From Fibrobacterota bacterium (lineage in GTDB: Bacteria; Fibrobacterota; Chitinivibrionia; Chitinivibrionales; FEN-1185): a stretch of 64,000 nt of DNA. Both the position numbers and the translations under genes were made by a program. The notes beneath the pieces are model-generated. The model did no database searches. It worked only from the letters and a program-made list of their open reading frames with translations, and was not told the DNA's origin. The DNA lies in assembly GCA_003165595.1 (NCBI GenBank), contig PLWQ01000012.1, forward strand, positions 269,542 through 333,541, written 5' to 3'. Positions 1 to 64,000 of this stretch are shown here, piece after piece (positions within the stretch are counted from its first letter, which is position 1; every line of letters begins with the position of its first letter).

Positions 1-681
1 GTCAAAAAAGCTTACTGCGAGCCGGCCGACCCCCAGCGGATGCCATTTTCGGGGCCCGCCGTCCGTGCCGGCAATCAATCCCTGCGTTGGATCAAATCCT
101 CCTAGATTGTACGCCACCCCGACGAATTTTGAACCGTAAAACCCGCCGATATTCACGCCGGTTTCACGTCCGCTTGTCCTGCCTGTTAAAAAGGACCGCA
201 GGTACATGCTCGTTAACCCTTTGTCAAGAGAATTGACCCCTGCGTCGGGAGCGATGTTTTCATGTCCGCTTTGCGGCCGGAAATACCCGAAGGTGATATT
301 CGCAAACGTTGAATCAAGCGCGTAGCTCATGTACAAGTCATAGAGCTGGAAGGTGGTATTGGTGGTGGCCTGTGCAGTGCCCAGCGAACCCGTGAACTGG
401 TCTTTGCCGAGATTATCAAAGGCAAAGATAGTGGAATAGGTAAGTCCCGGGATCGCCTGCCCCTTCACGCCGACCCTGCCTTGTTTTAAAAAAAGATCGG
501 CGCACGAAGAGGTGGCAGGCACGTCATTGGGATTCTGCGTGTATGCTCCCCACAATTGGTATGATTGTGTAAGTTCGCAAGAGCTTTTCCCGTCGTTGAA
601 CGTGAGCTTAGGGCCGGCAAAAACCACACAAAAGCAAACCAAGCCAAATAGACATGCCGAAACGAAAGCGCGTGCTTTCAT
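1..681 (-). CDS. Outer-membrane anion-porin-like protein, N-terminal 227 codons (gene runs off the left edge)
   Basis: Absent from the ORF track because it has no stop in the window. Hand translation of the minus strand from ATG 681-679 gives MKARAFVSACLFGLVCFCVVFAGPKLTF..., open to position 1. It has a signal peptide. The KQGRVGVKGQ and GRLAVSFF segments resemble phosphate-selective porin O/P-type proteins. The + ORF 512..700 is its antisense shadow. Confidence 0.5.
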   Translation of the reverse strand, partial: MKARAFVSACLFGLVCFCVVFAGPKLTFNDGKSSCELTQSYQLWGAYTQNPNDVPATSSCADLFLKQGRVGVKGQAIPGLTYSTIFAFDNLGKDQFTGSLGTAQATTNTTFQLYDLYMSYALDSTFANITFGYFRPQSGHENIAPDAGVNSLDKGLTSMYLRSFLTGRTSGRETGVNIGGFYGSKFVGVAYNLGGFDPTQGLIAGTDGGPRKWHPLGVGRLAVSFFD

Positions 682-726
682 AAGCATCCCTTTCCATTAA
701 ATGAAAAATGGCTGACTAAACATTCT

Positions 727-750
727 TGTTATGTAAAATATTATACAACG
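727..750. promoter_or_regulatory. ModE-operator-like inverted repeat upstream of the porin-like gene
   Basis: TGTTATGTA-AAATAT-TATACAACG. The minus-strand reading TGTAT-N7-TACAT has one mismatch to the TATAT-N7-TAYAT ModE core. It lies 46-69 nt upstream of the ATG at 681. Its right half is identical to the right half of the 12992-13015 site. Confidence 0.4.
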
Positions 751-902
751 GAAGAACAGTCAACTCCCTTTGCATTGGAGAGAGGCGGAGCGAAAAGTGG
801 AGCAGCGAAAAAAAGAATAGCGGCCCTATGCGCAAATTAATTATTACACCTTTTTGAAAAGATTCCGCAGAGTGGATGTTTCGACACTTTGTTTGACGGT
901 TT

Positions 903-1709
903 CTATTCGGTTACCGCAACAATGACCTGCGAGGCATTGAACACGGCGCATACCTCGCTGCCCAGGGAAAGCTTCATGCTTTCTGAGCTTTTTTTAGTGA
1001 TGGTGGCGACAATGGTCCTGTTGCCGTCGAGTGCGATCTTTATTTCGTTGTTCACAGCGCCCTTTGTTATCCAAATGACTTTTCCGCACAGACGGTTCAT
1101 GGCGCTCGTTTTGGTTTCTTCATCATCGACAACCATGAGGATCACGGCCGAAGCCTTGATAAGCGCCGTCGCTTTTCCGCCCTTCCTCAGGTCAAGCGCC
1201 CGAGCGCTTTCGTTTGTGATAACCGCCGTGATCGAGTCCTTTTCGCTGATGCGGAGCACGACTTCGGCTGATACCGGTCCACGCACTATCCTATCGATCG
1301 TGCCGGAAAACTGGTTGCGCGCGCTGGTTTTCACGATGAGGCCCCTTGCGAAATCGGTAAAAAAAGCAAAGTCGTTCTTTCTCCCGGATAGGGTTTTCGT
1401 GATAATTTCGAATTGCCGCTGCTGGTGACCGTACTCATCGAGGATCTTTTTACCGTAGTCCGACAGTCTGCATCCGCCACCGTGTCTGCCGCCCGTGCTG
1501 GTGACGACAAGCGATTTGGACGAAAGGTTGTTGAGCCTGTCGATAAGATCCCAGGCGGTCTTGTAGCTGATGCCGACTTCTTTGGCGGCCGAGGTGATCG
1601 ATCCGAGTTTGTCAACGCTTTGAAGAAGATCGATGGCGTTTTTTTCGAGCAGGTGGCGTCCACCGAACAGGAGCCACAGTGGGCCGAAAGAGGGGGAATT
1701 GGAGTTCAT
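903..1709 (-). CDS. modE: Molybdate-responsive transcriptional regulator ModE (N-terminal HTH plus two Mop/TOBE domains)
   Basis: 268 aa. The N-terminus has GSITSAAKEVGISYKTAWDLIDRLN (ModE-type HTH). The C-terminus has two repeats of the SARNQFxGTI...GPVSAEV / TSAMNRLCGKV molbindin motif. Confidence 0.9.
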   Translation of the reverse strand: MNSNSPSFGPLWLLFGGRHLLEKNAIDLLQSVDKLGSITSAAKEVGISYKTAWDLIDRLNNLSSKSLVVTSTGGRHGGGCRLSDYGKKILDEYGHQQRQFEIITKTLSGRKNDFAFFTDFARGLIVKTSARNQFSGTIDRIVRGPVSAEVVLRISEKDSITAVITNESARALDLRKGGKATALIKASAVILMVVDDEETKTSAMNRLCGKVIWITKGAVNNEIKIALDGNRTIVATITKKSSESMKLSLGSEVCAVFNASQVIVAVTE

Positions 1710-1786
1710 GCGCTTCCGAAAAGAGAGGTGTAGTATTTCTAATATTCGCTAGAAAGAAAATAGTCTTATCCCATTGTCGAAACAAT

Positions 1787-1826
1787 ATTGAAGAATCCTC
1801 GTAGTAAGCTGCGAGGATTCTTCAAT
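1787..1826 (-). terminator. Stem-loop downstream of mop (15-bp perfect stem)
   Basis: ATTGAAGAATCCTCG-tagtaagctg-CGAGGATTCTTCAAT, 60 nt after the mop stop. On the minus strand it is followed by a moderately T-rich tract (ATTGTTTCG). Confidence 0.5.
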
Positions 1827-1887
1827 CCCTGCAGAATAAGAACATACTCTTAGTCGTTCGCTAATTCGTCCCCTTTGGGTTCCCGCG

Positions 1888-2316
1888 TTACTGCTTAATC
1901 GCCAGAATAACGTGCGAAGCTTTGACGAGCGCGCAAATGGTCTCGCCATTTTTCAGCTTCATGTCGTCAAGGCTTTTTTTGGTAATAGTGGCTACGATGG
2001 AATTCCCGTCGTCAAGATGTATGGTTACTTCGTCGGTCACCATGCCTTCGACGATTCCGTCCACCTTACCGCAGAACCGGTTCTTGGCGCTGGTCTTTAC
2101 ATGTTCGTCAGGTTCCATAAGAATTACCGACGAGGCCTTTATGAGAGCGGTAGCTGTATCGCCTTTCTTAAGGCCGAGGTATTGGGCGCTTTCGTTGGTG
2201 ATCACGGCTGTCACGCTGTTTTCTTTACTGATGTGCAAAACGACTTCAGCCGATACCGGACCGTGAACAACCTTTTCGATGACGCCCGTAAGTTGGTTGC
2301 GTGCGCTTGTTTTCAT
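1888..2316 (-). CDS. mop: Di-Mop molybdenum/tungsten-binding protein (molbindin, two TOBE/Mop domains)
   Basis: ORF 1888..2418 trimmed to ATG 2316, which is preceded by AAGGAG. Two repeats are present: MKTSARNQLTGVIEKVVHGPVSAEV and KTSAKNRFCGKVDGIVEG. They are paralogous to the ModE C-terminal half. Confidence 0.85.
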   Translation of the reverse strand: MKTSARNQLTGVIEKVVHGPVSAEVVLHISKENSVTAVITNESAQYLGLKKGDTATALIKASSVILMEPDEHVKTSAKNRFCGKVDGIVEGMVTDEVTIHLDDGNSIVATITKKSLDDMKLKNGETICALVKASHVILAIKQ

Positions 2317-2362
2317 GTCCTCGCTCCTTTTCTTGAAAATTGAATTAGGCCATGTGTTCGAA

Positions 2363-2387
2363 TTATCTACGCATCTTTCGTAGATAA
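2363..2387. promoter_or_regulatory. Perfect 9-bp inverted repeat upstream of mop
   Basis: TTATCTACG-CATCTTT-CGTAGATAA, 47 nt upstream of the mop ATG. The CG is on the inner side, so the architecture differs from the ModE-like boxes. Confidence 0.3.
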
Positions 2388-2950
2388 GATCAAGTAAGAG
2401 AAAGAAAGGATCTTTCAAAAGTTAACATCAGGTTAATCATTTTGCTATCCGGAGAATCCTGGTTAGGTTATTGCAAAGATAATTTTCCCTTGCAAGAATC
2501 GGTGCTTTGAGACAGGAACATTAGGCTCTTTGATTAATAACGCCGCAAATACTGGGCCACTCCCACAATCCGCAGCTATCCTTGATTTCGGTTTCTTTTC
2601 GATTAAAATTTGCAGAAATGATAAGAAACAAGCTTTACGGCACCTGACAATTCGTGCGGCCGGTGTCGACGGACCCGGATACCGGTTTCATCTGGTAGCA
2701 GGCACCAGTAGCGCATACGTCCATGACCTCGGCACGCCGACATTCTCTTCAATGTTAAGCCTGTCGGACAACGCTTCTGCTGCAAGAAACTGTTCATGAT
2801 TCAGCGAAACCTCGCCATGAACAGTTTCTAATCATTTGGAGTAGCCGCGCTAGCGAACCTTCGAGGGTATGGCAATCACTATAATGATTGGCGCGAAGCA
2901 CCATTACCATACCATAAGGTAACGAAGTGACAATGCGCTCGCTATGGGAT

Positions 2951-5137
2951 TCAATCCCAATTGAAATTCGTATGGAGGTTGACAAAGAACGTACGTCCCT
3001 CCTCCGGATATCCTGCTTCTAAAAAGTAGTTCTTATCAGAGACATTCCTTACTCCCCCCTCGAATGACGCGTTTGCACCCAGAGGAACATTTAATGATGC
3101 ATTCCAGAGAGCGTACTCGGGAACCGTTGATCCTTGACTTGTCGTATAGCGCCAAGAATCGTATTCTGCACTTATAAGGGCATAGCATCCGGTGATCGGG
3201 GTATATTTGACATATCCGACGACTTTGCCCGGAGGTATGTCGGTAAATTTGATCGCCGGATGAGAGAGGTTGTGTTTGTCTAGATAGCTGGCGTTTGCGC
3301 CAATCTCCAACGCTTTCGCCCACTCAACATCGTGAAAAACCGTAGCGTCAAGGCTCAGTTCAACTCCCGGCATCTCGGCCTCACCGGTATTCTGCATCTG
3401 TGCACGTGCATTGGCATCCAGCACGCCTGCTTTAATCACGCTGTCAACCGACTGTATCGCATCATACAAATGCGTGTAGAAAAGGCTCACATGGCCGGAT
3501 AATGACCATTTCCCCAGATTCAATCCCGCATCATAGGCCGCCTCATAATTAACGGCATCTTCAGGTTGAAGAGTAGGATTGGGAATCGCCGTGCCCAGCT
3601 TGTAGGAATATCGATCCTTGAGCGTCGGGAACCTTGTCTTGCGCGCTATCGATATACTGGCATTCTGTGAACTATTGATATCAATTGTCGCCTTGCCCTC
3701 CGCATTAAAAGCTTGGGCGTTGTTGCTCGGGAAAGGGACTATCGAGTCAAAAACATTCTGAAATATCTTACCGTTGTAATGCGAGTAGAAATTGTCCGCT
3801 TCAACACTTGACCGGTTATCATAGGAAATTCCTCCTGTCAAGTTGAGAATCTTGAGAATAGTGGCGCCGTCCTCTAAACCAAGCGAAAACGTGTTGTCCT
3901 TGAAATGCCGTAAAGGCTCTTCCTGAAACGGTTTGGTGTTGGCTACCTTGACGGTGTCGTAGGCATTATGTTCTTCATGATAGTCTCGTTTGCCGTGAAG
4001 GGCGACACTCATCTCGTTTCCCGGAATAATGGTAGTGCCGAGTTCAACGGCGCCGCCTGCTGTCCAGTCATCATAATTGCTTTTAAAAGAAGACCTTTTC
4101 TTGAATGTCGAATAGGTCGAATCGTCACAAGCGAAAAGGCTGTTGCTCAACTCATTATAATAGACCGGAACCTTGAGGGAAAAATTATCGGAAAGCACGG
4201 TTTTTGAAGACAGGTAGACGCTCTGTTTGTCCCAATAGGGCCAATACCAGTAGCGTACCATGCCCGTGGGATCGACGGTCGGCGGTACACCTTTTTCCCC
4301 ATGTTGATTATCATAGGAGAGTGCATATTCATCACCTGGCGCCGGGTCCCACCCGATTTTTGCACTCGCCTTTGCATCACGGTGATATGAATTTGCGCGT
4401 AACCCGCCACTCTGGAGCACAGTCGGGGTAAATGCTTTCGACAACTCATAATTGCCTTTGTCAAGATCGGAAATCGAGCCCATCAGAAAAAAATTACCCA
4501 ATCGAGACCCTACGCCTATGTTCATGAGACTGCCGTTTAAATGGGGCATAAGCGTTGAGTCGCGCTTGGTGTCGACATACCCCATGGTGCCCACATCCGC
4601 TTGCAGTTCGAGCTTGTGCACCGGTTTCCGGGTAACCAGATTGATCGCTCCCCCAATTGCATTCGGGCCGTAGAGTACCGAAGAATATCCTTTTTCAACC
4701 TTTATTTCCGAATAATCGAACGTCGTGAAACGTCCCAGGTCGACATATCCGTCGTACGGCACATAAATCGGAACGCCGTCGATATAGAGGGGAACCGAGC
4801 GCAGATCAAATCCTCGGATATATACTTGCGACTCGTTTCTTGGACCGATATCGGAAACGTTTACTCCGGGAAGAAGCGAAAGTGCGCGGGCAACATCGGT
4901 GCGGCCGAATTCCTTCATTTGTGCACTGGTGACAACATCCTTATTCTGTTGTTTTTTCTCGCTGCCGGTGACAACAACGGTTCCAAGCGAAAAAACCGAT
5001 GATGTATCCTGCTTGAGCGCCGTGTCACGCTGACTTGTGCCGGTAACATCAGCGGCTCTCGATGGAAATGCATTTACTATAAGGCATAATGAAAACAGGA
5101 TTAAGGAGTGATTGGTTATTGGGTGCGCACGAGACAT
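2951..5137 (-). CDS. TonB-dependent outer-membrane receptor (plug plus 22-strand barrel type), substrate unknown
   Basis: 728 aa with a signal peptide. It has a TonB-box-like LGTVVVTG and plug motifs (IRGFDLRSVPLYIDGVPIY, YGPNAIGGAINLVT). The terminal aromatic barrel end is ...NLHTNFNWD. No N-terminal STN signalling extension is present. Confidence 0.9.
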   Translation of the reverse strand: MSRAHPITNHSLILFSLCLIVNAFPSRAADVTGTSQRDTALKQDTSSVFSLGTVVVTGSEKKQQNKDVVTSAQMKEFGRTDVARALSLLPGVNVSDIGPRNESQVYIRGFDLRSVPLYIDGVPIYVPYDGYVDLGRFTTFDYSEIKVEKGYSSVLYGPNAIGGAINLVTRKPVHKLELQADVGTMGYVDTKRDSTLMPHLNGSLMNIGVGSRLGNFFLMGSISDLDKGNYELSKAFTPTVLQSGGLRANSYHRDAKASAKIGWDPAPGDEYALSYDNQHGEKGVPPTVDPTGMVRYWYWPYWDKQSVYLSSKTVLSDNFSLKVPVYYNELSNSLFACDDSTYSTFKKRSSFKSNYDDWTAGGAVELGTTIIPGNEMSVALHGKRDYHEEHNAYDTVKVANTKPFQEEPLRHFKDNTFSLGLEDGATILKILNLTGGISYDNRSSVEADNFYSHYNGKIFQNVFDSIVPFPSNNAQAFNAEGKATIDINSSQNASISIARKTRFPTLKDRYSYKLGTAIPNPTLQPEDAVNYEAAYDAGLNLGKWSLSGHVSLFYTHLYDAIQSVDSVIKAGVLDANARAQMQNTGEAEMPGVELSLDATVFHDVEWAKALEIGANASYLDKHNLSHPAIKFTDIPPGKVVGYVKYTPITGCYALISAEYDSWRYTTSQGSTVPEYALWNASLNVPLGANASFEGGVRNVSDKNYFLEAGYPEEGRTFFVNLHTNFNWD

Positions 5138-5195
5138 AGGAATCCTTTCGGAAAAGAATGGATGAAAGTCCCCGGATTAGTTGCCTGACAAATAG

Positions 5196-5219
5196 CGTTA
5201 TATATTTTTCTATATTACG
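5196..5219. promoter_or_regulatory. ModE operator-like inverted repeat upstream of the TonB-dependent receptor gene
   Basis: CGTTATATA-TTTTTC-TATATTACG. It contains an exact TATAT-N7-TATAT and has ATCG/CGCT-type flanks. It lies 59-82 nt upstream of ATG 5137, in the 124-bp gap after the DUF364 gene. Confidence 0.65.
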
Positions 5220-5261
5220 ATGAGTGACATATGACTCCTTTGAATATGTTGACGAGGATAA

Positions 5262-6068
5262 TTACTCAGAACCTTTCAGATTCACTTCCGCAGCGCCGGA
5301 TCTGTCATCGAATAGTTTAGGGGAATCAGGCCTTGTGATGTTGATTTTCTGCAATGCGCCTTGCGGAGCATGCATAATGCTGCCTCCACCCATCCCGAAA
5401 TAGCGAAGAGTTTTGTTGACATCCATGATTCGTGAAGTGCCGAGCCGATGCAGACCCAATTTGAAGAGGCTGGGCGTGAGCGGCACCGTGGGCCCCATTA
5501 TGACACGGGTTGTTGCGTTAGGGGTCCTGCAAATTACCTCCCCGAACGTCCCGTTCACGAGCGTGAGCCCGGTCATGAATACCAGTTTCGCGCGGGAAAG
5601 CACGCCATGCGAATCGTCCCAACGGATGTCCCCCGGTCTGGGCAAAAGCTCCACAATCGATACCGGCCGCCCTTCATCGCGCCACATCTCCGCATCATGA
5701 AAATGGCCGATAAAGCAGGTTGGGCGTGTCTTGGTTTGCTCGGAAAACGGGTCTATTGCCGAGCTTACCGTGAATTCGGGAACCGGTGGGATCACGCATT
5801 TCAGGCAGGCCATGCCCACGGCAATCCGAAGAACGTCCGTCGAAGCGAGGTATTCTTGCGCGATTTCCGCCGCCTTCCGTCCAATCAGATCGCCCAGCCA
5901 GGTGTCCCGGGGATTTTCCGTGAGCCCGGGAGTGGCCGAGAAGCAGGTTGACATTTCATAGCGCCCGGCTTTGACCACCACCCAGTGATGGAAGAGATGG
6001 ATGTCCTCCATCAGAGTTGAATAGTCCGTGATAGCGGAAATGAGCGTTTCACGTACAATTGTTTCCAT
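5262..6068 (-). CDS. DUF364/DUF4213-family protein (putative heavy-metal chelation Rossmann-like fold), copy 2
   Basis: 268 aa. GHFHD...ELLPRPGDIRWDD...AKLVFMTGLTLVNGTFGEVI...VIMGPTVPLTP matches the DUF364 pattern. It is paralogous to 6111..6905. Confidence 0.7.
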   Translation of the reverse strand: METIVRETLISAITDYSTLMEDIHLFHHWVVVKAGRYEMSTCFSATPGLTENPRDTWLGDLIGRKAAEIAQEYLASTDVLRIAVGMACLKCVIPPVPEFTVSSAIDPFSEQTKTRPTCFIGHFHDAEMWRDEGRPVSIVELLPRPGDIRWDDSHGVLSRAKLVFMTGLTLVNGTFGEVICRTPNATTRVIMGPTVPLTPSLFKLGLHRLGTSRIMDVNKTLRYFGMGGGSIMHAPQGALQKINITRPDSPKLFDDRSGAAEVNLKGSE

Positions 6069-6110
6069 AAGATTTCTTCTTCTACAAGTCGAACAACAAT
6101 GTAACTCTAG

Positions 6111-6905
6111 TCACCTGACGTCGGCCGGATACAGCTTCACCATGTGCGCGCCCTGTTTGAAGATTGATCGGTCGCCTCCCTGCGCCACATGTTGCCAGAT
6201 CCTGTCGGCATCGATAACCGTGGTGCCGGCCAGGGACGCGATTCCTTTACTGAACCACAAAGGGGTCAGCGGGACACTCGGACCCACCATAACCATGCAG
6301 GCGTTGCGGCCCAATTCCATAAGCCGGGGCAATGTCTTGTTGGTAAACGTAACGCCGGTCATAAACAGGAAATCCTGATCTTCCAAAATGTATTCGCACG
6401 CCGGATCAGGGAAATCGCCCTCCAGGGGGTTCCGCTCCAGGATGGAAAGCCGGCACATGGTCGAAAGCTCGGCCAGGTCCGGAAAGTGACCCACCACGGT
6501 CACCTTCTTGCCGGTGAGCTCGGGTTTCATGACGATAAAGACACTCTCGTTGACCTGCGACTCCGGCTGAGTCTTCCAAACATTCGCCATAGTGGAAGGC
6601 GCATTGACATAGGCGTTGATCGCCGCAACACCAAGGGCCGCCTCATAGGGCTGCCACGACTTGACAAAAGCAGCGAGTTCACGCAACCTGCGGCCCTTGA
6701 AGGCTCCGGCGCCCGAAATGGAGTGGGAACCATGCGGAGGCGTCATGGCGACGCCAACCCCCACGGAACGCACGAGTGTCCAGTGAATGCCGACAAGCAC
6801 GTCGTCGACCACCAGGTCGTCGGGGATCAGCGAAATCAGTTGATCGTACAACTCCCACTTCGATGGAGTGGTTCCTGATGAATCGCGGGAATCCGAGTTC
6901 TTCAT
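6111..6905 (-). CDS. DUF364/DUF4213-family protein, copy 1
   Basis: 264 aa. VVGHFPDL...ILERNPLEGDFPDPACEYILEDQDFLFMTGVTFTNKTLPRLMEL...VMVGPSVPLTP. Its start overlaps the xdhC-like stop (ATGA). Confidence 0.75.
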   Translation of the reverse strand: MKNSDSRDSSGTTPSKWELYDQLISLIPDDLVVDDVLVGIHWTLVRSVGVGVAMTPPHGSHSISGAGAFKGRRLRELAAFVKSWQPYEAALGVAAINAYVNAPSTMANVWKTQPESQVNESVFIVMKPELTGKKVTVVGHFPDLAELSTMCRLSILERNPLEGDFPDPACEYILEDQDFLFMTGVTFTNKTLPRLMELGRNACMVMVGPSVPLTPLWFSKGIASLAGTTVIDADRIWQHVAQGGDRSIFKQGAHMVKLYPADVR

Positions 6906-7750
6906 TTCCCCTCCGATTTGTCAGGTGTGATGGTTCCCTCCTCATGCCAGGGAAATCTGAAATGCTCCGGCGTGCCTTTGTTGATGAGGAGGATTATCTG
7001 GGCCACTATTGCCAAAGCGATCTGCTCCGGAAGATTGTTGGCGATTTTCAAACCCACCGGCGAGTAGACCCTTTCATCAACATGTCCGCCCCTGGAACGG
7101 ATGTTGTTGACAACGATTCCGATTTTATTCTGGCTGCCGATCATGCCAATGTAGGGAACATCTTTGTTCCGAAGGATCTGTTCCAGACAAGTCTCGTCGT
7201 GTTTGTGCCCATGAGTCAGTATGACGCAGTAACTCGCACTGGTCAGCTTCATCGTCTCACTCAACGATTCATACGGTTTACATACACACTCGACTGCCGA
7301 AGGAAACCGTTCGGCGGATGAGAAATCTTCCCGGTTGTCAAACACGCGGTATGGCATATTGAGGATTTCGCAATACTTGGAAACCTTTTCACCGATATGG
7401 CCTCCGCCAAAAATCACGACTTCAGCCTCGGGCAAAACAGGCTCGATGAACACGGTTACCGATCCGCCGCAAAGGCCCTGCACCGTCCTGTCAGGTGTTA
7501 CCTGCCACAGGTCTCCCGCAAGAGAGAAATCCAAGCTGATGCAGCGGTTGTCTTTGATGGCCTTTAAAGCTTCTGCACGGCTGATGTGCTCAACCGGTCC
7601 TCCTCCGACCGAACCGGCAATCTCGTTCGCCACGCTCACCACCATCTTGGAGCCGACACCCCGTGGCACCGACCCTTCGGCCTTGACGATTGTGACGATC
7701 GCGCAGGCAATGCCCTTGTTCTTCCATTCATTCAAACTCTTGAGCCACAT
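6902..7750 (-). CDS. XdhC/CoxI-family accessory protein (molybdenum-cofactor handling family)
   Basis: ORF 6902..7789 trimmed to ATG 7750, which is preceded by AGGAG. The N-terminus has ACAIVTIVKAEGSVPRGVGSKMVV...GSVGGGPVE (XdhC_CoxI). A Rossmann-like VVIFGGGHIGEKV follows. Confidence 0.8.
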   Translation of the reverse strand: MWLKSLNEWKNKGIACAIVTIVKAEGSVPRGVGSKMVVSVANEIAGSVGGGPVEHISRAEALKAIKDNRCISLDFSLAGDLWQVTPDRTVQGLCGGSVTVFIEPVLPEAEVVIFGGGHIGEKVSKYCEILNMPYRVFDNREDFSSAERFPSAVECVCKPYESLSETMKLTSASYCVILTHGHKHDETCLEQILRNKDVPYIGMIGSQNKIGIVVNNIRSRGGHVDERVYSPVGLKIANNLPEQIALAIVAQIILLINKGTPEHFRFPWHEEGTITPDKSEGK

Positions 7751-7804
7751 GTTCGCTCCTTTCAACTTTGTGTGTATCCAACCGGACACGTGACGCGGCG
7801 GCCC

Positions 7805-8470
7805 TTACTCCATCCGATATTCCAACGGGAACTTCAAGATAACCCGTACCGGCGGATGGGGAAATGGGGCCGCCCGTCTGACCGTGGCAACGGCATCCCG
7901 ATCGAGTATCGAAGCCCCTGATCCCTTGAGTATCTCAATACTGTCAACGTCGCCGTCTTCGCGTACGCAGAATGAGAGTAAGACCGTGCCGGAGATTTTC
8001 ATTTCGAGCGCCATGGGCGGATAAACTGCTTTGCGGTAGATGATGTCCCGGATGTATTCGAACTGCTCTTTCAAATACCGCTGCCTCTCCCTCTCCCGCA
8101 CTTGGCCCGTGTCCTGCGGCATTCCTAGCGGGCCGATCGAGGCAACCTGGACCAACTGATTGTCAACTCCGCTTGGTTCGGCATCCGTGAACTGCGCCGT
8201 ATCGGCAATGATATCTTCGGCGGTTGTGTCGGGAAATTTCTCTTCTTCCTTAACCGGCGGAGGCGCGGGTCTTCTGGCGTGCCGAGGAGCCGGTTCCGGC
8301 ACGGGGACCGTTGATGCCGCCGGCTGTATCACCGGCGATTTCTCGATGTTAAAGTCGATCGTGAGCGTACGAGCCGCCGGAGCGGAAAACGCCGCAATGC
8401 CGGTAACGGCGGCGATAAAAACCCCATGGATCGTCAGCGACACAAGCGTTGCACGTTTCTGATACTTCAT
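7805..8470 (-). CDS. tonB: TonB energy transducer
   Basis: It has an N-terminal TM helix, a Pro-rich spacer (VPVPEPAPRHARRPAPPPVKEEE) and a C-terminal TonB domain (YPPMALEMKISGTVLLSFCVREDGDV...). Confidence 0.85.
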   Translation of the reverse strand: MKYQKRATLVSLTIHGVFIAAVTGIAAFSAPAARTLTIDFNIEKSPVIQPAASTVPVPEPAPRHARRPAPPPVKEEEKFPDTTAEDIIADTAQFTDAEPSGVDNQLVQVASIGPLGMPQDTGQVRERERQRYLKEQFEYIRDIIYRKAVYPPMALEMKISGTVLLSFCVREDGDVDSIEILKGSGASILDRDAVATVRRAAPFPHPPVRVILKFPLEYRME

Positions 8471-8847
8471 CGCACGGACTCCGTCTGCAAGCTGACCCGC
8501 GTGAACCCCCGGGTCTTGACGACATCGAGCACGTCCACGAACGTCTGAAGGGCAATTTTCCTGTCTGCGCGGATAAGGATCGGTGTGGACCGATCTATGT
8601 GCATGAGCGCCTCAAACAGCGCCCGTTGGCACACGGCAGAGGAGTTGTAGTAGATGGTGCCTGTGCGGTCGATCTCGATTGTCTGTATTCGCAGCAGATC
8701 CTCCCGGTTCTTGGATGCCTGCGGCAGCTGCAACGGGATGGATCCCGCCGCGACCAGCGTTGATGTGGTGAGCACGATGGTGAGCAGCACCAGCATCACG
8801 TCAACAAACGGTATCACGTTGATATAGTCGAATTCCTTTTCATCCAT
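8467..8847 (-). CDS. exbD: ExbD/TolR biopolymer transport protein
   Basis: ORF 8467..8970 trimmed to ATG 8847 ([26 protein letters not shown]...). It overlaps the exbB stop by 8 nt and the tonB start by 4 nt. Confidence 0.85.
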
Positions 8848-9262
8848 GATGAATGTCCCACTCAAGGAGCAGCCTTTTGACTTTCCGCAAAAGGAAATTA
8901 TAGAGTACCACGGACGGTATTGCGACAAGAAGGCCTGCCGCCGTCGCCTTGAGCGCCAGGGCAAGGCCAACCATGATCTTGCCCGTGTCCATGAATCCCT
9001 GGTTGCCCAGGGTGTAGAATGTCAACATGATGCCCAGCACCGTGCCCAGCAGGCCCACATACGGCGCGCTGCTGCCGATGGTGGCGATTACATGAACCCG
9101 GGACGTCAGCATGAGTTCCAGTTCCTTTTTGCTGCCAAAGTCGGCGGGCCGGATGCGGCGGTACGTGAGCCACCGTTCGATCGCCACGCTCACCGAGACT
9201 ACGCTGAGAAATACCAGAAGTCCGATGATGCCGAAGTCGATCCCGAATTTCAGCCATTCCAT
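8840..9262 (-). CDS. exbB: ExbB/TolQ/MotA-family proton channel
   Basis: 140 aa with three TM segments. The [17 protein letters not shown] signature is typical of ExbB/TolQ. Confidence 0.85.
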
Positions 9263-9292
9263 GGTTTACTTCCCATCGCCAGTGTCGTACGT

Positions 9293-10375
9293 TCAATGCG
9301 CAAGCGCCCGTTCCAGCAGCTCCGCGCATTCCGTGTCATTGAGCTTTTTGAAATAGAACAGTTCGTAGAATCGCCTTGTTTCTGCGCGCATGTCGATCTT
9401 CATCCGGTCCGGATACAGCAGATTGGCCAGCCACCGCAGGCCGATAATACGGTTGACAGAGGGCGGCCGATCGAACCAGCCGAAGGGCAGTGATGGTATC
9501 TCGAATACCTTCTTGTTCTTTACGGCATCGAGGTTCCGCCACGCGGGGTCGGACATGATTTTTGCGAAGTTTTCCGTGCCGTGCGCGAACCCGTGGTCCA
9601 CCTGCACGATGATCATCTCCGGTTTCCACAGCAGAAGCTGCTCGAACGAGACTGCTGCGCGGCCGTACCCGCGCACCATGGGTACATCGGCCACGTTATC
9701 TCCGCCCACCATATCAAGCACCTCGGCATGCGTTGACCCCTTCGGGTCCGTTTCCAGCCCGTTGAGTCCTTCGGCGTAGTAAACCCGTATACGCTTCTGC
9801 GCCGGCATCGACGCAACGACAGCGGCGACCGTATTGAGGGTCTGCCGGCAATAACCGGCAAGGGTATCGGCGCGGCGCTCCTCACCAATGAGGCCGCCCA
9901 CAAAGCGGTACGACGTGTCAAGCGATGTCAGCCGACCGTCGACCATCACCACCGGCGTTCCAAGTTGTTTCTCCATGCGCTCCGCTGCGGAAACGTCTGT
10001 TTTGTCAATATACCCCATCGACAGAACGATGTCGGGTTTCGCCTTGATGATCACCTCGGGGTTACCGGTGGTACTTTTGCCGAACCACCCTCCGAGAAGC
10101 GGTTTTTTGTTGTACTCCTCAACAAGGAATCGTCGTTCGTCCGCGTCAGGGTTCCATGTTGTGCCGGTGATTTTGCCGGGCGCAAGTGTGTACATCAACA
10201 CCTCGCCCATCGGCGACGTCGAGTAGACGGAACGTATGGCAGAAGGAATAGTGACATGGCGGCCTGCCATGTCCACGATCGTTCTTACGGAAGGAGACCC
10301 GGCCCAGCAGGCGCCCGTTGCGAGCGCCGCGAAGACCAGCACCGGAGTCATTACGCACAGATTCTTGTTTGTCAC
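9293..10375 (-). CDS. Periplasmic binding protein of a FecB/BtuF-type (chelate) ABC importer
   Basis: 360 aa with a signal peptide. It has a class-III binding-protein layout (RIVSxxP..., KPDIVLSMG, WKPEMIIV, FEIPSLPFGWFDRPPSVNRIIGLRW). Confidence 0.85.
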   Translation of the reverse strand: MTNKNLCVMTPVLVFAALATGACWAGSPSVRTIVDMAGRHVTIPSAIRSVYSTSPMGEVLMYTLAPGKITGTTWNPDADERRFLVEEYNKKPLLGGWFGKSTTGNPEVIIKAKPDIVLSMGYIDKTDVSAAERMEKQLGTPVVMVDGRLTSLDTSYRFVGGLIGEERRADTLAGYCRQTLNTVAAVVASMPAQKRIRVYYAEGLNGLETDPKGSTHAEVLDMVGGDNVADVPMVRGYGRAAVSFEQLLLWKPEMIIVQVDHGFAHGTENFAKIMSDPAWRNLDAVKNKKVFEIPSLPFGWFDRPPSVNRIIGLRWLANLLYPDRMKIDMRAETRRFYELFYFKKLNDTECAELLERALAH

Positions 10376-11148
10376 TTAGCACCTCCCATGGCCGGAACGC
10401 ACAAAAATCGGCCTTCCGCCACTGAAATAATATCAACGTCGATCCCATACATTCTTTTGAGCAGCGTACAGGTTAGCACTTCTTTGGGTGGACCGTCGGC
10501 CGCGATGCGGCCGTCCAGCAGCGCTATCACCCGGGTGGCGCACGCGAATGCGTGGTCCGGGACATGGGTCGTGATCATCACTCCCATGTCTTGGGTTGCA
10601 AGTTCACGGATAAGATTCAGCGCCCGGATCTGGTTGCCGAAATCAAGGTGCAACGTGGGTTCGTCCATGATGAGAAATTGCGGCGACTGCGCCAGCGCGC
10701 GCGCGATCAGCACCAGTTGGCGTTCACCCCCGCTAATCTGCGCGTAGTTGCGGTCGCACAGATGACCGATATGCAGCAGGTCCATGACGCGCGCCGCTTC
10801 GCGCCTGTCATCCGCCGAGGGAATGGAGAAGGCGCCGATAAAGGGCGTCCTTCCCATGAGCACGACGTCCATGGCGCTGAAGGGAAATGGCGGGATGTGG
10901 ATCTGTGGGACATAGGCCAGCGTCCGAGCTCGTTCCCGCGTTGTGAACGTGCAGGCGGACCGCTGATCGAATTGGATATCTCCTCGCGAGGGAATGAGCC
11001 CAAGAATCGCCTTGAAAAGCGTGGTCTTGCCCGAGCCGTTGGGTCCCAGCAAGCAGACGACCTCGCCCGAATGCAACGATGCGCTGATTTCCGAAATAAC
11101 CGTGCGCGACCCGTATCCCGCCGATATGTTGCTTATCGCCAGTTTCAT
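10372..11148 (-). CDS. ABC transporter ATP-binding protein (FecE/BtuD-like)
   Basis: This is the real 258-aa product inside ORF 10372..12042 (MKLAISNISAGY...). It has Walker A GPNGSGKTT, signature ISGGERQ and Walker B LIMDEPT. ATGA overlaps occur at both ends. Confidence 0.9.
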   Translation of the reverse strand: MKLAISNISAGYGSRTVISEISASLHSGEVVCLLGPNGSGKTTLFKAILGLIPSRGDIQFDQRSACTFTTRERARTLAYVPQIHIPPFPFSAMDVVLMGRTPFIGAFSIPSADDRREAARVMDLLHIGHLCDRNYAQISGGERQLVLIARALAQSPQFLIMDEPTLHLDFGNQIRALNLIRELATQDMGVMITTHVPDHAFACATRVIALLDGRIAADGPPKEVLTCTLLKRMYGIDVDIISVAEGRFLCVPAMGGAK

Positions 11149-12308
11149 ACCCACCCCCTGCGCCCCCGGGCGAGCAGGAATACGAAAAACGGCGCGCCGA
11201 TGATCGCGGTCAGGATGCCGATGGGTATCTCGATGGGGAACGCGACGCGCGCCACGGTGTCGACGACGAGTAGGAACGTACCGCCCAGGAGCAGCGATGC
11301 GGGGAGCAGCACCGGGAAAGAGGGGCCCACCAGCATACGCGCCAGGTGCGGAACCACCAACCCGATCCAGCCGATCATACCGCTGATGGACACCGCCGCG
11401 GCGGTCATGAGCGTTGAAGACACGATCGCGATCGCCCGTATCCGACCCGCGTCCACTCCCATGGCTTTGGCTTCCTCGTCGCCGAACGAGAGTACGTTGA
11501 TCCGCCACCGCACGAGGAGTAAAGGGATTGCGCCCGCTACGGTCGCGATTGCGGCGATGCGGGCGTCGGACAAATTGACCGAGGCCAGGCTTCCCATGAG
11601 CCAATAGGTGATCGCGGGGAGCTTTGAGTATGGATCGGCGACATACTTGACAAGCGAAAGCAAGGCGGAAAACAGGGTGCCGGTCACGATGCCGCACAGT
11701 ACGAGCGTCAATGTCTTTTCTCCGCGCTTTCCGACAAAGGCGGACAGCATGACCGTGGCAAACACCGAGACAAGGCCAAAGCCAAAGGAAAAAAGCTGGA
11801 TCCCGACCACCCCGACCGAAAGCAGTATCGCCAGGGCCGCACCGAACGCCGATCCCGCGGTGACACCCAGAAGAGAAGGATCCACCATGGGGTTGCGGAA
11901 TATACCTTGGTAGCACGCGCCAGAACCCGACAGGGCCATGCCGACAAGAACCGCCGCACACATGCGCGGCAGACGGACATGGAACAAAACGGTGCTGCTT
12001 GCACCGAACACCATGGTGTCGTGGTGCCATAGTGATTTCCACACCAAGTGCAGCAGTTCACCGATACTGACGGGGTAACGTCCAACTGTCAAGGCTGCCA
12101 CGGCCATCACGCACAGGGCGATCGCCAGGCCAGCCAGAACCAGGGGTCCCTTTGGCCCCACAGAATTGACCGACTGGTTTGTTGTGCCGCCGTTCGTTCC
12201 TTTGTGCGTCTCTGCGGTCCCGGCAGTTGCCAGATGAGAATTAGCCGGTTCCGGACCATGCGGCTGATCATTCTTGACAGGCGGTTTACTCGTGGTGTTC
12301 GGTATCAT
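11145..12308 (-). CDS. FecCD/BtuC-family ABC permease
   Basis: ORF 11145..12833 trimmed to ATG 12308 (MIPNTTSKPP...). It has about 9-10 TM segments. GILTAIIGAPFFVFLLARG at the C-terminus is typical of FecCD. Confidence 0.85.
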   Translation of the reverse strand: MIPNTTSKPPVKNDQPHGPEPANSHLATAGTAETHKGTNGGTTNQSVNSVGPKGPLVLAGLAIALCVMAVAALTVGRYPVSIGELLHLVWKSLWHHDTMVFGASSTVLFHVRLPRMCAAVLVGMALSGSGACYQGIFRNPMVDPSLLGVTAGSAFGAALAILLSVGVVGIQLFSFGFGLVSVFATVMLSAFVGKRGEKTLTLVLCGIVTGTLFSALLSLVKYVADPYSKLPAITYWLMGSLASVNLSDARIAAIATVAGAIPLLLVRWRINVLSFGDEEAKAMGVDAGRIRAIAIVSSTLMTAAAVSISGMIGWIGLVVPHLARMLVGPSFPVLLPASLLLGGTFLLVVDTVARVAFPIEIPIGILTAIIGAPFFVFLLARGRRGWV

Positions 12309-12322
12309 CGAAAGTTGATGTG

Positions 12323-12874
12323 TCAATGTGCCGTGTAGTAGCTGCCAGACGAGCAGGCCATGCATACCGGCCCTTTTTCCCCGATTGTATCCTTGCCGTC
12401 GAAGACCTTTTCTCCGCACTCGACGCAGGTGACAACCCGCTTTGGCTTTCCGGGCATCTCTTCGGGCCGCAGGTTGACCTTCACTTCCCGCCATGCGAGC
12501 ATCTCTTCGTCCGGGATGTAAAGTGCCTGTCGAACCGCATCTTCGTCTTCGCCGTTGATCGTGCGATCCATGGCAACGTTTAGACGCCATGAATGGTTCG
12601 TGGTGACATTCATGAATGTCGCGGCCATCCTGCCGTAGTCCTTGAGTTTGAAGCTCCGCCGCCCCAGGCGCGTACCGGTGACCGTCTGGATGGCGTCGGC
12701 GATGCAGCGATCGTTCTCCACCACGACGATCAGGTCCTTGTAGGTGGACGGCGCCGCCAGGGACAACCCCTTGACGGCAAGGCGCACTCCCAGCACCTGC
12801 CCCATGCAGAGGTGACCGTGGAATGTGACGCATTTGTCCAGAAGCTCGCCGAGTTCTTCCTTTGTTTTGCTCAT
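12323..12874 (-). CDS. FmdE-family protein with C-terminal zinc ribbon
   Basis: ORF 12323..12892. MSKTKEEL is the likely start at 12874. It has the FHGHLCMGQVLG motif (FmdE FHGHxCPG type) and a C-terminal CVECGEKV...CMAC ribbon. Confidence 0.8.
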   Translation of the reverse strand: MSKTKEELGELLDKCVTFHGHLCMGQVLGVRLAVKGLSLAAPSTYKDLIVVVENDRCIADAIQTVTGTRLGRRSFKLKDYGRMAATFMNVTTNHSWRLNVAMDRTINGEDEDAVRQALYIPDEEMLAWREVKVNLRPEEMPGKPKRVVTCVECGEKVFDGKDTIGEKGPVCMACSSGSYYTAH

Positions 12875-12991
12875 GATATTCAGCCTCATCACACTAAGGT
12901 TATGTTACCTCATTGAAATACCTTCGGAAACAGCTCATGAATTATGTTTACCCCGAAATTGACAGAATAAGAAGACAATGTCTTGCAGTTT

Positions 12992-13015
12992 CGTAATATA
13001 CCTATTTATACAACG
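12992..13015. promoter_or_regulatory. ModE operator-like inverted repeat upstream of the fmdE-ABC-exbBD-tonB-xdhC-DUF364 operon
   Basis: CGTAATATA-CCTATT-TATACAACG, flanked by TT/AA. The minus-strand reading TGTAT-N7-TATAT has one mismatch to the core. It lies 118-141 nt upstream of ATG 12874. Its left half is identical to a half-site of the 5196-5219 box. Confidence 0.55.
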
Positions 13016-13139
13016 AAAGCACAAAAAAACTTCCGCTGCATACAGCCACGGAAGCCTTGTGTTCACTCATCAACCGCAATGATTGTCTGCGAAGCGTTGA
13101 ACACCTCGCAGGATTTGTCATATCATGAAGAAATACAAA

Positions 13140-13910
13140 TCAAGAAATGGCATCGTAGGTTGCCTTCACGGCGGCGACTAGAATAACGACAGCGAACACG
13201 CGTTGGAGCATACAGCAAGAGATCTTCTTCTCTGCTAGCGTCGCGCCGCAAAGTCCGCCGATGAGCGCAGCCCCTGCCAACGGCAAGACGATACTCAACT
13301 CAATTCCACCTCTAATTCCATGTGCTGCTAACCCAATGCCTGACAATGCTAATACCAGGACGGAATTCATTGCAGCCATCTGTTTTGGTCCTGCCAATCC
13401 GAGAAATAGAATGAGCGGCCCGAGAAACACGCCGCCCCCAATTCCCAGGAAACCTGAAAGGAACCCGATAACAAGCCCTGCCGGGATTCCTATTAAGAAA
13501 AGACGAAGACGCCCCGGATCTTTTTCCTGCTCTTGAGCATTTGGCGCAGCTCGAAACATCGCGATGGCGGCGATTGCAAGGGTTGCCGCCAATAATGCAA
13601 AAAATATCTTCCGATCGGCTGTTATGAATCCACCCAGGAATGCAGCCGGCATGGCGGGTAATAAAAACGGCAGGATAAGTCTCCAATTCAAACGTCCGGC
13701 CAAACCGAAACGCAGTAATGCCGCCCCCGTCACTACAATGTTTAACAACAAGACAGTTGGCGTCATTGCAGCAGCGGACATTCCACAGAGGGACAAGATG
13801 GCAAGATATCCTGTGCCGCCACCGAGGCCGACGGATGCATATGCCCCGGCAACAACCATAACCAAAGGCACTAGAAGTAGAAAAGTCCCAAGCGTCAATG
13901 TATCTGACAT
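13140..13910 (-). CDS. TauE/SafE (TSUP) family anion permease
   Basis: 256 aa with about 8 TM segments. It shows a Gly-rich internal duplication (GLGGGTGYLAILSL / GIGGGVFLGPLILFL). Confidence 0.85.
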   Translation of the reverse strand: MSDTLTLGTFLLLVPLVMVVAGAYASVGLGGGTGYLAILSLCGMSAAAMTPTVLLLNIVVTGAALLRFGLAGRLNWRLILPFLLPAMPAAFLGGFITADRKIFFALLAATLAIAAIAMFRAAPNAQEQEKDPGRLRLFLIGIPAGLVIGFLSGFLGIGGGVFLGPLILFLGLAGPKQMAAMNSVLVLALSGIGLAAHGIRGGIELSIVLPLAGAALIGGLCGATLAEKKISCCMLQRVFAVVILVAAVKATYDAIS

Positions 13911-13933
13911 TTCATTCTCGCATTACCATTAAG

Positions 13934-14830
13934 TTATTTGCTTGCTTTTTGCTTGCCGGTCACCGCAAGGGGAAAGTTGGTCTGGCGTTTGAATTTTTGT
14001 ACGCCGGAATTGGCTATGTACTCCTGTATTTTCGGGGAAGTCAGATACCCTATGAAAGTCATTGCATCAACGTAATGGGCGTCCGGATATTTCTGCGGGT
14101 TTGCAGCCAGGACCTCATAGGCGGTTACCAGCTTATTGTCCATGTTACCGTCGACCATGACGTTCATATCAAGGGTTTCCTGCTGTTGTATGAATGAAGG
14201 ATAATGGACAATCGTATATCCCCTCTTTCTATTCGCTATCACGAGGGTCGCGTCCGTGCCGGCATTTGTTGTGATATACCAGTCGCCCTTTGGCTCAATC
14301 TTCGCCAGTTTCCACATTTTCATTTCCAATCCGTAAGTGCCGGAGTTGTCTCCCCGGGAGAAAAACAGCGCTTTCTTCTTTGCTATAATTTTGAGCGCCT
14401 CGGTCGGGTCTTTCATTCCCCTTATACCCGCCGGGTCTTCCTTGGGACCGACAATCGCGAAGATCGAATACATCACTTCTCTTAAATTGACCAAATATCC
14501 GTCGGCTACGAGTTTGTTTTCAATATCCTTTTCGTGCCCTATAAAAACATCTATTGGTTGCGCACTGTCGGAACGCATGAGTTTGTCCCCGTCTCCGGTG
14601 CACAAGTTTAATTTCTTAATGGGTATGTTGTACTCTTTTGTGAACATGCCGATGAGTTCATCCGGCAGTTCGGTGGAGCAAAGGGTGGCTGGGAAAATTA
14701 CTGCGAGCGTTTTTGAATCTCTTGATTCCGGAGGGGTTGGTTGAGCCGACATCACGGGTAAACCCGCCAAGGATATCAGGACTGCTGAAAAACATAACAA
14801 CCTGATACCTGAGACTTTGCCTCTAAGCAT
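13934..14830 (-). CDS. TupA-like periplasmic substrate-binding protein (PBP-like_2 family), orphan
   Basis: 298 aa with a signal peptide. FFSRGDNSGTYGLEMKMWK resembles the SRGDxSGTHxxExxLW motif of tungstate-binding TupA. The N-terminal anion-binding TTTS/DSGL motif is not conserved (ATLCSTELPDEL). No tupBC genes are adjacent. Confidence 0.6.
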   Translation of the reverse strand: MLRGKVSGIRLLCFSAVLISLAGLPVMSAQPTPPESRDSKTLAVIFPATLCSTELPDELIGMFTKEYNIPIKKLNLCTGDGDKLMRSDSAQPIDVFIGHEKDIENKLVADGYLVNLREVMYSIFAIVGPKEDPAGIRGMKDPTEALKIIAKKKALFFSRGDNSGTYGLEMKMWKLAKIEPKGDWYITTNAGTDATLVIANRKRGYTIVHYPSFIQQQETLDMNVMVDGNMDNKLVTAYEVLAANPQKYPDAHYVDAMTFIGYLTSPKIQEYIANSGVQKFKRQTNFPLAVTGKQKASK

Positions 14831-15878
14831 GAATCCTCCCTGTTTTTACAGAACAGATTTGATTATTTCCGTTCAAAGGCCCGAATCCCTGTTCGTTGAG
14901 CCCTTTTTCCTGCCAGAAAACACGCACTTTGAATTTATTTTCGTTAGCCTCTTTGCCGAAAAGCTGCAGGTGATCCGCCTTTTTCCCAGGGGTATATTCA
15001 GAAGCGTAAATACAATCGCAGAGGGACTGAACAGCCGCATATATCTTCTGCTTGACGGCAGTACTCTTTTCGGATTCTGATTCGACAGCCGTCATTTGTT
15101 GCTGATACGTTATTCTGCCATTTTCAGCTAATACCGTCTTTTGCCCTTTATTCAGTACTATTTCTTCTAAGGGATATTTAATTACTAATTTCCCCTCAAA
15201 CACGATGCAGGTCGTTTCCGTTTTTAATACACCATTTTCCAGTCTCGCGACCGTTTGTATCTTTGAATTTGTATTCCTTGAAAGTAATAATCCGTCGGGA
15301 GTCTCAATCTGAAGTTCTTTATCTCCCGACAGAAGCGATATTTCCCCACGCGATAATGCTATGTGCCGTGAGCCTTTAACCCTGACCATCGTATTATGGT
15401 GAATCTGTAATTCGTTTTTGCTTTCCAGACTTATGGCTGCAGTGGTACTGTCTCCCGTATATAACTCGTCGCCCGACTTAATATTTTCAAATTGCGCGAT
15501 TTTGAACCTTTCCGACAGATTTTCAACATACCCTATATTCTTGTTGGCCAGGCACGCGTATGACAATATGGCAACCAGCAGCACAAAAAAGCCGGCAAGA
15601 GCAGGCCTTAGCTTGGGGTTGAATAGGGGTCTGAATATGGAACGAGGTTCTTTACTTGTTGATTGATTAAGACTATCCAATATTCTCTTTTCAATATTCG
15701 GCAGAACATCTTCAGGAGCCTTCTCCAGCGAACCTTTCTGGGAGCCGAGAGCCAAGATAAACTGGTGGAAATTCTTGCATTCTTTGCAATCACTCAGGTG
15801 TTCTTGTATTTCGATCGGCACAACAGTATCACTAAGATCATTCTCCTTTAGATACTTTTCAAAAATATCACATTTCAT
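14823..15878 (-). CDS. Anti-sigma factor (zf-HC2 N-terminus, one TM, FecR-like periplasmic domain)
   Basis: HLSDCKECKNFH is a zinc-finger motif. A TM helix follows at ALAGFFVLLVAILSY, then a beta-rich FecR-like region. Its stop overlaps the next gene's start (ATGCTTAG). Confidence 0.75.
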   Translation of the reverse strand: MKCDIFEKYLKENDLSDTVVPIEIQEHLSDCKECKNFHQFILALGSQKGSLEKAPEDVLPNIEKRILDSLNQSTSKEPRSIFRPLFNPKLRPALAGFFVLLVAILSYACLANKNIGYVENLSERFKIAQFENIKSGDELYTGDSTTAAISLESKNELQIHHNTMVRVKGSRHIALSRGEISLLSGDKELQIETPDGLLLSRNTNSKIQTVARLENGVLKTETTCIVFEGKLVIKYPLEEIVLNKGQKTVLAENGRITYQQQMTAVESESEKSTAVKQKIYAAVQSLCDCIYASEYTPGKKADHLQLFGKEANENKFKVRVFWQEKGLNEQGFGPLNGNNQICSVKTGRIHA

Positions 15879-15935
15879 ATGGAGTATCCCCTATAATGAA
15901 TAGACACCGAAGACCCATCAACGGTTACAACTATT

Positions 15936-16511
15936 TTAGAAAATGTTTTTGAACTTGTTGTAGAGAAACTGCCGTCCCCTAAAGAGCTGTATTTTTACGT
16001 TTGAAGCGGACGTCTTGAAAATCCCGGCTATTTCCTGGCAAGTTTGACCTGAAATATAATAAAGTATGAACATTTGTTTTTGTTCCAACGGCAGGAAAGA
16101 AATCACATCATCGACTACTTGTCTTAGTTCCTCAGCATCAAATTCCATGTTCGCGTCAGATAGTTCTCTTAACCTCTTCCCCTTTTCATCGACAAAAGGC
16201 CTCAATTCCGATTCTGCAATAACGAATCTGTTCTTCTTGTCTCTCCAATAATTTTTAACCTGGTTTACGGCAATCGTGTAAAGCCATGTCAGAAGCGAAC
16301 TTTCCTTTCTGAAGTTTTTGAGATTCGAAAACGCCTTAAGAAAGACGTTTTGAGTGATATCTTTCGCATCTTCCCGATTCTTTATGGATCTCAAAACAAG
16401 GGTATATATCCGGTCTTGATACTTTACGGTAATATTGCTGAACGCCCGAACGTTCCCCTGCAGGGTTTGGTCTATCCACAGAAAATCACTGGTTTCATCA
16501 CTATTTGTCAT
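15936..16511 (-). CDS. ECF (group IV) RNA polymerase sigma factor
   Basis: 191 aa. Region 2 is AKDITQNVFLKAF...SSLLTWLYTIAVNQVKNYWR. Region 4 is GQTCQEIAGIFKTSASNVKIQLFRGRQ. Confidence 0.9.
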   Translation of the reverse strand: MTNSDETSDFLWIDQTLQGNVRAFSNITVKYQDRIYTLVLRSIKNREDAKDITQNVFLKAFSNLKNFRKESSLLTWLYTIAVNQVKNYWRDKKNRFVIAESELRPFVDEKGKRLRELSDANMEFDAEELRQVVDDVISFLPLEQKQMFILYYISGQTCQEIAGIFKTSASNVKIQLFRGRQFLYNKFKNIF

Positions 16512-16610
16512 AGAATTTATTTGTCGGATATGACTTCGTTCTTACAAAATGACACTTTAATATACTATGACCCCGTATTTCGGGATAACACTTATCAAAG
16601 AGGCCATGGC

Positions 16611-17537
16611 ATGCCAAAAAATATCATGTTTTCAATTTCCTTGCTTGTCTTTCTTCTCCTGCAAAACCTTTACGGGAGCAGCGAAGGGTTACGGGAACAG
16701 GCAAGAATGCTGGAAAATTATGAGCATGTTGAAATCAATTCAATCATCGACACCATTAAGAAAGATTTACTTTCGGAAGATGCTTTAGTGCAGGATGCCG
16801 GATGTATCATACTGTTAAAAACGCTTGAACGGCTCAAGCAGGGCGACGGAAAGGCGGAACTTGTATTTGCCCAATTATCCGGTGACAAAAAAGCAGTCAA
16901 TGCTGCGGCCGACATAATTGATTCGAGATTGCTGGGATGGTACAGCCGGGCAAAGGCGGATGAAAACGACGATGACATACAACTATACACTCCCCTGTTC
17001 TATATCCTCGGGAAAGCAGACGACAGAAGCGCCAGGGGAACGCTGGTCAGGTCAATTCTCTATCTTAGCGGCCGCAAGGATATTCTCGAAGGAATACCCA
17101 TGAGCGAGGAAATGGTTGCGGTTTCATTGAGAAGACTTGCGGTAATCGAAGAAAAGCTGTGCTGCGTTTATCCGGGAAGAGATTTCGTTATTGAGATGCT
17201 GGATAAGGATTCACGATTCGACATGCTGGATATATTCGAAACTTTTCTTCTGGCGAATAAGAACCTCAGCGAGAAAACGAAAAAGGAAATAAAGGAATTT
17301 GTCACCGACTGCATGGGGTATGGGGATTCGAAAAACGGCTATTTGATCCGAATCAAGGCGGTAAAAATAGCCGCGATACTTGTGAAAAATGGAGAAAATG
17401 ATCTGACGAGCAAAATCGAGGATTTGTCGAAAAACGACCCATATTATGTACACAAATCTACTGGCAAGGCAGGATATAGCATGACGGAATTGATTTATCC
17501 GGTGAGGGAAATCGGTTCGAAAATCCTCCTGCGCTAA
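16611..17537 (+). CDS. Secreted alpha-helical-repeat protein, function unknown
   Basis: ORF 16350..17537 trimmed to ATG 16611 (MPKNIMFSISLLVFLLLQNLYG is a signal peptide). It is AT-richer than neighbouring genes and divergent from the ECF sigma gene. No motif recognised. Confidence 0.45.
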   Translation: MPKNIMFSISLLVFLLLQNLYGSSEGLREQARMLENYEHVEINSIIDTIKKDLLSEDALVQDAGCIILLKTLERLKQGDGKAELVFAQLSGDKKAVNAAADIIDSRLLGWYSRAKADENDDDIQLYTPLFYILGKADDRSARGTLVRSILYLSGRKDILEGIPMSEEMVAVSLRRLAVIEEKLCCVYPGRDFVIEMLDKDSRFDMLDIFETFLLANKNLSEKTKKEIKEFVTDCMGYGDSKNGYLIRIKAVKIAAILVKNGENDLTSKIEDLSKNDPYYVHKSTGKAGYSMTELIYPVREIGSKILLR

Positions 17538-17552
17538 AAGGCTTCGGCGGAC

Positions 17553-18305
17553 TCATTTCATCATGATCTTGCCTAGCGGCGATGCGCCAGGATGGCTCGT
17601 AAGGTACTCTTCCCATGTTGTCCAGGATGGGGTAGTCCCCGTATGACAATCTTTGCAATCTCCCTTGTCAAAAACGCCATTGATGTGGCGTGACCAATCA
17701 ACGGTTCCGGTGCCCACGTTGTACAAAGAATCTGTAAGAGATTTTCCGTGACAATTGAAACAATATTGCACATTCGCACCCTGCACCTGGTTCCCCAGGC
17801 TATCCTTTTTCCCGTTGCGTGAATGCCCGTAATGGCCGGCATACATCCCGGGGGAAGTCGTACTCAAGTCGTGGCAGGCCCTGCAATTGGCAGGATCAAC
17901 CGTATCCGTACCATTCCAATGAACGGAAGCATGGGTTCCCTGCGGGATACCGCCGTGACAATAGACGTTGTTGCATTGCTTTGAGGCTTTGGTGAAACTT
18001 GCTTTGCCGCTGTCGTCCCAGGGAGAGGAAAAAACGACGTCGGTATCGCCGTTCCTGTGGGTCACGGGATTTACGATAAAAGAGTCAGTCATTGAGTCCA
18101 TTGCATATCCCTTGTGACAATACGAGCATTTATAGCCAATCCCGGCAACGTGGTATGTATGCCCGGCGTCGGCGGGAGGAAGCGCGTGACAGCTTCCGCA
18201 ATTTGCCTTCGTTATCACAAGCGGTGCCGGTTCGGTCGCTTTCTGGGCGCAGTTGACTGCTGCCAGCAACATCCCGGCCGCAAAGATCTTAATGAGTGTT
18301 TTCAT
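17553..18305 (-). CDS. Multihaem c-type cytochrome lipoprotein (5 CxxCH plus 1 CxxxxCH)
   Basis: ORF trimmed to ATG 18305, which is preceded by GGAGG. It has a lipobox LLAAVNC. Haem motifs are CGSCH, CSYCH, CNNVYCH, CRACH, CFNCH and CKDCH. This resembles the Geobacter-type CxxxxCH...CxxCH domain family. Confidence 0.85.
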   Translation of the reverse strand: MKTLIKIFAAGMLLAAVNCAQKATEPAPLVITKANCGSCHALPPADAGHTYHVAGIGYKCSYCHKGYAMDSMTDSFIVNPVTHRNGDTDVVFSSPWDDSGKASFTKASKQCNNVYCHGGIPQGTHASVHWNGTDTVDPANCRACHDLSTTSPGMYAGHYGHSRNGKKDSLGNQVQGANVQYCFNCHGKSLTDSLYNVGTGTVDWSRHINGVFDKGDCKDCHTGTTPSWTTWEEYLTSHPGASPLGKIMMK

Positions 18306-18785
18306 CGTAGCCCGGCCTCCTGTCGTAAAGAGCACGAATTTCCTGTCCAGCAGTACATGGCGCAGTTGACCGCGCCCCTCGTCAGAGTATCGTTAACCTT
18401 CAATGAAAAATATAGGTGTTTGCGGACGCCATCGTCAAGAAAGGAAAAACCAGGCATGTGGTTTTTTCTCAAAGCCTATTCTTTGGCGGTGGCCCGCCAA
18501 AGGTTCCGTGCTTCTCCATGTCCAAGCCAACGGGAATATAGCCCTGGATTATGAATTTCCCTGAGCAGGCATTGAAATAAATGAACAAAGGATACAAGCA
18601 GGAGCGGAAGTGAAAAACCCCGCCGCACACCGCGACTACGACTGCATATTTACCTACAGGAGTAGCCGCTTTGCGAACTGCGGGGCATCTTCCATCCATA
18701 AGGAAGAAGAACTTCATGGTCGTTTGCTAACCCCGGAGCACCACCACTACGGCTGCGAACCTTCGGGGTTAGTAAACGTTGGAAT

Positions 18786-18998
18786 TCAACACGAAACTAT
18801 CATCTGCTCTCCGCAGCACATGATGTCATGCGGGACCGCGCAACCACATTCATCAACAACCTCTAACTGCAAGCCGCATTCCCTGCAGGAAAGCTTGGAA
18901 CCTTTACTTATGGCCTTTTTCGATTTTGGGCGAGCCGCTTTTTTCGGTTTCTTGTTCATTGCAGAATCCCCTTTCTTGGTGAAAAGTTTTCCGAACAT
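18786..18998 (-). CDS. Small Cys-rich protein with desulforedoxin-like CxxC...CC metal site and Lys-rich N-terminus
   Basis: The motif is SCRECGLQLEVVDECGCAVPHDIMCCGEQM (compare desulforedoxin CxxCG...CCGxxM). It lies 6 nt downstream of the cupredoxin gene. Confidence 0.5.
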   Translation of the reverse strand: MFGKLFTKKGDSAMNKKPKKAARPKSKKAISKGSKLSCRECGLQLEVVDECGCAVPHDIMCCGEQMIVSC

Positions 18999-19004
18999 TT
19001 GTCT

Positions 19005-19655
19005 TTATCGGTTCACGACCATCCCTATTCCGACAATCTCAGTTCCGTCGACCGACAACCTGGCGAAATACGGCCCGGCCGCCAGCCGGGGATTAATCGG
19101 CACGCGGAAAGCCCCGGCGTCGTACATACGCTGTGTCGGTGTGGTAACAGCGCGGCCACGCTCATCGAAGACCTCAATCTTTACAAATGCAGCGCGAGGA
19201 ATCCTAAACTCGGCCGCCGCCAGGGGAGCCGCGATCATATGAACGGCTATTCCCGCGAACGTTTGTCCGGCACGACCATACTGTCCGGTTTCTCTCACTG
19301 CCGAGCCGCTTGCTTCGAATGAACCGACCATGCCAAGACCCGCATGCACGTCACACTGATAATTGTACGTTCCCGTCACGGTTATCGCATAGAGAAACTT
19401 GGTTCCGGAAGTGTTGTGCCAGGTCGGGGCCCCGGCGGGAATCGTGGTAGAACTCAGCGGGTGCATGCCGAAATCTCCATCCCACTCGACCGTGTCTCCT
19501 ACGGATGCCGAAAAAGTCTTAGGTGAATACGCATAACCCAAACTTCCGCCGAACTGAACCATATGAGTTGTTGACCAGTCGTCCTTTGCAGCCAGCAAAA
19601 GAATCATGGCCGGAATGATTCCGAGAATCGGGAAGGTCGGAACACGGTGATTCAT
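19005..19655 (-). CDS. Cupredoxin (plastocyanin/azurin-like blue copper protein) with T9SS C-terminal sorting domain
   Basis: YNYQCDVHAGLGMVG supplies Cys/His/Met copper ligands, with MHPL upstream. The C-terminal ~70 aa (VKIEVFDERGRAV...GPYFARLSVDGTEIVGIGMVVNR) fits the Por secretion tail pattern. Confidence 0.75.
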   Translation of the reverse strand: MNHRVPTFPILGIIPAMILLLAAKDDWSTTHMVQFGGSLGYAYSPKTFSASVGDTVEWDGDFGMHPLSSTTIPAGAPTWHNTSGTKFLYAITVTGTYNYQCDVHAGLGMVGSFEASGSAVRETGQYGRAGQTFAGIAVHMIAAPLAAAEFRIPRAAFVKIEVFDERGRAVTTPTQRMYDAGAFRVPINPRLAAGPYFARLSVDGTEIVGIGMVVNR

Positions 19656-20123
19656 AAGATACCTCCAGTTTGTCCTTCAAGACTAAAGGGGCGCATGAGG
19701 GTGGGGCCATCCAGGTTTGGCAGGCTCCATTCCTCGAATGCTAAAAGAGAAGAAACTGCAGAAAAGAAAACAGCAATCGCAAAAACAGGTCGATTCATGA
19801 ATCCCAGATCGTCGCAAAAGTTGTGCCGTATCGTATTTCTGCGGGTCAACCTCCAAGAAAGGCTGAACTTCCACAATGATTATCAATCAATGGTGCAATG
19901 TCTGATTATAATAGGATGAGGCATCTCCACAATCAAGATTCGCAGATATGCCAAGTTCTTTAGAAATGAGAAAAGAGCGCCGGCTAAGCTTATGGCACCC
20001 ATTTCCAGTAAACAACCACCGCCACAGGGAATGGTAACTGGAATTGGGCGCCCCGCCTCCGAATTTGGAACGAAACTTGCGAAAGAATAATTCTTCGAAA
20101 CATCACATCCAAAGGAGGATCTC

Positions 20124-20753
20124 ATGGCAAGCAGCGTTGCCCCTGTGCGCAAGGGTCGTTTCAGTGCGAGATTAATACGCGCTTTTGCAATTCTGTTCCT
20201 TTTCAACTCCCCGTTTGTTTATGCTCAGAACAACTATCTTGGCGAAATCAAACTGTTCGCTGGAAATTTCGCCCCTGTCGGCTGGGCGTTCTGCGACGGC
20301 TCGCTTCTGCCGATCACCCAAAACCAGGCTTTGTTCTCCCTGCTCGGAACAACCTATGGGGGTAATGGAACGACCACATTTGCGCTGCCCGATCTTCGGG
20401 GACGGTTTCCCATGAATGCCGGCACCGGGACAAATTTGACCCCCAGGCTTCTGGGGGACGTTGGAGGCCAGGAGACCGAAACGCTCACCGAGGCCCAAAT
20501 GCCCGTACATACGCACGGTGCGGTTGTAGCAGTCGATTCGACTGTCGCAACTACCGACCGACCGCAGAACGCGCTGGCCGCCCGCAACGCATCGGCGACT
20601 CCCTCGTACGGGAAAACAGGCAACGCGACATTGGCCTCTTCGGCGGTGGCGGTGAGCCCCGCCGGCGGCGGGCAGCCGCACCCGATCATGCCGCCGTTTG
20701 AATGTGTCAATTTCATCATCGCGCTGACGGGAATATTCCCCGCACGCAATTAG
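20124..20753 (+). CDS. Phage-tail-collar-domain (MdpB-like) secreted protein
   Basis: It has a signal peptide. GEIKLFAGNFAPVGWAFCDGSLLPITQNQALFSLLGTTYGGNGTTTFALPDLRGRFP is the canonical collar-domain motif. An AGGAGG RBS is present. Confidence 0.85.
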   Translation: MASSVAPVRKGRFSARLIRAFAILFLFNSPFVYAQNNYLGEIKLFAGNFAPVGWAFCDGSLLPITQNQALFSLLGTTYGGNGTTTFALPDLRGRFPMNAGTGTNLTPRLLGDVGGQETETLTEAQMPVHTHGAVVAVDSTVATTDRPQNALAARNASATPSYGKTGNATLASSAVAVSPAGGGQPHPIMPPFECVNFIIALTGIFPARN

Positions 20754-20805
20754 TCCGGAACCGGCGCAGCCTTCACGGCGGCTGCGTTCACGAAAGGAGT
20801 TTGCA

Positions 20806-21978
20806 ATGGGGAAAATTACGGTTGCGGCACGGGGAATAATGGTGTGCTGCATCGCTGCGTGCGCGTTTCGCGCACACGGCGTCACGTTGTATTGGATGGA
20901 GGCAAATTTCACCTCACCCCGGCTGGTCATGGCCGACGAAAGCGGTACCGTAAAATCGACACTCGCCCTTGCTGCGCAGTCCCTTCCGCAGGCACTGGCG
21001 GCAAGCCGGGGGACCAACGCGGTTTTCTGGACCGAACTCGCGTTTGTTAATGCTCATATCAAATTCGCGGGCGCGGATCCCGGCGACTCGGGCACGGTGA
21101 TGTCTTTGCAATCGTGCGCCAGAGGGATCACGATCGACTCGACAAACGGGAAGATTTACTGGACCGCCACCAATCTCACGGCAGGTCCCGGGATATTCCG
21201 CTCAAACCTCGACGGATCTTCAGCCGAGCCGCTCGAATTCTTCGGCGCATCGAGCCTGCACACGCCCTTTGGAATCGCAGTCGACGAAAGATCGCAAACG
21301 ATGTACTGGGCCGATTTCGGGGCAGGAGCGATTGAACGGGCCGCAGCCACGTCACAGGCGCCGTGGCAGGCAATTGTGACCGGTCTTTCCGGGCCAGTGG
21401 GAGTGGCTCTCGACCCGGACAGCGGGTTCGTATTTTGGACAGATGCGAATGCGGGAAACATCGGCAGATCAAAACTCGACGGGTCGGGCGTGACATCCAT
21501 TATTGCGCATTGTTCCAGCCCGCAATACCTGAGCGTGGGCCGGACAACGCAGAGGCTTTTCTGGACCGAATTCGGCGCGGATCTGGTGCGGTCCTGCAGG
21601 CTGGACGGCACCGACACAATCACGGTTGCCCATACTACTTTTCCACCATGCGGGATTGCCGTTCTCGACGGGCCCTCCGCATTGTCGAAACCGTTCAAGT
21701 CTCCGAATGCTCCGCTCGGCTATACTGTTTTTGTGCACCCAGAGGATCCGTTTGGCAGGATCATACGCATACGGTACCAGCTCCCGAAAACAAGCAGAGT
21801 GGCCATCGAGGTGTTCGACCTGCGGTCGCGCCGCGTTAAAGCGCCGCCCGCAGCCTCGCAGTCCGCCGGATACTATCATTGGGACCTTGACGCTTCCGCA
21901 CTTGCGGCCGGTGCCTACGTGGTGCGATTTACCGCGGGCCAATTTACTAATACGACTAAGTGTACTATTGTGAAATAG
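20806..21978 (+). CDS. YWTD (LDL-receptor class B) beta-propeller protein with T9SS C-terminal sorting domain
   Basis: It has repeated blades: IYWTATN, MYWADFG, VFWTDAN and LFWTEFG. The tail is VAIEVFDLRSRRV...GAYVVRFTAGQFTNTTKCTIVK. Confidence 0.75.
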   Translation: MGKITVAARGIMVCCIAACAFRAHGVTLYWMEANFTSPRLVMADESGTVKSTLALAAQSLPQALAASRGTNAVFWTELAFVNAHIKFAGADPGDSGTVMSLQSCARGITIDSTNGKIYWTATNLTAGPGIFRSNLDGSSAEPLEFFGASSLHTPFGIAVDERSQTMYWADFGAGAIERAAATSQAPWQAIVTGLSGPVGVALDPDSGFVFWTDANAGNIGRSKLDGSGVTSIIAHCSSPQYLSVGRTTQRLFWTEFGADLVRSCRLDGTDTITVAHTTFPPCGIAVLDGPSALSKPFKSPNAPLGYTVFVHPEDPFGRIIRIRYQLPKTSRVAIEVFDLRSRRVKAPPAASQSAGYYHWDLDASALAAGAYVVRFTAGQFTNTTKCTIVK

Positions 21979-22288
21979 ACCTTGAATCGAGCATTTCTTG
22001 ATTTTACGGTATTGCGCCAGAGACTCGGTACCTCCGGTCCTCGCGTTGCACATAATGATAATCAGACAACCATTTTTGCGAATCAATCCCTCAGACACAC
22101 CTTCCCACCGGCCACGGTGACCAGCGTGGCTGCTGATGATAACTGGATATCAACACCGGCCTCCCTCCCGTATTATTGGTGGCATATTACTTGCGTTGTT
22201 ACTCCAGCGGATCATCGGGTTATTCCGGCTGGGAACCCAGTCGACGCGATTGATCCGGCATGGAAACAGAAAAGGACATGAGTTCATT

Positions 22289-23755
22289 ATGGGAAACGGC
22301 AGTATTCCCGTTTTGGCAGCGTCCGTTTGCATTGCGATTTTCGCGGGATGCGTGTACGATGTACCACGCGTGTACGGAGTTCCGGGCGCTTCGCCGCGGC
22401 CGGACGCCGCGTGGGTCCCGCCGAAGAAAGCGGTTGAAAAACAGGAAGAGGCGGCCCGGGCCGAAAAATCGGGCTCTCCGATTCCTCGTGAGTACCTTGA
22501 CAACATAAGCAATCTCGGCCTGTGGGACATTGTGAATATTGCGCTCCGGAATAACAAGCTCACCCGCCAGACGTGGGCGCAGGCGCGGGCGGCAGCCGCG
22601 ACGTTCGCCGGCAAAGTCGGCTCCTATTTCCCTGATATCAATGGATCAGCCGCTGCAACCGACACCAAAAATCCCACGCTTGGAGGACGATACGTCAACG
22701 GCGTGTGGAGCTATTCCGCCGGCGCATCCCTGGACTGGCTTCTCTTCGACTTCGGTGGGAGAAGCGCCTCGGTCGAGGAATCGCGCCAGGCCTTGTTCGC
22801 AGCCGACTGGTCCCACAACGCCGAGATTCAGGGCGTCATTCTTCAGGTGGAGCAGGCATATTACGGCTACTTTACGGCCAAGAGTCTTCTCACAGCGCAG
22901 CAGGCTTCTGTGGAGGAAGCCAAGTCGAATCAAGCGGCCACCAACGACCGCCATTCGGCGGGACTTGCCACCATCGCAGACGTTCTTCAGGCGCGTACCG
23001 CCCTGTCGCAGGCTCAGCTCGGGCTGGCGACACTATCGGGGCAAGTCATGACAACGAGGGGAAGTCTGGCAACGGCAATGGGGCTTGAGGCAAATTCGGC
23101 GTTCGATGTCGTGCTTCCCGTTGGCGCGCCGCCCCGTGAGAAAAGAGTTCAGACGGTACAGGAATGTCTCGATAGCGCGATTCGCAAGCGCCCCGACCTC
23201 GCGGCCGCCCGGACCCTTGCCCTTGAGGCCGACGCGCATGCAAAGAACGTACAAGCCAACGAGTTTCCTTCGTTGTCTGCAACCGGGAGCCTCGGCTGGA
23301 TCTCGCTAGTCAACCTGAACGGCGGCTACACCACGTATAGCGCGGGTCTGGGGCTCAGCGTTCCGATTTTCGCGGGCTTTTCGCGTCACTACGACGCAGC
23401 AGCCGCTCGGGCACAGGCCGACGCTGCACACGCAAATGCGCAAAACGTCAAGGACCTCGTCACCCTCCAGGTCTGGACAAGTTACTACGGACTTGAAACG
23501 GCAGACCAGACCATTGTCGCCAGCGACGATCTGTTGGCAAGCGCCACGGAAAACCATGATGTTGCCCTGGGGCGCTACACGTCCGGGGTCGGAAGCATAC
23601 TCGACCTTCTCGTCGCCCAAACAGCGCTCGAAAGCGCCCGGGCGCAGCAAATTCAGGCTCGCGCCAACTGGTGGCTGGCCGCGGCGCAACTTGCGCATGA
23701 CATTGGTACGCTGGGAACAAAATCCGAAATGGAAAGAAAGGACGGCGGGCCATGA
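22289..23755 (+). CDS. TolC/NodT-family outer-membrane efflux lipoprotein
   Basis: ORF 22136..23755 trimmed to ATG 22289 (MGNGSIPVLAASVCIAIFAGC is a lipobox). It has two OEP repeats. It overlaps the MFP start by 4 nt. Confidence 0.85.
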   Translation: MGNGSIPVLAASVCIAIFAGCVYDVPRVYGVPGASPRPDAAWVPPKKAVEKQEEAARAEKSGSPIPREYLDNISNLGLWDIVNIALRNNKLTRQTWAQARAAAATFAGKVGSYFPDINGSAAATDTKNPTLGGRYVNGVWSYSAGASLDWLLFDFGGRSASVEESRQALFAADWSHNAEIQGVILQVEQAYYGYFTAKSLLTAQQASVEEAKSNQAATNDRHSAGLATIADVLQARTALSQAQLGLATLSGQVMTTRGSLATAMGLEANSAFDVVLPVGAPPREKRVQTVQECLDSAIRKRPDLAAARTLALEADAHAKNVQANEFPSLSATGSLGWISLVNLNGGYTTYSAGLGLSVPIFAGFSRHYDAAAARAQADAAHANAQNVKDLVTLQVWTSYYGLETADQTIVASDDLLASATENHDVALGRYTSGVGSILDLLVAQTALESARAQQIQARANWWLAAAQLAHDIGTLGTKSEMERKDGGP

Positions 23756-24909
23756 AGGCTTATCATCCGATCCTTCGGCTTATCGTGCTCGCGCCTCTGA
23801 TTGCAGGAGCGCTGGCCCTGTTCTCCGTCGGCTGCGCCACCAAGAAGGCCGGCAGAGGAGGTGCTTTTGCCGCTCCGGTAGTTGTTGAACAGGCCCTTTC
23901 GATGGATGTTCCGGTGGAGCTGCGACAAATCGGAACAGTGGAGGCGATAAACACCGTAGCCATCACTGCCCGGGTGGGAGGACAACTCGTGAGGGTGGGA
24001 TTTACCGAAGGCCGGAATGTCCGCAAAGGCGAAGTGCTTTTTCAAATCGACCCCGCGCCCTACCGTGCCGCGCTTGCCCAGGCGCGGGCGAACCTCGAGC
24101 GCGACAAGGCGGCATTGTCAAACGCCAGTGCGGATGTGGCACGATATCGAGATCTGGTGCAGAAAGATTACGTGACCAGGCAGACATACGACGCGGCAGT
24201 CTCGACCGCTGCCGAGACAAAGGCCATGGTCGACGCCGATTCGGCGGCCGCCCAGACCGCCAGCCTCAACCTCGCCTACTGCACGATTGCGGCGCCCATA
24301 ACGGGGCGAACCGGGCCACTGCTCGTTAAGCAAGGAAACCTCGTGGTTGCCAACGGCGCAACCCCGCTTGTCACCATCAATCAAATTGAGCCCATTTACG
24401 TGAGTTTCGCTATTCCCGAACAGCAACTTTCCGAAGTCCGGGCCCGCAGGCGCCAGGGGGAGCTCCCGGTGACGACGTATCTGCCTTCCGATTCCACAAA
24501 AATGTTCCAGGGCAGTCTCACCTTCGTCGACAACACGGTGGATCCGACAACCGGCACGGTCCTGCTCAAGGCGTCATTTGCAAATGCCGAAGGCGTGTTG
24601 TGGCCCGGCCTTTATGTAAAGGTGGCGCTTGTGCTCACCACCATTCGCAATGCCACCGTGGTGCCGGCCGCGGCCGTGCAAACGTCCCAGCAGGGGAATT
24701 TCGTGTATGTCGTGGCGCCGGGCGACACTGCGCAACTACGGCCGATCGAGATGGGGCCCTCGTACCTGCAATGGGTCGTTGTCGACAAAGGCGTTGCGTC
24801 CGGGGAAAAGGTGGTCACCGACGGACAGTTGGGAATACGGCAGGGAATGCGGGTTATGGTAAAAACCGGCCTCATGTCGGCTGCCGCCGGAGGAGGACGG
24901 CACCAGTGA
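23752..24909 (+). CDS. RND efflux membrane-fusion protein (AcrA/MexA-like)
   Basis: 385 aa with a lipobox LFSVGC. It shows the biotinyl-lipoyl, hairpin and beta-barrel pattern (VLFQIDPAPYRAAL...NLAYCTIAAPITGR). Confidence 0.9.
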   Translation: MKAYHPILRLIVLAPLIAGALALFSVGCATKKAGRGGAFAAPVVVEQALSMDVPVELRQIGTVEAINTVAITARVGGQLVRVGFTEGRNVRKGEVLFQIDPAPYRAALAQARANLERDKAALSNASADVARYRDLVQKDYVTRQTYDAAVSTAAETKAMVDADSAAAQTASLNLAYCTIAAPITGRTGPLLVKQGNLVVANGATPLVTINQIEPIYVSFAIPEQQLSEVRARRRQGELPVTTYLPSDSTKMFQGSLTFVDNTVDPTTGTVLLKASFANAEGVLWPGLYVKVALVLTTIRNATVVPAAAVQTSQQGNFVYVVAPGDTAQLRPIEMGPSYLQWVVVDKGVASGEKVVTDGQLGIRQGMRVMVKTGLMSAAAGGGRHQ

Positions 24910-27900
24910 ACATCTCCCGAATCTTTATTCTCCGCCCGGTCATGACCACGCTCGTCATGCTTGGCATACTCATGTTCGGCATCATCGCCTACCGCGGGCT
25001 TCCGGTGAGCGATTTGCCTACCGTGGATTTCCCAACCATCCTGGTGACCGCGACCCTGCCGGGAGCGACCTCGGAAACTATGGCATCGGCGGTAGCAACG
25101 CCGCTGGAGCAGCAATTTTCCACCATCGCCGGCGTTGCAACCATGACTTCGGTGAACAGGTCCGGGCTTTCGCAGATTACGCTGCAATTCGTTTTAAGCA
25201 AGAACATCGACGCCGCGGCCCAGGACGTGCAATCTGCGATCGCGCTTGCACTGCGGCTGCTGCCTCCCGGCATGCCCACGCCGCCTTCATACCGGAAAGT
25301 AAACCCGGCCGACCAGCCGATCCTGTACATCGCGCTCACCTCGCCCACACTGCCCTTGTATTCCCTTGATGAGTACGGCGAAACCATGCTTGCCCAGCAG
25401 ATATCCATGGTGGATGGTGTTGCGCAGGTCCAGGTGTACGGCTCGCAAAAGTACGCCGTGCGGGTCCAGTTGGATCCGAGCGCACTGGCCACCCGCGGCA
25501 TCGGCATCGACGATGTGCAAAACGCAATCAACGGCGCAAACGTAAACCTGCCAACCGGAATCCTTGACGGATCGAAAAAATCCTATGCGGTGCTCGCCAC
25601 CGGCCAGCTCCTTAACGCCAACGCCTACAAGGGAATAGTCGTATCATATCGAAACGGGCGGCCCGTACGTATGGGAGAAATCGGCAACGTTATCGACGAT
25701 GTGCAAAACAACAAGACCGCAGCCTGGTTCAAGGGCAAGCGCGGCATCATCCTGGCCATCCAGCGCCAGCCCGGCACCAATACCGTGGCCGTTGCCGAAG
25801 CCGTAAAAGCGCTCCTGCCGAGCTTTCGCGGCAAGCTACCGGCAGCCGTGGACCTGCAGATATTGTTCGACCGGTCCGACACCGTGAGGGACTCGGTTCT
25901 CGACGTAAAGATAACGCTCCTGATCGCCCTGATTCTTGTGATCCTCGTTATCTTCGCCTTTCTCCGAAACCCCTCGGCTACGCTCATTCCGTCGCTCTCG
26001 CTGCCGATGTCGCTGGTAGGCACATTCGCCGTCATGGGTCGCCTGGGTTATACGCTGGACACCTTGTCGCTCATGGCGCTCACCCTGTCCATCGGCTTCG
26101 TGGTCGATGATGCCATCGTGATGCTCGAGAACATCGTGCGGCACATGGAACTCGGCGAGAAGCCGCTGGAGGCGGCGCTCAGCGGATCCAAGGAAATAAG
26201 CTTTACCATTGTGTCAATGACTTTGTCTCTGGTTGCGGTATTCATCCCGGTGCTCTTTATGGGCGGCATAATCGGAAGACTGTTCCGGGAATTTTCGGTG
26301 ACCATCGTCGTTGCCGTGCTCATTTCCGGATTCGTGTCCCTCACCCTCACGCCAATGCTGGCAAGCCGTTTCATCCGGGCCCCGGGCGAGGTGCGCCACG
26401 GCAAGGTCTTCCTGGCAACCGAGCGCGGCTTCACGGTCGTTCGCGACGCCTACGGCCGCGGGCTTGCCTGGTCGCTCGACCACAAGGCGTTCACGCTTGT
26501 CGGGTCTCTCGTTGTGCTGGCGCTTACCGTGTTTCTCTTCGTCATCAGCCCCAAGGGGTTCTTCCCCGCGGACGACACCAACAGGCTGGTGGGAATTACG
26601 CAGGCACAGGAAGGGATTTCGTTTGAAGACATGAAGCGTCACCAGCTTGCCGCAATGGCAGTTGCCGACAGCGACCGCAACATTGATGCATACATGTCAA
26701 GCGTGGGAGGGTTCCTTTCGTCGAACCAGGGAGTGCTTTTTATCCGTCTTGTCCCCAGGGCAAACCGCGCCCTCGACGCCGACAAGGTGATCCAGGAGCT
26801 GCGGCCGAAGTTCGCCCAAATTCCCGGGCTGCGGGTGTTCTTGCAGAATCCACCCCCCATTTCATTCGGCGCCACTATTTCCCAAAGTCAATACCAGTTT
26901 ACGCTTCAGGCGGCCGAGACCGACAGGCTGTATCGCGTTGCGCAGCAAATGACGGATGGGATGCAGCGAATCAAGGGGCTTCAGGACGTCACGAGCGACC
27001 TGTTGATCCGCAATCCCCAGGTCAATATCGAAATCGACAGGGACAAAGCCGCGAGCCTCGGGATTTCCGCCGAAAAAATCGAATCCGCGCTCGCCGACGC
27101 CTACTCGTCGGGACAGATATCGACCATTTACGCGCCCAACAACGAGTATTGGGTGATCATGGAACTTTTGCCGCAGTATCAGTTCGATCCGGCGAATCTC
27201 TCATCCCTGTATATCCATTCGTCAAGCGGGCAGCTTGTGCCGCTCAAGACGCTGGCGCGAATCACTCAAGACATCGGTCCGGCAACGGTTAACCATCTCG
27301 GACAGTTGCCTTCGGTGACGATCTCGTTCAATCTGGCGCCGGGCACGGCAATCGGCACGGCAATCGGCGAGGTGCAGCGCTTGAGCCGGGAAGTTGTTCC
27401 CGTCGGTATCTCCACCTCCTTCCAGGGTACAGCCCAGGCATTCCAGTCCTCGCTGTCCGGACTTGGGCTGCTGCTCGTTATCGCAATTTTCGTGATCTAC
27501 CTTGTGCTGGGTATATTGTACGAAAGCTTCATACATCCGGTGACCATTCTGTCGGCCCTGCCTTTTGCCGGGTTCGGCGCCCTCATCACCTTGATGATTT
27601 TCAGGGTGGATCTCAGCATCTACGCGTTTGTGGGCATTATCATGCTTATCGGACTTGTCAAGAAGAACGGTATCATGATGATTGATTTTGCGCAACATGC
27701 CCAGCATCAGGGCGGAAAATCCCCGCGCGACGCTATATTCAGCGCCTGCCTGATCCGTTTCAGACCCATTATGATGACCACCATGTCGGCGCTTGCCGGC
27801 ACCTTGCCCATTGCGATTGGTCTGGGCGCGGGTTCGGAATCACGGCGGCCGCTCGGCCTTGCCGTGGTGGGCGGGCTTCTCTTTTCTCAATTTCTCACTT

Positions 27901-27983
27901 TGTTCGTGACGCCGGTATTCTATCTCTATTTTGACCGGCTCCCGACGGATATCGCCAGGATCTTGCGGCGCCAAAAGAGTTGA
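24906..27983 (+). CDS. RND inner-membrane efflux pump (AcrB/HAE1-like)
   Basis: ORF 24600..27983 trimmed to GTG 24906 (VNISRIFILRPVMTTLVML..., a GTGA overlap with the MFP stop). It is about 1025 aa with 12 TM segments and two large periplasmic loops. Confidence 0.9.
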   Translation: MNISRIFILRPVMTTLVMLGILMFGIIAYRGLPVSDLPTVDFPTILVTATLPGATSETMASAVATPLEQQFSTIAGVATMTSVNRSGLSQITLQFVLSKNIDAAAQDVQSAIALALRLLPPGMPTPPSYRKVNPADQPILYIALTSPTLPLYSLDEYGETMLAQQISMVDGVAQVQVYGSQKYAVRVQLDPSALATRGIGIDDVQNAINGANVNLPTGILDGSKKSYAVLATGQLLNANAYKGIVVSYRNGRPVRMGEIGNVIDDVQNNKTAAWFKGKRGIILAIQRQPGTNTVAVAEAVKALLPSFRGKLPAAVDLQILFDRSDTVRDSVLDVKITLLIALILVILVIFAFLRNPSATLIPSLSLPMSLVGTFAVMGRLGYTLDTLSLMALTLSIGFVVDDAIVMLENIVRHMELGEKPLEAALSGSKEISFTIVSMTLSLVAVFIPVLFMGGIIGRLFREFSVTIVVAVLISGFVSLTLTPMLASRFIRAPGEVRHGKVFLATERGFTVVRDAYGRGLAWSLDHKAFTLVGSLVVLALTVFLFVISPKGFFPADDTNRLVGITQAQEGISFEDMKRHQLAAMAVADSDRNIDAYMSSVGGFLSSNQGVLFIRLVPRANRALDADKVIQELRPKFAQIPGLRVFLQNPPPISFGATISQSQYQFTLQAAETDRLYRVAQQMTDGMQRIKGLQDVTSDLLIRNPQVNIEIDRDKAASLGISAEKIESALADAYSSGQISTIYAPNNEYWVIMELLPQYQFDPANLSSLYIHSSSGQLVPLKTLARITQDIGPATVNHLGQLPSVTISFNLAPGTAIGTAIGEVQRLSREVVPVGISTSFQGTAQAFQSSLSGLGLLLVIAIFVIYLVLGILYESFIHPVTILSALPFAGFGALITLMIFRVDLSIYAFVGIIMLIGLVKKNGIMMIDFAQHAQHQGGKSPRDAIFSACLIRFRPIMMTTMSALAGTLPIAIGLGAGSESRRPLGLAVVGGLLFSQFLTLFVTPVFYLYFDRLPTDIARILRRQKS

Positions 27984-28129
27984 CGGCGCCCGACAGAACC
28001 CCGCTGATTCTTGAGCCGGGAAGACTTTCCGAGAATCCGCTCGCTGTGCAATTCGAACATTTTCTTGTCAATACCCCTCGCTTTTTCTCCGTACTATTGC
28101 TGGAGAACGGGATCAAGGAGGTGATTGGT

Positions 28130-28570
28130 ATGTCAGAACTCATAAGATATGATTGGCCGGAAACGTCGGTTGGGACGCTTTTCGAGGATCTTCTTGCGGA
28201 CAGCTTTTTCAACAGGGTGGACCGCGATCTTAGCGATACCACATGGCCGCGCGTGGATATTATTGAGCGGCCTGATTCCTATGTGCTGAAAGCGGACCTG
28301 CCGGGGCTGGAAAAGGACGACATTTCCATCAAGGTCGACAGCAGAATGCTGACGATCAGCGGCGAGAAAGAAGAGACCAAAAGAGACGTCAAGAGAGGGA
28401 ACTATTATCATCTGGAAAGGGGTTACGGCAGCTTTTGCAGGTCGTTTACTCTTCCTTCGCATGTTGACGACAGGAAAGTAGAGGCCCATTTCAAAAATGG
28501 AGTTCTTGAGCTTATCCTCAAGAAAACCGGGGAAGTGACTTCGAAAGCGATAGCAGTAAAGGTTGACTAG
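28130..28570 (+). CDS. Hsp20/alpha-crystallin small heat-shock protein
   Basis: ORF trimmed to ATG 28130 after AAGGAGG. The motif is PRVDIIERPDSYVLKADLPGLEKDDISIKV...GVLELILKK. Confidence 0.9.
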   Translation: MSELIRYDWPETSVGTLFEDLLADSFFNRVDRDLSDTTWPRVDIIERPDSYVLKADLPGLEKDDISIKVDSRMLTISGEKEETKRDVKRGNYYHLERGYGSFCRSFTLPSHVDDRKVEAHFKNGVLELILKKTGEVTSKAIAVKVD

Positions 28571-28698
28571 TTTGGGATGGGCAAGAGTGCTCCGTGCAAA
28601 CGGACGCCGTAAGGTCGGGCTCCCAGACGCAAGGGGGTTCGGCCTTCTCTTTTGGTTTGGCATAGAAGTTGTTTGTTCTATTCCAAAAAGGAGGTCCC

Positions 28699-29157
28699 AT
28701 GGATGACAGAGAAGTAACGAGACGTGAGTTCATTAGAAATGCGGGAAGAACCGCCCTTGCGGCTGCAGTTGCAGTGCCCTTCATGAACCTGGAATCGAGC
28801 GCCTCAAGCGGCAAACCACCTCTTCCCATGCAGCCGATCACCGTTGATTTGACCAAACAGGAATTTGAGCCCCTTGCAAAGGTTGGCGGCGCTGTAAAGA
28901 TCCCCAACCCGCATGATGCTCACAAACCAATAATCGTGAGCAGGATATCCGAAACCGAGGTAGCCGCTTTTTCGTCAAAATGCACCCACTTCGGGTGCGA
29001 GGTGCCGCTTCCCGATAATAATGTGATTACCTGTCAGTGCCATGGCTCAAAATTTGACATAGGCGGAAAAGTCATCCATGGTCCAGCCAATAAACCCCTT
29101 AAGGCATTCTCGGCTGCCTTGTCAGGCACGACCATTACGATAAAGGACATAGAGTAG
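28699..29157 (+). CDS. Tat-exported Rieske [2Fe-2S] protein
   Basis: ORF trimmed to ATG 28699 after AGGAGG. It has a twin-arginine signal (TRREFIRNAG). Rieske boxes are CTHFGC and CQCHGS. Confidence 0.85.
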   Translation: MDDREVTRREFIRNAGRTALAAAVAVPFMNLESSASSGKPPLPMQPITVDLTKQEFEPLAKVGGAVKIPNPHDAHKPIIVSRISETEVAAFSSKCTHFGCEVPLPDNNVITCQCHGSKFDIGGKVIHGPANKPLKAFSAALSGTTITIKDIE

Positions 29158-29183
29158 TAGCCTTCGGCCGCAAGAACACCACG

Positions 29184-29217
29184 CCTTGCCGATTTGAAAA
29201 TCATCGAATCGGCAAGG
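29184..29217 (+). terminator. Hairpin after the Rieske gene (11-bp stem)
   Basis: CCTTGCCGATT-tgaaaatcatcg-AATCGGCAAGG, 27 nt after the stop. It has no clear U-tract. Confidence 0.35.
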
Positions 29218-29586
29218 TAAATATGAATGACGATATTCGCAATACCGGGAATTCTTTGTCATAACCAAGAATCGATATTTCCGAAAGATACTGCCATGGT
29301 TCAAGACTTGCCATACAGTCGATTCCGGGAGCGACACACGCTCAGGGGATGAATGCATATTTCCAATCGCTCTTCGGGCAGGGATGCACGCCAGAGGATT
29401 GTGATCGCCCTTCACAGCGAATCACTTTCCCGGCTTGTACAAAATGAACTTAATTTATTTGTGGCAAACCGCAAACACTCGCTACTATTTTGATTCCTAC
29501 ACGACGAAGTCGATCGCATCGAGGGGGCTCAACGCTTTCGGCAATGCGGCATTCCGGGGAAAAGCCAACAAAGGGGAAGGACGATC

Positions 29587-30147
29587 ATGAAAGAACTGGT
29601 CCGGTGCAAGTCCTGCGGGTACATCATGGAAAAGGGAAAACTGCACGGTAAATGCCCTGCCTGCGGCGTTCCGGACAAGATGTTCGAGCCATATTCGGAA
29701 AAAATCGCCCCTGTGCGAAAATTTATTCTGTCGCTCGACCTGCACCCGATGCTCGTGCATTTTCCGCAGGCATTTGTCACAACAGTGCTCTTGCTTTCCC
29801 TTCTCGCAATGGTTGTGCACGGTCGGGTCCGGGACCTCATCGTTTGCGCCGACACTGTAGTGGGAATCGCGCTCCCCTTTGCGGTCCTGCTTGCCTTTTG
29901 CGCAGGCCTTCTCGACGGCAAAATCCGTTTCCGCCGCGTCACCACGCCGCTTCTGGTAAAAAAGATTGTTTTCGGGTCTCTGTTCTTCCTGCTTTCATGC
30001 GGCATCGTTGCACTGGAGCTGGCATTACCTCTCAATGCATTTTCCACGTTTGCAAGCATTGCCGGCCTGAGCCTTGTCGCTCTTGCCTGCGCCGTTTACC
30101 TCGGCTTGATGGGCGTCGGCCTTCTTAATTCAAAATTCCCGGGGTAG
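29587..30147 (+). CDS. Rubredoxin-like zinc-ribbon fused to DUF2231 membrane domain
   Basis: The N-terminus has CKSCGYIMEKGKLHGKCPACG. HPMLVHFPQAF and four TM helices follow, typical of DUF2231. Confidence 0.65.
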   Translation: MKELVRCKSCGYIMEKGKLHGKCPACGVPDKMFEPYSEKIAPVRKFILSLDLHPMLVHFPQAFVTTVLLLSLLAMVVHGRVRDLIVCADTVVGIALPFAVLLAFCAGLLDGKIRFRRVTTPLLVKKIVFGSLFFLLSCGIVALELALPLNAFSTFASIAGLSLVALACAVYLGLMGVGLLNSKFPG

Positions 30148-30173
30148 CGAGGAGCCGGGGCCCGGGTTCTTTT

Positions 30174-31055
30174 TCAGCTCGGCTTCAGCACGCCGCTCCC
30201 GATGATCAGAAGAAAAACGATCCCTTGATAAACATAGAGGGACCCGAACAGCGTGGCGAAGTTGGGGGTTTGTCTCACCCGTACCAACCGTGCGCAGGAA
30301 AAGATCAGGAAAAGCGCGCCGGCTGCAATCAGCACGGCGGTTGCAACCTCCCCGGAAACGATACGAACCGCGAGAAGGCCGAGCGAGCCGCCCACGGCTG
30401 CCGTCATCCAGAGTAGAACGGAAATTCTGAGGCCTTTCTCATTTGTCGGCGACACCATTGCCGGAAAGCCCGCACGTTCGTACTCCCTTCCGTATTTTAC
30501 CAACAGCAGTTGAAAATGCGAAACCTGCCACAGGAACATGAACAGCGAAATAGCCAGGCAGGGACTGACGACGGGACCGCCGGCCGCGGTATACCCTATC
30601 AGCGGCGGAAGCGCGCCGGTGATCGCGCCGACGAGCACGGCAAACCGTGTCCTTCGTTTGAGCGGCGTGTAAACTCCGTTGTACCAGAGCAGAGTGAAGA
30701 TGCCGAGGGACGCCGCGAAGGACGTCGATTCGAAATACAACAGTGCCGCGCCGGCAAGGATCAGCAGCGCCGCGATACCAACCGCCAGCCGCCCCGAAAT
30801 TTGTCGCATCGGTAAAGGCCGGTTCTTCGTGCGGTCCATTTGAGCATCGGAGTCCCGTTCCTGGTATTGGTTGAGCGCCGATGCCCCGCATGCGAGCAGC
30901 AGCACGCCAGTAAACGCGGCCCAGGCACGGTGGTCGGCCGCATGCCGGAAGCAAACGAACCCGGTGAGCGCGGAAAATGCGACAACGAGCGAAAGGCCGA
31001 ATCGCGTGAGTGCGGGAATGGTTCGCCACGCCGGGCCGGGCTCGCCGGCAATCAC
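30174..31055 (-). CDS. ctaB: Protohaem IX farnesyltransferase (haem O synthase)
   Basis: It is UbiA-family with ALNQYQERDSDAQMDRTKNRPLP and about 8 TM segments. It has an ATGA overlap with the coxII stop. Confidence 0.85.
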   Translation of the reverse strand: MIAGEPGPAWRTIPALTRFGLSLVVAFSALTGFVCFRHAADHRAWAAFTGVLLLACGASALNQYQERDSDAQMDRTKNRPLPMRQISGRLAVGIAALLILAGAALLYFESTSFAASLGIFTLLWYNGVYTPLKRRTRFAVLVGAITGALPPLIGYTAAGGPVVSPCLAISLFMFLWQVSHFQLLLVKYGREYERAGFPAMVSPTNEKGLRISVLLWMTAAVGGSLGLLAVRIVSGEVATAVLIAAGALFLIFSCARLVRVRQTPNFATLFGSLYVYQGIVFLLIIGSGVLKPS

Positions 31056-31966
31056 TTGAGGCCTTTGAGATAGGAAATGATCCGGCCGATCTCGTCTTCG
31101 GAGACGACGTCCTTGGATGGCGGCATGGTGTTTGGAAATCCGGACACAATGTCGGCGCCGGGATCAACAATTGATTTATGGATATAGGCGCTGTCCGCGA
31201 CGACGGTCCGCTGCACGCCGGCGGTTGTCACAACCACCTGTGAGCCGAAGAGACCTTTAAACGGGGGGCCCATCATCTTGTTGTCTTCGAGCGAGTGGCA
31301 CGACACGCATCCGCGTTCGTAGAGCAGGCGCTCGCCGGCCGGCATGTTTGCATAACTCGCGCCGGTGAACTCGATCTTCTTGCCCTGGCGCCATGCCTCG
31401 AACTGGTCCGGCGGCACCACGATGAGCTTTGCGATCATTGCCGAATGCCTTCGCCCGCAGTACTGCGAGCAGAGAATGTAGTAACTCCCCATGGTGGTGG
31501 CGTTGAACCATGCGTAGGTCGCAAGTCCCGGCACCGCGTCCTGCTGGATGCGGAAAGCCGGGACGTAAAAGCCATGGATCACGTCGGCGGAAATGAGCTC
31601 GCAGCGGACGTTTTTCCCCAGCGGCACGATAAGGTCGGCGCTCTTTTTGCCGTTGTCGTATTCGAAGAGCCACGACCACTGGCGCGCGTACACCTTGACG
31701 ACAAGCGAATTGGCCGGCGCGGAGCGAAGGAACCGGAAGCCGGTAAGTCCGTAGATGAACATCGTGGTAACCAGCAGCGTCGGCACGATAACCCATATCG
31801 CCTCGATAAGCGGGCTTTCCGGCAGCTCACTCGGCACCGGGTTGCGCGAGGCACGGTAGCGGACCGCGAAGTAGATCATGAAGAAGACAATGAGGAACAA
31901 CAGGAGCACCGACATCGCCAGAATGTAAATGAGCGCTCCGTCAACGACGCCGGTCGATGTTGCCAT
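31052..31966 (-). CDS. Cytochrome c oxidase subunit II with C-terminal cytochrome c domain
   Basis: It has two TM helices. The CuA site is CSQYCGRRHSAM. The C-terminal haem c motif is CVSCHSL, with a distal Met region. Confidence 0.9.
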   Translation of the reverse strand: MATSTGVVDGALIYILAMSVLLLFLIVFFMIYFAVRYRASRNPVPSELPESPLIEAIWVIVPTLLVTTMFIYGLTGFRFLRSAPANSLVVKVYARQWSWLFEYDNGKKSADLIVPLGKNVRCELISADVIHGFYVPAFRIQQDAVPGLATYAWFNATTMGSYYILCSQYCGRRHSAMIAKLIVVPPDQFEAWRQGKKIEFTGASYANMPAGERLLYERGCVSCHSLEDNKMMGPPFKGLFGSQVVVTTAGVQRTVVADSAYIHKSIVDPGADIVSGFPNTMPPSKDVVSEDEIGRIISYLKGLK

Positions 31967-31981
31967 GGCGGTTCTTCCCCG

Positions 31982-32269
31982 TTATCTCGTGATGACGTCC
32001 GAAAACGTAAGACCGATAAAGATGGCGAGCGCGCCGATTGCAATCGGGATCAACAGCTTGATAATGAGCCGGTGTTCGTACCGAAGGTGCATAAAATAGA
32101 ACAGCACGAGCGTTGACTTCACCGCCGCGATGCCCAGGCACACGATAATGGCGATCTTCTGGAGATTGAAACCGGCAACGGCAACGGTCGTTGCGGTGAG
32201 CACGATGAGCGCACCCCACACCGCCACATAGGAACGAGTCGTCGGCCCATGGGGCCGTGCGTCCGGCAT
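31982..32269 (-). CDS. Cytochrome c oxidase subunit IV (small prokaryotic type)
   Basis: ORF 31982..32584 trimmed to ATG 32269. It is 95 aa with three TM helices (VKSTLVLFYFMHL). Its position between coxIII and coxII supports the call. Confidence 0.7.
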   Translation of the reverse strand: MPDARPHGPTTRSYVAVWGALIVLTATTVAVAGFNLQKIAIIVCLGIAAVKSTLVLFYFMHLRYEHRLIIKLLIPIAIGALAIFIGLTFSDVITR

Positions 32270-32301
32270 TTCCCGCGATGCGTCTGCGTTCACGACCGCC
32301 C

Positions 32302-32901
32302 CTAGGTAATAAGATAAAAAAGCGGGAAAAGGAATATCCAGATGATGTCGACAAGGTGCCAATACAAACCGGAATTCACCAGATACGTTGGATTCTGCGG
32401 AGTAATGGTGCCGCGCAGGACACGCACGAGCATTACCGATAGGACGCCGATGCCCACAATAACATGCACCCCGTGCAGCCCCGTCATCAGGTAATACAGC
32501 CCGAAGAAGAGGTTTTCCCCTTTGGGAAGTGACAGCAGCACCTTGGCATTCGGGTACAGGCCGTGATGGAATTTTGCGGTCCATTCGAAAAACTTTACTA
32601 TGAGGAAACCGAACGCGCAGGCAATGGTGGCGGCCACAAACCAGGCGGACTTCCGGGTCCTGCCTTTGCCGAGCGAATCAATGGCGAGCGCGACGCAAAG
32701 ACTGCTGGTAATGAGGATCACGGTGTTGAGCGTGCCCAGAACCCTGTTGAGTTCCAGGGATCCCGCGTGAAAATCCGCGGGATTCTTGAGCCGGTACATG
32801 GAATACAGGAGAAACAGGCCGCCAAACAGGATTATCTCGGTGGAAATAAACAGCCATATTCCCAGCCTGCCGGCCGCATGTGCATCTTCGGAGGCGTTCA
32901 T
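32302..32901 (-). CDS. Cytochrome c oxidase subunit III
   Basis: 199 aa with five TM helices. It has WHLVDIIWIFLFPLFYL. Its start overlaps the coxI stop. Confidence 0.9.
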   Translation of the reverse strand: MNASEDAHAAGRLGIWLFISTEIILFGGLFLLYSMYRLKNPADFHAGSLELNRVLGTLNTVILITSSLCVALAIDSLGKGRTRKSAWFVAATIACAFGFLIVKFFEWTAKFHHGLYPNAKVLLSLPKGENLFFGLYYLMTGLHGVHVIVGIGVLSVMLVRVLRGTITPQNPTYLVNSGLYWHLVDIIWIFLFPLFYLIT

Positions 32902-34526
32902 GCGCCGGACTCCTTTTTGTCAAATTCGTACGGTCCGTGAGTGATCACCGGAATTTCTTCGAAGTCCTCCTGGCCTGGCGGCGACGGCAGTGTCCACTCG
33001 AGTGTGGCGCCGCCCCACGGATTGGCTGGCGCCCTGGCGCCCGCCACAAGGCCGCGAAGCAGATTCCCCGCCACCAGCACAAGGCCGGCAACCATGATGA
33101 ACGACCCAATGCTCGCGACCTGGTGGAGCGTGGCAAACTGCGGCAGATAGTCGTAGTAGCGCCGAGGCATTCCTTCCCACCCCAGGATAAACATCGGGAA
33201 GTAGAAAATGTTGAACCCCACGAATACAACAAGCCAGGCAACCACCGACAACGGCTTGTTGTACATCTTGCCGGTCATCTTGGGGAACCAGTAATGAACC
33301 GCCGCGGCCAGCCCGAACCCCATGCCGCCGAAAATGACATAGTGGAAATGTGCCACCACGAAATAGGTGTTGTGGAGCTGGACATTGGGCGACAACGCTC
33401 CAAGGAAAAGACCCGTGAGCCCGCCGATGGAAAACAGGAAGATAAAGGACAGTGCATACAAAAAGGGCGGCTCCACCTGGATTGATCCCTTGTACATGGT
33501 GGCGAGCCAGTTGAACACCTTGATTGCGCTCGGGACCGCAACGAGAAATGTGAGCAGCGAAAAGATGATGCCGGCGGTGTCGCTCTGGCCGCTCACGTAC
33601 ATGTGATGGCCCCACACCAGCGACCCCACGCTCGCAATGGCAAGGCTCGAAAACGCGATCATCTTGTATCCGTAAATATTCTTCCTCGAAAACACGGGAA
33701 AAATGTCGGAAATCACCCCCATGGCGGGAAGTATCATGATGTAAACCGCGGGGTGCGAATAGATCCAGAACAAATGCTGGTAGAGCAGCGGGTCGCCGCC
33801 CTTTGCCGGATCGAACACGCCGATACCGAACAGCCTTTCCATGACCACGAGCAGCATGGTTATTCCGATGATGGGCGTCGCCAGGATCTGCACCCATGCG
33901 GTGGCGTAAAACCCCCATACAGACAGCGGCATCCTGAAGAATCCCATACCCGGCGCCCGAAGCTGGTGCACGGTTGTCACGATGTTGATGCCGGTGAGAA
34001 TCGACGACATGCCCAGGATAAACACGGCAAACACCGCGAGCGGAACGTTTACCGTTGTTTTGAGGCTGAACGGCACGTAGAAGGTCCAGCCGGTGTCAAC
34101 CGCTCCGCCGCCGAAGAAAACCGAAACCAGGGCGAGCACCGCGCCAAGCACGAACAAGTACCACGTAAAAAGGTTGAGCCTGGGGAAGATCATGTCGCGG
34201 CCGCCAATGAGGATGGGGAGAAAGAAGTTTCCAAAAATGGTGGGCACGGCGGGGATCACCACAAGAAAGACCATGATGATCCCGTGCAGGGTGAAAGCCG
34301 CGTTGTACTGTTGCGCTGTGAGAATGACATGACCGGGCAGCATGTTGATGCGCATGATCACGCCGATAATCACCGCAACTGAGAAAAACGTAGCGATGCA
34401 CGCCAGGTACAGGAGACCGATACGTTTGTGATCGGTGGCCAAAAGCCAGCCTAAGGCGCCCGGGTATTTCCCTTTGTGCAAAAAGTACGGGACGTAGTCG
34501 CTTTCGTGTGTTTCGCGTTCTGCCAT
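32898..34526 (-). CDS. Cytochrome c oxidase subunit I (haem-copper oxidase catalytic subunit)
   Basis: 542 aa. Motifs are GGGDPLLYQHLFWIYSHPAVYIMILPAMG and HFHYVIFGG, with 12 TM segments. Confidence 0.95.
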   Translation of the reverse strand: MAERETHESDYVPYFLHKGKYPGALGWLLATDHKRIGLLYLACIATFFSVAVIIGVIMRINMLPGHVILTAQQYNAAFTLHGIIMVFLVVIPAVPTIFGNFFLPILIGGRDMIFPRLNLFTWYLFVLGAVLALVSVFFGGGAVDTGWTFYVPFSLKTTVNVPLAVFAVFILGMSSILTGINIVTTVHQLRAPGMGFFRMPLSVWGFYATAWVQILATPIIGITMLLVVMERLFGIGVFDPAKGGDPLLYQHLFWIYSHPAVYIMILPAMGVISDIFPVFSRKNIYGYKMIAFSSLAIASVGSLVWGHHMYVSGQSDTAGIIFSLLTFLVAVPSAIKVFNWLATMYKGSIQVEPPFLYALSFIFLFSIGGLTGLFLGALSPNVQLHNTYFVVAHFHYVIFGGMGFGLAAAVHYWFPKMTGKMYNKPLSVVAWLVVFVGFNIFYFPMFILGWEGMPRRYYDYLPQFATLHQVASIGSFIMVAGLVLVAGNLLRGLVAGARAPANPWGGATLEWTLPSPPGQEDFEEIPVITHGPYEFDKKESGA

Positions 34527-35431
34527 CAGTGGTGTTCTCTCGACGTCCGTTTCATTCCGGAAACAATGAGGTATACGATGAAAATTCCCAGCAGCGTAAA
34601 AATAACCGTGGCGCTCACCTGGAGGATATTGAACACAAAGCAGTGGCTCTTGGGGTCGTAGCTGAAACAGGCGCGCAGCACGCGCGCGATAGTCGGCTGT
34701 ACGGTGCCGTTTGATGCCTCCATGAGCGACATGGATATGTCCATGGGAAGGTAATCGGTGCCCAGGATGTAGCGCACCACTTTGCCTTGCGGAGAAAGAA
34801 CAATGAGGCCGAGCGGGTGATCGAATTCGTCCCCCTTCTTAACAAATCGGAAGCCGACCGCGTCGGCCACCTGCCTGATGCTTGCCGCAGGCCCGGTAAG
34901 AAAATGCCATCGCTGCGCCGGGTATGGTTTCTGGACCGCCTCGAACGCGATTGTTTTGGCCTTCATCGCGTCGGCGGGGGTTTCCTTTTCGTCAATGCTG
35001 ATGCAGACGACGTTCGGCGCGGTTTCCGGTTTGTCGGAAAAGGGCCGGAGCGCGTTTGCGATTGAGGTGAGCAGGATGCTGCACGCATCGGGACACTTGT
35101 AATACAGCAGGGAGAGTATGGTTGGTCCCTTTACCACGGCCCCGAGCCGCACCGAATCGCCTCTCTCGGTGACAAAGGGGAGGTCGAGCGGAACAAGCGC
35201 GCCGGGATGTTCCTCCATGCCCATGGTGCCGGTTGCCGCCGTGTCGGCCGAGGCGGGCCGGACGGTTATTGAGTCGAGCGCCGACCCGCGGGAGGCAGCC
35301 GGCTGGTGACTGTGCCCCCCGTGAGCAAAAAGAGGCGACCCCATTGCCGACACCGCGATGATCGCGGCAAGGGCGGCGCACCGCCGCACCGCATCAACCG
35401 AGCTCTTCACGCCGGAAATTTTGCGCCGCAT
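34526..35431 (-). CDS. SCO1/SenC copper chaperone with His-rich N-terminus and C-terminal TM helix
   Basis: ORF trimmed to ATG 35431 (MRRKISGV...). It has HGGHSHQP and a CPDAC thioredoxin-fold copper motif. The C-terminal TM is FNILQVSATVIFTLLGIFIVYLIV. The TGATG junction overlaps the coxI start by 1 nt. Confidence 0.8.
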   Translation of the reverse strand: MRRKISGVKSSVDAVRRCAALAAIIAVSAMGSPLFAHGGHSHQPAASRGSALDSITVRPASADTAATGTMGMEEHPGALVPLDLPFVTERGDSVRLGAVVKGPTILSLLYYKCPDACSILLTSIANALRPFSDKPETAPNVVCISIDEKETPADAMKAKTIAFEAVQKPYPAQRWHFLTGPAASIRQVADAVGFRFVKKGDEFDHPLGLIVLSPQGKVVRYILGTDYLPMDISMSLMEASNGTVQPTIARVLRACFSYDPKSHCFVFNILQVSATVIFTLLGIFIVYLIVSGMKRTSREHH

Positions 35432-35438
35432 GGGTACC

Positions 35439-36011
35439 CTACCTTTCCTGTTGTCGTGCAGGGCTCGTGGAGGCAGCAGGATTCCTTGCGGAATCAGGTT
35501 TCGCGCGGCCGGTGTCGGCCGGATTGCCCGTTCCTGGCGAACCCGTTGCCACGACCGAGGATTTCGGCGCCTTGATCTGCAATCCGCGTCCGTAAATAAT
35601 GCCCGAACCAAAATAGCCCAGTCCTATCATGACGACGAAGGCGACAACGTATAGAATGGTCATGGTCATGGTGTGCAGCTTGATTTCGGAACCGAGAATG
35701 ATCCCCGTGCCGAGTACGATGAGCGCGATGCCGGCAAGCGCCATCTTTATCATGATGGGTACAAACAGTGTTGCGTGGTAGAAATGGATCCAGTCCATAA
35801 CGCCGAGCATGATGGTGGGAAACGCGAAGATAAACGCAAGTATGGAGGCATGCCGCGCCGTGAGCGCCAGGTTCTTTTTCTTGAAAATGACGGCCACGAG
35901 GAAAAATATCAAGGCCCCCACAACAAGCCCTATCGGCATATGCGTCATCGGCGAATGGAGCGGCTCATTAAAACCGAATTTGGCAAGCAAGGCATAGAGG
36001 TCATCGATCAT
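35439..36011 (-). CDS. DUF2231 membrane protein
   Basis: ORF trimmed to ATG 36011 after GGAG. It has PLHSPMTHMPIGLVVGALIFF and five TM helices. It is paralogous to the membrane part of 29587..30147. Confidence 0.6.
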   Translation of the reverse strand: MIDDLYALLAKFGFNEPLHSPMTHMPIGLVVGALIFFLVAVIFKKKNLALTARHASILAFIFAFPTIMLGVMDWIHFYHATLFVPIMIKMALAGIALIVLGTGIILGSEIKLHTMTMTILYVVAFVVMIGLGYFGSGIIYGRGLQIKAPKSSVVATGSPGTGNPADTGRAKPDSARNPAASTSPARQQER

Positions 36012-36170
36012 TGGCGTTCTCCGGAGAATTTCCTTAAGGAAAATATATTCCGGGACTAAAACAGATTCCAAACCGGTGCTTCCGCAAGAGGGGACGCTTA
36101 ACGAAATTTCATTCTGTCATGGCTGCCAATCAAGCGGCAACCAATAAAAAAGCAAATTGTATTCCAGACA

Positions 36171-37586
36171 TCAGCCGAAGATCTGCATTTTTCGCTTTTC
36201 GATGCCGATCACCCTGTTTGCCCATAAAGAAGCGATTATCCCGGCAACAACATTGGCGAGAGACAACCCGAAAAAGGCCCCGGATATGCCTAAGAAATGC
36301 GCCCCAAAAAAAGCCAACGGAATCCAGAGGCAGAACGCAAGGATCCCTTCCAGGATCAGGGAATCGTAGGGTCGGCCTATGACATTGAGCGCCGTCCAGA
36401 TTATCTGGTGCACGCCCCTGAGGCCAAGGCTTGCGCCCAGAATCCACAAATAGAGCCGGGCACACGAAACCACGTGCAGGTCATTTGTAAACAGCGCCGC
36501 AAACCGGCCGCCCATAAGCAGAAACAGAGCAGCGAGCACCGCGCCCCATGCGAGGGAAAACCGCGAAGCGAACTGGAGACCCTTTTGTATTCTGTCTATT
36601 TTTCGCGCCCCATAGTTTTGCCCTACGAAGGGGCTCACGCCGGTTGAAAGGGCTATGATAAGAGTAAAACCCAGCGCCTCGATGCGCGTGGCCACGCCGA
36701 ACCCGGCAACCGCCTCGGCGCCGAAAGCGCTCACGATCCGGGTAATGATGCCGGTTGCGATTGGGACAACAGCGTTTGAAACCGCCACCACGAGCCCTGT
36801 GGCAAGAATGGTTTTCCAGGATTCTAAAAGCGTCGCGAGTCCGGGCCATGGCCGGCAAAGCAGCCCGTTGCGAAAGTAAAGCACCCACAACGAAACGCCG
36901 AGCATGAGACCCCGGGACACGAGGGAGGCAACTGCCGCACCCGCTATCCCCATGGCTGGAACAGGCCCCAACCCGAAGATAAACAGCGGGTCGAGGAGTG
37001 TGTTGGCGAGCATCCCGCCGGCCATGATGATGCTTGGCGTAAGCGTATCGCCGGTTGCCCGCATCACATTGTTGCCGATCATGGGGACCACAAAGAAGAC
37101 CATGCCCGGATACCAGACATACAGGTAACTCTTGACAAACGGCATGGTCGCATCCGTCGCGCCGAGGGCGCGAAACAGAGGCTCCACGCTGGCCAGCCCG
37201 CCGGCGGTGAGAACGATCACGCACGCGGCCGACAGCGTGAGGGAATCGGTTGCATAGCGCCGGATGCGGGACCGGTCTCCCTCGCCGATGCTTTTTGAAA
37301 TCGCCGCCATTGCTCCCACGCCGATACCGATTGTGAATGTGCTGATGACCATGACCACCGGAAAGGTGAGGGTAATTGCTGCAAGCGGAAGTGTGCCAAG
37401 CCGGGCCACAAAAAGCGTGTCTACAAGATTGAACGCCATCATGGAGAAAATGGCCAGGAGCATGGGCGCGGAAAGGCGGATAAGGGTGGGAGCGATAGGA
37501 CTGGAAATCAGTTTCGCGGAAGATGATGGAGAATTCATTACCGGGTTTGCTGCCTGTGCTGGTGAAAGAGAAAAATAGATTGTCAC
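36171..37586 (-). CDS. MATE-family efflux transporter
   Basis: 471 aa with 12 TM segments and a duplicated 6-TM architecture. The start may instead be the internal Met at 37538. Confidence 0.85.
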   Translation of the reverse strand: MTIYFSLSPAQAANPVMNSPSSSAKLISSPIAPTLIRLSAPMLLAIFSMMAFNLVDTLFVARLGTLPLAAITLTFPVVMVISTFTIGIGVGAMAAISKSIGEGDRSRIRRYATDSLTLSAACVIVLTAGGLASVEPLFRALGATDATMPFVKSYLYVWYPGMVFFVVPMIGNNVMRATGDTLTPSIIMAGGMLANTLLDPLFIFGLGPVPAMGIAGAAVASLVSRGLMLGVSLWVLYFRNGLLCRPWPGLATLLESWKTILATGLVVAVSNAVVPIATGIITRIVSAFGAEAVAGFGVATRIEALGFTLIIALSTGVSPFVGQNYGARKIDRIQKGLQFASRFSLAWGAVLAALFLLMGGRFAALFTNDLHVVSCARLYLWILGASLGLRGVHQIIWTALNVIGRPYDSLILEGILAFCLWIPLAFFGAHFLGISGAFFGLSLANVVAGIIASLWANRVIGIEKRKMQIFG

Positions 37587-37807
37587 TCACGCGGTGACAA
37601 TGATGAAGCAAAATCGGATACAGACCGTCCGTCTGCTTGCAGCAATGGCGATTCCTGAGATATTGGAACAACAGGCCTTTCAGAAGATTCTCACTTTTAG
37701 GAATTATTCCTAAAATTGAAAATTCACCATTGCCTTACTTTCTGCGTTATCAATGGAAAACCCCATTGGTATATTTTTTGCGAAAATCCGTCAACATCGG
37801 CTATACC

Positions 37808-38944
37808 ATGCAACAAGAAACACCTTTGCCTCAAAATCCATCAGCAAAGCCGGCGGCAAGCGGGCCGTCCGAACGTTTGAGGTTCGGGGACAACAGGTCC
37901 TTTCAGATCGAACTCAGACGAAGGATAGATGGCTTCTTTGGAACCAATGGAATCTCGCAGGTTGACAATTGGCAGATGTATTTGAAGAGTGCGATCATTC
38001 TTGCGTGCTTCGTGACCTCATATGCACTCCTGGTGTTCGCGTCGCGCACTTTCTGGATGGGTATCCCGCTTGCGGTCTTGCTGGGTCTTACCATGGCGGG
38101 CATCGGTTTCTGCGTCCAGCATGATGGCGGTCATAATGCCTACTCAAAACACCGGGCCATCAACAAACTCGCGGCAATGACGCTCGACCTTATCGGCGGA
38201 AGTTCGTATGTATGGCATTTCAAGCATGCGGTTATCCACCACACGTATGTCAACATCACGGGGTGGGACACCGACATCGATTTCGGCAGGCTCGCGCGTA
38301 TCTCCCCGCACCAGAAGCTGCTGCCGTTTCACCGATGGCAGCACCTCTACCTGTGGCCGCTCTACGGGTTCCTGGCAATCAAGTGGCAGCTTTTCGACGA
38401 TTTCCAGTATATCATTACGGGCCGTCTGGGCAGGCACCGCGTTCCCCGACCCCGCAGAAAAGACCTCGCGGTCTTTATCGTTGGAAAAGTCGTATTCTTC
38501 TTATGGGTATTCGCGATTCCGCTTATGTTTCATCCCTTCCTTGCAGTTCTTTTTTACTACGGCATTGCGGTACTGGTGCTCGGGCTGGTCCTCAGCATGA
38601 TATTTCTGTTGCCGCACTGCGTGGGGCAAGCCGACTTTCCCCTGCCCATAACCGGCTCGCAATCGATTGAAAAACCCTGGGCCCAGCATCAGGCCGGGGT
38701 AACACTTGACTTCGCACAAAGCAACTGGGCGGCCACCTGGCTGCTCGGCGGCCTCAACTATCACCTTGAACACCACCTGTTTCCCACAATTTGCCACGTC
38801 AATTACCCGGCAATGTCGAAGATCGTCAGGGAAACCTGCCGGGAATTCGGCGTGCCCTACCGGGCTCACCCTACATTTATCGAGGGGGTTGTGTCGCACT
38901 ATCGCTGGCTAAGACAAATGGGAATGCCGGACAATGGCTCGTGA
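37808..38944 (+). CDS. Membrane fatty-acid desaturase family protein
   Basis: ORF trimmed to ATG 37808. It has three His boxes: HDGGH, HAVIHH and HLEHHLFP. Confidence 0.85.
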   Translation: MQQETPLPQNPSAKPAASGPSERLRFGDNRSFQIELRRRIDGFFGTNGISQVDNWQMYLKSAIILACFVTSYALLVFASRTFWMGIPLAVLLGLTMAGIGFCVQHDGGHNAYSKHRAINKLAAMTLDLIGGSSYVWHFKHAVIHHTYVNITGWDTDIDFGRLARISPHQKLLPFHRWQHLYLWPLYGFLAIKWQLFDDFQYIITGRLGRHRVPRPRRKDLAVFIVGKVVFFLWVFAIPLMFHPFLAVLFYYGIAVLVLGLVLSMIFLLPHCVGQADFPLPITGSQSIEKPWAQHQAGVTLDFAQSNWAATWLLGGLNYHLEHHLFPTICHVNYPAMSKIVRETCREFGVPYRAHPTFIEGVVSHYRWLRQMGMPDNGS

Positions 38945-38983
38945 CCGGGGTTCATTGAATATGGGGTCGTGCCACGCCGGTTC

Positions 38984-39175
38984 TTATCCCGTAACCGCTA
39001 TCGCCTTTACCGGGCAACCTTCGGCGGCTTCGCTGCAGCACGCTTCATCTTCCGGAGGGACAGTGCCTGCCAAAGCGTGAGCAACGCCATCTACGGCCAT
39101 CGAAAAAAAAGACGGACATATCTGGGTACACAATTCACACCCGATGCAGAGGTCCTTGTCGACTGTCGCTTTCAT
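38984..39175 (-). CDS. Small [4Fe-4S]/[3Fe-4S] ferredoxin
   Basis: ORF trimmed to ATG 39175 after GGAGG. It is 63 aa with CIGCELCTQICP...CP. Confidence 0.8.
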   Translation of the reverse strand: MKATVDKDLCIGCELCTQICPSFFSMAVDGVAHALAGTVPPEDEACCSEAAEGCPVKAIAVTG

Positions 39176-39291
39176 AGTGATCCTCCAGCTTTCTTTCCAC
39201 TTTTGCTTCTTCGCCCGCGTAAAAGACGAGCGACCTGTTGCTGAGGTCGTTGGCCGGCGTGCGGCAAACAACCGACAGCAGCAAAGATTCA

Positions 39292-40350
39292 TCAGAGAAG
39301 CCTTTTCTCCATGAGCCATCTCTCCGCATCCATCGCCGCCATGCACCCGCCTCCCGACGCGGTCACCGCCTGACGGTATCTCTTGTCAACAATATCGCCG
39401 GCCGCAAATACTCCTTCGACCGAGGTGGCTGTCGTGCCCGGTTCGCACCGGATGTGTCCGGATTCATCGAGGCCAAGCTGGTTCGAAAGAAAAGCCGTGT
39501 TCGGCAAATGTCCAATGGCCTCAAAGGCGCCGCATACTTCCAATTCCCGTATGTCTCCCGTTGTTGCACTTTTTAGCCTGAGGCCTTCCAGAAGTTCGCT
39601 GCCAAAAAACTCCGCAACGGTCCGATCCCAGAGCACCTCAATACCCGGAGTATTCTGCACGCGATGCTGCATGATTTTGCTGGCGCGCAGCCGATCGCCC
39701 CGGTGTATCAGATAAACCTTCGAAGCGAATCGAGTGAGATGAAGCGCGCTTTCCGCGGCGGTATCTCCCCCTCCGATCACGGCAAGAGGCTTGTTCCGGA
39801 AGATCGGCAAAGCCCCGTCGCACACGGCGCAGGCCGAAATTCCCTTGCCCCAATATTTTTCCTCCGATGCGAGGGGCAGTCGCCTTGCCGCAGCGCCTGT
39901 TGCGACGATTACCGAATGCGTTTCCCACGCGCTGCCGTTCGAGCATACAATTGAAAAGGGACGTGCCCGCAAATTGGCCTCCTTCACGTCAGCCGCAACA
40001 ACTCGCAGGTTATACCCCTTTAACTGGTCTCTCATCAGTTGAATGAGTCCCGATCCATCAACCTCCCCTGCGAGGGCGGGAAAATTTTCGATTTTCCCTG
40101 CCACCATGAGTTGACCTCCCGCCATACCCCCCGTACCAGCGCCTTCAATGATTAAAGGGTTAATATTTGCACGTGCTGCATAAAGCGCGGCAGTCAAGCC
40201 GGCGGGGCCGGATCCTACGATGATAAGCTTTTCGGGTTGAGCCAACGCAATCTTCCTTGTGCGCCCTTTGTCGCATTTGGCCTGGTGAAGAGTTCTTGCG
40301 CAGGTAAACAGCAACAATGATACCAAAGACGAGGAAAACACAACGATCAC
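39292..40350 (-). CDS. trxB: Thioredoxin-disulfide reductase
   Basis: It has IIVGSGPAGLTAALYAAR (FAD), the CAVCDG redox site and VIGGGDTAAE (NADPH). The true start is probably downstream of 40350, because the first ~40 codons are not family-like. Confidence 0.85.
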   Translation of the reverse strand: MIVVFSSSLVSLLLFTCARTLHQAKCDKGRTRKIALAQPEKLIIVGSGPAGLTAALYAARANINPLIIEGAGTGGMAGGQLMVAGKIENFPALAGEVDGSGLIQLMRDQLKGYNLRVVAADVKEANLRARPFSIVCSNGSAWETHSVIVATGAAARRLPLASEEKYWGKGISACAVCDGALPIFRNKPLAVIGGGDTAAESALHLTRFASKVYLIHRGDRLRASKIMQHRVQNTPGIEVLWDRTVAEFFGSELLEGLRLKSATTGDIRELEVCGAFEAIGHLPNTAFLSNQLGLDESGHIRCEPGTTATSVEGVFAAGDIVDKRYRQAVTASGGGCMAAMDAERWLMEKRLL

Positions 40351-40728
40351 AGGAATAACGCTTTGGCGCTATTGCCGTATTTCGCATATCCGGGATTTCT
40401 TCAGAACTGACAATTGATTCTCTTGAAAACAAGAATACAAAACTCCTTTGCTCCTCGTTGCCAGGAAATGATCTCCCACTTGCAAACTCCCTATTCCGAT
40501 TCGACCGGAACCGCCTCCGGCGCCACCTTCTCGGTAAAATGCCTGAGCAGCACAAGTGAGCACCTTTTCCCCACTATGTCGATCACCAAGGTACGCGCTT
40601 TCTTCCGGGCATAGCGATTGCTCAATAATGTCTCCAGTGCATTAGGACGCTTCCTTAAGTTGTTGGTTGGGGAACTTTAGGCCGATGGAAATAATGCAGT
40701 TTTGAACTTGACAAAAAAGGAGATCCCT

Positions 40729-41148
40729 ATGATTGATTTCAGTATTTCCGTTCTACCGCTTATTGTCCTGGCCGTGGTCAATTTTATTCTCAGCTGGGTC
40801 TGGTACTCACCGCTTTTGTTTGCAAAACCCTGGATGAAAGCACTGGGAATTGATCCTCAGCATACAATGACCGAGCAGGATAAAAAGAAGATGCCATGGC
40901 TGTTCCTGAGCGGCATTGTCGCTTCTCTCTTTGTGGTCTATGCCATGATGGTGATCATCCACAGTTTAAGGGCAACCGATTTCTTTTCCGGCCTGGCCGT
41001 GGGCATAGTTATCTGGGCAGGTTTTGCCCTCACGCATAGCCTTAATACACTCTGGGAAGGAAGAAAACCGCTGGTTCTGGTGATCAATAACGGCTTGTTC
41101 CTCCTGACATATGCCTTATACGGAGGAATCCTGGCAATCTGGCGATAG
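40729..41148 (+). CDS. DUF1761 membrane protein
   Basis: ORF trimmed to ATG 40729 after AAGGAG. It has FILSWVWYSPLLFAKPWMKALG. Confidence 0.7.
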   Translation: MIDFSISVLPLIVLAVVNFILSWVWYSPLLFAKPWMKALGIDPQHTMTEQDKKKMPWLFLSGIVASLFVVYAMMVIIHSLRATDFFSGLAVGIVIWAGFALTHSLNTLWEGRKPLVLVINNGLFLLTYALYGGILAIWR

Positions 41149-41149
41149 T

Positions 41150-41578
41150 ATGGACAAGAATCTTGTTGCAAAAGCTTCAATAATTATCAACGCATCGTGC
41201 CCAAAAGTCTGGGCTGCGCTGGTGAATCCGGAAGCCATCAAACAATACATGTTCGGCACGACGGTTGTGACGGACTGGCGCGAAGGCAGCGATATAGTGT
41301 GGAAAGGCGTGTGGCAGGGCAAATCGTATGAAGACAAAGGGGTAATCCTCAAAAACAAACCGCTCAACATAATTCAATACAGTCATTTCAGCCCGTTTTC
41401 GGGACTCAGTGATAAACCGGAGAACTATCACATTGTGACAATTGAATTGACAGACGAAGGAGATCATACCCGGGTGGCGCTGACCCAGGATAAGAATCCG
41501 ACTCAGGCAGTGCGCGACCATTCCCAAAAAAACTGGGAAATGCTGCTTGCGGGCCTAAAAAGGTTTGCGGAACAATAG
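41150..41578 (+). CDS. SRPBCC/AHSA1-family protein
   Basis: ORF trimmed to ATG 41150. The pattern is ASIIINASCPKVWAALVNPEAIKQYMFG...W.G. Confidence 0.75.
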   Translation: MDKNLVAKASIIINASCPKVWAALVNPEAIKQYMFGTTVVTDWREGSDIVWKGVWQGKSYEDKGVILKNKPLNIIQYSHFSPFSGLSDKPENYHIVTIELTDEGDHTRVALTQDKNPTQAVRDHSQKNWEMLLAGLKRFAEQ

Positions 41579-41610
41579 CGCTGCATACGGCATCGAATGC
41601 CGCCTGCGAA

Positions 41611-41994
41611 CTACTTTCGGGCGGCAGCATCCTGAACCGCGGGAGGAAATTCCGAGAACTCCTGCACCTGTCGCACCTCGATAATATCGTTGTCCGAGGC
41701 GGGACAGCGCGATGCCCAGGCAATCGCCTCCTCTTTTGACTTCACCCGGATCATCCAATACCCGCCGAGAATTTCATTTACATCAGGAAATGGGCCGCCG
41801 GTCACCGAGGGTTTCCCTTTGTTAAATGCGATACGCGCGCCCATTGAGGGCGGGTGCAGGCCTTCGAGCGAGAGCAGCACACCCGCCTCCTGCAGCGTTT
41901 TGTTGTACTTCGCCATCGCCTCAACGGCCTTGGCATCGGGCATGGTGCCCGGCGCAGCCTTTTCATATCCTTTGGGTATCTTCCGCTTTGTCAT
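41611..41994 (-). CDS. YciI-like (DGPF domain) protein
   Basis: 127 aa with ...VTGGPFPDVNEILGGYWMIRVKSKEEAIAWASRCP. Confidence 0.7.
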   Translation of the reverse strand: MTKRKIPKGYEKAAPGTMPDAKAVEAMAKYNKTLQEAGVLLSLEGLHPPSMGARIAFNKGKPSVTGGPFPDVNEILGGYWMIRVKSKEEAIAWASRCPASDNDIIEVRQVQEFSEFPPAVQDAAARK

Positions 41995-42109
41995 TGAACC
42001 ACAAAAAGGGGATGATCTTTTTCACAAGCAATCCTCCTCATCCAAAGGCGATTATGGGAAGCCGCACCGTTCCGCACGACGGCTTAAATTCGTGGGGGAT
42101 CTCCTTACG

Positions 42110-43141
42110 TCAATATTCTTCCCGGGCCGGAAGAAGCGGAACCTCCAGTGCCTGTTTCGGAATTGCGCCCGTAAGGGCGTTCAGGAACGCCATAAGGTTC
42201 TTCAGCTCGTCGCCGGGCAACGTTCTGTTGAGCTGCGCTTTTGCCATGATGTATACCGCATCGGTCAACGAATTGACCGAACCGTCATGGAAATACGGAG
42301 GAGTCATGGCGACGTTCCGGAGCACCGGCACCTTGAACACGTATTTGTCGTTTTCGTCCCCCGTCACCACGAACCGCCCCAGATCGGGCGATTGGCTCTT
42401 CGTAAATGTCCAATATGGCGCGCTCACTCCGAACTTTTTGTACGACTGCCCGCCAAAATACACGCCGGAATGACATGAGGCGCACCCCTCGGATACAAAT
42501 GTCTTCAACCCTTTCTTTTGCCCCGGCGTCAACGCATCGGGGTCTCCATTTACAAACGCATCAAAGAGACCCGGGGTAACCAGGGTCCGCTCGAACGCTC
42601 CCACCGCGAGGGCAAAATTCTGCTCCTTGATCGGCTGGGTGTCGAGCGGAAAGGCCGCCTTGAAAAGCGGTTCGTACCCGTGGATGGCTTTGAGCACCTT
42701 CATCGCCGAATCGTACGAGGGCATCCCGAAGGACGGCGGACCGATGAGGGCCTGCCGTGCCTGGTCCTCCACGCTCGTCCTGTTTCCGATCCAGTGGGCA
42801 GAGATCTGCGCCGCGGCATTGAGAATTGTGGGGGCGTTTCTCGGGTTTATTTTACAGGAATTCCCAATTGCCATTGGCAAGCCATCCGCCGCGTACAGCC
42901 CCAGGGGGTGACACCGCGAGCAGCTTACCGTGCCGTCGGCCGAAATGCGGGTCTCGTAAAAAAGGATTTTGCCGAGTGCGGCTTTCTCCGGTGTGATCGG
43001 GTTCTCGGGCGAAGCCATCTGGAGCGGAAGGATGCCGAACGTTTTTTGGGCCAGGGCAGCCAGATCCGATCCGTTCCCCTGGGCAAAAAGAAAAACAGGC
43101 GCAATTACGATAAAGATTGTGAGACGCATTGAAGGTATCAT
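42110..43141 (-). CDS. Dihaem cytochrome c peroxidase (CCP/MauG family)
   Basis: Haem sites are CSRCHP and CASCHSG. It also has PPYFHDGS and a signal peptide. The start is at 43141 or 43129. Confidence 0.85.
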   Translation of the reverse strand: MIPSMRLTIFIVIAPVFLFAQGNGSDLAALAQKTFGILPLQMASPENPITPEKAALGKILFYETRISADGTVSCSRCHPLGLYAADGLPMAIGNSCKINPRNAPTILNAAAQISAHWIGNRTSVEDQARQALIGPPSFGMPSYDSAMKVLKAIHGYEPLFKAAFPLDTQPIKEQNFALAVGAFERTLVTPGLFDAFVNGDPDALTPGQKKGLKTFVSEGCASCHSGVYFGGQSYKKFGVSAPYWTFTKSQSPDLGRFVVTGDENDKYVFKVPVLRNVAMTPPYFHDGSVNSLTDAVYIMAKAQLNRTLPGDELKNLMAFLNALTGAIPKQALEVPLLPAREEY

Positions 43142-43442
43142 AGCCGCTTTTTCCTCCGACAGCAGGGGCGACGTTTCTGTAAACAGCAATCCGCGTTCCA
43201 GATCCTTTAACGCGCATGCATGAGCGATTTGAGGAATTGATTCGACGTTTTTGAAACTGCGAAATGTTTCTTACTATTGGAGATGCCGTGCGGGTACGTC
43301 CCTAAAGTTCTTGTTGAGACGGGTCCTCATGAGACGGCACATGGTTTGCAAACCATTATCCGGTAAACGCCGTCGGCTACCCGCAAAACGAGCAGGCGGT
43401 AACACTGTCAATCCACATTCAAAATTAAGGGAAGGAGTCATT

Positions 43443-43616
43443 ATGAGTAGTGCAGTCGACCGTGAAAAAATCGCCCAGCGCGCCTACCAGATTTACGAAC
43501 AGCGCGGAAAGCGTCCGGGTTCTGAACTTGACGACTGGATAAAGGCGGAACAGGAACTCATGGATCAGGGAAAGCCGAAGAGTCAGTCGAGCAAGAAGAA
43601 ATCATTCCCCTACTGA
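43443..43616 (+). CDS. DUF2934-like small protein
   Basis: ORF trimmed to ATG 43443 after GGAAGGAG. It has IAQRAYQIYEQRGKRPGSELDDWIKAEQEL. Confidence 0.6.
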   Translation: MSSAVDREKIAQRAYQIYEQRGKRPGSELDDWIKAEQELMDQGKPKSQSSKKKSFPY

Positions 43617-43628
43617 TTGCGTTTGCGG

Positions 43629-43668
43629 AAAGGCCCTTGGCGCATTCCGGCAAGGGCCTTTTCTTCCT
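43629..43668 (+). terminator. Rho-independent terminator
   Basis: AAAGGCCCTTG-gcgcattccgg-CAAGGGCCTTT followed by TCTTCC, 13 nt after the stop. Confidence 0.6.
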
Positions 43669-43886
43669 GCAAAGATTGCCTGGCGCTGCCGGGACAGAGC
43701 TTTCGCGGCGAATACCATTACCCTGCAAAAGCCAAATCAAGAAGCCTTTCGATTTTCCCATTTCTAAAACCGTTTTGCAGGAATGAAAATACCGACTGCG
43801 CCTATTCTACCTTTTCGGGGTAAACGGAGAAGGTCTTGCGATAATTTCAACTCAGTTATTAGTCAGAGCACAAATGGGTGACATGT

Positions 43887-44003
43887 GTCACTCCCACGAA
43901 AGTGGGAGTCCATCTTTTCTTCATGCAGTGGATTGGCAAGTGCCTCTGCTCCAAGAGTTCTGTATGCTGGTGAAGTCGCGGCCCCGCTTTCGCGGGAATG
44001 ACA
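43887..44003 (+). repeat. MITE/REP-like palindromic element, copy 1 (117 bp)
   Basis: The left end is GTCACTCCCACGAAAGTGGGAGTCCATCTTTTC. The right end is CCCCGCTTTCGCGGGAATGACA. The termini are inverted copies and each is itself a GC hairpin. Confidence 0.6.
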
Positions 44004-44067
44004 TACGCCACGGATGTCAACTAATTACCAACTTTCAATACTTATGCCTGAGGCCGTGGTTGTTTGC

Positions 44068-44640
44068 TCAGTTCAAAACTGTCTCCGCCGAATAATCGGG
44101 TACAATGGTTTCATGCGAGGTCAAACTTAATACCCTTTCGGCCTCTTTGTGGTTAAGATACCAGATCTTTACGTCAAACAGGAATTCTCTGGCCACGTCC
44201 GCCATCATGAGGAGGAGCGAGTGCGCCCTTGCGTTTCTTTCAACAGCGGCATACGCCAGATAGAATTCCAGTTCGTCGGCTGAGATTTCATGGATGAGGG
44301 TAAAGATGTCCCCGAAACTTTCATCCGCCAATTCGGCGTTTTCGTAGCTATTTTCAAAATGCGGCAACCAGGAAACAGGCTTTAGCTCCAGTCCCATGCT
44401 GAGGGAAATTTTTTCAAGGACCCTTCTCTGTGCATCTTTTTTCACGCCCAGGTACTGGAAAAATGCCTTATTCACCAGGCTCGGGCTCAAACCTCCCATC
44501 TTTTCAAAAAACAGAATCGCCTTGGATGCCCTTTCATGGCCGCACTCCAGGATATTGGCAAACCGAGTAAGACAGTCGTCTTTGTTCTCTGCATTGTTTG
44601 AAGGAGAGCTGATATGATTATGTTCAAGAATTCTTTCCAT
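44068..44640 (-). CDS. Hypothetical protein (190 aa), no recognisable motif
   Basis: It is the only long ORF in an AT-richer segment bracketed by the two palindromic elements. It looks predominantly helical by eye. Confidence 0.45.
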   Translation of the reverse strand: MERILEHNHISSPSNNAENKDDCLTRFANILECGHERASKAILFFEKMGGLSPSLVNKAFFQYLGVKKDAQRRVLEKISLSMGLELKPVSWLPHFENSYENAELADESFGDIFTLIHEISADELEFYLAYAAVERNARAHSLLLMMADVAREFLFDVKIWYLNHKEAERVLSLTSHETIVPDYSAETVLN

Positions 44641-44773
44641 TGAAATCCTCCATAGTATTTTTTCAATAATCGGTTAAATAACTCTTTTCTTTTCAATAAA
44701 ATGCAATAGCCATGCCAATTGAAAGATCTATTTCTAAAGGGAACCTCTATTTATTCACAAAATTTGATTTGAT

Positions 44774-44850
44774 GTCACTCCCGCGAAAGCGGGAGTCCAT
44801 CTTTTCCTATGGAAACCAACAAATGGATTCCCGCTTTCGCGGGAATGACA
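44774..44850 (+). repeat. MITE/REP-like palindromic element, copy 2 (77 bp)
   Basis: GTCACTCCCGCGAAAGCGGGAGTCCATCTTTTC...GGATTCCCGCTTTCGCGGGAATGACA, in the same orientation as copy 1. An outer inverted repeat GGGAACCTCTA / TAGAGGTTGCC flanks it at about 44740 and 44867. Confidence 0.65.
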
Positions 44851-45120
44851 CTTAACCCTGCAATTTCTAGAGGTTGCCTAAAATGATTCTAATAAGAACA
44901 TGTGGTATTTGATTTGCTGAATATTATTGAATGCTTCTTGACTCTAATAAAATGATCGGAATCCGGCAAGGTGTTGTGCCCCTTTCGTGGAATTTTGATA
45001 GTACCCGGCAGTAATCCGAACGCAGCGGACCCTTAATGGTCCCGACTACTTGCCTGCGGTTAGCTTTATGACCGCTGGTTTATTATTTTGTCTTATAATT
45101 TAACCGTAAAACGGATACCT

Positions 45121-46932
45121 ATGAAATTGTCCGGCTTTCTTCCCCGCCTGGCGCGGGCCTCGCTTTATGCCCTAACAGGTGCTGTCCCGGAAACCGCCGG
45201 GCTGGTTCGCGAGCGGGAGCAACAGGAAGAGCTCCTTCGCAAGAACGCGGAAGCGCTCGAACAGGCGAATAATCAGCTTGTCAAGGAAATCGAGGAGCAA
45301 AAACAGGCCAAAGAACAAATAAAGATGCTCGTTCGTTTCCCGGCAGACGACCCTTCGCCGGTAGTCCGTATCGACGCGGACGGAACCGTGGTCTATGGCA
45401 ACGCATCGTCGGCTCCCCTGCTGCGCGCCTGGCAATCCGGCGTGGGACTCCTTGTGCCCGACGTCATCAAAGACACGGTGCACGGTTCGCTCGCCTCCCA
45501 GAAAGGCGTGGAAATGGAGCATTTTGCCGACGGCAGGATCTATTCCCTCCAGGTAGTCCCTTTTCCCGATTCCGGATATGTCAACGTGTACGGCCGGGAC
45601 ATCACCAAGCGCAAAAACACCGAAGACCAGCTCGCCAGAGTTCACGAACACCTGGAAAATGAGGTTCTGGCCCGCACCGGCGAACTCCGGGGCACCAACG
45701 AACTTCTCAGGATGGAAATCAACGAGCGGGCAAAGGCCGAGGCGGCCCTCTCGAAACGCCAGCAGGTGCTGGAATCCATCTACGCCATCGAAACGACGTT
45801 TTCCGAATCGCTCGAAAACGCCTACGACCAGATCGCCCTCACCATTGCGCATATCATCAACGTACCGTACGCGGCCGTGGGCCAAGTGGAAAAAGGCAGG
45901 TTCAGGTACCTGTCGCAGTTGACAAACGGTGTCTTGACGCACGAGAAAGACACCCCGGTTGCCGGACACCCCTGCGGGATCGTGTACCGGGAAAAGAAGA
46001 TTTGCCACTTTAATGGCGACCTCCGCGCCATGTTTCCCGAACAGGCCGGGTCTCTCGCCGAAGCCTATTCATCGTACGTGAGCATCCCGATTCTTTCGAA
46101 GAAGGGCGAGGTCAACGGCATGATCTGCGTACTTGCTAAAGAAGAGATGGCGTTCGAAGACAATGATGTCCACCTGATGGAAATATTTGCGCGGTATATG
46201 GGCCACGAAATAGAACACGGTGTCATGGACGAACAGCTGCGCTCGGCCCACGAAATTTCCCTCCTGGGAACGCTCGCCTCAGGCGTGGCGCACGAGGTGC
46301 GCAACCCGCTTAACGGCATCCTCGCAATTAGCGAGGCCCTTTTCCAGAGCATCGGCGACAACAAGGAGTACCTCCCCTACCTCGAACACATACGCAATCA
46401 GGTGCACCGGCTGTCGGCCCTCATGAAAGACCTGCTCGATCTCGGCAAGCCGCTTATGCAGTCCGAATTCATGCCGCACCCGCTCGACGAACTTATCAGG
46501 ACCGTCATCGACACATTCCGTCATTCGTCGGCCCACAAAATGCGCACGATCGATTTCGTCTCAGCCCCGTCCGCCGGCGTCTGCCTCGTTATGGCGAACT
46601 CGACCAAGCTGCAGCAGGTTTTTTTCAACCTGCTCGAAAACGCCTGCGACCACAGCCCGGAAAACGAACCGGTGGTCGTCGAAATTTCCCGGCCGGAGGA
46701 ATTGTTCGTTGTCGTCCGCGTCGTCGACCGGGGAAAGGGGATTCCGCCGGAACTGATCGACCGCGTGTTCGAGCCTTTCTTTACCACGCGCAAAGGCGGC
46801 ACGGGCCTGGGCTTGAGCATTGTTAAACATATCGTGGAAATGCACTTGGGTGCGATATCCTTGTCAAATAACACACCGCCGCCGGGCCTCACCGTGGAAG
46901 TGAGACTTCCGCATTTTGCGGAACAGAAATAG
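45121..46932 (+). CDS. Sensor histidine kinase (PAS-like, GAF, HisKA, HATPase_c)
   Basis: ORF trimmed to ATG 45121. The H-box is LASGVAHEVRNPLNGI. The N and G boxes are NLLENACDHS and DRGKGIP...GTGLGLSIV. Confidence 0.85.
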   Translation: MKLSGFLPRLARASLYALTGAVPETAGLVREREQQEELLRKNAEALEQANNQLVKEIEEQKQAKEQIKMLVRFPADDPSPVVRIDADGTVVYGNASSAPLLRAWQSGVGLLVPDVIKDTVHGSLASQKGVEMEHFADGRIYSLQVVPFPDSGYVNVYGRDITKRKNTEDQLARVHEHLENEVLARTGELRGTNELLRMEINERAKAEAALSKRQQVLESIYAIETTFSESLENAYDQIALTIAHIINVPYAAVGQVEKGRFRYLSQLTNGVLTHEKDTPVAGHPCGIVYREKKICHFNGDLRAMFPEQAGSLAEAYSSYVSIPILSKKGEVNGMICVLAKEEMAFEDNDVHLMEIFARYMGHEIEHGVMDEQLRSAHEISLLGTLASGVAHEVRNPLNGILAISEALFQSIGDNKEYLPYLEHIRNQVHRLSALMKDLLDLGKPLMQSEFMPHPLDELIRTVIDTFRHSSAHKMRTIDFVSAPSAGVCLVMANSTKLQQVFFNLLENACDHSPENEPVVVEISRPEELFVVVRVVDRGKGIPPELIDRVFEPFFTTRKGGTGLGLSIVKHIVEMHLGAISLSNNTPPPGLTVEVRLPHFAEQK

Positions 46933-46977
46933 GCTGAACCCGTGTTCCGGCGGCAGGAGACCCCGGGGAGTTGATCG

Positions 46978-49284
46978 ATGGCAAAAAAACGGAAACCGGC
47001 GCGTTCGGCGGCGGCACGAAAAACGGAACGTCTTCCTGCCCAAAAAGACGCGGGGAAAAAGCACGCCAAGGCCACAGCTTCACAAAGCAGACAAACCGCG
47101 TTTCGCCCGGCTTCCCCAAAACCGGGTTTCCCCGTAGTCGGCATCGGCGCTTCGGCCGGCGGGCTCGAGGCACTCGACGACCTTTTCAGGAACCTGCCCC
47201 CGGATACCGGAATGGCCTATATCGTCGTCACCCATCAGCACCCGGGGCACACGAGCCTTCTTCCGGAGCTTTTGAGCAAAGAAACAGAAATCTCCGTCGT
47301 GCAGGCCAAAGACGGCGCGGTCTTGGAACCGAACCACGTCTACGTTTCACCGCCCGGGGCCTACGTTGCGGTGATGGATTCCACCATCCAACTCATGGAA
47401 CCGCCTGCCAAGGAAATCCCTCCGCTTCCAATTGACTTCTTCTTTCGCTCACTGGCACTGGATCTTGAAGAACGTGCCATCTGCATTGTGCTTTCCGGCA
47501 CCGGCTCCGACGGCACCATAGGCCTCAGGGACATTAAGAGCCACGGGGGAATGGCGATTGTACAGGAGGTGAAATCGGCACGATACGCGGGAATGCCCGT
47601 GAGCGCCATAAGCACGTCCCTGGCGGACTGCATCCTGCCGCCCGCGGCAATGCCCTCCCGGCTTGTTGCCTATGTCAATGGAACAAACTTGGTGCGACCG
47701 CTGCCGGAACCCGTGGAAATCCCCCGGGAAATGGAACGGCCGTTGCAGAAGATCTTCGTCCTCCTGCGCACGCGTCTCGGCCACGATTTCTCGTCGTACA
47801 AATTGAGCACCCTCCGCAGGCGCATCGAGCGCAGGATGAACGCGCACCAGATTTCCCGGCCGGAGCAGTACGCGCTGTCACCCGTTGCTCCCGTCAAGAA
47901 GGAAGGCATTTCCACGGTGGTGGAAAAGTTGCTGCTTTCCCGCTTTGCACCGCCGAGCGTCGTGGTGGACTCGCGAGGCGACATCGTGTACGTGCACGGT
48001 CGCACAGGCTCCTATTTCGAGCCGGCAAGCGGTCAACCTCGGCTCAACGTCTTTGATATGTCGCGCGAGGGCCTCAAGACGTTCCTCGCCTCTGCCGTCA
48101 GGTCGGCCCTCTCCCGGAACAAGGAGGTGGTGCACGAACGGGTGCGCATCCGGTCGAACGAAGGCTACGAATATGTCAACATTTCCGTGTCGCCGATACA
48201 AGACCCCGAACCGGTGCGCGGGTTGCTGCTGGTGACCTTTTCGCAGGCCCCGCAGCACGGCAAAGAGCAACCCATCCGCGCGACGGTCGGCCCGGCCGTA
48301 CCGGTCCCCCACAAAACCGACCTGGAGCGCGACCTGCAATTTACCAGGGAGTCCCTGCGAACGACCGTGGCGGAATTGGACACTTCCAACGAGGAGTTGA
48401 AATCGACAAACGAAGAATTGCAGTCGACAAACGAGGAAATGCAAAGCGCCAACGAGGAACTCGAAACGTCCAAAGAGGAATTGCAATCCCTCAACGAGGA
48501 GCTCACCACGGTCAACACGGAATTGCAGAGAAGGGTGGAAGAGCTTTCGCAAACCAACGACGACATGCAGAACCTGCTCAACGGAACCGACATCGCCACG
48601 ATCTTCCTGGACAACGACCTCAAAATCAAACGCTATACCGACAAAGCGGTCAAGATCGTCAAGCTCATTCCGACCGACGTGGGCAGGCCCGTTGGCGACC
48701 TGGCCTCGAATATCGAGTACGACGGGTTTGAGCGCGACGCCCGGCAAGTGCTTGCAACCCTCAATTTCAAGGAAACCGAAGTTTTTTCCAAAGACAACAC
48801 CTGTTACCAAATGCGCATTATGCCCTATCGCACGGCACGAAACGTTATTGACGGCCTGGTGGTCACCTTCGTTGACGTCAACCGCGTCAAACAAGCCGAG
48901 ACCGCCGGGCGAGAGGCCCGCGAACTGTTTGAAAGCATCTTTTCGTCCATGCGTGAGCCTATGATCGTGCTCGACGAGAATCTGCATTTGGTCCAGGCCA
49001 ATTCGAGCTGGTATGGGCTTTTCCAAACCTCCTCAAAATTATGCGACGGTAAGCCGATATTCGAACTCATGGGCGATTCGTGGAGCTCCCCGGCCGCGCG
49101 GCAATGGTTGGAAAGAACCGTGAGCAGCGGCGGCCCCTTAACAAAGAACCTGGACCTGTCGGTAGAAGTACCGCTGGCAGGACACCTGCGGTTCCATGTT
49201 GTTGCCAGGCGTGTGGAAAGCGGCGGCAAAGGCCGGCCGGCCAGGGCCTTGCTGCTTATGGAAAAGGCCGGAGAAAAATCGTGA
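46978..49284 (+). CDS. CheB-like methylesterase domain, CheR N-terminal remnant, PAS_10-like domain, coiled coil and PAS protein
   Basis: It has VVGIGASAGGLEAL...VLSGTGSDGT (CheB type), then FSSYKLSTLRRRIERRM (CheR_N). After that it jumps straight to LLLSRFAPPSVVVDSRGDIVYVHGRTG. The coiled coil is NEELKSTNEELQSTNEEMQSANEELETSKEELQSLNEEL. Confidence 0.8.
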   Translation: MAKKRKPARSAAARKTERLPAQKDAGKKHAKATASQSRQTAFRPASPKPGFPVVGIGASAGGLEALDDLFRNLPPDTGMAYIVVTHQHPGHTSLLPELLSKETEISVVQAKDGAVLEPNHVYVSPPGAYVAVMDSTIQLMEPPAKEIPPLPIDFFFRSLALDLEERAICIVLSGTGSDGTIGLRDIKSHGGMAIVQEVKSARYAGMPVSAISTSLADCILPPAAMPSRLVAYVNGTNLVRPLPEPVEIPREMERPLQKIFVLLRTRLGHDFSSYKLSTLRRRIERRMNAHQISRPEQYALSPVAPVKKEGISTVVEKLLLSRFAPPSVVVDSRGDIVYVHGRTGSYFEPASGQPRLNVFDMSREGLKTFLASAVRSALSRNKEVVHERVRIRSNEGYEYVNISVSPIQDPEPVRGLLLVTFSQAPQHGKEQPIRATVGPAVPVPHKTDLERDLQFTRESLRTTVAELDTSNEELKSTNEELQSTNEEMQSANEELETSKEELQSLNEELTTVNTELQRRVEELSQTNDDMQNLLNGTDIATIFLDNDLKIKRYTDKAVKIVKLIPTDVGRPVGDLASNIEYDGFERDARQVLATLNFKETEVFSKDNTCYQMRIMPYRTARNVIDGLVVTFVDVNRVKQAETAGREARELFESIFSSMREPMIVLDENLHLVQANSSWYGLFQTSSKLCDGKPIFELMGDSWSSPAARQWLERTVSSGGPLTKNLDLSVEVPLAGHLRFHVVARRVESGGKGRPARALLLMEKAGEKS

Positions 49285-49312
49285 GTACTCCCAAAAAACA
49301 AGGCGGACGAGA

Positions 49313-52300
49313 ATGAATCTTACTCGCCGTTCCATATCCCGGCTTCGCAAGGAAGCCGAATCGATCCTGAAGGAAAATCCGAATGCCGCGCCCGTCCTAA
49401 AGACGGCGAGCGTCCAAGAACTGCTTTACGAGCTTCAAGTTTACGAAACGGAGCTCGAAATTCAGAACGAGGACCTTCGGAAGGCGCACTTCGACCTTGT
49501 CGAGACGCGCGACCGCTTCGCCGAGTTGTACGACTTTGCTCCTACGGGTTACTTCACCCTGGACGCCGAAACAAGGATAGTGGAAGCCAACCTGACCGCG
49601 GTGAAATTGTTCGGCCTCAACCGTTCGGAAATCAAGGACGGCCGTTCCAAATTCTCCGACCTTGTCGCACCCCAAAGCCAGGACGACTGGTTCAGGTTCC
49701 GGCGGCGGATGTTTATCGGCGACGAAAAGCAGTCGTGCGAGCTCGATTGCGGCAGCGTCAAAGGCCCGTTTTTCAGGTGCCAGATCGAAAGCGTGGTGGT
49801 TCGCGGGGACGGGCATTCCGGCGACCAAAGTCTCATCGCCCTTATCGACATCACCGACCGCAGCAAGGCCCGGGAAGCCCTTCTGCACGCCAACAAAGTT
49901 ATCGGCGCCATTGCGACGCACGACGGTCTCGTAATTGCCGACGCGTCGGGAAAGATAACGGACATGAACCAAACCGCACTCGCCCTGTTCGGGTTCGGGT
50001 CCAAAGAAGATATGGTGCGGGTGATGTCCGGCGATGCAAAGGTGATGGACCTCTCCGGCCCGGACGGCAAGGAGCTATCCATAGGGCAATGGCCTCTAAT
50101 GCGGGTTTGCGCCGGAGAAAGTTTTGCGGAACAGGAATATTCGGTATACGTCCGCGCAACCAAACGGCGCTGGTACGCAGTCTTTAGCGGCGCGCCGGTC
50201 CGCGACGAAAACGGCAAGATAGAAAATGCAGTCTTGACAATACGCGATATTTCGGACAGGAAACAGGCCGAATGGGCAGAACAGGCGGCGCGCGAGCTCG
50301 CCGATCACAAGATGGAAGAGGCCCTGGAAATGAAGAATCGGCTCGAAGCCGTAATGCAGGTTCTACCCGTGGGCGTCGCCTTGCTCGACACCCAGGGCGG
50401 GACCATCTCGGCCAACCGGGCATTCGATGAAATCTGGGGTAACCCAAGGCCGGCAGCAAGAACTATCGGCGATTACATCCAGGATAAGGCGTCGTGGGCG
50501 GATACGGGGAAAACCGTATTGCCCGATGAGTGGGCGTCTTCGCGTGCGTTGCGCAACGGGAAAACCGTTACCGGCCAGATTATCCGGATCGTCGGCTTTG
50601 ACGGCGTCCAGCGCGTTGTCCTTGACAACGCGGCACCCATTTTGGACACGTTCGGCGAAGTTGCCGGATGCGCAGTGACCATCCAGGACCTCACCCGGCA
50701 AATGGAAAACGAAAGAGCGGTCCGGGAAAGCGAAGAACGGCTGCGTCTTGCCCAGGTGAGCGCAAAAGTCGGGATATGGGACTGGGACCTTGCAAAGGAC
50801 TCCGTGGCCTTTACCCCGGAGCTCAACCTTATCTACGGCCTTGCGCCCGGCACCATCAAGACCTACCGGGACTGGCGCGGGTTCGCTGATCCGGACGACA
50901 TGGAAAATGCCGAAAAGGAGCGCGACAAGGCAATTGCCAAACGCGAACCGTTCAACCTGGAATTTCGCATCCGTCACAGCTCGGGCGAAGTGCGGTGGGT
51001 AAACGCCAAGGGCGGGGCCATGCGCGACAATGCCGGCAAACCCGTGCGCGTGCTCGGAGTCGTTATCGACATCACCGAGCGCAAACGAATGGAAGCATTG
51101 CTGCGGGAAAGCGAAGAACGGTATCGGCTCCTTGTCCAGAAGGCGCCGGCAGGCATTTTTGAGGTGGGTTTCCCCGACGGGAAACTATCAGATGTAAATG
51201 ACGCTATGTGCAACATCCTTGGCTACTCGCGCGCGGAGATCTCAAGCATCACCGCGTTCGACCTCCTCGACGACGAGGGGAAAATCCGCTTTGCCACCCG
51301 CATTCGCCAGGGGGAGTCCGGAGAAAAACCCGGAGAGTCCGTGGAATACAGGGTGCGGACAAAAGACGGGCACTTTTTGTGGGCGCTCCTGAACACCACC
51401 TTCAAATGGAACAACGGAAAGATCGTTGGGGCGATGGTGGTGGCGCACGATATCACCGAGCGCAAACAGATGGAAGAAAAGCTGCAAACCACGCTGCGGC
51501 GATTTTATCTGATCCTTTCGAATATGCATTTCGGGATCCTGCTCGTCACCAACGAAAATCGGGTTGAATTCGTCAACCAGTCGTTTTGTGATATGTTCGG
51601 TCTTAAAGATCTTCCCGACGATCTTATGAAACTGTCCGCGAATGAAATGATTGACAAAATCAGGCCTTGCTATGCAAAGCCCGACGAGGCCGTGGCCCGC
51701 ATCGGGGAACTGGTGCTTCTCGGCCAAACGGTAAGCGGCGAAGACGTGGGCATGGCCGGCGGACAGTCGCTGCTGCGGGATTTTATTCCTATCCGGATCG
51801 GCGACAAACTGTACGGCCGGCTTTGGGTCCATACGGACATCACCGAGCGCAAAAAGGCCGAGGAAACGCTGCGGGAAAGCGAACAGCGGTTTAAGTCGCT
51901 CTACTTGTCAATGTCGGAAGGGCTTGCCAACCATGAAATCGTCTATATCGATGAAAAAGCCGCCGACTACATCATCACCGATGCAAACCCGGCCTTCGAA
52001 CGTATCACCGGACTCGATCGAACGTCCTCCGTGGGTAAAAAGGCCTCGATTCTCTACGGGACGGGAAGCCCGCCCTTCCTGGACATCTACGCAAGGGTGG
52101 CGGAGAGCGGCGTGCCGGAGTATTTTGAAACGCCATTCCCTCCCATGAAGAAGCACTTTGCCATTTCGGTGTTCTCTCCGGGTAAGGGAAAGTTCGCCAC
52201 GGTGTTCGCCGACATCACCGAGCGCAAACAGGTCGAAGAAGCATTGGCTGCCGAATCGACTGCCACAGCTCTCCTTCAGAAGATCACCGCGCGCTTTGTA

Positions 52301-53299
52301 CGGGCAGGTGAGCTTGAGGACGCCCTCGGAGAGATCGTGGATGCCGCGATTGCCATGACCCATGCCGACATGGGCAACATCCAGCTTCTCCAGCCGGAAT
52401 CGGTTTGCCTCAAAATTGCAGCGTATCGCGGATTCGAAGAACCGTTCCTGAATTTCTGGAACGCGGTCGCCGGGGGCCAGGGCAACTGCGGTACGGCAAT
52501 AAAGAAAGCGGAGCGCTCAATTGTCGAGGACGTCACCAAAAGCGATATTTTGGTCGGAACCCCATCCCTCAAGGTTCAGCTCGACGCGGGCGTTCGTGCC
52601 GTCCAATCCACTCCCTTGATAAGCCATTCGGGCACTCTTATTGGAATGCTGTCCACGCACTGGCGTGTTCCCCATCGGCCGCAGCAACGCGAATTGGATC
52701 TGCTCGACCTGCTGGTCCAGGAGGCGGTGGATATTATCGAGCTTGCCCGTGCCGAAGATGCCCTGCGCGAAAGTGAGGAACGGTTCAAGGCCATTGCAGA
52801 AACCACACCGGTCGGCATTGGGGTGGTCGGGCTCTCCGAGGCAACATTTCTATATGTCAATCCAGCGTATGTAAAATCGTTCGGCTACACCGAAAGCGAG
52901 ATTCTTGGCAAGGGCGTGCAAGACATTTATTGGAGCATTGAAGACCGGGACCGGGTACTGGGCATCCTCAAGAAAGAAGGAAATGTTGCAGAATATGAAG
53001 TGAAACTCAAACGCAAGGACGGGGCGCCGTTCTGGGGATTGTCGTCGGTGCGGCCCATAACCTATGGCGGCAGACCGGCGCTCCTTGGCGCATTCGTCGA
53101 CATCACCGAGCGCAGGCGTGCGGAGGATGAGGTCAAGCGGCACGCCGAGGAACTGAAAGCGGCGAATGAGGAACTGGTGCGCTTTAACCGCGCCATGGTC
53201 GACCGTGAATTACGCATGATCGAGCTTAAGAAACAAGTGAACGAATTGTGCGGAAAAATGGGGATGGAGCCGATGTATAAGGTGGGAAAAGAACAATAA
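49313..53299 (+). CDS. Multi-PAS/GAF sensor protein without recognisable output domain (about 1328 aa)
   Basis: ORF 49196..53299 trimmed to ATG 49313. The N-terminus has ELQVYETELEIQNEDLR. Repeated PAS units are separated by DITERK...LRESEERxx linkers, and there is one GAF. The C-terminal coiled coil is NEELVRFNRAMVDRELRMIELKKQVNELCGKMG. Confidence 0.85.
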   Translation: MNLTRRSISRLRKEAESILKENPNAAPVLKTASVQELLYELQVYETELEIQNEDLRKAHFDLVETRDRFAELYDFAPTGYFTLDAETRIVEANLTAVKLFGLNRSEIKDGRSKFSDLVAPQSQDDWFRFRRRMFIGDEKQSCELDCGSVKGPFFRCQIESVVVRGDGHSGDQSLIALIDITDRSKAREALLHANKVIGAIATHDGLVIADASGKITDMNQTALALFGFGSKEDMVRVMSGDAKVMDLSGPDGKELSIGQWPLMRVCAGESFAEQEYSVYVRATKRRWYAVFSGAPVRDENGKIENAVLTIRDISDRKQAEWAEQAARELADHKMEEALEMKNRLEAVMQVLPVGVALLDTQGGTISANRAFDEIWGNPRPAARTIGDYIQDKASWADTGKTVLPDEWASSRALRNGKTVTGQIIRIVGFDGVQRVVLDNAAPILDTFGEVAGCAVTIQDLTRQMENERAVRESEERLRLAQVSAKVGIWDWDLAKDSVAFTPELNLIYGLAPGTIKTYRDWRGFADPDDMENAEKERDKAIAKREPFNLEFRIRHSSGEVRWVNAKGGAMRDNAGKPVRVLGVVIDITERKRMEALLRESEERYRLLVQKAPAGIFEVGFPDGKLSDVNDAMCNILGYSRAEISSITAFDLLDDEGKIRFATRIRQGESGEKPGESVEYRVRTKDGHFLWALLNTTFKWNNGKIVGAMVVAHDITERKQMEEKLQTTLRRFYLILSNMHFGILLVTNENRVEFVNQSFCDMFGLKDLPDDLMKLSANEMIDKIRPCYAKPDEAVARIGELVLLGQTVSGEDVGMAGGQSLLRDFIPIRIGDKLYGRLWVHTDITERKKAEETLRESEQRFKSLYLSMSEGLANHEIVYIDEKAADYIITDANPAFERITGLDRTSSVGKKASILYGTGSPPFLDIYARVAESGVPEYFETPFPPMKKHFAISVFSPGKGKFATVFADITERKQVEEALAAESTATALLQKITARFVRAGELEDALGEIVDAAIAMTHADMGNIQLLQPESVCLKIAAYRGFEEPFLNFWNAVAGGQGNCGTAIKKAERSIVEDVTKSDILVGTPSLKVQLDAGVRAVQSTPLISHSGTLIGMLSTHWRVPHRPQQRELDLLDLLVQEAVDIIELARAEDALRESEERFKAIAETTPVGIGVVGLSEATFLYVNPAYVKSFGYTESEILGKGVQDIYWSIEDRDRVLGILKKEGNVAEYEVKLKRKDGAPFWGLSSVRPITYGGRPALLGAFVDITERRRAEDEVKRHAEELKAANEELVRFNRAMVDRELRMIELKKQVNELCGKMGMEPMYKVGKEQ

Positions 53300-53303
53300 A
53301 GAG

Positions 53304-53630
53304 TGATTGGGAAAAAAGAGAAAAGGGTCATTGGTCATCGGGAAAACGGAGAAGAGAGTCATTGGTCATTAGAACAAAAACCGAGAATCGGTCATTAGAA
53401 AGAATGGAGAAGAGGTCATCGGTTATCGGGAAAACAGAGAAAAGGGTTATTGGTCATCGGTCATTAGAAACAAGGCCGAGACGAGTTTCTTCCAATGACT
53501 AATGACTACTTCTCCCAATGACCTTTTCCGAATGACTAATGACTTTCTTTCCCAGTGACCTTTTCCCAATGACTAATGACTTCTTCTCCCAATGACCTTT
53601 TCCCAACGACGAATGACTTCTATTGGGGTA
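53304..53630. repeat. Dyad-symmetric array of GTCATTGGTCAT-type units (left flank of the four-helix-bundle gene)
   Basis: About 5 forward units (purine-rich GGGAAAAC/GAGAAAAGG spacer plus GTCATTGGTCATyrG) span 53304-53470. About 5-6 reverse units (CCAATGACTAATGAC plus TTCTTCTCCC) span 53490-53630. The centre is near 53480. Confidence 0.7.
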
Positions 53631-53637
53631 ACGGAAT

Positions 53638-54072
53638 ATGGTATTAGAAGAACTCGAAGTTTACAGGCTGGCAATAGACATCGGGGAACGCGTTTGGACC
53701 GAAGTCGCCCGCTGGGATTTCTTCGCGAAAGACACTGTCGGGAAGCAGCTTGTGAGAGCGGCGGACTCCGTTGCCGCAAACATCGGCGAGGGATTCGGCA
53801 GGTTCCACTATAAAGAAAACAAACATTTCCTCTACTACGGCAGGGGATCTCTGTTCGAAACCAAGACCTGGCTTCTCAAAGCCGAAAAACGAAAGTTGAT
53901 TTCCGGGGAAAGCCACCGGAATTTCGAGCAGGATCTCAACCGTCTCGGGCGAATGCTCAATGCCTATATCAAGTCCATCGGGAACGACTATCAGCGTGTT
54001 GCGGAAGATGGCGCCCAATGGAATTTGGATCCATCTCCGGAGGCGGGAGACCCGTTTGCGAATGAAAAATAG
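53638..54072 (+). CDS. Four-helix-bundle protein of the 23S rRNA intervening-sequence protein family
   Basis: 144 aa. LEVYRLAIDIGERVW...GKQLVRAADSVAANIGEGFGRFHYKENKHFLYYGRGSLFETKTWL matches the family signature. Confidence 0.8.
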   Translation: MVLEELEVYRLAIDIGERVWTEVARWDFFAKDTVGKQLVRAADSVAANIGEGFGRFHYKENKHFLYYGRGSLFETKTWLLKAEKRKLISGESHRNFEQDLNRLGRMLNAYIKSIGNDYQRVAEDGAQWNLDPSPEAGDPFANEK

Positions 54073-54074
54073 AA

Positions 54075-54480
54075 AGAAATGGTCATTAGTCATTGGAAAT
54101 CATAAGATGGAAAGAAATGGTCATTAGTCATTGGAAATCGTGGGCGGAAAATGTGTGTATGCTGTTGCAAATGAAAATAGAAAGAATGGGCATTAGTCAT
54201 TGGAAATCGTGAGTGGAAAATGGCGCATATCCTGTTGCAAATAAAAATAGAAAGAATGGGCATTAGTGATTGGAAATCAAAAGACGGAAAGAAATGGTCA
54301 TTAGTTATTAGAAATTGGAAGTAGAAGGTGGTACACATGTCTTTCCAGGACCTTTTCCCAATGACCAATGACCTTTTTCCAATGACCAATGACTCTTTTC
54401 CTGTGTTCAATGACTTTTTTGACGACCAATGCCCCTTTCCCAATGACGAATGACTCTCTTTATGACCAATGACCTTTTCT
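54075..54480. repeat. Second dyad-symmetric GTCATTAGTCATTGG / CCAATGACCAATGAC array (right flank), including 70-bp tandem repeats
   Basis: Forward units span 54080-54312 and reverse units span 54350-54480. Within the forward half, a ~70-bp unit recurs starting at 54163 and 54233 and copies the ORF 3' end. Confidence 0.7.
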
Positions 54481-54492
54481 TGTGATTCCGGG

Positions 54493-55119
54493 ATGACCAT
54501 GCCAAACAAAACCAACCTTACTTTTGTCAAGGTGCTGTCCGGCATCGTGGCCGCTGCGGGCCTCGCGGTCATGGCGGGCTGGATATTCAACGTCGTCCTT
54601 GTCAAGAGCGTAGCTCCGGGCCTTATTACAATGAAGTTCTCAACCGCATTTGCTTTTGTGGTAAGCGGGATCACCCTTTACTTTCTGGTACGGGCGCGGG
54701 AGGGCGAGTTCGAGAAGGCGCAGGTCGCGCTTTCCATAACCTCGTTCATCCTCGCTCTTCTCATGGGCCTGCTTTTCTTCTCCGCCGTCTTTGGTATCGA
54801 GACCGGGATCGAGAGCCTGTTCGTTAGGGACACTGGAGACGCGAGAAGCGTGGTGCCGGGAATGCCGTCCATTCCCACTACGTTCAATTTTCTGCTGGTC
54901 GCTCTTGCGGGGATCCTTGCCATCCTCAATCCTACCGGGAAACGCCAAAAGTTCAGAACCATTGGCGCCATTCTCGGCGTTACTGGTGCGCTGGCCGCTG
55001 CGGGATACGTTCTCGGCGCCCCGCTGCTGTATTATTTCATTCCAGCCGTCAACTCAGCCATGGCTTTGCATACGGCTCTGTTGTTCGTGGCATTGGGAGC
55101 GGGGTTGCTATGTCTATAA
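54493..55119 (+). CDS. Six-TM membrane protein resembling stand-alone N-terminal sensor modules of histidine kinases
   Basis: ORF trimmed to ATG 54493. The pattern is AGLAVMAGWIFNVVLVKSVAPGLITMKFSTAFAFVVSG. Its stop overlaps the next gene's ATG by 10 nt. Confidence 0.6.
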   Translation: MTMPNKTNLTFVKVLSGIVAAAGLAVMAGWIFNVVLVKSVAPGLITMKFSTAFAFVVSGITLYFLVRAREGEFEKAQVALSITSFILALLMGLLFFSAVFGIETGIESLFVRDTGDARSVVPGMPSIPTTFNFLLVALAGILAILNPTGKRQKFRTIGAILGVTGALAAAGYVLGAPLLYYFIPAVNSAMALHTALLFVALGAGLLCL

Positions 55120-58100
55120 GATCAAGGCTCATTATTATTATTCTTTCGTTGGTCACCATTCCCCTGCTTTTCGTGAGCACCGTTACCTTTTCCAATTACA
55201 AGAATTCCCTGACGGAAAGCCGGCTTACACAACTGCAGAGCCTGGCCCATTTCAAAGCGAAAGAAATCCAAGCGTACTTTGAGAGCCTTAAGAACACCCT
55301 GGAAATGTCCCGCGGATTCTATAATGTCAGGAAGAACATCCCCGAATTGTCCCGGTTGCAAAGGGACCCGCTTAACCCGGCAGCAGCCATTGCCCGGAAG
55401 ACGCTCGACGGACAATTGGTAAGAATGCAGAAAGCCCTGGACCTGGCGGATATCATGCTTGCGGACACGGGCGGCACCGTTGTCTACGTGAGCAACCCCA
55501 GGCACAAAATGGACCTGTCCAGGTCACTCGGCGAAATCTCCCCGGAGATCCTGAGCCAAAGGTCGACAGACCTTTACTTTTCGGACGTATTCATCAACAG
55601 GCTGGCGGGGAACAGGCCGGAAATACTCGCAACCGTTCCGATCGCCGACCTTAACGGGGCGCCGGCAGGCACCCTCATCCTCGAAATAGACATGGAGCCC
55701 TTGTATCGGCTGATCCAGGACACCACGGGACTGGGAGCCACCGGAGAGATTCTCGTGGGTAAACGATCCGGAAGCGATATCGTGTACCTGAATCCTTTGC
55801 GGCACGACAACAAAGCGGTCCTGTCGAGGCATGTCGGCATCGGAAAGAAAATAGCGCTTCCAATCCAGAATGGTGTTGCCGGCAAGACAGGAATCGGCAT
55901 GTCGGTCGATTACCGCGGGAATAATGTCGTGGCGGCCTGGACGCATATTGCGTTCCCCGATTGGGGGCTGGTTGCAAAGATAGACGCCCGGGAAGAATTT
56001 GCAGTGGTGACGAATTTGCAGCGTTTGTTGTTCATGGTGCTTGCCGTTGTTTTCGTGATGGCCGGCATCATAACGTTTTCAGTCGCGCAATCCATTTCCG
56101 TCCCCATTCAAAAACTCGCCAAAGGCGCGGAGATCATCGGCGGCGGCAACCTCGACCATAAGGTCGGGATGACTTTGAACGACGAAATAGGCCGGCTTTC
56201 CCGGTCATTCGACAAAATGACGCACGATTTAAGAACGACTCTCGCCTCGCGCGACGAGTTGAACAGGGAAATAGAGCGCCGCAAGGCCGCGGAAGGGGAG
56301 CGGGAAATTGCCGTTGAGTTCCTGCAGCTTGTCAATGATTCCAAGGGACTCGAAGAGTTGGTGAGATCGGCCGTCTCCTTTTTAAAGCAGAAGTCGGGGT
56401 TCGAATCGGTGGGGATAAGGCTCAGGCAGGGCGACGACTACCCCTATTTCGAAACACGGGGATTTCCCGAAGAATTCGTGCTCGCCGAAACGCACCTGTG
56501 CAGCCGCGACAGCGCCGGCATGCCTGTTCGCGGCAGCGACGGGTACCCCATCATGGAATGCATGTGCGGCAATGTGATTCAGGGCCGGACTGACCCGTCC
56601 AAGAGTTTTTTTACAAAGCGGGGCAGCTTCTGGAGCAACGGCACGACGGAATTGCTCACCACCACCACCGAAGCCGACCGGCAGGCGCGCACGCGGAACC
56701 GCTGCAACGGCGAGGGATACGAATCGGTGGGGCTCTTTGCCCTGCGCATGAGCGGCGAGAGTCTGGGCCTGCTGCAGCTTAACGACAAGAAGAAGGGGAT
56801 GTTCTCCCACTCGTCGCTTGCCTTGTGGGAAAGGCTTTCCGACGATCTCTCCGTTGCGTTGTCGAAATTTCTTGCCGAGAAGGAACTTCGCAAAAGTGAA
56901 GAGGGCCTCAAACAGGCGCAGGAACTTTCGCACCTGGGAAACTGGGAACTCGACCTCACCAACAACCGGCTCACCTGGTCCGACGAGATCTACCGGATCT
57001 TCGGTCTTGCGCCCCAGGAATTCGGCGCCACCCACGAGGCATTTCTCCATGCGGTGCATCCGGACGACCGTGCAGCGGTGGACGCGGCGTATTCCGGGTC
57101 GGTTCGCGAAAACAAGGATTCCTACGAAATAGAACACCGGGTGGTACGCAAGGGAAGCGGCGAGGTCCGCATCGTGCACGAGAAATGCGAGCATTTCCGG
57201 GACGCGGAAGGAAGAGTCGTCCGCTCGGTGGGCATGGTGCACGATATTACCGAGCGCAAACTCGCGGAGGAGAAGATCATTCTTGCAAAAGAGGAATGGG
57301 AGAGGACGTTCAACAGCGTGCCCGACCTTATCGCCATTCTCGACCGTAAACATACCATAATGCGGGTAAACATGGCGATGGCGAAAAAGATCGGGCGGAC
57401 GCCCGACGAGTGCGCGGGGCTCAAATGCTACGAAGTGGTGCACGGCTCCAACGCGCCGCCCTTCTTTTGTCCGCACGCGGTTTTGTTGACGGATGGTAAA
57501 GAGCATGCCGTCGAGGTCCACGAGGACAATTTGGGGGGCGATTTTCTCGTTACCACGACCCCGCTATTCGGCACGGACGGTCAAATGACGGGATCGGTGC
57601 ACGTCGCGCGCGACATCACCGAACGCAAGAAGGCCGAAGAGGCCCTCCGCGAAAGCCAGGAACGGTTCCGCGTGATTGCCGACGCGTCGCCGATTCAAAT
57701 ATCCGTAGGCCGCGAGGAAGACGGTACTATTCTCTTTACGAACCCTGAATACGATCGGGCGTTCGGATTTGCCAAAGGGGAACTCCTCGGCCGCAAGACG
57801 CCGGAACTCTACAACGATCCCGCCGAGCGGAACAAGCTTATCAAGGCCCTTAAAGAAGCGGGGGCTCTAAAAAATTATGAAATACAAGTGAAGAAATCCG
57901 ACGGAACCCCGTTCTGGGTCTCGATTTCCATTAATCGTATCATCTATTCGGGCGAACCTGCGCTTCTTGCCACGTCAATAGACATCACCGACCGCAAACG
58001 TGCCGAAGAGGACCTGCGGATGCGCACCGAAGAGCTCAGGGAAACCAATGAAGAGTTGACGTTCTTCAACCGCACCATGGCGGACCGGGAAGAGCGCATG

Positions 58101-58190
58101 ATCGAATTGAAAATGCAAATCAACGAATTGTGCAAACAACTGGGCAAGCCACCGCACTATGACGTCGATTTCGGCGAGGAAAAAGCATGA
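55110..58190 (+). CDS. Cache-HAMP-GAF-multi-PAS sensor protein without recognisable output domain (1026 aa)
   Basis: It has an N-terminal TM, a periplasmic Cache-like region, a second TM and a HAMP (QKLAKGAEIIGGGNLDHKV...FDKMTHDL). PAS units have DITERK linkers. The C-terminal NEELTFFNRTMADREERMIELKMQINELCKQLG is paralogous to the 49313..53299 tail. Confidence 0.85.
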   Translation: MSIRSRLIIIILSLVTIPLLFVSTVTFSNYKNSLTESRLTQLQSLAHFKAKEIQAYFESLKNTLEMSRGFYNVRKNIPELSRLQRDPLNPAAAIARKTLDGQLVRMQKALDLADIMLADTGGTVVYVSNPRHKMDLSRSLGEISPEILSQRSTDLYFSDVFINRLAGNRPEILATVPIADLNGAPAGTLILEIDMEPLYRLIQDTTGLGATGEILVGKRSGSDIVYLNPLRHDNKAVLSRHVGIGKKIALPIQNGVAGKTGIGMSVDYRGNNVVAAWTHIAFPDWGLVAKIDAREEFAVVTNLQRLLFMVLAVVFVMAGIITFSVAQSISVPIQKLAKGAEIIGGGNLDHKVGMTLNDEIGRLSRSFDKMTHDLRTTLASRDELNREIERRKAAEGEREIAVEFLQLVNDSKGLEELVRSAVSFLKQKSGFESVGIRLRQGDDYPYFETRGFPEEFVLAETHLCSRDSAGMPVRGSDGYPIMECMCGNVIQGRTDPSKSFFTKRGSFWSNGTTELLTTTTEADRQARTRNRCNGEGYESVGLFALRMSGESLGLLQLNDKKKGMFSHSSLALWERLSDDLSVALSKFLAEKELRKSEEGLKQAQELSHLGNWELDLTNNRLTWSDEIYRIFGLAPQEFGATHEAFLHAVHPDDRAAVDAAYSGSVRENKDSYEIEHRVVRKGSGEVRIVHEKCEHFRDAEGRVVRSVGMVHDITERKLAEEKIILAKEEWERTFNSVPDLIAILDRKHTIMRVNMAMAKKIGRTPDECAGLKCYEVVHGSNAPPFFCPHAVLLTDGKEHAVEVHEDNLGGDFLVTTTPLFGTDGQMTGSVHVARDITERKKAEEALRESQERFRVIADASPIQISVGREEDGTILFTNPEYDRAFGFAKGELLGRKTPELYNDPAERNKLIKALKEAGALKNYEIQVKKSDGTPFWVSISINRIIYSGEPALLATSIDITDRKRAEEDLRMRTEELRETNEELTFFNRTMADREERMIELKMQINELCKQLGKPPHYDVDFGEEKA

Positions 58191-61100
58191 GCACGGAAGT
58201 CCGGCACGTTATGCCCCGTAAGACCGCCGGCCAATGGCGCAACCTGGCCTGGTTGCCCGTTCCCTTATTGGCGGCCGCGATAGTTGCGCTATGGGTGGCG
58301 GACATGCGGGTCGTTTGGACCTTGCCATTCTTGTACGGCCTCGTCCAATATGGTTCAGGGATTCTCGGTATTGTTTTCATCGTCATTCCGGCCGCCCGCA
58401 GCTTCGCGGCCAATGGTCAACCTACCGTTTTGATGCTTGGCTGCGGAGTGCTGATGTCGCAGATTGGTGCGTTTGCCATGCCGTTCGTGCCGGGGCATGG
58501 TTTGAACCAGGGCTTCGCGATCTACAACACGTCCGTTTTGCTGTCGGCATTGTTTCAATGTACAGGCGTAGCCATCGCCTCCAGGCGCAAAGTCCCGCTG
58601 GTCCATTCGACCGCGTGGCTGACGTATGTATATCTGGGCGGCATGGGGTTGATGGGGCTGGTGATCTGGGGCTCATTGACAAATATGATGCCGGTTTTCT
58701 TTGTCGACGGCCAGGGCGGGACCCTGCTGCGCAGCCTGGCGGTGAGCGCGGCCGTGGCGCTTTTTCTTGCGACGTCCGGCCTTCTTTGGCGGATGCACCG
58801 CCGTTCACCGTCGCCATTCCTCTTTTGGTATGCGCTTGGCCTGGTTTTGCTGGCAACCGGTCTTGCCGGATCAATGGTAATTGCCGTCCGGGACTCACCT
58901 TTGCAGTGGGTAACGCGGTCAACGCAGGTTCTCGGGTTGGTTTACATGTGCATTGCGGCGTTGGCGTCGGCGCGAAAGACCGGCGTATGGCAGGTTCCGG
59001 GAGAATTCACTCTGCGCAAACAGGCCGAGGAATCGCTGCGGGAAAGTGAGGAGAAATACCGCCGCCTCATCGAAACGGCAAGCGAAGGCATCATGATGGG
59101 CGGGCTGGACGGAAGAATAACGTTTGCAAACAAGAAGATTTCGGACATGCTCGGCTATTCCATCGACGAATTGGTCGGGGAAATAGGCCTGGATTTCATG
59201 CCTGCGGACCAGAAAGAAAAAGTGATTGCCGCCCGTACAGAACTCATAAAGAAGAACAATGTTCAAATCGAAGTTTGCTTCCTTCGCAAAGACGGCTCCC
59301 GGCTCTGGACAATAGGAAGCTATGCCCCGATTACGGATCATACGGGCGAACATACCGGCAACCTCGCGATGTACACTGATATCACCCGGCGCAAAAAGAC
59401 GGAAGAAGCGCTGCGCATCAGCGAGGAACGGTATCACAACTTGTTCAGTACGATGGAGGAAGGTTTTTGCATCATCGAGATGATATTCGACAAAGAGGGC
59501 AGGCCCGCCGATTACCGTTTCCTTGAAATCAACTCAGCCTTCGAAAAGCAAACCGGGCTGCACGGCGCGGAGGGAAAACTGATGCGCGAGCTTGCGCCGG
59601 CCCATGAGGCATATTGGTTCGAGATATACGGGAACGTCGCGCTCACGGGCGAATCGATCCGTTTTGTCAACGAAGCCAAAGCATTGAATCGCTGGTTCGA
59701 AGTGTACGCCTATCGCATCGGCAAGCCGGAGGAACGTCAAGTCGTCATCGTTTTCAACGATATCAGCGAAAACAAACGGGCCGAAGCGGCGCTGCGGGAG
59801 AGCGAGGCGCGCTTCCGCAGCACTATGGACAACATGCTGGAAGGCTGTCAGATTCTCAACCGGCAGTGGCAGTACGTTTATATCAACGACGCCGCGGAGC
59901 GACAAAACCGCAGACCAAGAGCGGAACTCATGGGCAAGCGGTACATGGACATATGGCCCGGCATCGAATCCACGCATGTCTTTTCCGCCATTGGACGCTG
60001 TCTGGAGGAAGGAAAGGCCGAGACATGGGAGAACGAGTTCACCTTCCCGGACGGCGCCATTGGATGGTTCGACCTCACGATTCAACCGGTGCCGGAGGGC
60101 GTGTTCATCCTCTCAATGGACGTGACGGTGCGGAAAAAGGCGGAGGCGGTGCTCCTCGATGCAAAGACGCAGAAACAGGTCGCCCAGTATTCCCGGAACC
60201 TTCTCGAAACGTCACTCGATCCCCTGGTCACCATTTCGGCTGAGGGAAAAATCACCGACGCAAACGCCGCCGCCGTCCGGGCCACGGGCATGCCCAAGGA
60301 AGACCTTATCGGGACGGATTTCTCAATTTACTTTACGGAACCAGAAAAGGCGGACCTCGGCTACCGGCAGGTCTTTGAGCAGGGTTCCGCCATCGATTAT
60401 CCCCTTACCATCCGGCACAAAAACGGTTCGCTCATGAACGTCCTTTATAACGCCGCGGTTTACAAAGACGAAGGCGGCAACGTGCTGGGGGTATTTGCCG
60501 CGGCGCGCGATGTAACCGCGCGCAAACGGGCGGAGGAAGAACTGGCGGTGCACCAGCGGCACCTCGAAGGGCTGGTCGCCGCGCGAACAGCCGAACTGCA
60601 GAAGGCAAACCAGGACCTGCGCGGCTCGCGCCGGGCCGCCCTCAACCTGCTCAAGGATGCCGTTGAGGCGCGCCGCGCGGTCGAACAGGCCGAAGAGGGG
60701 CTGCGCCGTTCCGCGGAAGATCTTGGCCGCAGCAACAAGGACCTTGAGCAGTTCGCCTACGTCGCCTCGCACGACCTGCAGGAACCTTTGCGCGCCGTGG
60801 GCGGATTTATGGGCCTGCTCAAGAATCAATACTACAACAAACTTGACGACCAGGCCCGGGAATACATTGATTTTTCGGTAGAGGGAGCAGAACGGATGCA
60901 GAGCCTTATCGAAGGCCTGCTTGCTTTCTCCCGGGTGGGCACGCGTGGCGGGGAATTCGCGCCAATCGGCCTTGAGAGTGCGTTCAACGCGGCGACTGCC
61001 AACCTTAAATTCCTGATTACGGAAAGCCAGGCCGCCATCACCAGCGACCCCTTGCCCGTTGTCACGGCGGATCTGCTGCAGATGACCCAACTTTTGCAGA

Positions 61101-61414
61101 ACCTTATCGCCAACGCGGTAAAGTTCCACGGCCCGCTTAGCCCCAAGATACATATCGGCGCGCAGCGCAAGGAACGTGCATGGGAAATTTGCGTGCGCGA
61201 CAACGGGATTGGTATTGATTCGCAGTACTTCGACAGAATATTTTTGATCTTCCAGCGCCTCCACACCCGGACGCAGTACAAAGGCACGGGCATCGGCCTT
61301 GCCGTCTGCAAAAAGATCGTGGAGCGTCACGGCGGGAAAATATGGGTCGAATCCGTCCCCGGGCAGGGATCGACCTTCCGTTTCACCATTCCAGACAAAG
61401 GAGAATCAGCGTGA
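58187..61414 (+). CDS. Membrane-anchored multi-PAS sensor histidine kinase
   Basis: It has about 8 N-terminal TM helices and several PAS units. The H-box is FAYVASHDLQEPLRAV. HATPase_c motifs are NLIANAVKF, DNGIGID and GTGIGLAVCKKIV. It has an ATGA overlap with the upstream gene. Confidence 0.9.
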   Translation: MSTEVRHVMPRKTAGQWRNLAWLPVPLLAAAIVALWVADMRVVWTLPFLYGLVQYGSGILGIVFIVIPAARSFAANGQPTVLMLGCGVLMSQIGAFAMPFVPGHGLNQGFAIYNTSVLLSALFQCTGVAIASRRKVPLVHSTAWLTYVYLGGMGLMGLVIWGSLTNMMPVFFVDGQGGTLLRSLAVSAAVALFLATSGLLWRMHRRSPSPFLFWYALGLVLLATGLAGSMVIAVRDSPLQWVTRSTQVLGLVYMCIAALASARKTGVWQVPGEFTLRKQAEESLRESEEKYRRLIETASEGIMMGGLDGRITFANKKISDMLGYSIDELVGEIGLDFMPADQKEKVIAARTELIKKNNVQIEVCFLRKDGSRLWTIGSYAPITDHTGEHTGNLAMYTDITRRKKTEEALRISEERYHNLFSTMEEGFCIIEMIFDKEGRPADYRFLEINSAFEKQTGLHGAEGKLMRELAPAHEAYWFEIYGNVALTGESIRFVNEAKALNRWFEVYAYRIGKPEERQVVIVFNDISENKRAEAALRESEARFRSTMDNMLEGCQILNRQWQYVYINDAAERQNRRPRAELMGKRYMDIWPGIESTHVFSAIGRCLEEGKAETWENEFTFPDGAIGWFDLTIQPVPEGVFILSMDVTVRKKAEAVLLDAKTQKQVAQYSRNLLETSLDPLVTISAEGKITDANAAAVRATGMPKEDLIGTDFSIYFTEPEKADLGYRQVFEQGSAIDYPLTIRHKNGSLMNVLYNAAVYKDEGGNVLGVFAAARDVTARKRAEEELAVHQRHLEGLVAARTAELQKANQDLRGSRRAALNLLKDAVEARRAVEQAEEGLRRSAEDLGRSNKDLEQFAYVASHDLQEPLRAVGGFMGLLKNQYYNKLDDQAREYIDFSVEGAERMQSLIEGLLAFSRVGTRGGEFAPIGLESAFNAATANLKFLITESQAAITSDPLPVVTADLLQMTQLLQNLIANAVKFHGPLSPKIHIGAQRKERAWEICVRDNGIGIDSQYFDRIFLIFQRLHTRTQYKGTGIGLAVCKKIVERHGGKIWVESVPGQGSTFRFTIPDKGESA

Positions 61415-61857
61415 GTCCACTCCAGACACGGCCCATCCAGATACTTTTGGTGGAAGACAGCCCGAGCGACGCAAAGCTGACGATTTCGGCGCTCAAGCTT
61501 GCCAAGGTGGCCAATGAACTTCATCACGTCGATGACGGTGTGGAAGCAATGGAATTTCTCAAGCGACGGGGAAAATATGAGAAGTCGCCGAGGCCGGACC
61601 TGATCCTGCTCGACCTCAATCTTCCGAGAAAAGACGGACGGGAGGTTCTGGAAGAGATGAAGGAGAATCCCGATTTCAGCAGCATCCCGGTGATCGTGCT
61701 CACAACTTCGAGCGCCGAGCAGGATATCCTTCGATCCTATCAGCTCCATTGTAATTGTTATGTTACCAAGCCGGTAAATTTCGACCGCTTTCTCGAATGT
61801 GTCCGATCCATAGAACATTTTTGGTTGTCGGTGGTTGTGCTCCCCGTAAAAGAATAG
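61411..61857 (+). CDS. Stand-alone response-regulator receiver protein
   Basis: ORF 61342..61857 trimmed to GTG 61411 (GTGA overlap with the kinase stop). It has ILLVEDSPSD, DLILLDLNLPRKDG and TKP. Confidence 0.8.
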   Translation: MSPLQTRPIQILLVEDSPSDAKLTISALKLAKVANELHHVDDGVEAMEFLKRRGKYEKSPRPDLILLDLNLPRKDGREVLEEMKENPDFSSIPVIVLTTSSAEQDILRSYQLHCNCYVTKPVNFDRFLECVRSIEHFWLSVVVLPVKE

Positions 61858-61867
61858 GGACATTGCA

Positions 61868-64000
61868 ATGTCGGCATTGCCGGAAATAAGAATTCTTCTC
61901 GTGGAAGACAGTCCATCGGACGCCCTGTTGCTCCAAGAGTCCCTCAAGGAGGTCCAGGGCGCCCTTTTTGTGGTGTCGTGGGTAGAACGTCTCGCCGATG
62001 CAATAAAAGCACTTGGCGAAAAAACCTTTGATGTTGGCCTGCTCGACCTGAACCTGCCGGACAGCTCCGGCACCGCCACCTACCGAAGAATCCAGGAGGC
62101 GGTGCCGGAGCTCGCCCTTGTGGTGCTCACCGGAGCCGCAGACGAAACCGCCGGTGCCGACGCCATCCGTCACGGCGTGCAGGACTATCTTGTTAAAGGG
62201 GTTGCCGGCGGCACAACCGTTGCTCGCGTCATACGGTATGCCATAGAACGCAAGCAGGCCACTGCAAGGGTGCAGCAGCTCAACACCGAACTGGAACGCC
62301 GGGTAAACGAAATCCAGGTCGCAAACACGGCGCTTCAGGAATCACGAACTGCCGCACTCAACCTCATGGAAGACGCGGTGGAGGCAAGGAAGCTGGCCGA
62401 GCAAACAAGCATTGAGCTCAAACACGTCGCGGAAGAGCGAGGCCGGGCCTTGGAATCGCTCCGTACGCTTAACCGCGCGCTCAAGGCGTTGAGCGCAAGC
62501 AGCAAGGCCCTTACGCTTACGACCGAGGAAGACGATTTCCTCAGGGAAGTATGCAGGATAGTCCAAGAGGACTGCGGCCACGCGATGGTATGGATAGGGT
62601 TTGCAAGTGAGAATGACGGAGAAGCAATAAGGCCCGCGGCATACGCCGGCTTTGAAGAAGGATATCTGGAAACCCTGAAGCTAACCTGGTCGGACTCGGA
62701 ACGCGGACGCGGCCCCACCGGCACCGCAATCCGCACCGGACTGCCTTCGGAATGCAGGAACATGCTCACCGACCCGGCCTTCACACCCTGGCGGGAAGAA
62801 GCGGTCAAGCGCGGCTATGCATCATCCGTCGCCCTGCCGCTCTTCACCATGGCGCGGGGCAGGGCCTTTGGCGCAATCACCATTTACGACAGGAAACCCG
62901 AAGGGTTTTCGGCCGACGAGGTAATGCTGCTTTCCGAATTGGCAAGCGACCTTGCCCTCGGGATTCAGACCATCCGGCTTCGCGCCGCGCATGCAAGAGC
63001 CGAAGAGGCCGTCCACGAAAGCGAAGCGCGCTACCGTTCGCTCTTTAATGGCATGACCGAAGGGTTCGCGCTCCACGAACTCATCTGCGACGAAAAAGGA
63101 AATCCGGCCGATTACCGCTTTCTTGATGTCAATCCCGCGTTCGAAAAACTCACCGGGCTGTCACGTGTGGACATTGTTGGAAAAACCAGGAGCGCTATTC
63201 CGCTGCTTCTGGATGATGATTCCAAACTGAAATCGATCTATAGCCGGGTGGCGATTTCGGGAGAACCGGTTCATTTCGAGAGTTATTCCACCGCACTCAA
63301 GGCGCATTTCAACATTTTTTCCTACCAGCCGGCCCCCATGCAATTTGCCGTTATTGTCATGAACATTACCGAACAAATGGAAAACCGAAAAAAAATCGAA
63401 GAACTCAATACGTTTCTCAAACGACGGGCCGCGGAACTCAGCTCGTCGTACAACGAGCTCCAGTCGCTCACCCGGTTGCTCTCGCACGATCTCCGCGTCC
63501 CGCTACGGGTAGTGAGCGGATACAGCCACCTGCTTCTCAAAGAGTACGCCGACAAGATCGACGCTTCGGGTAACAAATACATAAAATTGCTTGACAGCGG
63601 GGTTCAGCAGGTGAACCAGCTTCTCGACAGCGTTCTGCTCCTGTCGGGAATTTCCCAGAAGCAGATGTGGCTGCAGCGTGTGAACCTGAGCGGGCTTGCA
63701 CGTGAAGTTGCGGAGAATCTCCAAAGGTCTCAGCCAAACCGCAAAGCGGATTTCGTGATCCGGGAAAACGTGACGGAATGGGCGGACTACGGTTTTATGA
63801 AGCAGGTGTTGCAGAACCTGTTCGAAAACGCATGGAAATTCACCTCCACCCGTCAAAGGCCGTGCATCGAATTCGGTATTGTTGACGGACAGGAACCGCA
63901 GGTCTGTTTCGTCCGCGACAACGGGATAAGTTTCGATTCGCAAGACGCCACGAAGCTGTTTACCCCTTTCCACCGGTTTACGGCCGGAAATGATGCCGCC
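61868..64000 (+). CDS. Hybrid sensor: receiver, coiled coil, GAF, PAS, HisKA and HATPase_c (3' end beyond window)
   Basis: Absent from the ORF track because it has no stop in the window. Hand translation from ATG 61868 (MSALPEIRILLVEDSPSD...) is open to 64000, 711 codons. It has DVGLLDLNLPDSSG and a GAF (GPTGTAIRTG). The H-box is LLSHDLRVPLRVV and the N-box is NLFENAWKF. Confidence 0.85.
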   Translation, partial: MSALPEIRILLVEDSPSDALLLQESLKEVQGALFVVSWVERLADAIKALGEKTFDVGLLDLNLPDSSGTATYRRIQEAVPELALVVLTGAADETAGADAIRHGVQDYLVKGVAGGTTVARVIRYAIERKQATARVQQLNTELERRVNEIQVANTALQESRTAALNLMEDAVEARKLAEQTSIELKHVAEERGRALESLRTLNRALKALSASSKALTLTTEEDDFLREVCRIVQEDCGHAMVWIGFASENDGEAIRPAAYAGFEEGYLETLKLTWSDSERGRGPTGTAIRTGLPSECRNMLTDPAFTPWREEAVKRGYASSVALPLFTMARGRAFGAITIYDRKPEGFSADEVMLLSELASDLALGIQTIRLRAAHARAEEAVHESEARYRSLFNGMTEGFALHELICDEKGNPADYRFLDVNPAFEKLTGLSRVDIVGKTRSAIPLLLDDDSKLKSIYSRVAISGEPVHFESYSTALKAHFNIFSYQPAPMQFAVIVMNITEQMENRKKIEELNTFLKRRAAELSSSYNELQSLTRLLSHDLRVPLRVVSGYSHLLLKEYADKIDASGNKYIKLLDSGVQQVNQLLDSVLLLSGISQKQMWLQRVNLSGLAREVAENLQRSQPNRKADFVIRENVTEWADYGFMKQVLQNLFENAWKFTSTRQRPCIEFGIVDGQEPQVCFVRDNGISFDSQDATKLFTPFHRFTAGNDAA

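Follow-up and report, generated by a model that had tools for sequence, protein, structure and literature searches.

What cargo enters through a gene island that sets a TonB-dependent receptor (TBDR) and an ABC importer beside a full-length ModE regulator? An earlier note on this locus, at the left end of the 64-kb stretch of DNA analyzed here (the window), had proposed a chelated form of molybdenum (Mo) or tungsten (W). We conclude that the island probably gives the cell a second, energy-coupled way of acquiring Mo or W.

Gene content and organization

Which genes are present, how they form operons, where the operators lie and what the proteins are homologous to can be read directly from the DNA; coordinates are those of the ORF list and of gene calls made independently on this genome (locus L001), and all genes described lie on the minus strand. 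A ten-gene operon encodes an FmdE-like protein (12323-12874; Pfam FmdE), a type II ABC permease (11145-12365; Pfam FecCD), an ABC ATPase (10372-11148), a class III periplasmic binding protein (9293-10375; Pfam Peripla_BP_2), ExbB (8840-9262; Pfam MotA_ExbB), ExbD (8467-8847; Pfam ExbD), TonB (7805-8470; Pfam TonB_C), an XdhC/CoxI-type molybdenum-cofactor chaperone (6902-7750; Pfam XdhC_CoxI plus XdhC_C) and two DUF4213/DUF364 proteins assigned by Pfam, the main-family member DUF364b (6111-6905) and its divergent paralogue DUF364a (5262-6068). Start and stop codons overlap exactly at 11145-11148, 10372-10375, 8840-8847, 8467-8470 and 6902-6905, and exactly 124 bp separate DUF364a from the TBDR gene (2951-5137; Pfam Plug plus barrel). 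Next come a di-Mop molbindin with two TOBE/Mop domains (1888-2316; Pfam TOBE twice, E=1e-34; TIGR00638 Mop, 136 bits), full-length ModE (903-1709; Pfam HTH_1 plus two TOBE/Mop domains; NCBIfam ModE E=1e-45, ModE_repress 88 bits, Mop 123 bits) and the 5' portion of a gene for a porin-like outer-membrane protein (1-681), which runs off the left edge. The earlier placements of these 14 genes, the five overlaps, the 124-bp gap and three operators (below) all agreed with the ORFs and gene calls, and 13 of the 14 proteins exceeded the curated Pfam cut-off for the family given to them. The exception was the gene described as anion-porin-like, which has no Pfam match and resembles porin ExtI only weakly in NCBIfam.

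At full length the porin-like gene encodes 438 residues (L001) and is the first gene of a porin-modA-mop-modB-modC(-modD) unit that leaves the window on the same contig, where modA (TIGR01256, 180 bits versus a cut-off of 62.5) is followed by mop, modB (TIGR02141, 208 bits versus 183), modC and modD. The premise that neither ModABC, TupABC nor WtpABC is encoded here was thus an artifact of the window's edge, and a TupA-like periplasmic binding protein, an orphan and possible accessory gene, is present at 13934-14830 (NCBIfam TupA 111 bits, under the cut-off of 400). In another locus (L007), where it precedes porin-modA, the TupA-like gene carries a separate ModE box. A TauE-family permease gene (13140-13910), also possibly accessory, lies beside it, and both share their orientation with an upstream ECF sigma/anti-sigma pair.

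The core of the island, (XdhC)-FmdE-DUF364-permease-ATPase-binding protein, was found in 80 genomes of more than 10 phyla; it is a real gene island kept across many bacterial phyla. A survey of its gene neighborhoods, which the earlier note had proposed, showed that Mo/W genes, ModE boxes and Moco/Tuco riboswitches accompany the module. ModA, ModB, ModE or Mop lay nearby in 40% of 67 loci, and other recurrent neighbors were MoeA, ModD, an FDH-type molybdopterin oxidoreductase and an HTH_3+PBP_like regulator, whose PBP_like domain is of the kind found fused to MoeA in archaea.

Probable regulation by molybdenum or tungsten

Three ModE-type inverted repeats occupy promoter gaps. Operator 1 (12992-13015) precedes the ten-gene operon, operator 2 (5196-5219) the receptor gene and operator 3 (727-750) the porin-modABC unit; they have zero, zero and two mismatches, respectively, to the inverted-repeat pattern of the earlier note and two, one and three to the E. 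coli ModE consensus CGNTATATA-N6-TATATANCG, which we used as an independent test pattern. Under both patterns these were the sole matches in the 64-kb window (0.03 and 0.01 expected, respectively). A sigma-70-like promoter running from 763 to 735 places its -10 hexamer within operator 3, and it is operator position alone that suggests repression, rather than activation, as the mode of control.

Five genomes, drawn from four lineages (two further Fibrobacterota, Holophagaceae, Telmatospirillum and one more), carry ModE boxes upstream of module genes; these boxes precede FmdE, DUF364, TrmO, FecCD and receptor genes (L004, L005, L007, L008 and L057); the comparison loci gave 18 non-redundant matches versus about 5 expected in 1.35 Mb. 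Among Firmicutes (Moorella, Moorellaceae, Alkaliphilus, Syntrophaceticus and Syntrophomonas) a Moco/Tuco riboswitch (RF01055) lies immediately 5' of the module (L013, L040, L034, L027, L066 and L042), and both the P3-containing and the P3-lacking types (PMC2408646) are present. These boxes and riboswitches back the proposed Mo/W-linked regulation, and comparison across genomes points to Mo/W control of the module generally.

Might this instead be an ordinary iron, heme or corrinoid transporter that merely sits beside Mo genes, the ModE-like repeats being AT-rich promoter sequence? The operator consensus is AT-rich, and the best NCBIfam matches of the permease, ATPase and receptor, all below threshold, carry the names of BtuC, heme, siderophore and B12 families. 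However, the three sites are unique in the window, in unrelated phyla the module again comes with Mo/W regulators and riboswitches, and the PDB relatives of the importer favor MolBCA (below). Signs of B12 or Fur control, the alternative named in the earlier note, did not appear: cobalamin riboswitches were absent from 26 related loci and from the window, which likewise has no Fur box. We consider this explanation scarcely credible.

The importer and its binding protein

Although the importer had been described as FecBCD-type, its closest relative is MolBCA of Haemophilus influenzae. Against the PDB the permease scored 246 bits with HI1471 (MolB; 43% identity over 325 residues) and 167 bits with the next permease, and the best solved relative of the ATPase was HI1470 (MolC, 132 bits). 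A profile of the binding protein scored 322 bits with 4PAG, 176 with 4OVK, 130 with MolA and 118 with 4HN9, whereas siderophore, heme and B12 binders scored below 96 bits; it falls in a 4PAG/MolA clade, with MolA its closest characterized relative. Its homologues form 508 clusters at E<=1e-30. Across phyla the binding protein is 38-64% identical, which argues for a single ligand shared by all and against chelates particular to each species. The best-conserved motifs of this binding-protein family, YYAEG, GSxH and PFNWFDRPPSxxR, are not found in MolA in the alignment, which counts against the model that we prefer.

MolBCA is a type II importer of free molybdate/tungstate (PMC4031551, PMC4245157), and its MolBC pathway is narrow and suits small substrates (PMC4245157). 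This kinship bears on whether the cargo is an organic Mo or W chelate (a molybdophore or tungstophore), with DUF364, perhaps together with TrmO or a methyltransferase, making the chelator from SAM or freeing the metal in the cytoplasm. The closest importer relatives carry free oxyanions, the binding protein is conserved across phyla in a manner unlike siderophore binders and in the 80 loci neither an exporter nor synthesis genes of the NRPS, NIS or opine type recurred up to 8 kb from the module. In favor of a chelate, MolA binds free oxyanions weakly, at about 100 uM (PMC3928620, PMC4031551), and a TauE-family anion permease adjoins the module in the window, L007, L015 and L047. Weak oxyanion binding also fits poorly with TonB-driven scavenging under our preferred model, and the true ligand of MolA-type proteins may be something other than the free oxyanion.

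A receptor family assigned to the module

The TBDR has a signal peptide, a TonB-box-like LGTVVVTG, a plug and a barrel, and neither the solved structures nor NCBIfam gave a close family. An orthologous receptor was found in 23 of 34 diderm loci (68%) and in 0 of 33 monoderm loci, and the TBDR is 26-39% identical over full length (most values 30-38%) to module-adjacent receptors of other phyla. Given this diderm-only presence and full-length identity across phyla, comparison assigns the receptor to the module. With the protein encoded at 2951-5137 as its first member, we define a receptor family specific to the module, and this dedicated family is the new part of the system.

TonB-dependent receptors and type II ABC importers classically serve large or organic micronutrients. 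The same holds for the ECF importer that accompanies the module in L015; this history counts against our preferred model, and the architecture of receptor plus type II importer is the classical one for chelates.

Cytoplasmic proteins and the proposed fate of the metal

The FmdE-like protein contains the metal site FHGHLC and, in its C-terminal part, a zinc ribbon of the form CxxC...CxxC; a metal-binding role of the motif has been described, and FmdE domains occur fused to MoCF_biosynth and UPF0066/TrmO (PMC2954224). DUF364b, with 818 homologues, is a close relative of Dhaf4260 (PDB 3L5O, 165 bits). DUF364a is without the PDPACE cysteine and NKT lysine of the main family, and its orthologues occur only in loci where XdhC is at least 49% identical. 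XdhC matches NCBIfam XdhC_rel_AOR at 200 bits, under the cut-off of 350, and has 2WE7 as a PDB relative. In M. maripaludis a DUF364 gene lies within modABC and is cofit with nifH (bioRxiv 10.1101/2024.03.05.583561).

FmdE-DUF364(-XdhC) lies directly beside type I ModABC operons in four loci (L051, L085, L075 and L029) and FmdE-DUF364 beside the ECF importer in L015. These pairings make a link of the metal to pterin-cofactor assembly more likely than the chelate unloading proposed earlier for this set, the binding protein of ModABC taking only oxyanion. The sole characterized DUF364 enzyme, Orf5, cyclizes a SAM derivative, akin to nicotianamine-type metallophore synthesis (PMC12930334), and 48% of loci also contain a SAM-type TrmO or methyltransferase gene. 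Both observations speak for the chelate reading and hint at small-molecule chemistry that our preferred model leaves unexplained. Nevertheless, with MolBCA relatives, no recurring metallophore genes near the module and pairing with ModABC, the step from importer plus receptor to chelated Mo/W is not supported, and we think a chelate cargo unlikely, though not far-fetched.

A further possibility is that the island salvages pterin species (Moco, Tuco, molybdopterin or a precursor) shed by other anaerobes, which XdhC, FmdE and DUF364 would bind, protect and re-insert. XdhC belongs to a Moco-binding chaperone family, Moco/Tuco riboswitches precede the module in Firmicutes, all carriers found are anaerobes or of anoxic origin, NUDIX hydrolases, in principle able to split dinucleotide cofactors, are present in L004 and L005 and a pterin-sized cargo would account for the TBDR and the type II or ECF importer, as with B12 (L015). 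However, Moco is extremely labile, ModE senses the oxyanion and not the cofactor, FmdE-DUF364 co-occurs with ModABC and the recurrent neighbor MoeA, which inserts metal, implies that the metal is not yet in the pterin. Flavin- or pterin-like DUF364 ligands have been predicted (JCSG; PMC2954201), but MolA binds bare oxyanion and the MolBC pathway is narrow. Salvage seems quite improbable.

A model and its relation to known systems

We favor, with moderate confidence in the whole, a ModE-repressed Mo/W acquisition island in which a MolBCA-type importer works with its own TBDR and TonB motor. At high cytoplasmic molybdate or tungstate, ModE would occupy the three promoter-overlapping operators; under metal scarcity all three units (fmdE-molB-molC-molA-like-exbB-exbD-tonB-xdhC-duf364b-duf364a, the receptor gene and porin-modA-mop-modB-modC-modD) would be expressed. 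The TBDR would capture scarce Mo/W species into the periplasm, where the class III binding protein would pass them to the MolBC-like importer. The FmdE-like protein, DUF364 pair and XdhC may then channel the imported metal into pterin-cofactor assembly or insertion, and the di-Mop protein would buffer oxyanion. The cargo is most likely the oxyanion or an inorganic derivative poorly handled by ModA, such as thio-molybdate or thio-tungstate where habitats are anoxic and sulfidic, rather than an organic chelate. Of the original proposal, Mo/W-responsive, TonB-energized import is supported, its regulation being backed by the ModE boxes and riboswitches; the chelate cargo is not supported.

As the earlier note held, no characterized system is known to have this composition. 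The closest to the importer is Haemophilus MolBCA, to which the island adds its own TBDR and an ExbB-ExbD-TonB motor.

Gene content of the island

The gene list that the earlier note gave for window positions 1-13017, including five start/stop overlaps and a 124-bp gap 5' of the receptor gene, proved exact: the ORF coordinates match, to the base, an independent set of gene calls from a 112-kb contig of this genome (L001). All genes lie on the minus strand. A ten-gene operon encodes FmdE (12323-12874), a FecCD permease (11145-12365), an ATPase (10372-11148), a class III binding protein (9293-10375), ExbB (8840-9262), ExbD (8467-8847), TonB (7805-8470), XdhC (6902-7750) and two DUF364 paralogues, DUF364b (6111-6905) and DUF364a (5262-6068). 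Genes for a TonB-dependent receptor (2951-5137), a di-Mop protein (1888-2316), ModE (903-1709) and a porin-like protein (from 681 leftwards) follow. Every product scored above the Pfam curated cut-offs for its proposed family except the porin-like protein, for which Pfam gave nothing and NCBIfam just a weak match to porin ExtI. The TonB-dependent transporter set is complete (Plug and barrel, MotA_ExbB, ExbD and TonB_C domains), and the receptor carries the TonB-box-like LGTVVVTG. For the receptor, binding protein, permease, DUF364 and FmdE no NCBIfam family scored above cut-off.

The 634 bp between the receptor and mop genes (2317-2950) lack a convincing ORF and gave no gene remnants: searches by tblastn, with all locus ORFs as queries, and by blastn against L007 (the sister genome and nearest relative of this Fibrobacterota MAG, with 86-90% protein identity) returned self-matches only, and Rfam nothing. 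The genes at 17553-28570 are unconnected with the island: those at 17553-18335 and 20124-20753 encode an MtrC-like multihaem cytochrome and a phage tail-collar domain protein, respectively, and an OEP-HlyD-AcrB efflux set at 22136-27983 is succeeded by an Hsp20 gene.

Predicted ModE operators and the porin-modABC unit

The regulator has an HTH_1 and two TOBE domains and matches NCBIfam ModE with E=1e-45, yet falls under the equivalog cut-off. The E. coli ModE operator is CGnTATATA-N6-TATATAnCG (PMC545781). Three inverted repeats, at 12992-13015 before the ten-gene operon, 5196-5219 before the receptor gene and 727-750 before the porin gene, had been proposed as ModE-type operators, an assignment that stood: they are the sole matches in the 64 kb both to the pattern first used to find them (expected 0.03) and to the E. 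coli consensus CGNTATATA-N6-TATATANCG (1-3 mismatches, expected 0.01). The predicted operator at 727-750 contains the -10 hexamer of a sigma-70-like promoter.

Downstream of the porin gene, L001 carries modA, mop, modB, modC and modD, modA and modB scoring above the NCBIfam equivalog cut-offs. Hence, the earlier statement that no ModABC or TupABC is encoded here was an artefact of the window edge. As the porin gene leads into modABC, the predicted operator at 727-750 would control a canonical high-affinity molybdate transporter.

Just upstream of the island (13140-14830) are genes for a TauE permease and for a TupA-like periplasmic protein that reaches 111 bits against a cut-off of 400. They belong to a co-oriented minus-strand set of four: an ECF sigma factor (15936-16511), a FecR-like anti-sigma protein (14823-15878), the orphan TupA-like binding protein (13934-14830, overlapping the anti-sigma gene by 8 bp) and the TauE-family permease (13140-13910). 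The set could serve extracytoplasmic W/Mo sensing or form a binding-protein-dependent secondary carrier. The TupA-like protein has a TLCS motif at the position of the TTTS motif of TupA; in L007 the TupA-like gene precedes porin-modA and has its own ModE box.

The competing controls considered earlier were a cobalamin riboswitch and Fur. An Rfam search of window 1-20000 at E<=1 found nothing, including cobalamin RF00174, so this genome's copy of the module lacks a riboswitch, and no cobalamin riboswitch was found across 26 related loci. A 19-bp Fur consensus with up to 3 mismatches had zero matches in the window, a weak test in so distant a phylum. That the cargo has nothing to do with Mo or W, as control by Fur or B12 would have suggested, seems to us extremely improbable.

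The inner-membrane importer is a relative of MolBCA

Among solved structures the permease comes closest to MolB (HI1471) of Haemophilus influenzae (246 bits, 43% identity over 325 residues), with haem permeases at 167 bits and BtuC at 127, and the ATPase to MolC (HI1470); both island proteins qualified as MolB and MolC orthologues. A binding-protein profile built from 27 orthologous sequences ranked two uncharacterised structures first (PDB 4PAG, 322 bits; 4OVK, 176 bits), followed by MolA (HI1472, 130 bits). An "iron complex" binder, itself uncharacterised, came only slightly under it (118 bits), and no siderophore, haem or B12 binder reached 96 bits. MolA is thus the closest characterised relative, yet it lacks the most conserved motifs of the family. 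The family also includes tandem fusions (P0121, P0177), of 768 residues with two matched stretches and 964 residues with three.

The inner-membrane core of the island is a MolBCA relative, and the parts of the island all belong to known families. MolBCA imports free molybdate and tungstate (PMC4031551, PMC4245157); in Haemophilus it is molybdate-repressed and lies beside modA/modD (PMC4031551, PMC3928620). The argument that a type II (FecBCD-type) importer implies a chelated cargo is therefore unsupported, since the nearest characterised relative of this importer carries the free oxyanions.

The module recurs across phyla with different importers

A scan with a DUF364 alignment, taking one genome per species, gave 80 loci, which were annotated by profiles seeded from the window proteins; at least 579 DUF364 relatives were found in the scan. 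The loci belong to Fibrobacterota, Acidobacteriota, Binatia, Deltaproteobacteria, Verrucomicrobiota/Victivallales, Alphaproteobacteria, Spirochaetes, Sumerlaeota, Firmicutes, Actinobacteria and Chloroflexi, with Moorella thermoacetica, Clostridium ljungdahlii, Desulfosporosinus and Syntrophaceticus schinkii as cultivable carriers. An operon of the order [XdhC]-FmdE-DUF364-FecCD-ATPase-binding protein-[methyltransferase or TrmO-like] recurs throughout them. Counted over 67 loci, each at least 8 kb long, a type II ABC importer accompanied DUF364 in 79%, FmdE in 39%, XdhC in 24%, TrmO or a methyltransferase in 48%, and ModA, ModB, ModE or Mop in 40%. A TonB-dependent receptor was present at 23 of the 34 diderm loci and at none of the 33 monoderm loci. 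Across phyla the receptors are full-length homologues (26-39% identity, most 30-38%), which argues for a dedicated receptor family. The binding proteins share 38-64% identity between phyla, arguing for one conserved ligand; their family comprises 508 clusters (50% identity) at E<=1e-30 among 1.84 billion representatives.

The importer itself appears interchangeable: in a Verrucomicrobiota MAG (L015, 1952-10786) an ECF-type importer takes the place of the type II ABC transporter after an orthologous receptor (34% identity). This importer consists of a 187-residue membrane protein of about six helices, a fused double ATPase and a CbiQ T-component, and three DUF364 genes, XdhC and FmdE lie downstream. 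At four further loci FmdE-DUF364, with or without XdhC, is joined directly to a type I ModABC and the type II importer is absent (L051, 9408-13217; L085, 5608-10780; L075, 29-3812; L029, 5317-12646).

Two kinds of predicted Mo/W switch accompany the module

ModE-type boxes occupy intergenic positions 5' of FmdE, DUF364, TrmO, FecCD or receptor genes at L004, L005 (Holophagaceae), L007 and L008 (Fibrobacterota) and L057 (Telmatospirillum). Eighteen non-redundant matches were counted in 1.35 Mb against about 5 expected, the raw total of 26 being higher because the three Holophagaceae loci L005, L006 and L009 are near-identical. In Firmicutes the Moco/Tuco riboswitch RF01055 lies directly 5' of the module (L013, L040, L034, L027, L066, L042). 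The P3 stem is present in the L034 riboswitch (5646-5782) and absent from that of L066 (6048-6168) and from both copies of L042 (16908-17025, 20306-20422). RNAs containing P3 have been tied to Moco and those lacking it to the tungsten cofactor (Regulski et al., PMC2408646). Judged by this stem, the module would be under both riboswitch classes, the tungsten-cofactor type in Syntrophaceticus and Syntrophomonas and the Moco type in Moorellaceae.

Clustering of all unassigned ORFs within 8 kb of DUF364 at the 80 loci brought out an HTH_3+PBP_like regulator near the module in 14 loci. Its PBP_like domain is of the type fused to archaeal MoeA, and we take the protein to be of the TunR tungstate-responsive family. 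Other recurrent neighbours were MoeA (7 loci), ModD (4), an FDH-type molybdopterin oxidoreductase (5), a cysteine desulfurase (8) and a Se/S carrier (7). At L028, L032, L033, L046, L049, L068, L074 and L084 the desulfurase, of the TIGR01977 family, and the small Se/S-carrier-like protein are encoded after the binding protein and TrmO, a hint that a step of sulfur (or selenium) transfer is connected with the module.

In Acidobacteriota the gap between divergent receptor and DUF364 genes holds a different recurring palindrome, TGTCGTGTA / TACACGACA (L028, L030-L033 and L043, at about 9800-10050), and the Spirochaete loci L068 and L074 have repeat copies of ATAAACGAAC / GTTCGTTTAT. Other regulators, possibly the HTH_3+PBP_like protein, probably use these sequences as operators.

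FmdE, DUF364 and XdhC

The FHGHxC metal-binding motif and C-terminal treble-clef/zinc-ribbon cysteines define FmdE (PF02663), and metal transporters adjoin most FmdE genes; the TrmO genes at our loci also agree with the account of that family (PMC2954224). The island protein has FHGHLC at residue 19 and a CxxC...CxxC zinc ribbon (CVEC at 151, CMAC at 172). Both DUF364 paralogues pass the Pfam cut-offs for a DUF4213 enolase-N-like and a DUF364 Rossmann-like domain. DUF364b is a close relative (165 bits) of Dhaf4260 (PDB 3L5O), whose authors had noted Mo, W and V transporter neighbours (PMC2954201). DUF364a lacks the PDPACE cysteine and the NKT lysine of the family. XdhC has the XdhC_CoxI N-terminal and XdhC_C Rossmann domains; its matches to TIGR02964 and XdhC_rel_AOR are under their cut-offs. 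DUF364a orthologues occur only in genomes with an XdhC at least 49% identical (L007, L008, L014, L015, L016, L021), which suggests an XdhC-DUF364a sub-module. In Methanococcus maripaludis a DUF364 gene lies within modABC next to fmdE, and this operon is cofit with nifH (bioRxiv 10.1101/2024.03.05.583561).

These proteins had been proposed to unload a chelate in the cytoplasm. That role is unlikely, as the same set serves three importer classes (MolBC-like, ECF and ModABC), the last of which takes oxyanions only. On genomic context, passing the metal on to cofactor assembly by MoeA and XdhC would fit better. SAM-type partners are common in the module, so the inorganic model leaves some small-molecule chemistry over; the sole characterised DUF364 enzyme, Streptomyces Orf5, cyclises a SAM derivative in antibiotic biosynthesis (PMC12930334).

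A model of the pathway and the identity of its cargo

In our model Mo/W-loaded ModE would repress the three promoters. Upon starvation two routes would be made, the classical porin-ModABC route and a TonB-energised one in which a receptor, a MolA-like binding protein and an importer of MolBC type act together. Cofactor assembly would be fed by FmdE, XdhC and the two DUF364 proteins, and di-Mop would buffer oxyanion. The observations of the earlier note held, and its interpretation did so in part, Mo/W control being retained and the chelate argument set aside.

We lean modestly towards an oxyanion or an inorganic thio-derivative as the cargo. The weak points of this assignment are that MolA binds oxyanions with an affinity of only about 100 uM (PMC3928620, PMC4031551) and lacks the signature motifs of the family. 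A pterin cofactor could instead be the substrate, a reading that we consider distinctly improbable; the cofactor-sensing riboswitches that precede the module in Firmicutes speak for it, and the pairing of FmdE-DUF364 with ModABC at other loci speaks against it. An organic chelate is somewhat less improbable, though still unlikely: in its favour, TonB-dependent chains do import chelates; against it, no chelator biosynthesis (NRPS, NIS or CntKLM-type) or exporter is encoded among the window genes, nor did chelator synthesis or export families recur within 8 kb of DUF364 at the 80 loci, a TauE permease appearing in a few.

A bolder reading, which we put forward tentatively, is that this is the first TonB-dependent Mo/W uptake pathway. 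The receptor family, conserved with the module in Fibrobacterota, Acidobacteriota, Deltaproteobacteria, Verrucomicrobiota and Alphaproteobacteria, might catch Mo/W species unusable by ModA, either thio-molybdate or thio-tungstate from sulfidic water or a metallophore complex. These would be handed to interchangeable inner-membrane importers (MolBCA-like, or ECF in L015) and converted by FmdE and DUF364, acting as unrecognised enzymes or chaperones, to the form that MoeA and XdhC insert into the pterin cofactor.

The way anaerobes obtain Mo and W where sulfide strips free molybdate matters for nitrogen fixation, acetogenesis, syntrophy and methanogenesis. The module is widespread and has two independent kinds of Mo/W switch, diderm carriers adding their own TonB-dependent receptor family. 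If the model is true, Mo and W would join the substrates of TonB-dependent transport, the puzzle of low-affinity MolBCA would gain a physiological context, and two long-unknown families, DUF364 and non-methanogen FmdE, would find a place in supplying the Mo/W cofactor. The cultivable carriers put the model within reach of experiment.

Comparison with known systems

The E. coli ModE-ModABC regulon shares with the island a full-length ModE, operators that overlap promoters and co-control of modABC, mop and modD. The island adds a TonB-dependent receptor, a TonB motor, a type II importer and FmdE/DUF364/XdhC, and we know of no described ModE regulon that includes any of these. Energy-dependent Mo uptake as a concept is shared with Azotobacter vinelandii, which acquires Mo (also W and V) via a secreted catecholate "molybdophore"; that organism uses siderophore biosynthesis clusters, whereas none comparable lies in or near the module.

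MolBCA likewise combines a type II (FecCD/BtuCD-fold) permease, an ATPase and a class III binding protein and adjoins a modA/modD locus. However, the genes HI1469-HI1475 that PMC3928620 lists for the mol locus of Haemophilus include neither a dedicated TonB-dependent receptor nor ExbBD-TonB, and no FmdE, DUF364 or XdhC genes; MolBCA is described as low-affinity, whereas the TonB-coupled route of the island implies scavenging. The TonB-dependent chains for B12 (BtuB-BtuFCD), siderophores, pseudopaline (CntO) and zinc (ZnuD) resemble the island in having a receptor, TonB-ExbBD, a class III binding protein and a type II ABC importer under a metal-responsive repressor. They are regulated via Fur, Zur or a B12 riboswitch and the island probably via Mo/W sensors, and unlike theirs the island receptor has no close characterised relative. 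Mo and W go unmentioned among TonB-dependent transporter substrates in a 2024 review (PMC11658791). The structural-genomics papers on DUF364 and FmdE describe the same neighbourhood of metal, Mo, W or V transporters but left the module, its receptor and its Mo/W regulation undefined. New here are the definition of an FmdE-DUF364(-XdhC) module under dual ModE and riboswitch control, and a conserved dedicated receptor with its TonB motor under Mo/W control.

Follow-up and report, generated by a model that had tools for sequence, protein, structure and literature searches.

Organisation of the locus

All of the genes between position 1 and approximately 12.9 kb of the window (by which we mean the whole 64-kb stretch of DNA that was analysed) lie on the minus strand and make up one cluster, which carries three predicted ModE operator boxes (Table 1). 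In the order of transcription the cluster reads box 2, FmdE, FecCD permease, ATPase, Peripla_BP_2, ExbB, ExbD, TonB, XdhC, two DUF364 genes, box 1, the TonB-dependent receptor, a di-TOBE protein, ModE, box 3 and a truncated gene. Box 1 lies in an intergenic gap of 36% GC that measures 124 bp, since the open reading frame upstream of the receptor ends at position 5262. Within the upstream operon, neighbouring genes either overlap or are separated by 16-42 nt and, because of this, we infer that the box-bearing gap contains an internal promoter for the receptor gene.

The predicted receptor has a hydrophobic N-terminal leader followed by a TonB-box-like segment, VFSLGTVVVTG. Domain matches are found for both the N-terminal plug and the 22-strand barrel of a TonB-dependent receptor, and a Ton complex (ExbB-ExbD-TonB) is encoded in the adjacent operon. 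No substrate-defined subfamily could be assigned to it, all of the NCBIfam matches being far below their cut-offs (the best, TonB-hemin, scores 114 against 317 bits), and in a search of solved structures the plug domain alone finds a match (BtuB, 6e-12), with nothing informative on the substrate. Among the neighbouring genes, members of the DUF364 family are found beside molybdenum, tungsten and vanadium transporters (PMC2954201), one that lies in a mod operon is cofit with nifH (bioRxiv 10.1101/2024.03.05.583561), and the sole characterised member acts on methyl-SAM (PMC12930334).

Directly ahead of box 2, on the minus strand between 13140 and 16511, lie genes for an ECF sigma factor, a FecR-like protein, a TupA-like protein and a TauE/SafE permease. 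Elsewhere in the window there are genes for RND efflux, a haem-copper oxidase, a MatE transporter and large PAS/GAF sensor kinases. At 17553-18335, again on the minus strand, lies the gene for a multihaem c-type cytochrome that has MtrC/MtrF-like domains and the Geobacter CxxxxCH...CXXCH motif. This motif at first raised the possibility of a Desulfuromonadales origin, which was rejected once the best genome match turned out to be labelled Fibrobacterota (an uncultured MAG, 87-90% nucleotide identity).

Table 1. Coordinates of the genes and predicted operator boxes in and beside the cluster, with the matches that support each assignment
Feature	Position	Strand	Supporting match or remark
Signal-peptide protein, 5' part, runs off the window	1..681	-	83% identical to the L006 441-aa protein (L006 15800-17125)
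ModE operator box 3 (predicted, weaker)	727..750	.	Third PWM match, 14.8 bits (scored over 725-752)
modE, full length, winged helix-turn-helix and two TOBE/Mop domains	903..1709	-	TOBE 8.5e-30; HTH_1; NF007957 1e-45; ModE_repress; Mop
di-TOBE (Mop/molbindin-like) protein	1888..2418	-	TOBE 2.5e-34; Mop domain 8e-40
TonB-dependent receptor, 728 aa, directly downstream of box 1	2951..5137	-	Plug PF07715 2.6e-23; beta-barrel PF00593 4.1e-23
ModE operator box 1 (predicted)	5196..5219	.	Second E. coli PWM match, 24.8 bits (scored over 5194-5221), no shuffle as high
DUF364/DUF4213 protein, last gene of upstream operon	5262..6068	-	Domain match
DUF364/DUF4213 protein, second	6111..6905	-	Domain match
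XdhC-family molybdenum-cofactor chaperone	6902..7750	-	XdhC_C 1.2e-32; XdhC_rel_AOR 1e-58, below cut-off
TonB	7805..8470	-	TonB_C 1.1e-16
ExbD	8467..8847	-	ExbD 6.2e-22; start codon matches the 126-aa gene in L001
ExbB	8840..9262	-	MotA_ExbB 5.1e-29
Periplasmic binding protein, BtuF/FhuD class	9293..10375	-	Peripla_BP_2
ABC transporter ATPase	10372..11148	-	ABC_tran 1.5e-26
FecCD/BtuC-type permease	11145..12308	-	FecCD 5.1e-80
FmdE-domain protein, first gene after box 2	12323..12874	-	FmdE 8.6e-26
ModE operator box 2 (predicted)	12992..13015	.	Top PWM match, 25.1 bits (scored over 12990-13017)
TauE/SafE permease	13140-13910	-	Beside box 2
TupA-like tungstate-type binding protein	13934-14830	-	NF041772 8e-32, below cut-off
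FecR-like protein, weak	14823-15878	-	Beside box 2
ECF sigma factor	15936-16511	-	Beside box 2

A ModE regulator in the same cluster

The modE gene lies 3.4 kb from box 1 and its product shares 36% identity with E. coli ModE along the entire protein (E 6e-31), the best solved structures for it being 1O7L and 1B9M. The molybdate ligands of the E. coli protein are S126, R128, T163, S166, K183 and A184 (PMC11672702), and in a pairwise alignment all six of these (6/6) are kept in the ModE of the window, as is the GISYKxAWD recognition region. A cognate ModE, with a predicted DNA-binding domain and predicted molybdate-binding TOBE domains, is thus encoded in the same genome as the box, as an operator of this kind would require.

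Box 1 conforms to the E. coli type of ModE operator

The plus strand reads AGCGTTATATATTTTTCTATATTACGAT at 5194-5221 and, on the gene (minus) strand, box 1 reads ATCGTAATATA-GAAAAA-TATATAACGCT. The original prediction described an exact TATAT-N7-TATAT core with CG-flanked arms, and this is what the sequence contains: the core occupies 5199-5215, and 8 of 9 positions are symmetric between the 9-bp arms CGTTATATA and CGTAATATA. The predicted placement also agrees with the open reading frames of Table 1, since a receptor frame that begins with the ATG at 5137 puts the box 59-82 nt upstream of that codon, within the 124-bp gap, and the centre of the box 70 nt from it.

The published consensus for ModE binding is ATCGCTATATA-N6-TATATAACGAT (PMC2700814, PMC545781), from which box 1 departs at 3 of 22 positions. 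The real E. coli operators depart from it at 2-5, and the fit of box 1 equals or betters that of the modA, moaA and dmsA operators. We also scanned the 64 kb for a degenerate ModE pattern of the CGnTATATA-N6-TATATAnCG form, CGNNATATA-N6-TATATNNCG, allowing at most two mismatches; two matches were found where 0.07 would be expected, and box 1 matches without a mismatch.

For a more quantitative comparison, a symmetric 28-column position weight matrix (PWM) was built solely from four E. coli K-12 operators, each located in the fetched promoter: modA (CGTTATATTGTCGCCTACATAACG), moaA (CGCTATATACATGATTACATAGCG), dmsA (CGCTATATAGGCTTGTATACATCG) and napF (CGCTATATAAATATATTTATAACC). In a scan of the window with this matrix, the first three ranks fall to boxes 2, 1 and 3 (Table 1) and the fourth rank scores only 4.1 bits; no further matches occur in the rest of the 64 kb. 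Among 20000 dinucleotide-preserving shuffles of the 36%-GC gap, not one reached the 24.8 bits of box 1, nor did any of 200 shuffles of the whole window. When each E. coli operator is left out in turn, the real operators score 17.9-29.7 bits and box 1, with the same three-site matrices, 19.3-27.2 bits. The background for these figures comes from 64 kb of the genome only and is not genome-wide. A matrix score no better than that of shuffled AT-rich intergenic sequence had been named in advance as grounds for abandoning the operator reading; the shuffles never score as high, and the objection fails.

A palindrome in a gap of 36% GC, with TATAAT-like hexamers inside it, might nevertheless be the product of chance, or might be a generic promoter element (a -10 or UP-like run of TATA) with no dedicated regulator. 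We regard this as very unlikely indeed, given the outcome of both sets of shuffles, the excess of pattern matches over expectation, the conserved CG flanks and symmetric arms and the roughly 160-fold enrichment of such sites upstream of homologous receptors that is described below. Extremely unlikely, too, is a role for the repeat in RNA, where it might form a terminator or attenuator hairpin, either closing the DUF364 operon or within the leader of the receptor transcript. The position of an inverted repeat between two co-directional genes would suit such a hairpin, but the predicted fold of -8.7 kcal/mol has a z-score of -0.19 and is matched by 83 of 200 shuffles, and in other loci the same motif is found upstream of the first genes of operons and after regulator genes. 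No terminator was called in the gap. One tRNA apart, a search of the window and of the related loci L002, L005 and L006 gave no Rfam match at gathering score; the Moco RNA motif has no match there, and control by a Moco riboswitch was rejected.

As a DNA element, then, box 1 is, to judge from its sequence, an unexceptional, high-quality example of the ModE operators of E. coli type, and the 24-base palindrome at 5196-5219 is very probably a ModE binding site, although there are no binding data.

Boxes 2 and 3 and the mod operon of a sister genome

The only PWM matches comparable to box 1 precede the neighbouring transport operon and a probable mod operon. Box 2 precedes the FmdE gene, the first of the transport operon, by approximately 130 nt and has one mismatch to the degenerate pattern; box 3 is placed between the stop codon of modE and the gene that starts at 681. 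The nature of this last gene, of which the window contains only a part, can be judged from the best genome match, L006, an uncultured Fibrobacterota MAG with 87-90% nucleotide identity to the window. There, an operon that encodes a TupA-like binding protein, a 441-aa protein, modA, modB and modC (modA matching TIGR01256 at 2.4e-52, above the cut-off) is preceded by the box AGTTATATAATTTATTATATTACG at 14818-14841. By comparison with this arrangement, the gene at 1-681 is probably the first gene of a mod operon, whose modABC genes themselves would lie beyond the edge of the window. The L006 receptor is likewise preceded by a box, CGTAATATAAAAAAACATATTACG, and a counterpart of box 2 is found at 2088-2111, ahead of the FmdE operon.

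With box 3 and its L006 ortholog, this lineage has the motif at its canonical molybdate-transport operon too. One motif at the mod operon, the receptor and the transport operon of this lineage is the picture that is expected of a ModE regulon.

Two further features of these genomes deserve mention. The 441-aa signal-peptide protein, which has no Pfam or NCBIfam match, stands directly before modA in L006 and behind a ModE box in both genomes, and it could form an outer-membrane channel that serves the mod system. Between the receptor gene and that for the 441-aa protein (2419-2950 in the window, 12188-15800 in L006) the two genomes differ, although the flanks are 87-90% identical: the window has approximately 530 bp without a convincing open reading frame, followed by the di-TOBE gene and modE, whereas L006 has a second Peripla_BP_2 gene, two methyltransferases and the TupA-like binding protein.

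Conservation of the box upstream of related receptors

Box 1 is kept in L006, L093, L001, L094, L114 and L002/L003. The receptors of L001, L006, L093 and L094 are 86-90% identical to that of the window and the receptor of L114 is 69% identical, with the box approximately 71 nt before the start in all five. In the closest relatives (87-90% identity), however, conservation of the entire gap is about equal to that of coding sequence and, for this reason, footprinting at that distance is uninformative. More can be learned from L002/L003, labelled Fibrobacterota/Chitinispirillaceae, which have a receptor that is 46% identical; the gene order in L002 is a full-length ModE, two DUF364 genes, the box CGTAATATGAAAAATTATATATCG, the receptor, FmdE, a second receptor, FecCD, ATPase, binding protein, TonB, XdhC and Mop. 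Here the box ends 11 nt before the ATG and the remaining intergenic sequence is unrelated to that of the window. The receptor of L005 (44% identical) is accompanied by a 116-aa regulator with the ModE DNA-binding domain only (TIGR00637, 1.3e-26), and two variant boxes (CGTTATTCAT...) are followed by the receptor, an ABC importer, XdhC and two DUF364 genes. Weaker boxes also occur in the clade: the left arm is degenerate in L001, L094 and L114, L088 retains one half-site only and L089 has a spacing of 5 nt.

The L005 boxes lie in two copies of a direct repeat of approximately 36 nt (tttttttaccaccgttattcatt...), at 9705-9745 and 9945-9982, each with a variant box CGTTATTCAT-N4-ATGAACAACG. The repeats sit between the gene for the ModE-N-only regulator and the receptor gene.

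Receptor homologs at 38-49% identity, most of them from Bacteroidota, often have the palindrome shortly ahead of the start codon. Two collection scans gave some 160 further receptor loci, mostly from Bacteroidota, at 38-44% identity, and these were scanned with the E. coli PWM. In the approximately 350 nt upstream of the receptor, 35 of 146 non-redundant distant loci have a match of at least 15 bits and 50 of 146 one of at least 10 bits. Matches of at least 15 bits number 37 in 51 kb of upstream sequence against 11 in the other 2.4 Mb, a density ratio of approximately 160, and several of the 11 outside matches also fall at the start of the receptor or ahead of a ModE or DUF364 gene. When 48 boxes upstream of homologs are combined, their consensus, tTCGTTATATaTttaAAtATATAACGA, is essentially that of E. 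coli, and conservation across these boxes resides in the CG flanks and symmetric arms and not in one single hexamer. Furthermore, 67 of 147 loci have a gene of the ModE type (ModE or ModE-N) within the 900 nt that precede the receptor; in the one example that was checked, L076 from Dyadobacter arcticus, the product matches ModE_repress (6e-24) and has no TOBE domain.

The company that the receptor keeps varies between loci. L013, L034, L039 and L055 (10001-15300 in each) carry, on one strand, the box, the receptor, an MbnH-like di-haem enzyme, a protein of approximately 168 aa with an Oxidored_molyb domain, and modA-modB. In some other homolog loci the receptor is paired with FmdE, Peripla_BP_2 and FecCD. 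The pattern of box, ModE and mod genes across the family makes box 1 one instance of a recurrent association between these receptors and the regulation and transport of molybdenum.

Several variations on this pattern were seen. In L013, L034, L039 and L055, and in L076 at 9565-13616, a DNA-binding-only regulator of the ModE type heads the operon of box, receptor, di-haem enzyme and Oxidored_molyb protein. FmdE, Peripla_BP_2 and FecCD directly follow the receptor in L152, L162, L167, L145, L141, L165, L147, L160, L133 and L085, which have 38-41% identity and include a Syntrophobacter MAG, so that the pairing of receptor and FmdE is conserved outside the clade of the window; several of these loci have strong ModE-like boxes. 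In the Flavobacterium loci L008, L009, L011, L023, L025 and L102, just upstream of the receptor start (at approximately 9790-9990), a variant palindrome, CAGTATTCA-N6-ACATACTG, occupies the position that the CGTTAT...ATAACG box has in other genera, which suggests a diverged operator for a diverged regulator.

The cluster resembles, in the family names of its genes, an iron, haem or B12 uptake locus, and several metalloregulators share AT-rich palindromes. It might therefore be supposed that box 1 belongs to another regulator, such as Fur, the usual controller of receptor and FecCD-type clusters, or a different winged-helix protein, and that its likeness to a ModE site is coincidental. This is very unlikely: the CG-flanked CGTTAT-N12-ATAACG frame is that of ModE, genes for ModE or ModE-N are adjacent to so many of the homologous receptors, and the top PWM matches of the window all lie beside modE. 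As for Fur, its best box in the gap has 9 of 19 mismatches and those in the other two box-bearing gaps 7-8, which is no better than shuffles. A Fur-regulated iron uptake locus was rejected, no Fur box having been found at the promoter when the three gaps were scanned against shuffles.

Taken together, the PWM and consensus scores, the nearby modE, the local regulon and the conservation in orthologs support the likeness to E. coli ModE operators that was proposed from the sequence alone. We consider it likely that box 1 is a functional ModE operator controlling the receptor, with the binding of ModE being inferred.

A model for the regulation of the receptor

In the model that we propose, box 1 would be an operator for the nearby ModE and one of three in a 13-kb molybdenum-acquisition cluster. 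Box 3 would serve the probable mod operon, box 1 the receptor, and box 2 the operon FmdE-FecCD-ATPase-binding protein-ExbB-ExbD-TonB-XdhC-DUF364-DUF364. When molybdate or tungstate is plentiful, it would bind the TOBE domains of the ModE dimer, and the loaded dimer would sit on the palindrome and block the receptor's own promoter in the 124-bp gap. When the metal is scarce, ModE would come off the DNA, and the cell would produce the receptor along with the Ton system and inner-membrane importer that are dedicated to it; the receptor would then carry a molybdenum or tungsten species across the outer membrane.

The direction of this control is argued from position and from precedent. In L002, L005 and L076 the end of the box is 5-25 nt away from the start codon that follows, and TAnnTTTG, which is the -7 promoter motif of Bacteroidetes, is embedded in 15 of 48 Bacteroidota boxes. 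A box close to a start codon, or one that holds a -7 motif, fits occlusion of a promoter and not activation. Uptake genes, the mod operon foremost among them, are the classic repressed targets of ModE (PMC11672702) and, for these reasons together, repression is favoured. A scan of the gene strand of the window's gap with sigma-70 and Bacteroidetes patterns found no promoter, and the site cannot be placed relative to a transcription start; because of this, activation is retained as a minority rival. By this account the site would be a genuine ModE site at which ModE acts as a molybdate-dependent activator, and the receptor would be produced in the presence of molybdenum, for instance for cofactor-related traffic and not for scavenging. 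E. coli ModE is annotated as a dual regulator and activates moaA, dmsA and napF, the site centre at 70 nt from the ATG leaves space for a downstream promoter, no promoter overlapping the box was found, and XdhC, a cofactor-handling gene, is in the cluster. However, boxes that abut start codons or contain a -7 motif, as in the distant orthologs, are incompatible with class I or class II activation, uptake components dominate the cluster, and the same type of box lies ahead of the mod operon, a textbook repressed target. We therefore think activation unlikely, though less so than the other alternatives considered here.

Repression by molybdate-loaded ModE, lifted by molybdenum scarcity, remains the most likely reading. 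What has been observed is the site, its significance, a cognate regulator with intact ligand residues, a local three-site regulon and conservation in the receptor family; the binding, the choice of repression over activation, the internal promoter and the substrate are all inferred. Two further points count against this model. An importer of the BtuCDF type would not be expected for an oxyanion, and the receptor could be transcribed by read-through from the upstream operon.

Comparison with known systems

The operators of modABC, moaA, dmsA and napF in E. coli share with box 1 the 24-bp CG-flanked inverted repeat and its spacing, and the two regulators share their architecture and molybdate ligands. 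A mod-type operon carries a box in E. coli, as the probable one beside modE does in the window. The target differs, being a TonB-dependent receptor that has a Ton system of its own and a BtuCDF-type importer, and no ModE target in E. coli is known among these; the host, a Fibrobacterota relative, differs as well, and at these genes the binding is inferred. The predicted ModE regulon of Geobacter sulfurreducens has the arrangement modE-[site]-modDABC (PMC545781, PMC2700814), and there, as at box 3, a box of the E. coli type follows directly on modE and precedes a molybdate transport operon. The published list of Geobacter sites, however, is without a TonB-dependent receptor, and the sites of the window fit the consensus better.

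The original prediction held that molybdenum-responsive control of a TonB-dependent receptor would be unusual, and this stands only in part. A ModE operator at a TonB-dependent receptor, or a molybdenum-specific receptor, is not described in the full-text literature that was searched; subscription papers and RegPrecise were not covered and an earlier description is not excluded. Within the receptor family, on the other hand, the link to ModE is common, and Azotobacter vinelandii provides a precedent through VnfA1, an activator of sigma-54 promoters that is repressed by ModE and that activates three receptor/ABC operons only in the absence of both molybdenum and vanadium (PMC9542535). In Azotobacter, as would be the case in our model, TonB-dependent receptors with ABC importers are switched on when molybdenum is scarce, with ModE at the top, but the control in Azotobacter is indirect, by way of VnfA1, whereas the predicted operator of the window lies directly at the receptor gene.

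Dedicated pairs of metalloregulator and receptor include Fur and the siderophore receptors, Zur with ZnuD or CntO, and NikR with FrpB4. In these pairs, as in our model, a metal-loaded repressor sits on a palindrome at the receptor promoter and starvation derepresses the gene; the model differs in that the sensed metal would be an oxyanion, molybdate or tungstate, and the regulator ModE. The MbnT-MbnP-MbnH copper uptake systems, which we take to be the 'metallo-mystery pair' systems of family TIGR04039, resemble the Bacteroidota homologs, in which the receptor is followed by a di-haem enzyme of the MbnH family and a small periplasmic protein. In the Bacteroidota loci, however, the partner is not MbnP but has an Oxidored_molyb domain, the regulator resembles ModE, and modAB are often the next genes. 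The Bacteroidota receptor operon with the MbnH-family enzyme looks like a 'metallo-mystery pair' system whose metal may be molybdenum. The cluster of the window itself is without a pair of the MbnH/MbnP type.

Candidate substrates and significance

The partners of the receptor family are ModABC in Bacteroidota and a chelate-type importer in the window and, with DUF364 and FmdE alongside, a free oxyanion and a molybdenum or tungsten chelate or pterin-like compound both stay open as substrates. We put forward, tentatively and with somewhat more doubt than confidence, the wider proposal that the family, in Fibrobacterota and many Bacteroidota, is a TonB-energised outer-membrane importer of molybdenum or tungsten, as oxyanion or chelate, under the direct control of ModE. 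In Bacteroidota it would feed ModABC. In the lineage of the window it would feed the BtuCDF-type importer, with FmdE, XdhC and the two DUF364 proteins as partners that make or unload a molybdenum or tungsten chelate or pterin-type compound. Both the substrate and the binding of ModE are inferences in this proposal.

What appears to be new is a known type of operator at a new class of target, one that appears to define a molybdenum-linked receptor family. To our knowledge, it is not settled how molybdate passes the outer membrane at the picomolar to nanomolar levels of many soils and fresh waters, and we know of no receptor that has been identified for molybdenum chelates. A receptor family that is found repeatedly behind a ModE box and beside a ModE-type regulator, sometimes sharing an operon with modAB, is a concrete candidate for the outer-membrane step, and the recurrence of the pairing of ModE box and receptor in many related bacteria suggests an undescribed, energy-driven route of molybdenum uptake. 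The idea is directly testable, since several carriers are in culture, among them Dyadobacter arcticus DSM 102865, Spirosoma endophyticum DSM 26130, Olivibacter domesticus DSM 18733 and Chryseolinea sp. T2. If it is true, the FmdE and DUF364 proteins would have a molybdenum-related role, and the ModE regulon would extend to the Fibrobacterota-Bacteroidota group, including regulators that possess a DNA-binding domain only.

Follow-up and report, generated by a model that had tools for sequence, protein, structure and literature searches.

Proteins of the XdhC family bind Moco (R. capsulatus XdhC) and are known as cofactor chaperones, not as ligand-degrading enzymes; in cofactor insertion or modification XdhC serves xanthine dehydrogenase and FdhD serves formate dehydrogenase. 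DUF364 has been described as an enzyme fold with a deep pocket, for which the JCSG pocket comparison gave 2nap among the best matches, although this match is weak (Z 3.5) (PMC2954201), and in 2010 genome context tied both DUF364 and FmdE to Mo/W/V transporters (PMC2954201; PMC2954224). A modABC operon of M. maripaludis that has a DUF364 gene among its members shows cofitness with nifH (10.1101/2024.03.05.583561). The only DUF364-family enzyme with a demonstrated reaction is Orf5 of the Streptomyces bonnevillamide cluster, a 4-methylazetidinecarboxylate synthase that cyclises 4''-methyl-SAM with release of MTA and has Tyr61 and Glu204 as catalytic residues (PMC12930334). Of the described transporters, MolBC-A of H. 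influenzae (HI1470/HI1471/HI1472) carries molybdate/tungstate by means of a type II importer and a class III binding protein (PMC4031551). The operator consensus of E. coli ModE is ATCGNTATATA-N6-TATATANCGAT (PMC545781).

The window analysed here, a 64,000-nucleotide stretch of Fibrobacterota DNA, carries on its minus strand an operon for FmdE, a FecCD-type ABC importer and ExbBD-TonB that ends in a trio of genes for an XdhC-like protein and two DUF364 proteins (A and B). These features and their neighbours, in the direction of transcription, are as follows.

13934-14830, minus strand: TupA-like periplasmic oxyanion-binding protein, upstream of the operon (PBP_like_2 51 bits)
12992-13015: ModE-operator-like palindrome, in the minus-strand reading CGTTGTATA-AATAGG-TATATTACG (18/22 consensus positions)
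12323-12892, minus strand: FmdE-domain protein, first gene of the operon (PF02663 90.9 bits), with a C-terminal Cys-rich zinc-ribbon-like tail
11145-12308, minus strand: FecCD-family permease, type II, BtuC-like (266-302 bits to PF01032-annotated genes in related loci L001/L002/L003)
10372-11148, minus strand: ABC ATPase, its start overlapping the permease stop (about 200 bits to PF00005-annotated genes in related loci)
9293-10375, minus strand: class III periplasmic binding protein (Peripla_BP_2) with a signal peptide (PF01497 66.3 bits)
8840-9262, minus strand: ExbB, MotA/TolQ/ExbB family (195-198 bits to PF01618-annotated genes in L001, L012 and L040)
8467-8847, minus strand: ExbD (138-162 bits to PF02472-annotated genes)
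7805-8470, minus strand: TonB (Pfam TonB_C 61.5 bits; TIGR01352 63.3 bits)
6902-7750, minus strand: XdhC-like protein, 282 aa, XdhC_CoxI N-domain plus XdhC Rossmann domain, of a compact subfamily that accompanies DUF364-B
6111-6905, minus strand: DUF364-A, 264 aa, Dhaf4260-type (Pfam; 3l5o match, 41% identity)
5262-6068, minus strand: DUF364-B, 268 aa, of a diverged subfamily, partner of the XdhC-like protein; last gene of the operon
5196-5219: ModE-operator-like palindrome, CGTTATATA-TTTTTC-TATATTACG (20/22 consensus positions including flanks)
2951-5137, minus strand: TonB-dependent outer-membrane receptor (Pfam Plug 83 bits, beta-barrel 83.4 bits)
1888-2316, minus strand: di-Mop (2x TOBE) cytoplasmic molybdate/tungstate-binding protein (TOBE 117.7 bits in two stretches; TIGR00638 134.7 bits)
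903-1709, minus strand: full-length ModE, HTH plus 2x TOBE/Mop (PRK10676 E=1e-45; ModE_repress domain 88 bits; Mop 122.6 bits)

Read from the sequence, the coordinates of the trio were as originally predicted, as were the ATGA overlap at 6902-6905 (XdhC-like TGA 6904-6902, DUF364-A ATG 6905-6903) and the gap of exactly 42 nt between the two DUF364 genes (6069-6110). A ribosome-binding site, AAGGAG, lies 6 nt 5' of the XdhC-like start codon (ATG at 7750), and the 282-aa product is also the choice of public gene callers. Pfam matches of both flanking genes confirmed that the trio lies between tonB (upstream) and the receptor gene (downstream). An N-terminal hydrophobic segment is absent from all three trio proteins, which places them in the cytoplasm.

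The metal was overlooked in the original prediction and is almost certainly molybdenum or tungsten, since ModE operators lie 5' of both the operon and the receptor gene and genes for ModE, Mop and a TupA-like protein are adjacent. The first palindrome (12992-13015) is 100-123 nt 5' of the FmdE start, just past the hairpin and T-run that end the TauE gene, and is the probable promoter/operator of the operon; the second (5196-5219) is 59-82 nt 5' of the receptor start, and a third, weaker ModE-like site lies at 727-750. Only 0.01 such matches are expected by chance in the window, a figure that applies to predicted sites scored against the E. coli consensus alone. Across the window and 46 related loci the motif occurs 26 times as against 1-4 times in shuffles, and most sites are directly 5' of a gene for FmdE, the receptor, DUF364-B or ModE; the lineages include Fibrobacterota and Verrucomicrobiia. 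Sites orthologous to the first palindrome precede FmdE in L006 and L008, sites equivalent to the second precede the receptor orthologue in L006, L009, L011, L042 and L044, and in L008 the equivalent site is inside a divergent TBDR-ModE intergenic region; in several deltaproteobacterial and archaeal related loci neither a ModE-like site nor a Moco riboswitch was found. Predicted operators in promoter regions thus occur together with a full-length ModE, as in a ModE regulon. The TupA-like protein (110.6 bits to NF041772, under the 400-bit cut-off for TupA) has an orthologue in L006 that bears a ModE-like box; it is peripheral to the system and can be tied to the operon only tentatively.

In spite of its resemblance to an iron or vitamin importer, the locus is thus most likely a molybdenum/tungsten-responsive uptake locus, and the operon is most likely repressed by ModE and switched on by Mo/W starvation. 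That the operon instead serves the usual uptake of iron-siderophores, haem or cobalamin, with the trio genes as unrelated passengers, is highly improbable. The receptor, FecCD and Peripla_BP_2 genes carry generic annotations that would suit such an operon, as would the top NCBIfam matches of the receptor, which are haem and siderophore classes, but these are all far below cut-offs and give no curated substrate class. The genes are preceded by ModE operators, no Fur boxes precede the operon genes and an Rfam scan of the window gave no match and so no cobalamin or Moco riboswitch; the adjacent ModE, Mop and TupA-like genes and the conservation of the accessory genes with the transporter across phyla likewise argue against it. 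As the operon most likely serves Mo/W-starved cells of many, mostly anaerobic microbes, the trio probably handles the scarce metal after import. On balance, and somewhat in preference to the other readings taken together, we favour the trio as part of this ModE-repressed Mo/W uptake system, acting as a cytoplasmic hand-off or processing module coupled to uptake.

Both DUF364 proteins are above the Pfam gathering cut-offs for their family (A: DUF4213, PF13938, 76.7 bits and DUF364, PF04016, 111.6 bits; B: DUF4213 25.1 bits, cut-off 23.5, and DUF364 91.6 bits). They had been described as clearly paralogous, and they share four motifs (GHFPD/GHFHD, ERNPLEGD/ELLPRPGD, FMTGVTFTNKT/FMTGLTLVNGT and MVGPSVPLTP/MGPTVPLTP in A/B) and 24% identity over 233 columns (BLASTP E=3e-14), far beyond chance. 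The claim that the duplication is not recent is also borne out: the top 120 relatives of each copy reach 220 bits or more with the type they belong to and no more than 66 bits with the other, so that A and B form separate orthologous groups and the duplication is ancient. DUF364-A matches 3l5o (Dhaf4260) over residues 16-252 (phmmer E=2.7e-47; 41% identity), and the AlphaFold model of DUF364-B (pLDDT 90.4) gives Foldseek TM values of 0.73-0.81 to 3l5o and 0.67-0.75 to 3npg; both copies thus have the two-domain fold of 3L5O (enolase-N-like plus Rossmann-like). Of the Dhaf4260 pocket residues, both copies retain G129, H130, E148, T174 and T182, and both subfamilies have Asn in place of D180; G37 and N83 survive in A alone, and neither window protein has G39 or R42. 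DUF364-B has its own invariant Cys and Arg set. As both keep the family core and differ in subfamily-specific invariants, neither copy looks degenerate.

The XdhC-like protein carries both domains of the XdhC/CoxI family above gathering cut-offs (XdhC_CoxI 61.4 bits, XdhC_C 113.6 bits), matches 2we7 (phmmer 4.9e-22) and has a model (pLDDT 88.9) that resembles 2we8 (Foldseek E=1.7e-20), so that its fold is like that of 2WE7/3ON5. The Rossmann-like domains ascribed to all three proteins were borne out, the B model being similar to 3L5O and the XdhC-like model to 2WE8/3ON5 (E about 1e-20). In the XdhC-like protein both the CGG and the Rossmann motif are invariant; its scores fall under the two NCBIfam equivalog cut-offs (TIGR02964 123.0 against 161.6 bits; NF045664, XdhC_rel_AOR, 199.6 against 350). 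In the window the gene is not beside a target molybdo- or tungsto-enzyme, and in 32 loci its neighbours are DUF364-B and importers. A 47%-identical relative adjoins a xanthine-dehydrogenase-type Mo enzyme (Ald_Xan_dh/MoCoBD), which supports a cofactor-chaperone ancestry.

Comparison of related loci divides the trio into two partnerships. DUF364-B and the XdhC-like gene occur in one locus in 32 of the 41 informative cases (directly adjacent in 28, often overlapping, as in L003 and L050), in Fibrobacterota, Syntrophus, Desulfobacterales, Holophaga, Victivallales and Methanospirillum. Their pairwise distances are correlated with r=0.90, as compared with 0.73 for an interacting control pair (PBP-permease) and 0.20-0.62 for B with the other operon genes. 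The two make up an old, co-inherited functional pair, and a physical complex of them is probable. In most related loci DUF364-B is found without DUF364-A, whereas Firmicutes and Binatia have A without B or XdhC; A is often absent and tends to adjoin FmdE or ModABC, with A-type copies beside ModABC, TOBE, MoeA, TupA or FmdE in Dehalobacter, Desulfofundulus and Binatia. An obligate A/B heteromer is thus unlikely, and the heteromer first suggested from the divergence of the copies is not supported. Nor did the trio hold as a unit: in the conserved pairs B goes with the XdhC-like gene, and A with either FmdE or ModABC. The gene structure, the paralogy, the Rossmann-like domains and a transport-coupled role in metal handling all survive from the original prediction, the last of these fitting the conserved gene neighbourhoods. 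Verrucomicrobiia have DUF364-B as the last gene of an ECF-type importer operon with a ModE box, which indicates that the protein follows importers, not exporters.

These neighbourhoods also bear on whether the XdhC-like, FmdE and DUF364 proteins are enzyme-specific maturation factors that insert or modify the cofactor of distant Mo/W enzymes and are merely co-regulated with uptake. The fold and Pfam membership of the XdhC-like protein, the Mo enzyme beside its 47%-identical homologue and the derivation of the name FmdE from fmd operons (PMC2954224) would all agree with this, and in Methanospirillum the B/XdhC-like pair has MoeA, FdhD, formate dehydrogenase, ModABC, TOBE and FmdE nearby. Over the 41 loci, though, the pair tracks importers (type II ABC or ECF, plus receptor) and no single Mo/W enzyme, and none is found among those ORFs of the 64-kb window that reach 220 aa; we consider this explanation unlikely.

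Neighbours related to SAM recur in the related loci (class I methyltransferases, TrmO_N and radical SAM), there is one DUF364-methyltransferase fusion, and a simple metal hand-off leaves both the recurring SAM-methyltransferases and this fusion unexplained. A TauE-family permease adjoins the operon in the window and also in L006 and L041. It could be imagined that the DUF364 proteins make an azetidine- or nicotianamine-like ligand from SAM, with XdhC as a Rossmann reductase and the TauE-family permease as exporter, and both sets of neighbours as well as the cyclisation of a SAM derivative by Orf5, the sole characterised DUF364 enzyme, are in keeping with such secreted-chelator biosynthesis. 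It is nevertheless very unlikely, because in many phyla the module is found at the end of operons for importers (ABC type II, ECF, ModABC), and neither a conserved exporter nor additional enzymes of biosynthesis accompany it. Furthermore, we know of no redox activity for XdhC-family proteins, and amino-carboxylate ligands are poor binders of Mo/W oxyanions.

The importer bears on the form in which the metal arrives, as the combination of a TonB-dependent receptor and a type II ABC or ECF importer is typical of systems that take up organic cofactors or chelates and not of those for free oxyanions. The best PDB match of the binding protein is the uncharacterised 4pag (5e-50), and its nearest characterised relative, MolA HI_1472 (1.3e-14), is almost equalled by 4hn9, annotated for iron complexes (1.3e-13); the FmdE-domain protein matches 2gvi, 3d00 and 2glz. 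Receptor orthologues (>340 bits) are present in 11 related loci, ECF-type ones included. One possibility, which gives the metal release of the original prediction a specific metal and which we hold to be doubtful though worth keeping in view, is that an organic Mo/W chelate (a 'molybdophore' or 'tungstophore') is imported and that DUF364-A/B and the XdhC-like protein liberate the metal by cleaving or altering the ligand. Receptor, class III binding protein and FecCD permease make up a classical chelate architecture, the receptor orthogroup is retained even with an ECF-type inner-membrane importer, and a Dehalobacter cluster combines ModABC with an importer of type II, which suggests that the Mo species are two; the deep pocket of the DUF364 enzyme fold and the methyltransferase neighbours and fusion point to chemistry on an organic substrate. 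On the other side, neither a chelator, nor a gene for making one, nor a conserved exporter was found with the module, other DUF364 copies lie inside plain ModABC oxyanion operons, the XdhC family is one of chaperones as described above, and a literature search found no Mo/W metallophore from these mostly anaerobic lineages.

The same architecture mirrors cobalamin salvage, and the imported species might be a pre-formed pterin cofactor (molybdopterin, Moco/Wco or a dinucleotide form) that the XdhC-like protein receives and DUF364-B trims or remodels. The binding of Moco by the XdhC family would fit, as would the pocket match, although weak, to 2nap, a bis-MGD enzyme. Most of the named lineages are anaerobic, so that labile Moco could persist, but the organism of the window encodes a haem-copper oxidase and is therefore not strictly anoxic. 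To our knowledge there is no bacterial Moco importer, no Moco riboswitch was found, and adjacent MoeA and ModABC in Methanospirillum show that de novo synthesis coexists. Uptake of foreign Moco does have a reported precedent in C. elegans (PMC7849362). Salvage appears quite improbable on this evidence.

In the hand-off module that we favour, a Mo/W species would cross the outer membrane through the receptor, energised by TonB-ExbBD, and reach the cytoplasm by way of the class III binding protein and the type II (BtuCD/MolBC-like) ABC importer, steps modelled on homologous systems. FmdE, the XdhC-like protein, DUF364-A and DUF364-B, soluble and from the same transcript, would then receive or process the metal for pterin-cofactor (Moco/Wco) assembly. 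Homology to Moco chaperones makes a carrier of a pterin cofactor or nucleotide the most likely role for the XdhC-like protein. The reaction of Orf5 on a SAM derivative suggests an adenosyl/SAM ligand for the DUF364 Rossmann-like domain, and DUF364-B is most likely an adenosyl-ligand (SAM/nucleotide) enzyme acting on the imported species or a cofactor intermediate; DUF364-A would be a second, separately specialised enzyme, which elsewhere accompanies FmdE and ModABC. Against this module count the chelate-like or cofactor-like transporter pattern, the near-equal MolA and 4hn9 matches of the binding protein, the several loci that have no ModE-like site, the lack of a Mo/W enzyme among the longer ORFs of the window and the low equivalog scores of the XdhC-like protein. 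A bolder reading, to which we give a low but appreciable probability, is that the operon provides, under ModE control and with TonB, the entry path of a non-oxyanion Mo/W species (an organic complex, a thio-species or a molybdopterin-type cofactor scavenged where oxygen is low), with DUF364-B and the XdhC-like protein as a new two-protein machine for receiving the species and remodelling it so that it can pass straight into Mo/W enzymes. If true, this would be the first bacterial or archaeal uptake-and-salvage pathway for such species and would give a first function to metal-linked DUF364 proteins and, by association, to FmdE.

Mo and W are needed for formate dehydrogenases, formylmethanofuran dehydrogenase, aldehyde oxidoreductases and nitrogenase. 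How microbes in low-oxygen, sulfidic habitats are supplied with them is an open question (PMC11484787). For DUF364 and FmdE, 'metal-linked' orphans since 2010, the locus offers a concrete, testable system of operators, receptor, importer and four soluble proteins that extends from Fibrobacterota to Syntrophus, Holophaga and Methanospirillum, and it narrows the problem to DUF364-B with the XdhC-like protein and DUF364-A with FmdE. Many transporters annotated as 'iron complex' or 'B12' in these lineages are probably Mo/W systems instead.

Compared with known systems, the locus has the parts of BtuB-TonB-BtuFCD (receptor, TonB-ExbBD, class III binding protein and type II ABC, with ECF alternatives elsewhere, as in ECF-CbrT). 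Cobalamin uptake was rejected on the lack of a cobalamin riboswitch in the window, the receptor's TonB-B12 score (79.8 bits against a cut-off of 599.7) and the ModE-type regulation. Orf5 belongs to a Streptomyces secondary-metabolite cluster, whereas the DUF364 genes here are in a transport operon. The structural-genomics proteins Dhaf4260 (3L5O) and PH1506 (3NPG) are closer, A being 41% identical to the first and the B model superposing on both, although B is without several of the residues called conserved in 2010 (G37, G39, R42, N83). The XdhC-like protein resembles XdhC/PaoD/CoxF-type Moco chaperones and XdhC_rel_AOR in both Pfam domains and in fold (2WE7/2WE8/3ON5), but differs from the XdhC/PaoD/CoxF-type chaperones in being shorter (282 aa), in its pairing with DUF364-B and importers and in having no adjacent target enzyme. 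With MolBC-A the window shares a BtuCD-like FecCD-family importer and a class III binding protein, but the MolA match covers the C-lobe only; MolBC-A is a low-affinity system for which no receptor, TonB, FmdE, XdhC-like or DUF364 partners are described, while the window locus has ModE operators. The predicted regulation is that of an E. coli-type ModE/ModABC/Mop regulon, with a full-length ModE, a di-Mop and palindromes matching the E. coli consensus, but in place of ModABC the transporter consists of a TonB-dependent receptor and a type II ABC importer, together with four cytoplasmic accessory proteins.

The trio of XdhC-like, DUF364-A and DUF364-B genes lies on the minus strand in an operon most of whose junctions overlap or are less than 60 nt apart, with a gap of 124 nt between the end of DUF364-B and the receptor start. 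Upstream of the operon are genes for a TauE-family permease, a TupA-like binding protein and an ECF sigma/anti-sigma-like pair.

Features of the operon and its surroundings
13934-14830 (in region 13140-16511), minus strand: TupA-like binding protein, without a TupBC partner
12892-12323, minus strand: FmdE, first gene of the transcription unit
12308-11145, minus strand: FecCD permease
11148-10372, minus strand: ABC ATPase
10375-9293, minus strand: class III binding protein
9262-8840, minus strand: ExbB
8847-8467, minus strand: ExbD
8470-7805, minus strand: TonB, directly upstream of XdhC-like
7750-6902, minus strand: XdhC-like, 282 aa, XdhC_CoxI and XdhC_C (Pfam, above gathering scores)
6905-6111, minus strand: DUF364-A, DUF4213 and DUF364 (Pfam, above gathering scores)
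6068-5262, minus strand: DUF364-B, DUF4213 and DUF364 (Pfam, above gathering scores)
5137-2951, minus strand: receptor, Plug and barrel (Pfam), downstream of the trio
2316-1888, minus strand: di-Mop protein
1709-903, minus strand: full-length ModE

The original prediction was right in every particular of gene structure: the coordinates, the overlap of the XdhC-like TGA with the DUF364-A ATG (ATGA), the 42-nt spacer between DUF364-A and DUF364-B, and the flanking TonB and receptor genes. An AAGGAG ribosome-binding site stands 6 nt 5' of the XdhC-like ATG, the 282-aa product is matched by public gene calls, and all three proteins lack a signal peptide or membrane segment. ORFs of 556 and 562 aa within 10372-12833 were rejected as composition artefacts, being other frames or 5' extensions of the FecCD permease and ATPase genes, whose real starts are 12308 and 11148 respectively.

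A predicted ModE site, CGTTATATA-TTTTTC-TATATTACG, lies at 5196-5219, inside the gap before the receptor, and with its flanks agrees at 20 of 22 positions with the E. coli ModE consensus (ATCGNTATATA-N6-TATATANCGAT; PMC545781). A second predicted site (12992-13015) is 100-123 nt 5' of FmdE, directly after the hairpin and T-run that end the TauE gene, and a third, weaker ModE-like palindrome (727-750) lies 40-63 nt upstream of ATG 687 of a minus-strand gene for a signal-peptide protein. The pattern is expected 0.01 times per window by chance. Scanning the window and 46 related loci with the E. coli consensus gave 26 sites compared with 1-4 in shuffled sequence, most of them directly 5' of FmdE, receptor, DUF364-B or ModE genes, and the carriers include Fibrobacterota, Verrucomicrobiia and one Wallbacteria MAG among others. 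Control by a cobalamin or Moco riboswitch was rejected on finding no Rfam match in the window or seven related loci. The ModE-like sites, the lack of a riboswitch and the ModE, Mop and TupA-like neighbours together indicate that this is most likely a Mo/W-responsive system, rather than one for iron or B12, with ModE predicted to bind at these sites. Scans with sigma-70 promoter and terminator consensus gave counts no better than shuffles and are uninformative for this lineage. The binding protein resembles MolA, which binds molybdate/tungstate for the type II importer MolBC-A (PMC4031551), but the likeness, while real, is not specific; the score does not discriminate, and its use to fix the substrate was rejected.

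The signal-peptide protein starting at 687 runs off the window; Pfam matches nothing in its 229 available residues, and it may be a further envelope protein under Mo/W control. The Mo cluster of the related locus L049 includes a porin. The TupA-like gene abuts the TauE/SafE-family permease gene and overlaps at its start with the end of the gene that follows the ECF sigma factor and encodes a 351-aa protein (no Pfam match); the orthologue of the TupA-like gene in locus L006 has a ModE-like box. Region 13140-16511 could be a device of its own for sensing or taking up tungstate. Further along, the stretches 17553-18335 and 19005-19655 encode a multihaem cytochrome c with MtrC/MtrF-like and Geobacter CxxxxCH motifs and, as its neighbour, a secreted protein with a cupredoxin-like C...H...M motif and no Pfam match at 1e-4. 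A haem-copper oxidase cluster (UbiA-family prenyltransferase, COX2, COX1 and SCO1/SenC) lies at 30174-35611, from which it follows that this Fibrobacterota-like organism is no strict anaerobe, in contrast to most of the other organisms carrying the module.

Genomes were scanned with a profile of the DUF364-B subfamily, giving 41 informative loci that were annotated from phmmer matches to the proteins of this window. The XdhC-like subfamily is present in 32 of these and directly adjacent to DUF364-B in 28, and the two genes overlap in L003 and L050. The carriers include Fibrobacterota, Syntrophus, Desulfobacterales, Geopsychrobacteraceae, Holophaga, Victivallales, Bacteriovoracaceae-labelled MAGs and Methanospirillum; the loci without XdhC-like are seven from Verrucomicrobiia, one from Wallbacteria (L042) and one at a contig end. 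Pairwise distances of DUF364-B and XdhC-like over the 32 loci are correlated with r=0.90, a value confounded by shared phylogeny; the same measure gives 0.73 for the binding protein and permease, a known interacting pair, and 0.62, 0.56 and 0.20 for DUF364-B with receptor, permease and binding protein. Co-occurrence and co-evolution, proposed earlier as a check on the trio, are consistent with a tight partnership of these two members. DUF364-A is found in only about eight of the 41 loci, often adjoining FmdE (L012, L022, L041, L050), and in Firmicutes and Binatia it occurs without DUF364-B or XdhC-like, beside genes for FmdE, TrmO_N, ModABC, TOBE, TupA and MoeA. Since each DUF364 protein thus occurs without the other, the suggestion of an A/B heteromer, at least an obligate one, had to be abandoned. 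One Desulfomonilia locus has an FmdE, DUF364-A, DUF364-B and XdhC-like block, the last three overlapping end to end, followed by receptor, importer and ExbBD-TonB.

Variants of these neighbourhoods were also seen. In Syntrophus aciditrophicus (L002, 11935-12741) DUF364-B and XdhC-like are followed by a protein with a TrmO_N domain and a weak C-terminal FmdE match, a fusion also reported from some archaea (PMC11237513), and in Dehalobacter TrmO_N and FmdE are separate genes beside DUF364-A. In a Geopsychrobacteraceae MAG (L005) the cluster around DUF364 and XdhC-like contains several methyltransferases, two receptors, two FecCD importers and a 591-aa protein (1149-2924) with Radical_SAM and weak Peripla_BP_2 matches.

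DUF364-A and DUF364-B are paralogous as predicted (24% identity, BLASTP E=3e-14, with the noted motifs common to both). The best 120 database relatives of DUF364-B score at least 220 bits to it and at most 62 to DUF364-A, and the best 120 of DUF364-A at least 258 bits to it and at most 66 to DUF364-B. Judged from these separate groups the two are old subfamilies and not a local duplication, in line with the view that the duplication was not recent. The B subfamily is small, with 13 clusters (50% identity, E≤1e-30) among 604 DUF364-like clusters. DUF364-A is 41% identical to the solved protein Dhaf4260 (PDB 3L5O; E=2.7e-47), and DUF364-B is remote from it (E=1e-7). An AlphaFold model of DUF364-B from 18 orthologues (pLDDT 90.4) bears out the proposed structural comparison, superposing on 3L5O (TM 0.73-0.81) and on PH1506 (3NPG) with no other significant match. 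The core of the family is intact in both proteins (the G-H-F loop, E148, P151, D155, T174, N at position 180, T182 and GPxxP in Dhaf4260 numbering), and each also has invariant residues of its own, with cysteine pairs C151/C170 in DUF364-A and C88/C118 in DUF364-B and three invariant arginines in the latter. We therefore rejected the idea that one copy is a degenerate pseudo-enzyme; they look like two specificities, neither a dead partner. Residue 149 of DUF364-B, adjoining the invariant W150, is Arg in the window protein and His in 94% of the aligned subfamily. Pfam labels DUF364 as 'putative heavy-metal chelation', and NCBIfam has a family for neither protein. No DUF364-XdhC fusion was present among the matches listed; those found, in distant DUF364 proteins, join DUF364 to a class I SAM methyltransferase (P0492), a Cys/Met-metabolism PLP-enzyme fragment (P0469) or a PD-(D/E)XK domain (P0451). 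The first parallels the methyltransferase genes recurring beside DUF364 loci.

The model of the XdhC-like protein (pLDDT 88.9) fits the XdhC-family structures 2WE7, 2WE8 and 3ON5 (E about 1e-20), in the comparison with XdhC that had been proposed, and beyond that family matches only NAD/ATP-binding KTN/RCK-type Rossmann domains. Its scores do not reach the equivalog cut-offs that NCBIfam sets for XdhC proper and for the maturation factor of aldehyde oxidoreductase. The 'GGC' motif position was discarded as a signal, being Cys in the mycobacterial structure and Pro in the window protein and varying both in the subfamily and in the Mo-enzyme-adjacent relative. It is quite unlikely, in our estimation, that XdhC-like, FmdE and the DUF364 proteins serve to mature particular enzymes and share no more than their regulation with uptake; a 47%-identical XdhC-like relative does adjoin a gene for a xanthine-dehydrogenase-type enzyme. 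We favour a carrier role for XdhC-like, which that neighbour and its homology to Moco chaperones would support.

Type II ABC importers accompany DUF364-B and XdhC-like in most lineages. In Verrucomicrobiia and some others DUF364-B ends an ECF-type operon with a ModE-like box at its front, encoding a fused double ATPase, a CbiQ/EcfT protein and a hydrophobic candidate S component of 190-210 aa.

Verrucomicrobiia ECF-type operon, a candidate Mo/W importer
L045, 4410-10744; also in L016, L020, L024, L028, L030, L035 and L041

After the box this operon also has three secreted or prepilin-like proteins and is usually without XdhC-like; the receptor orthogroup is kept in several ECF-type loci. A DUF364 copy lies inside a ModABC operon in Desulfofundulus and in M. 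maripaludis, where it is cofit with nifH (10.1101/2024.03.05.583561). The family is thus found with importers that work by three different mechanisms, and nowhere with an obvious exporter or biosynthetic cluster, which argues for a role after import and not in synthesis of a secreted chelator. A receptor with a type II or ECF importer is a hallmark of chelate or cofactor uptake, and in Dehalobacter ModABC and a type II importer share one cluster, which suggests two different Mo species. For these reasons we retain the original idea of metal release from a chelate, though as an unlikely one, and also cofactor salvage, which we consider distinctly improbable.

The reading to which we give somewhat better than even chances is that the operon provides an uptake route for use in Mo/W starvation, joined to a cytoplasmic line in which FmdE, XdhC-like, DUF364-A and DUF364-B would process the metal and hand it from the importer to pterin-cofactor assembly. 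DUF364-B would work with XdhC-like, the carrier, and DUF364-A with FmdE. The DUF364 proteins may be adenosyl-ligand-dependent enzymes, as the Dhaf4260 pocket points to such a ligand (PMC2954201), Orf5, the one member to have been characterised, catalyses the cyclisation of a SAM derivative (PMC12930334), and SAM-related neighbour genes and DUF364-methyltransferase fusion are recurrent.

Our literature search found no description of XdhC, DUF364 and TonB together, of a TonB-dependent Mo/W receptor or ModE-boxed architecture of that kind, of the DUF364-B/XdhC-like partnership, of a split of DUF364 into partner-specific subfamilies or of the ECF-type variant. A link of DUF364 and FmdE to Mo/W/V/Fe transporters had been pointed out in 2010 (PMC2954201, PMC2954224), and the present locus, most likely a Mo/W uptake system, adds to this an accessory module that is now well delimited.
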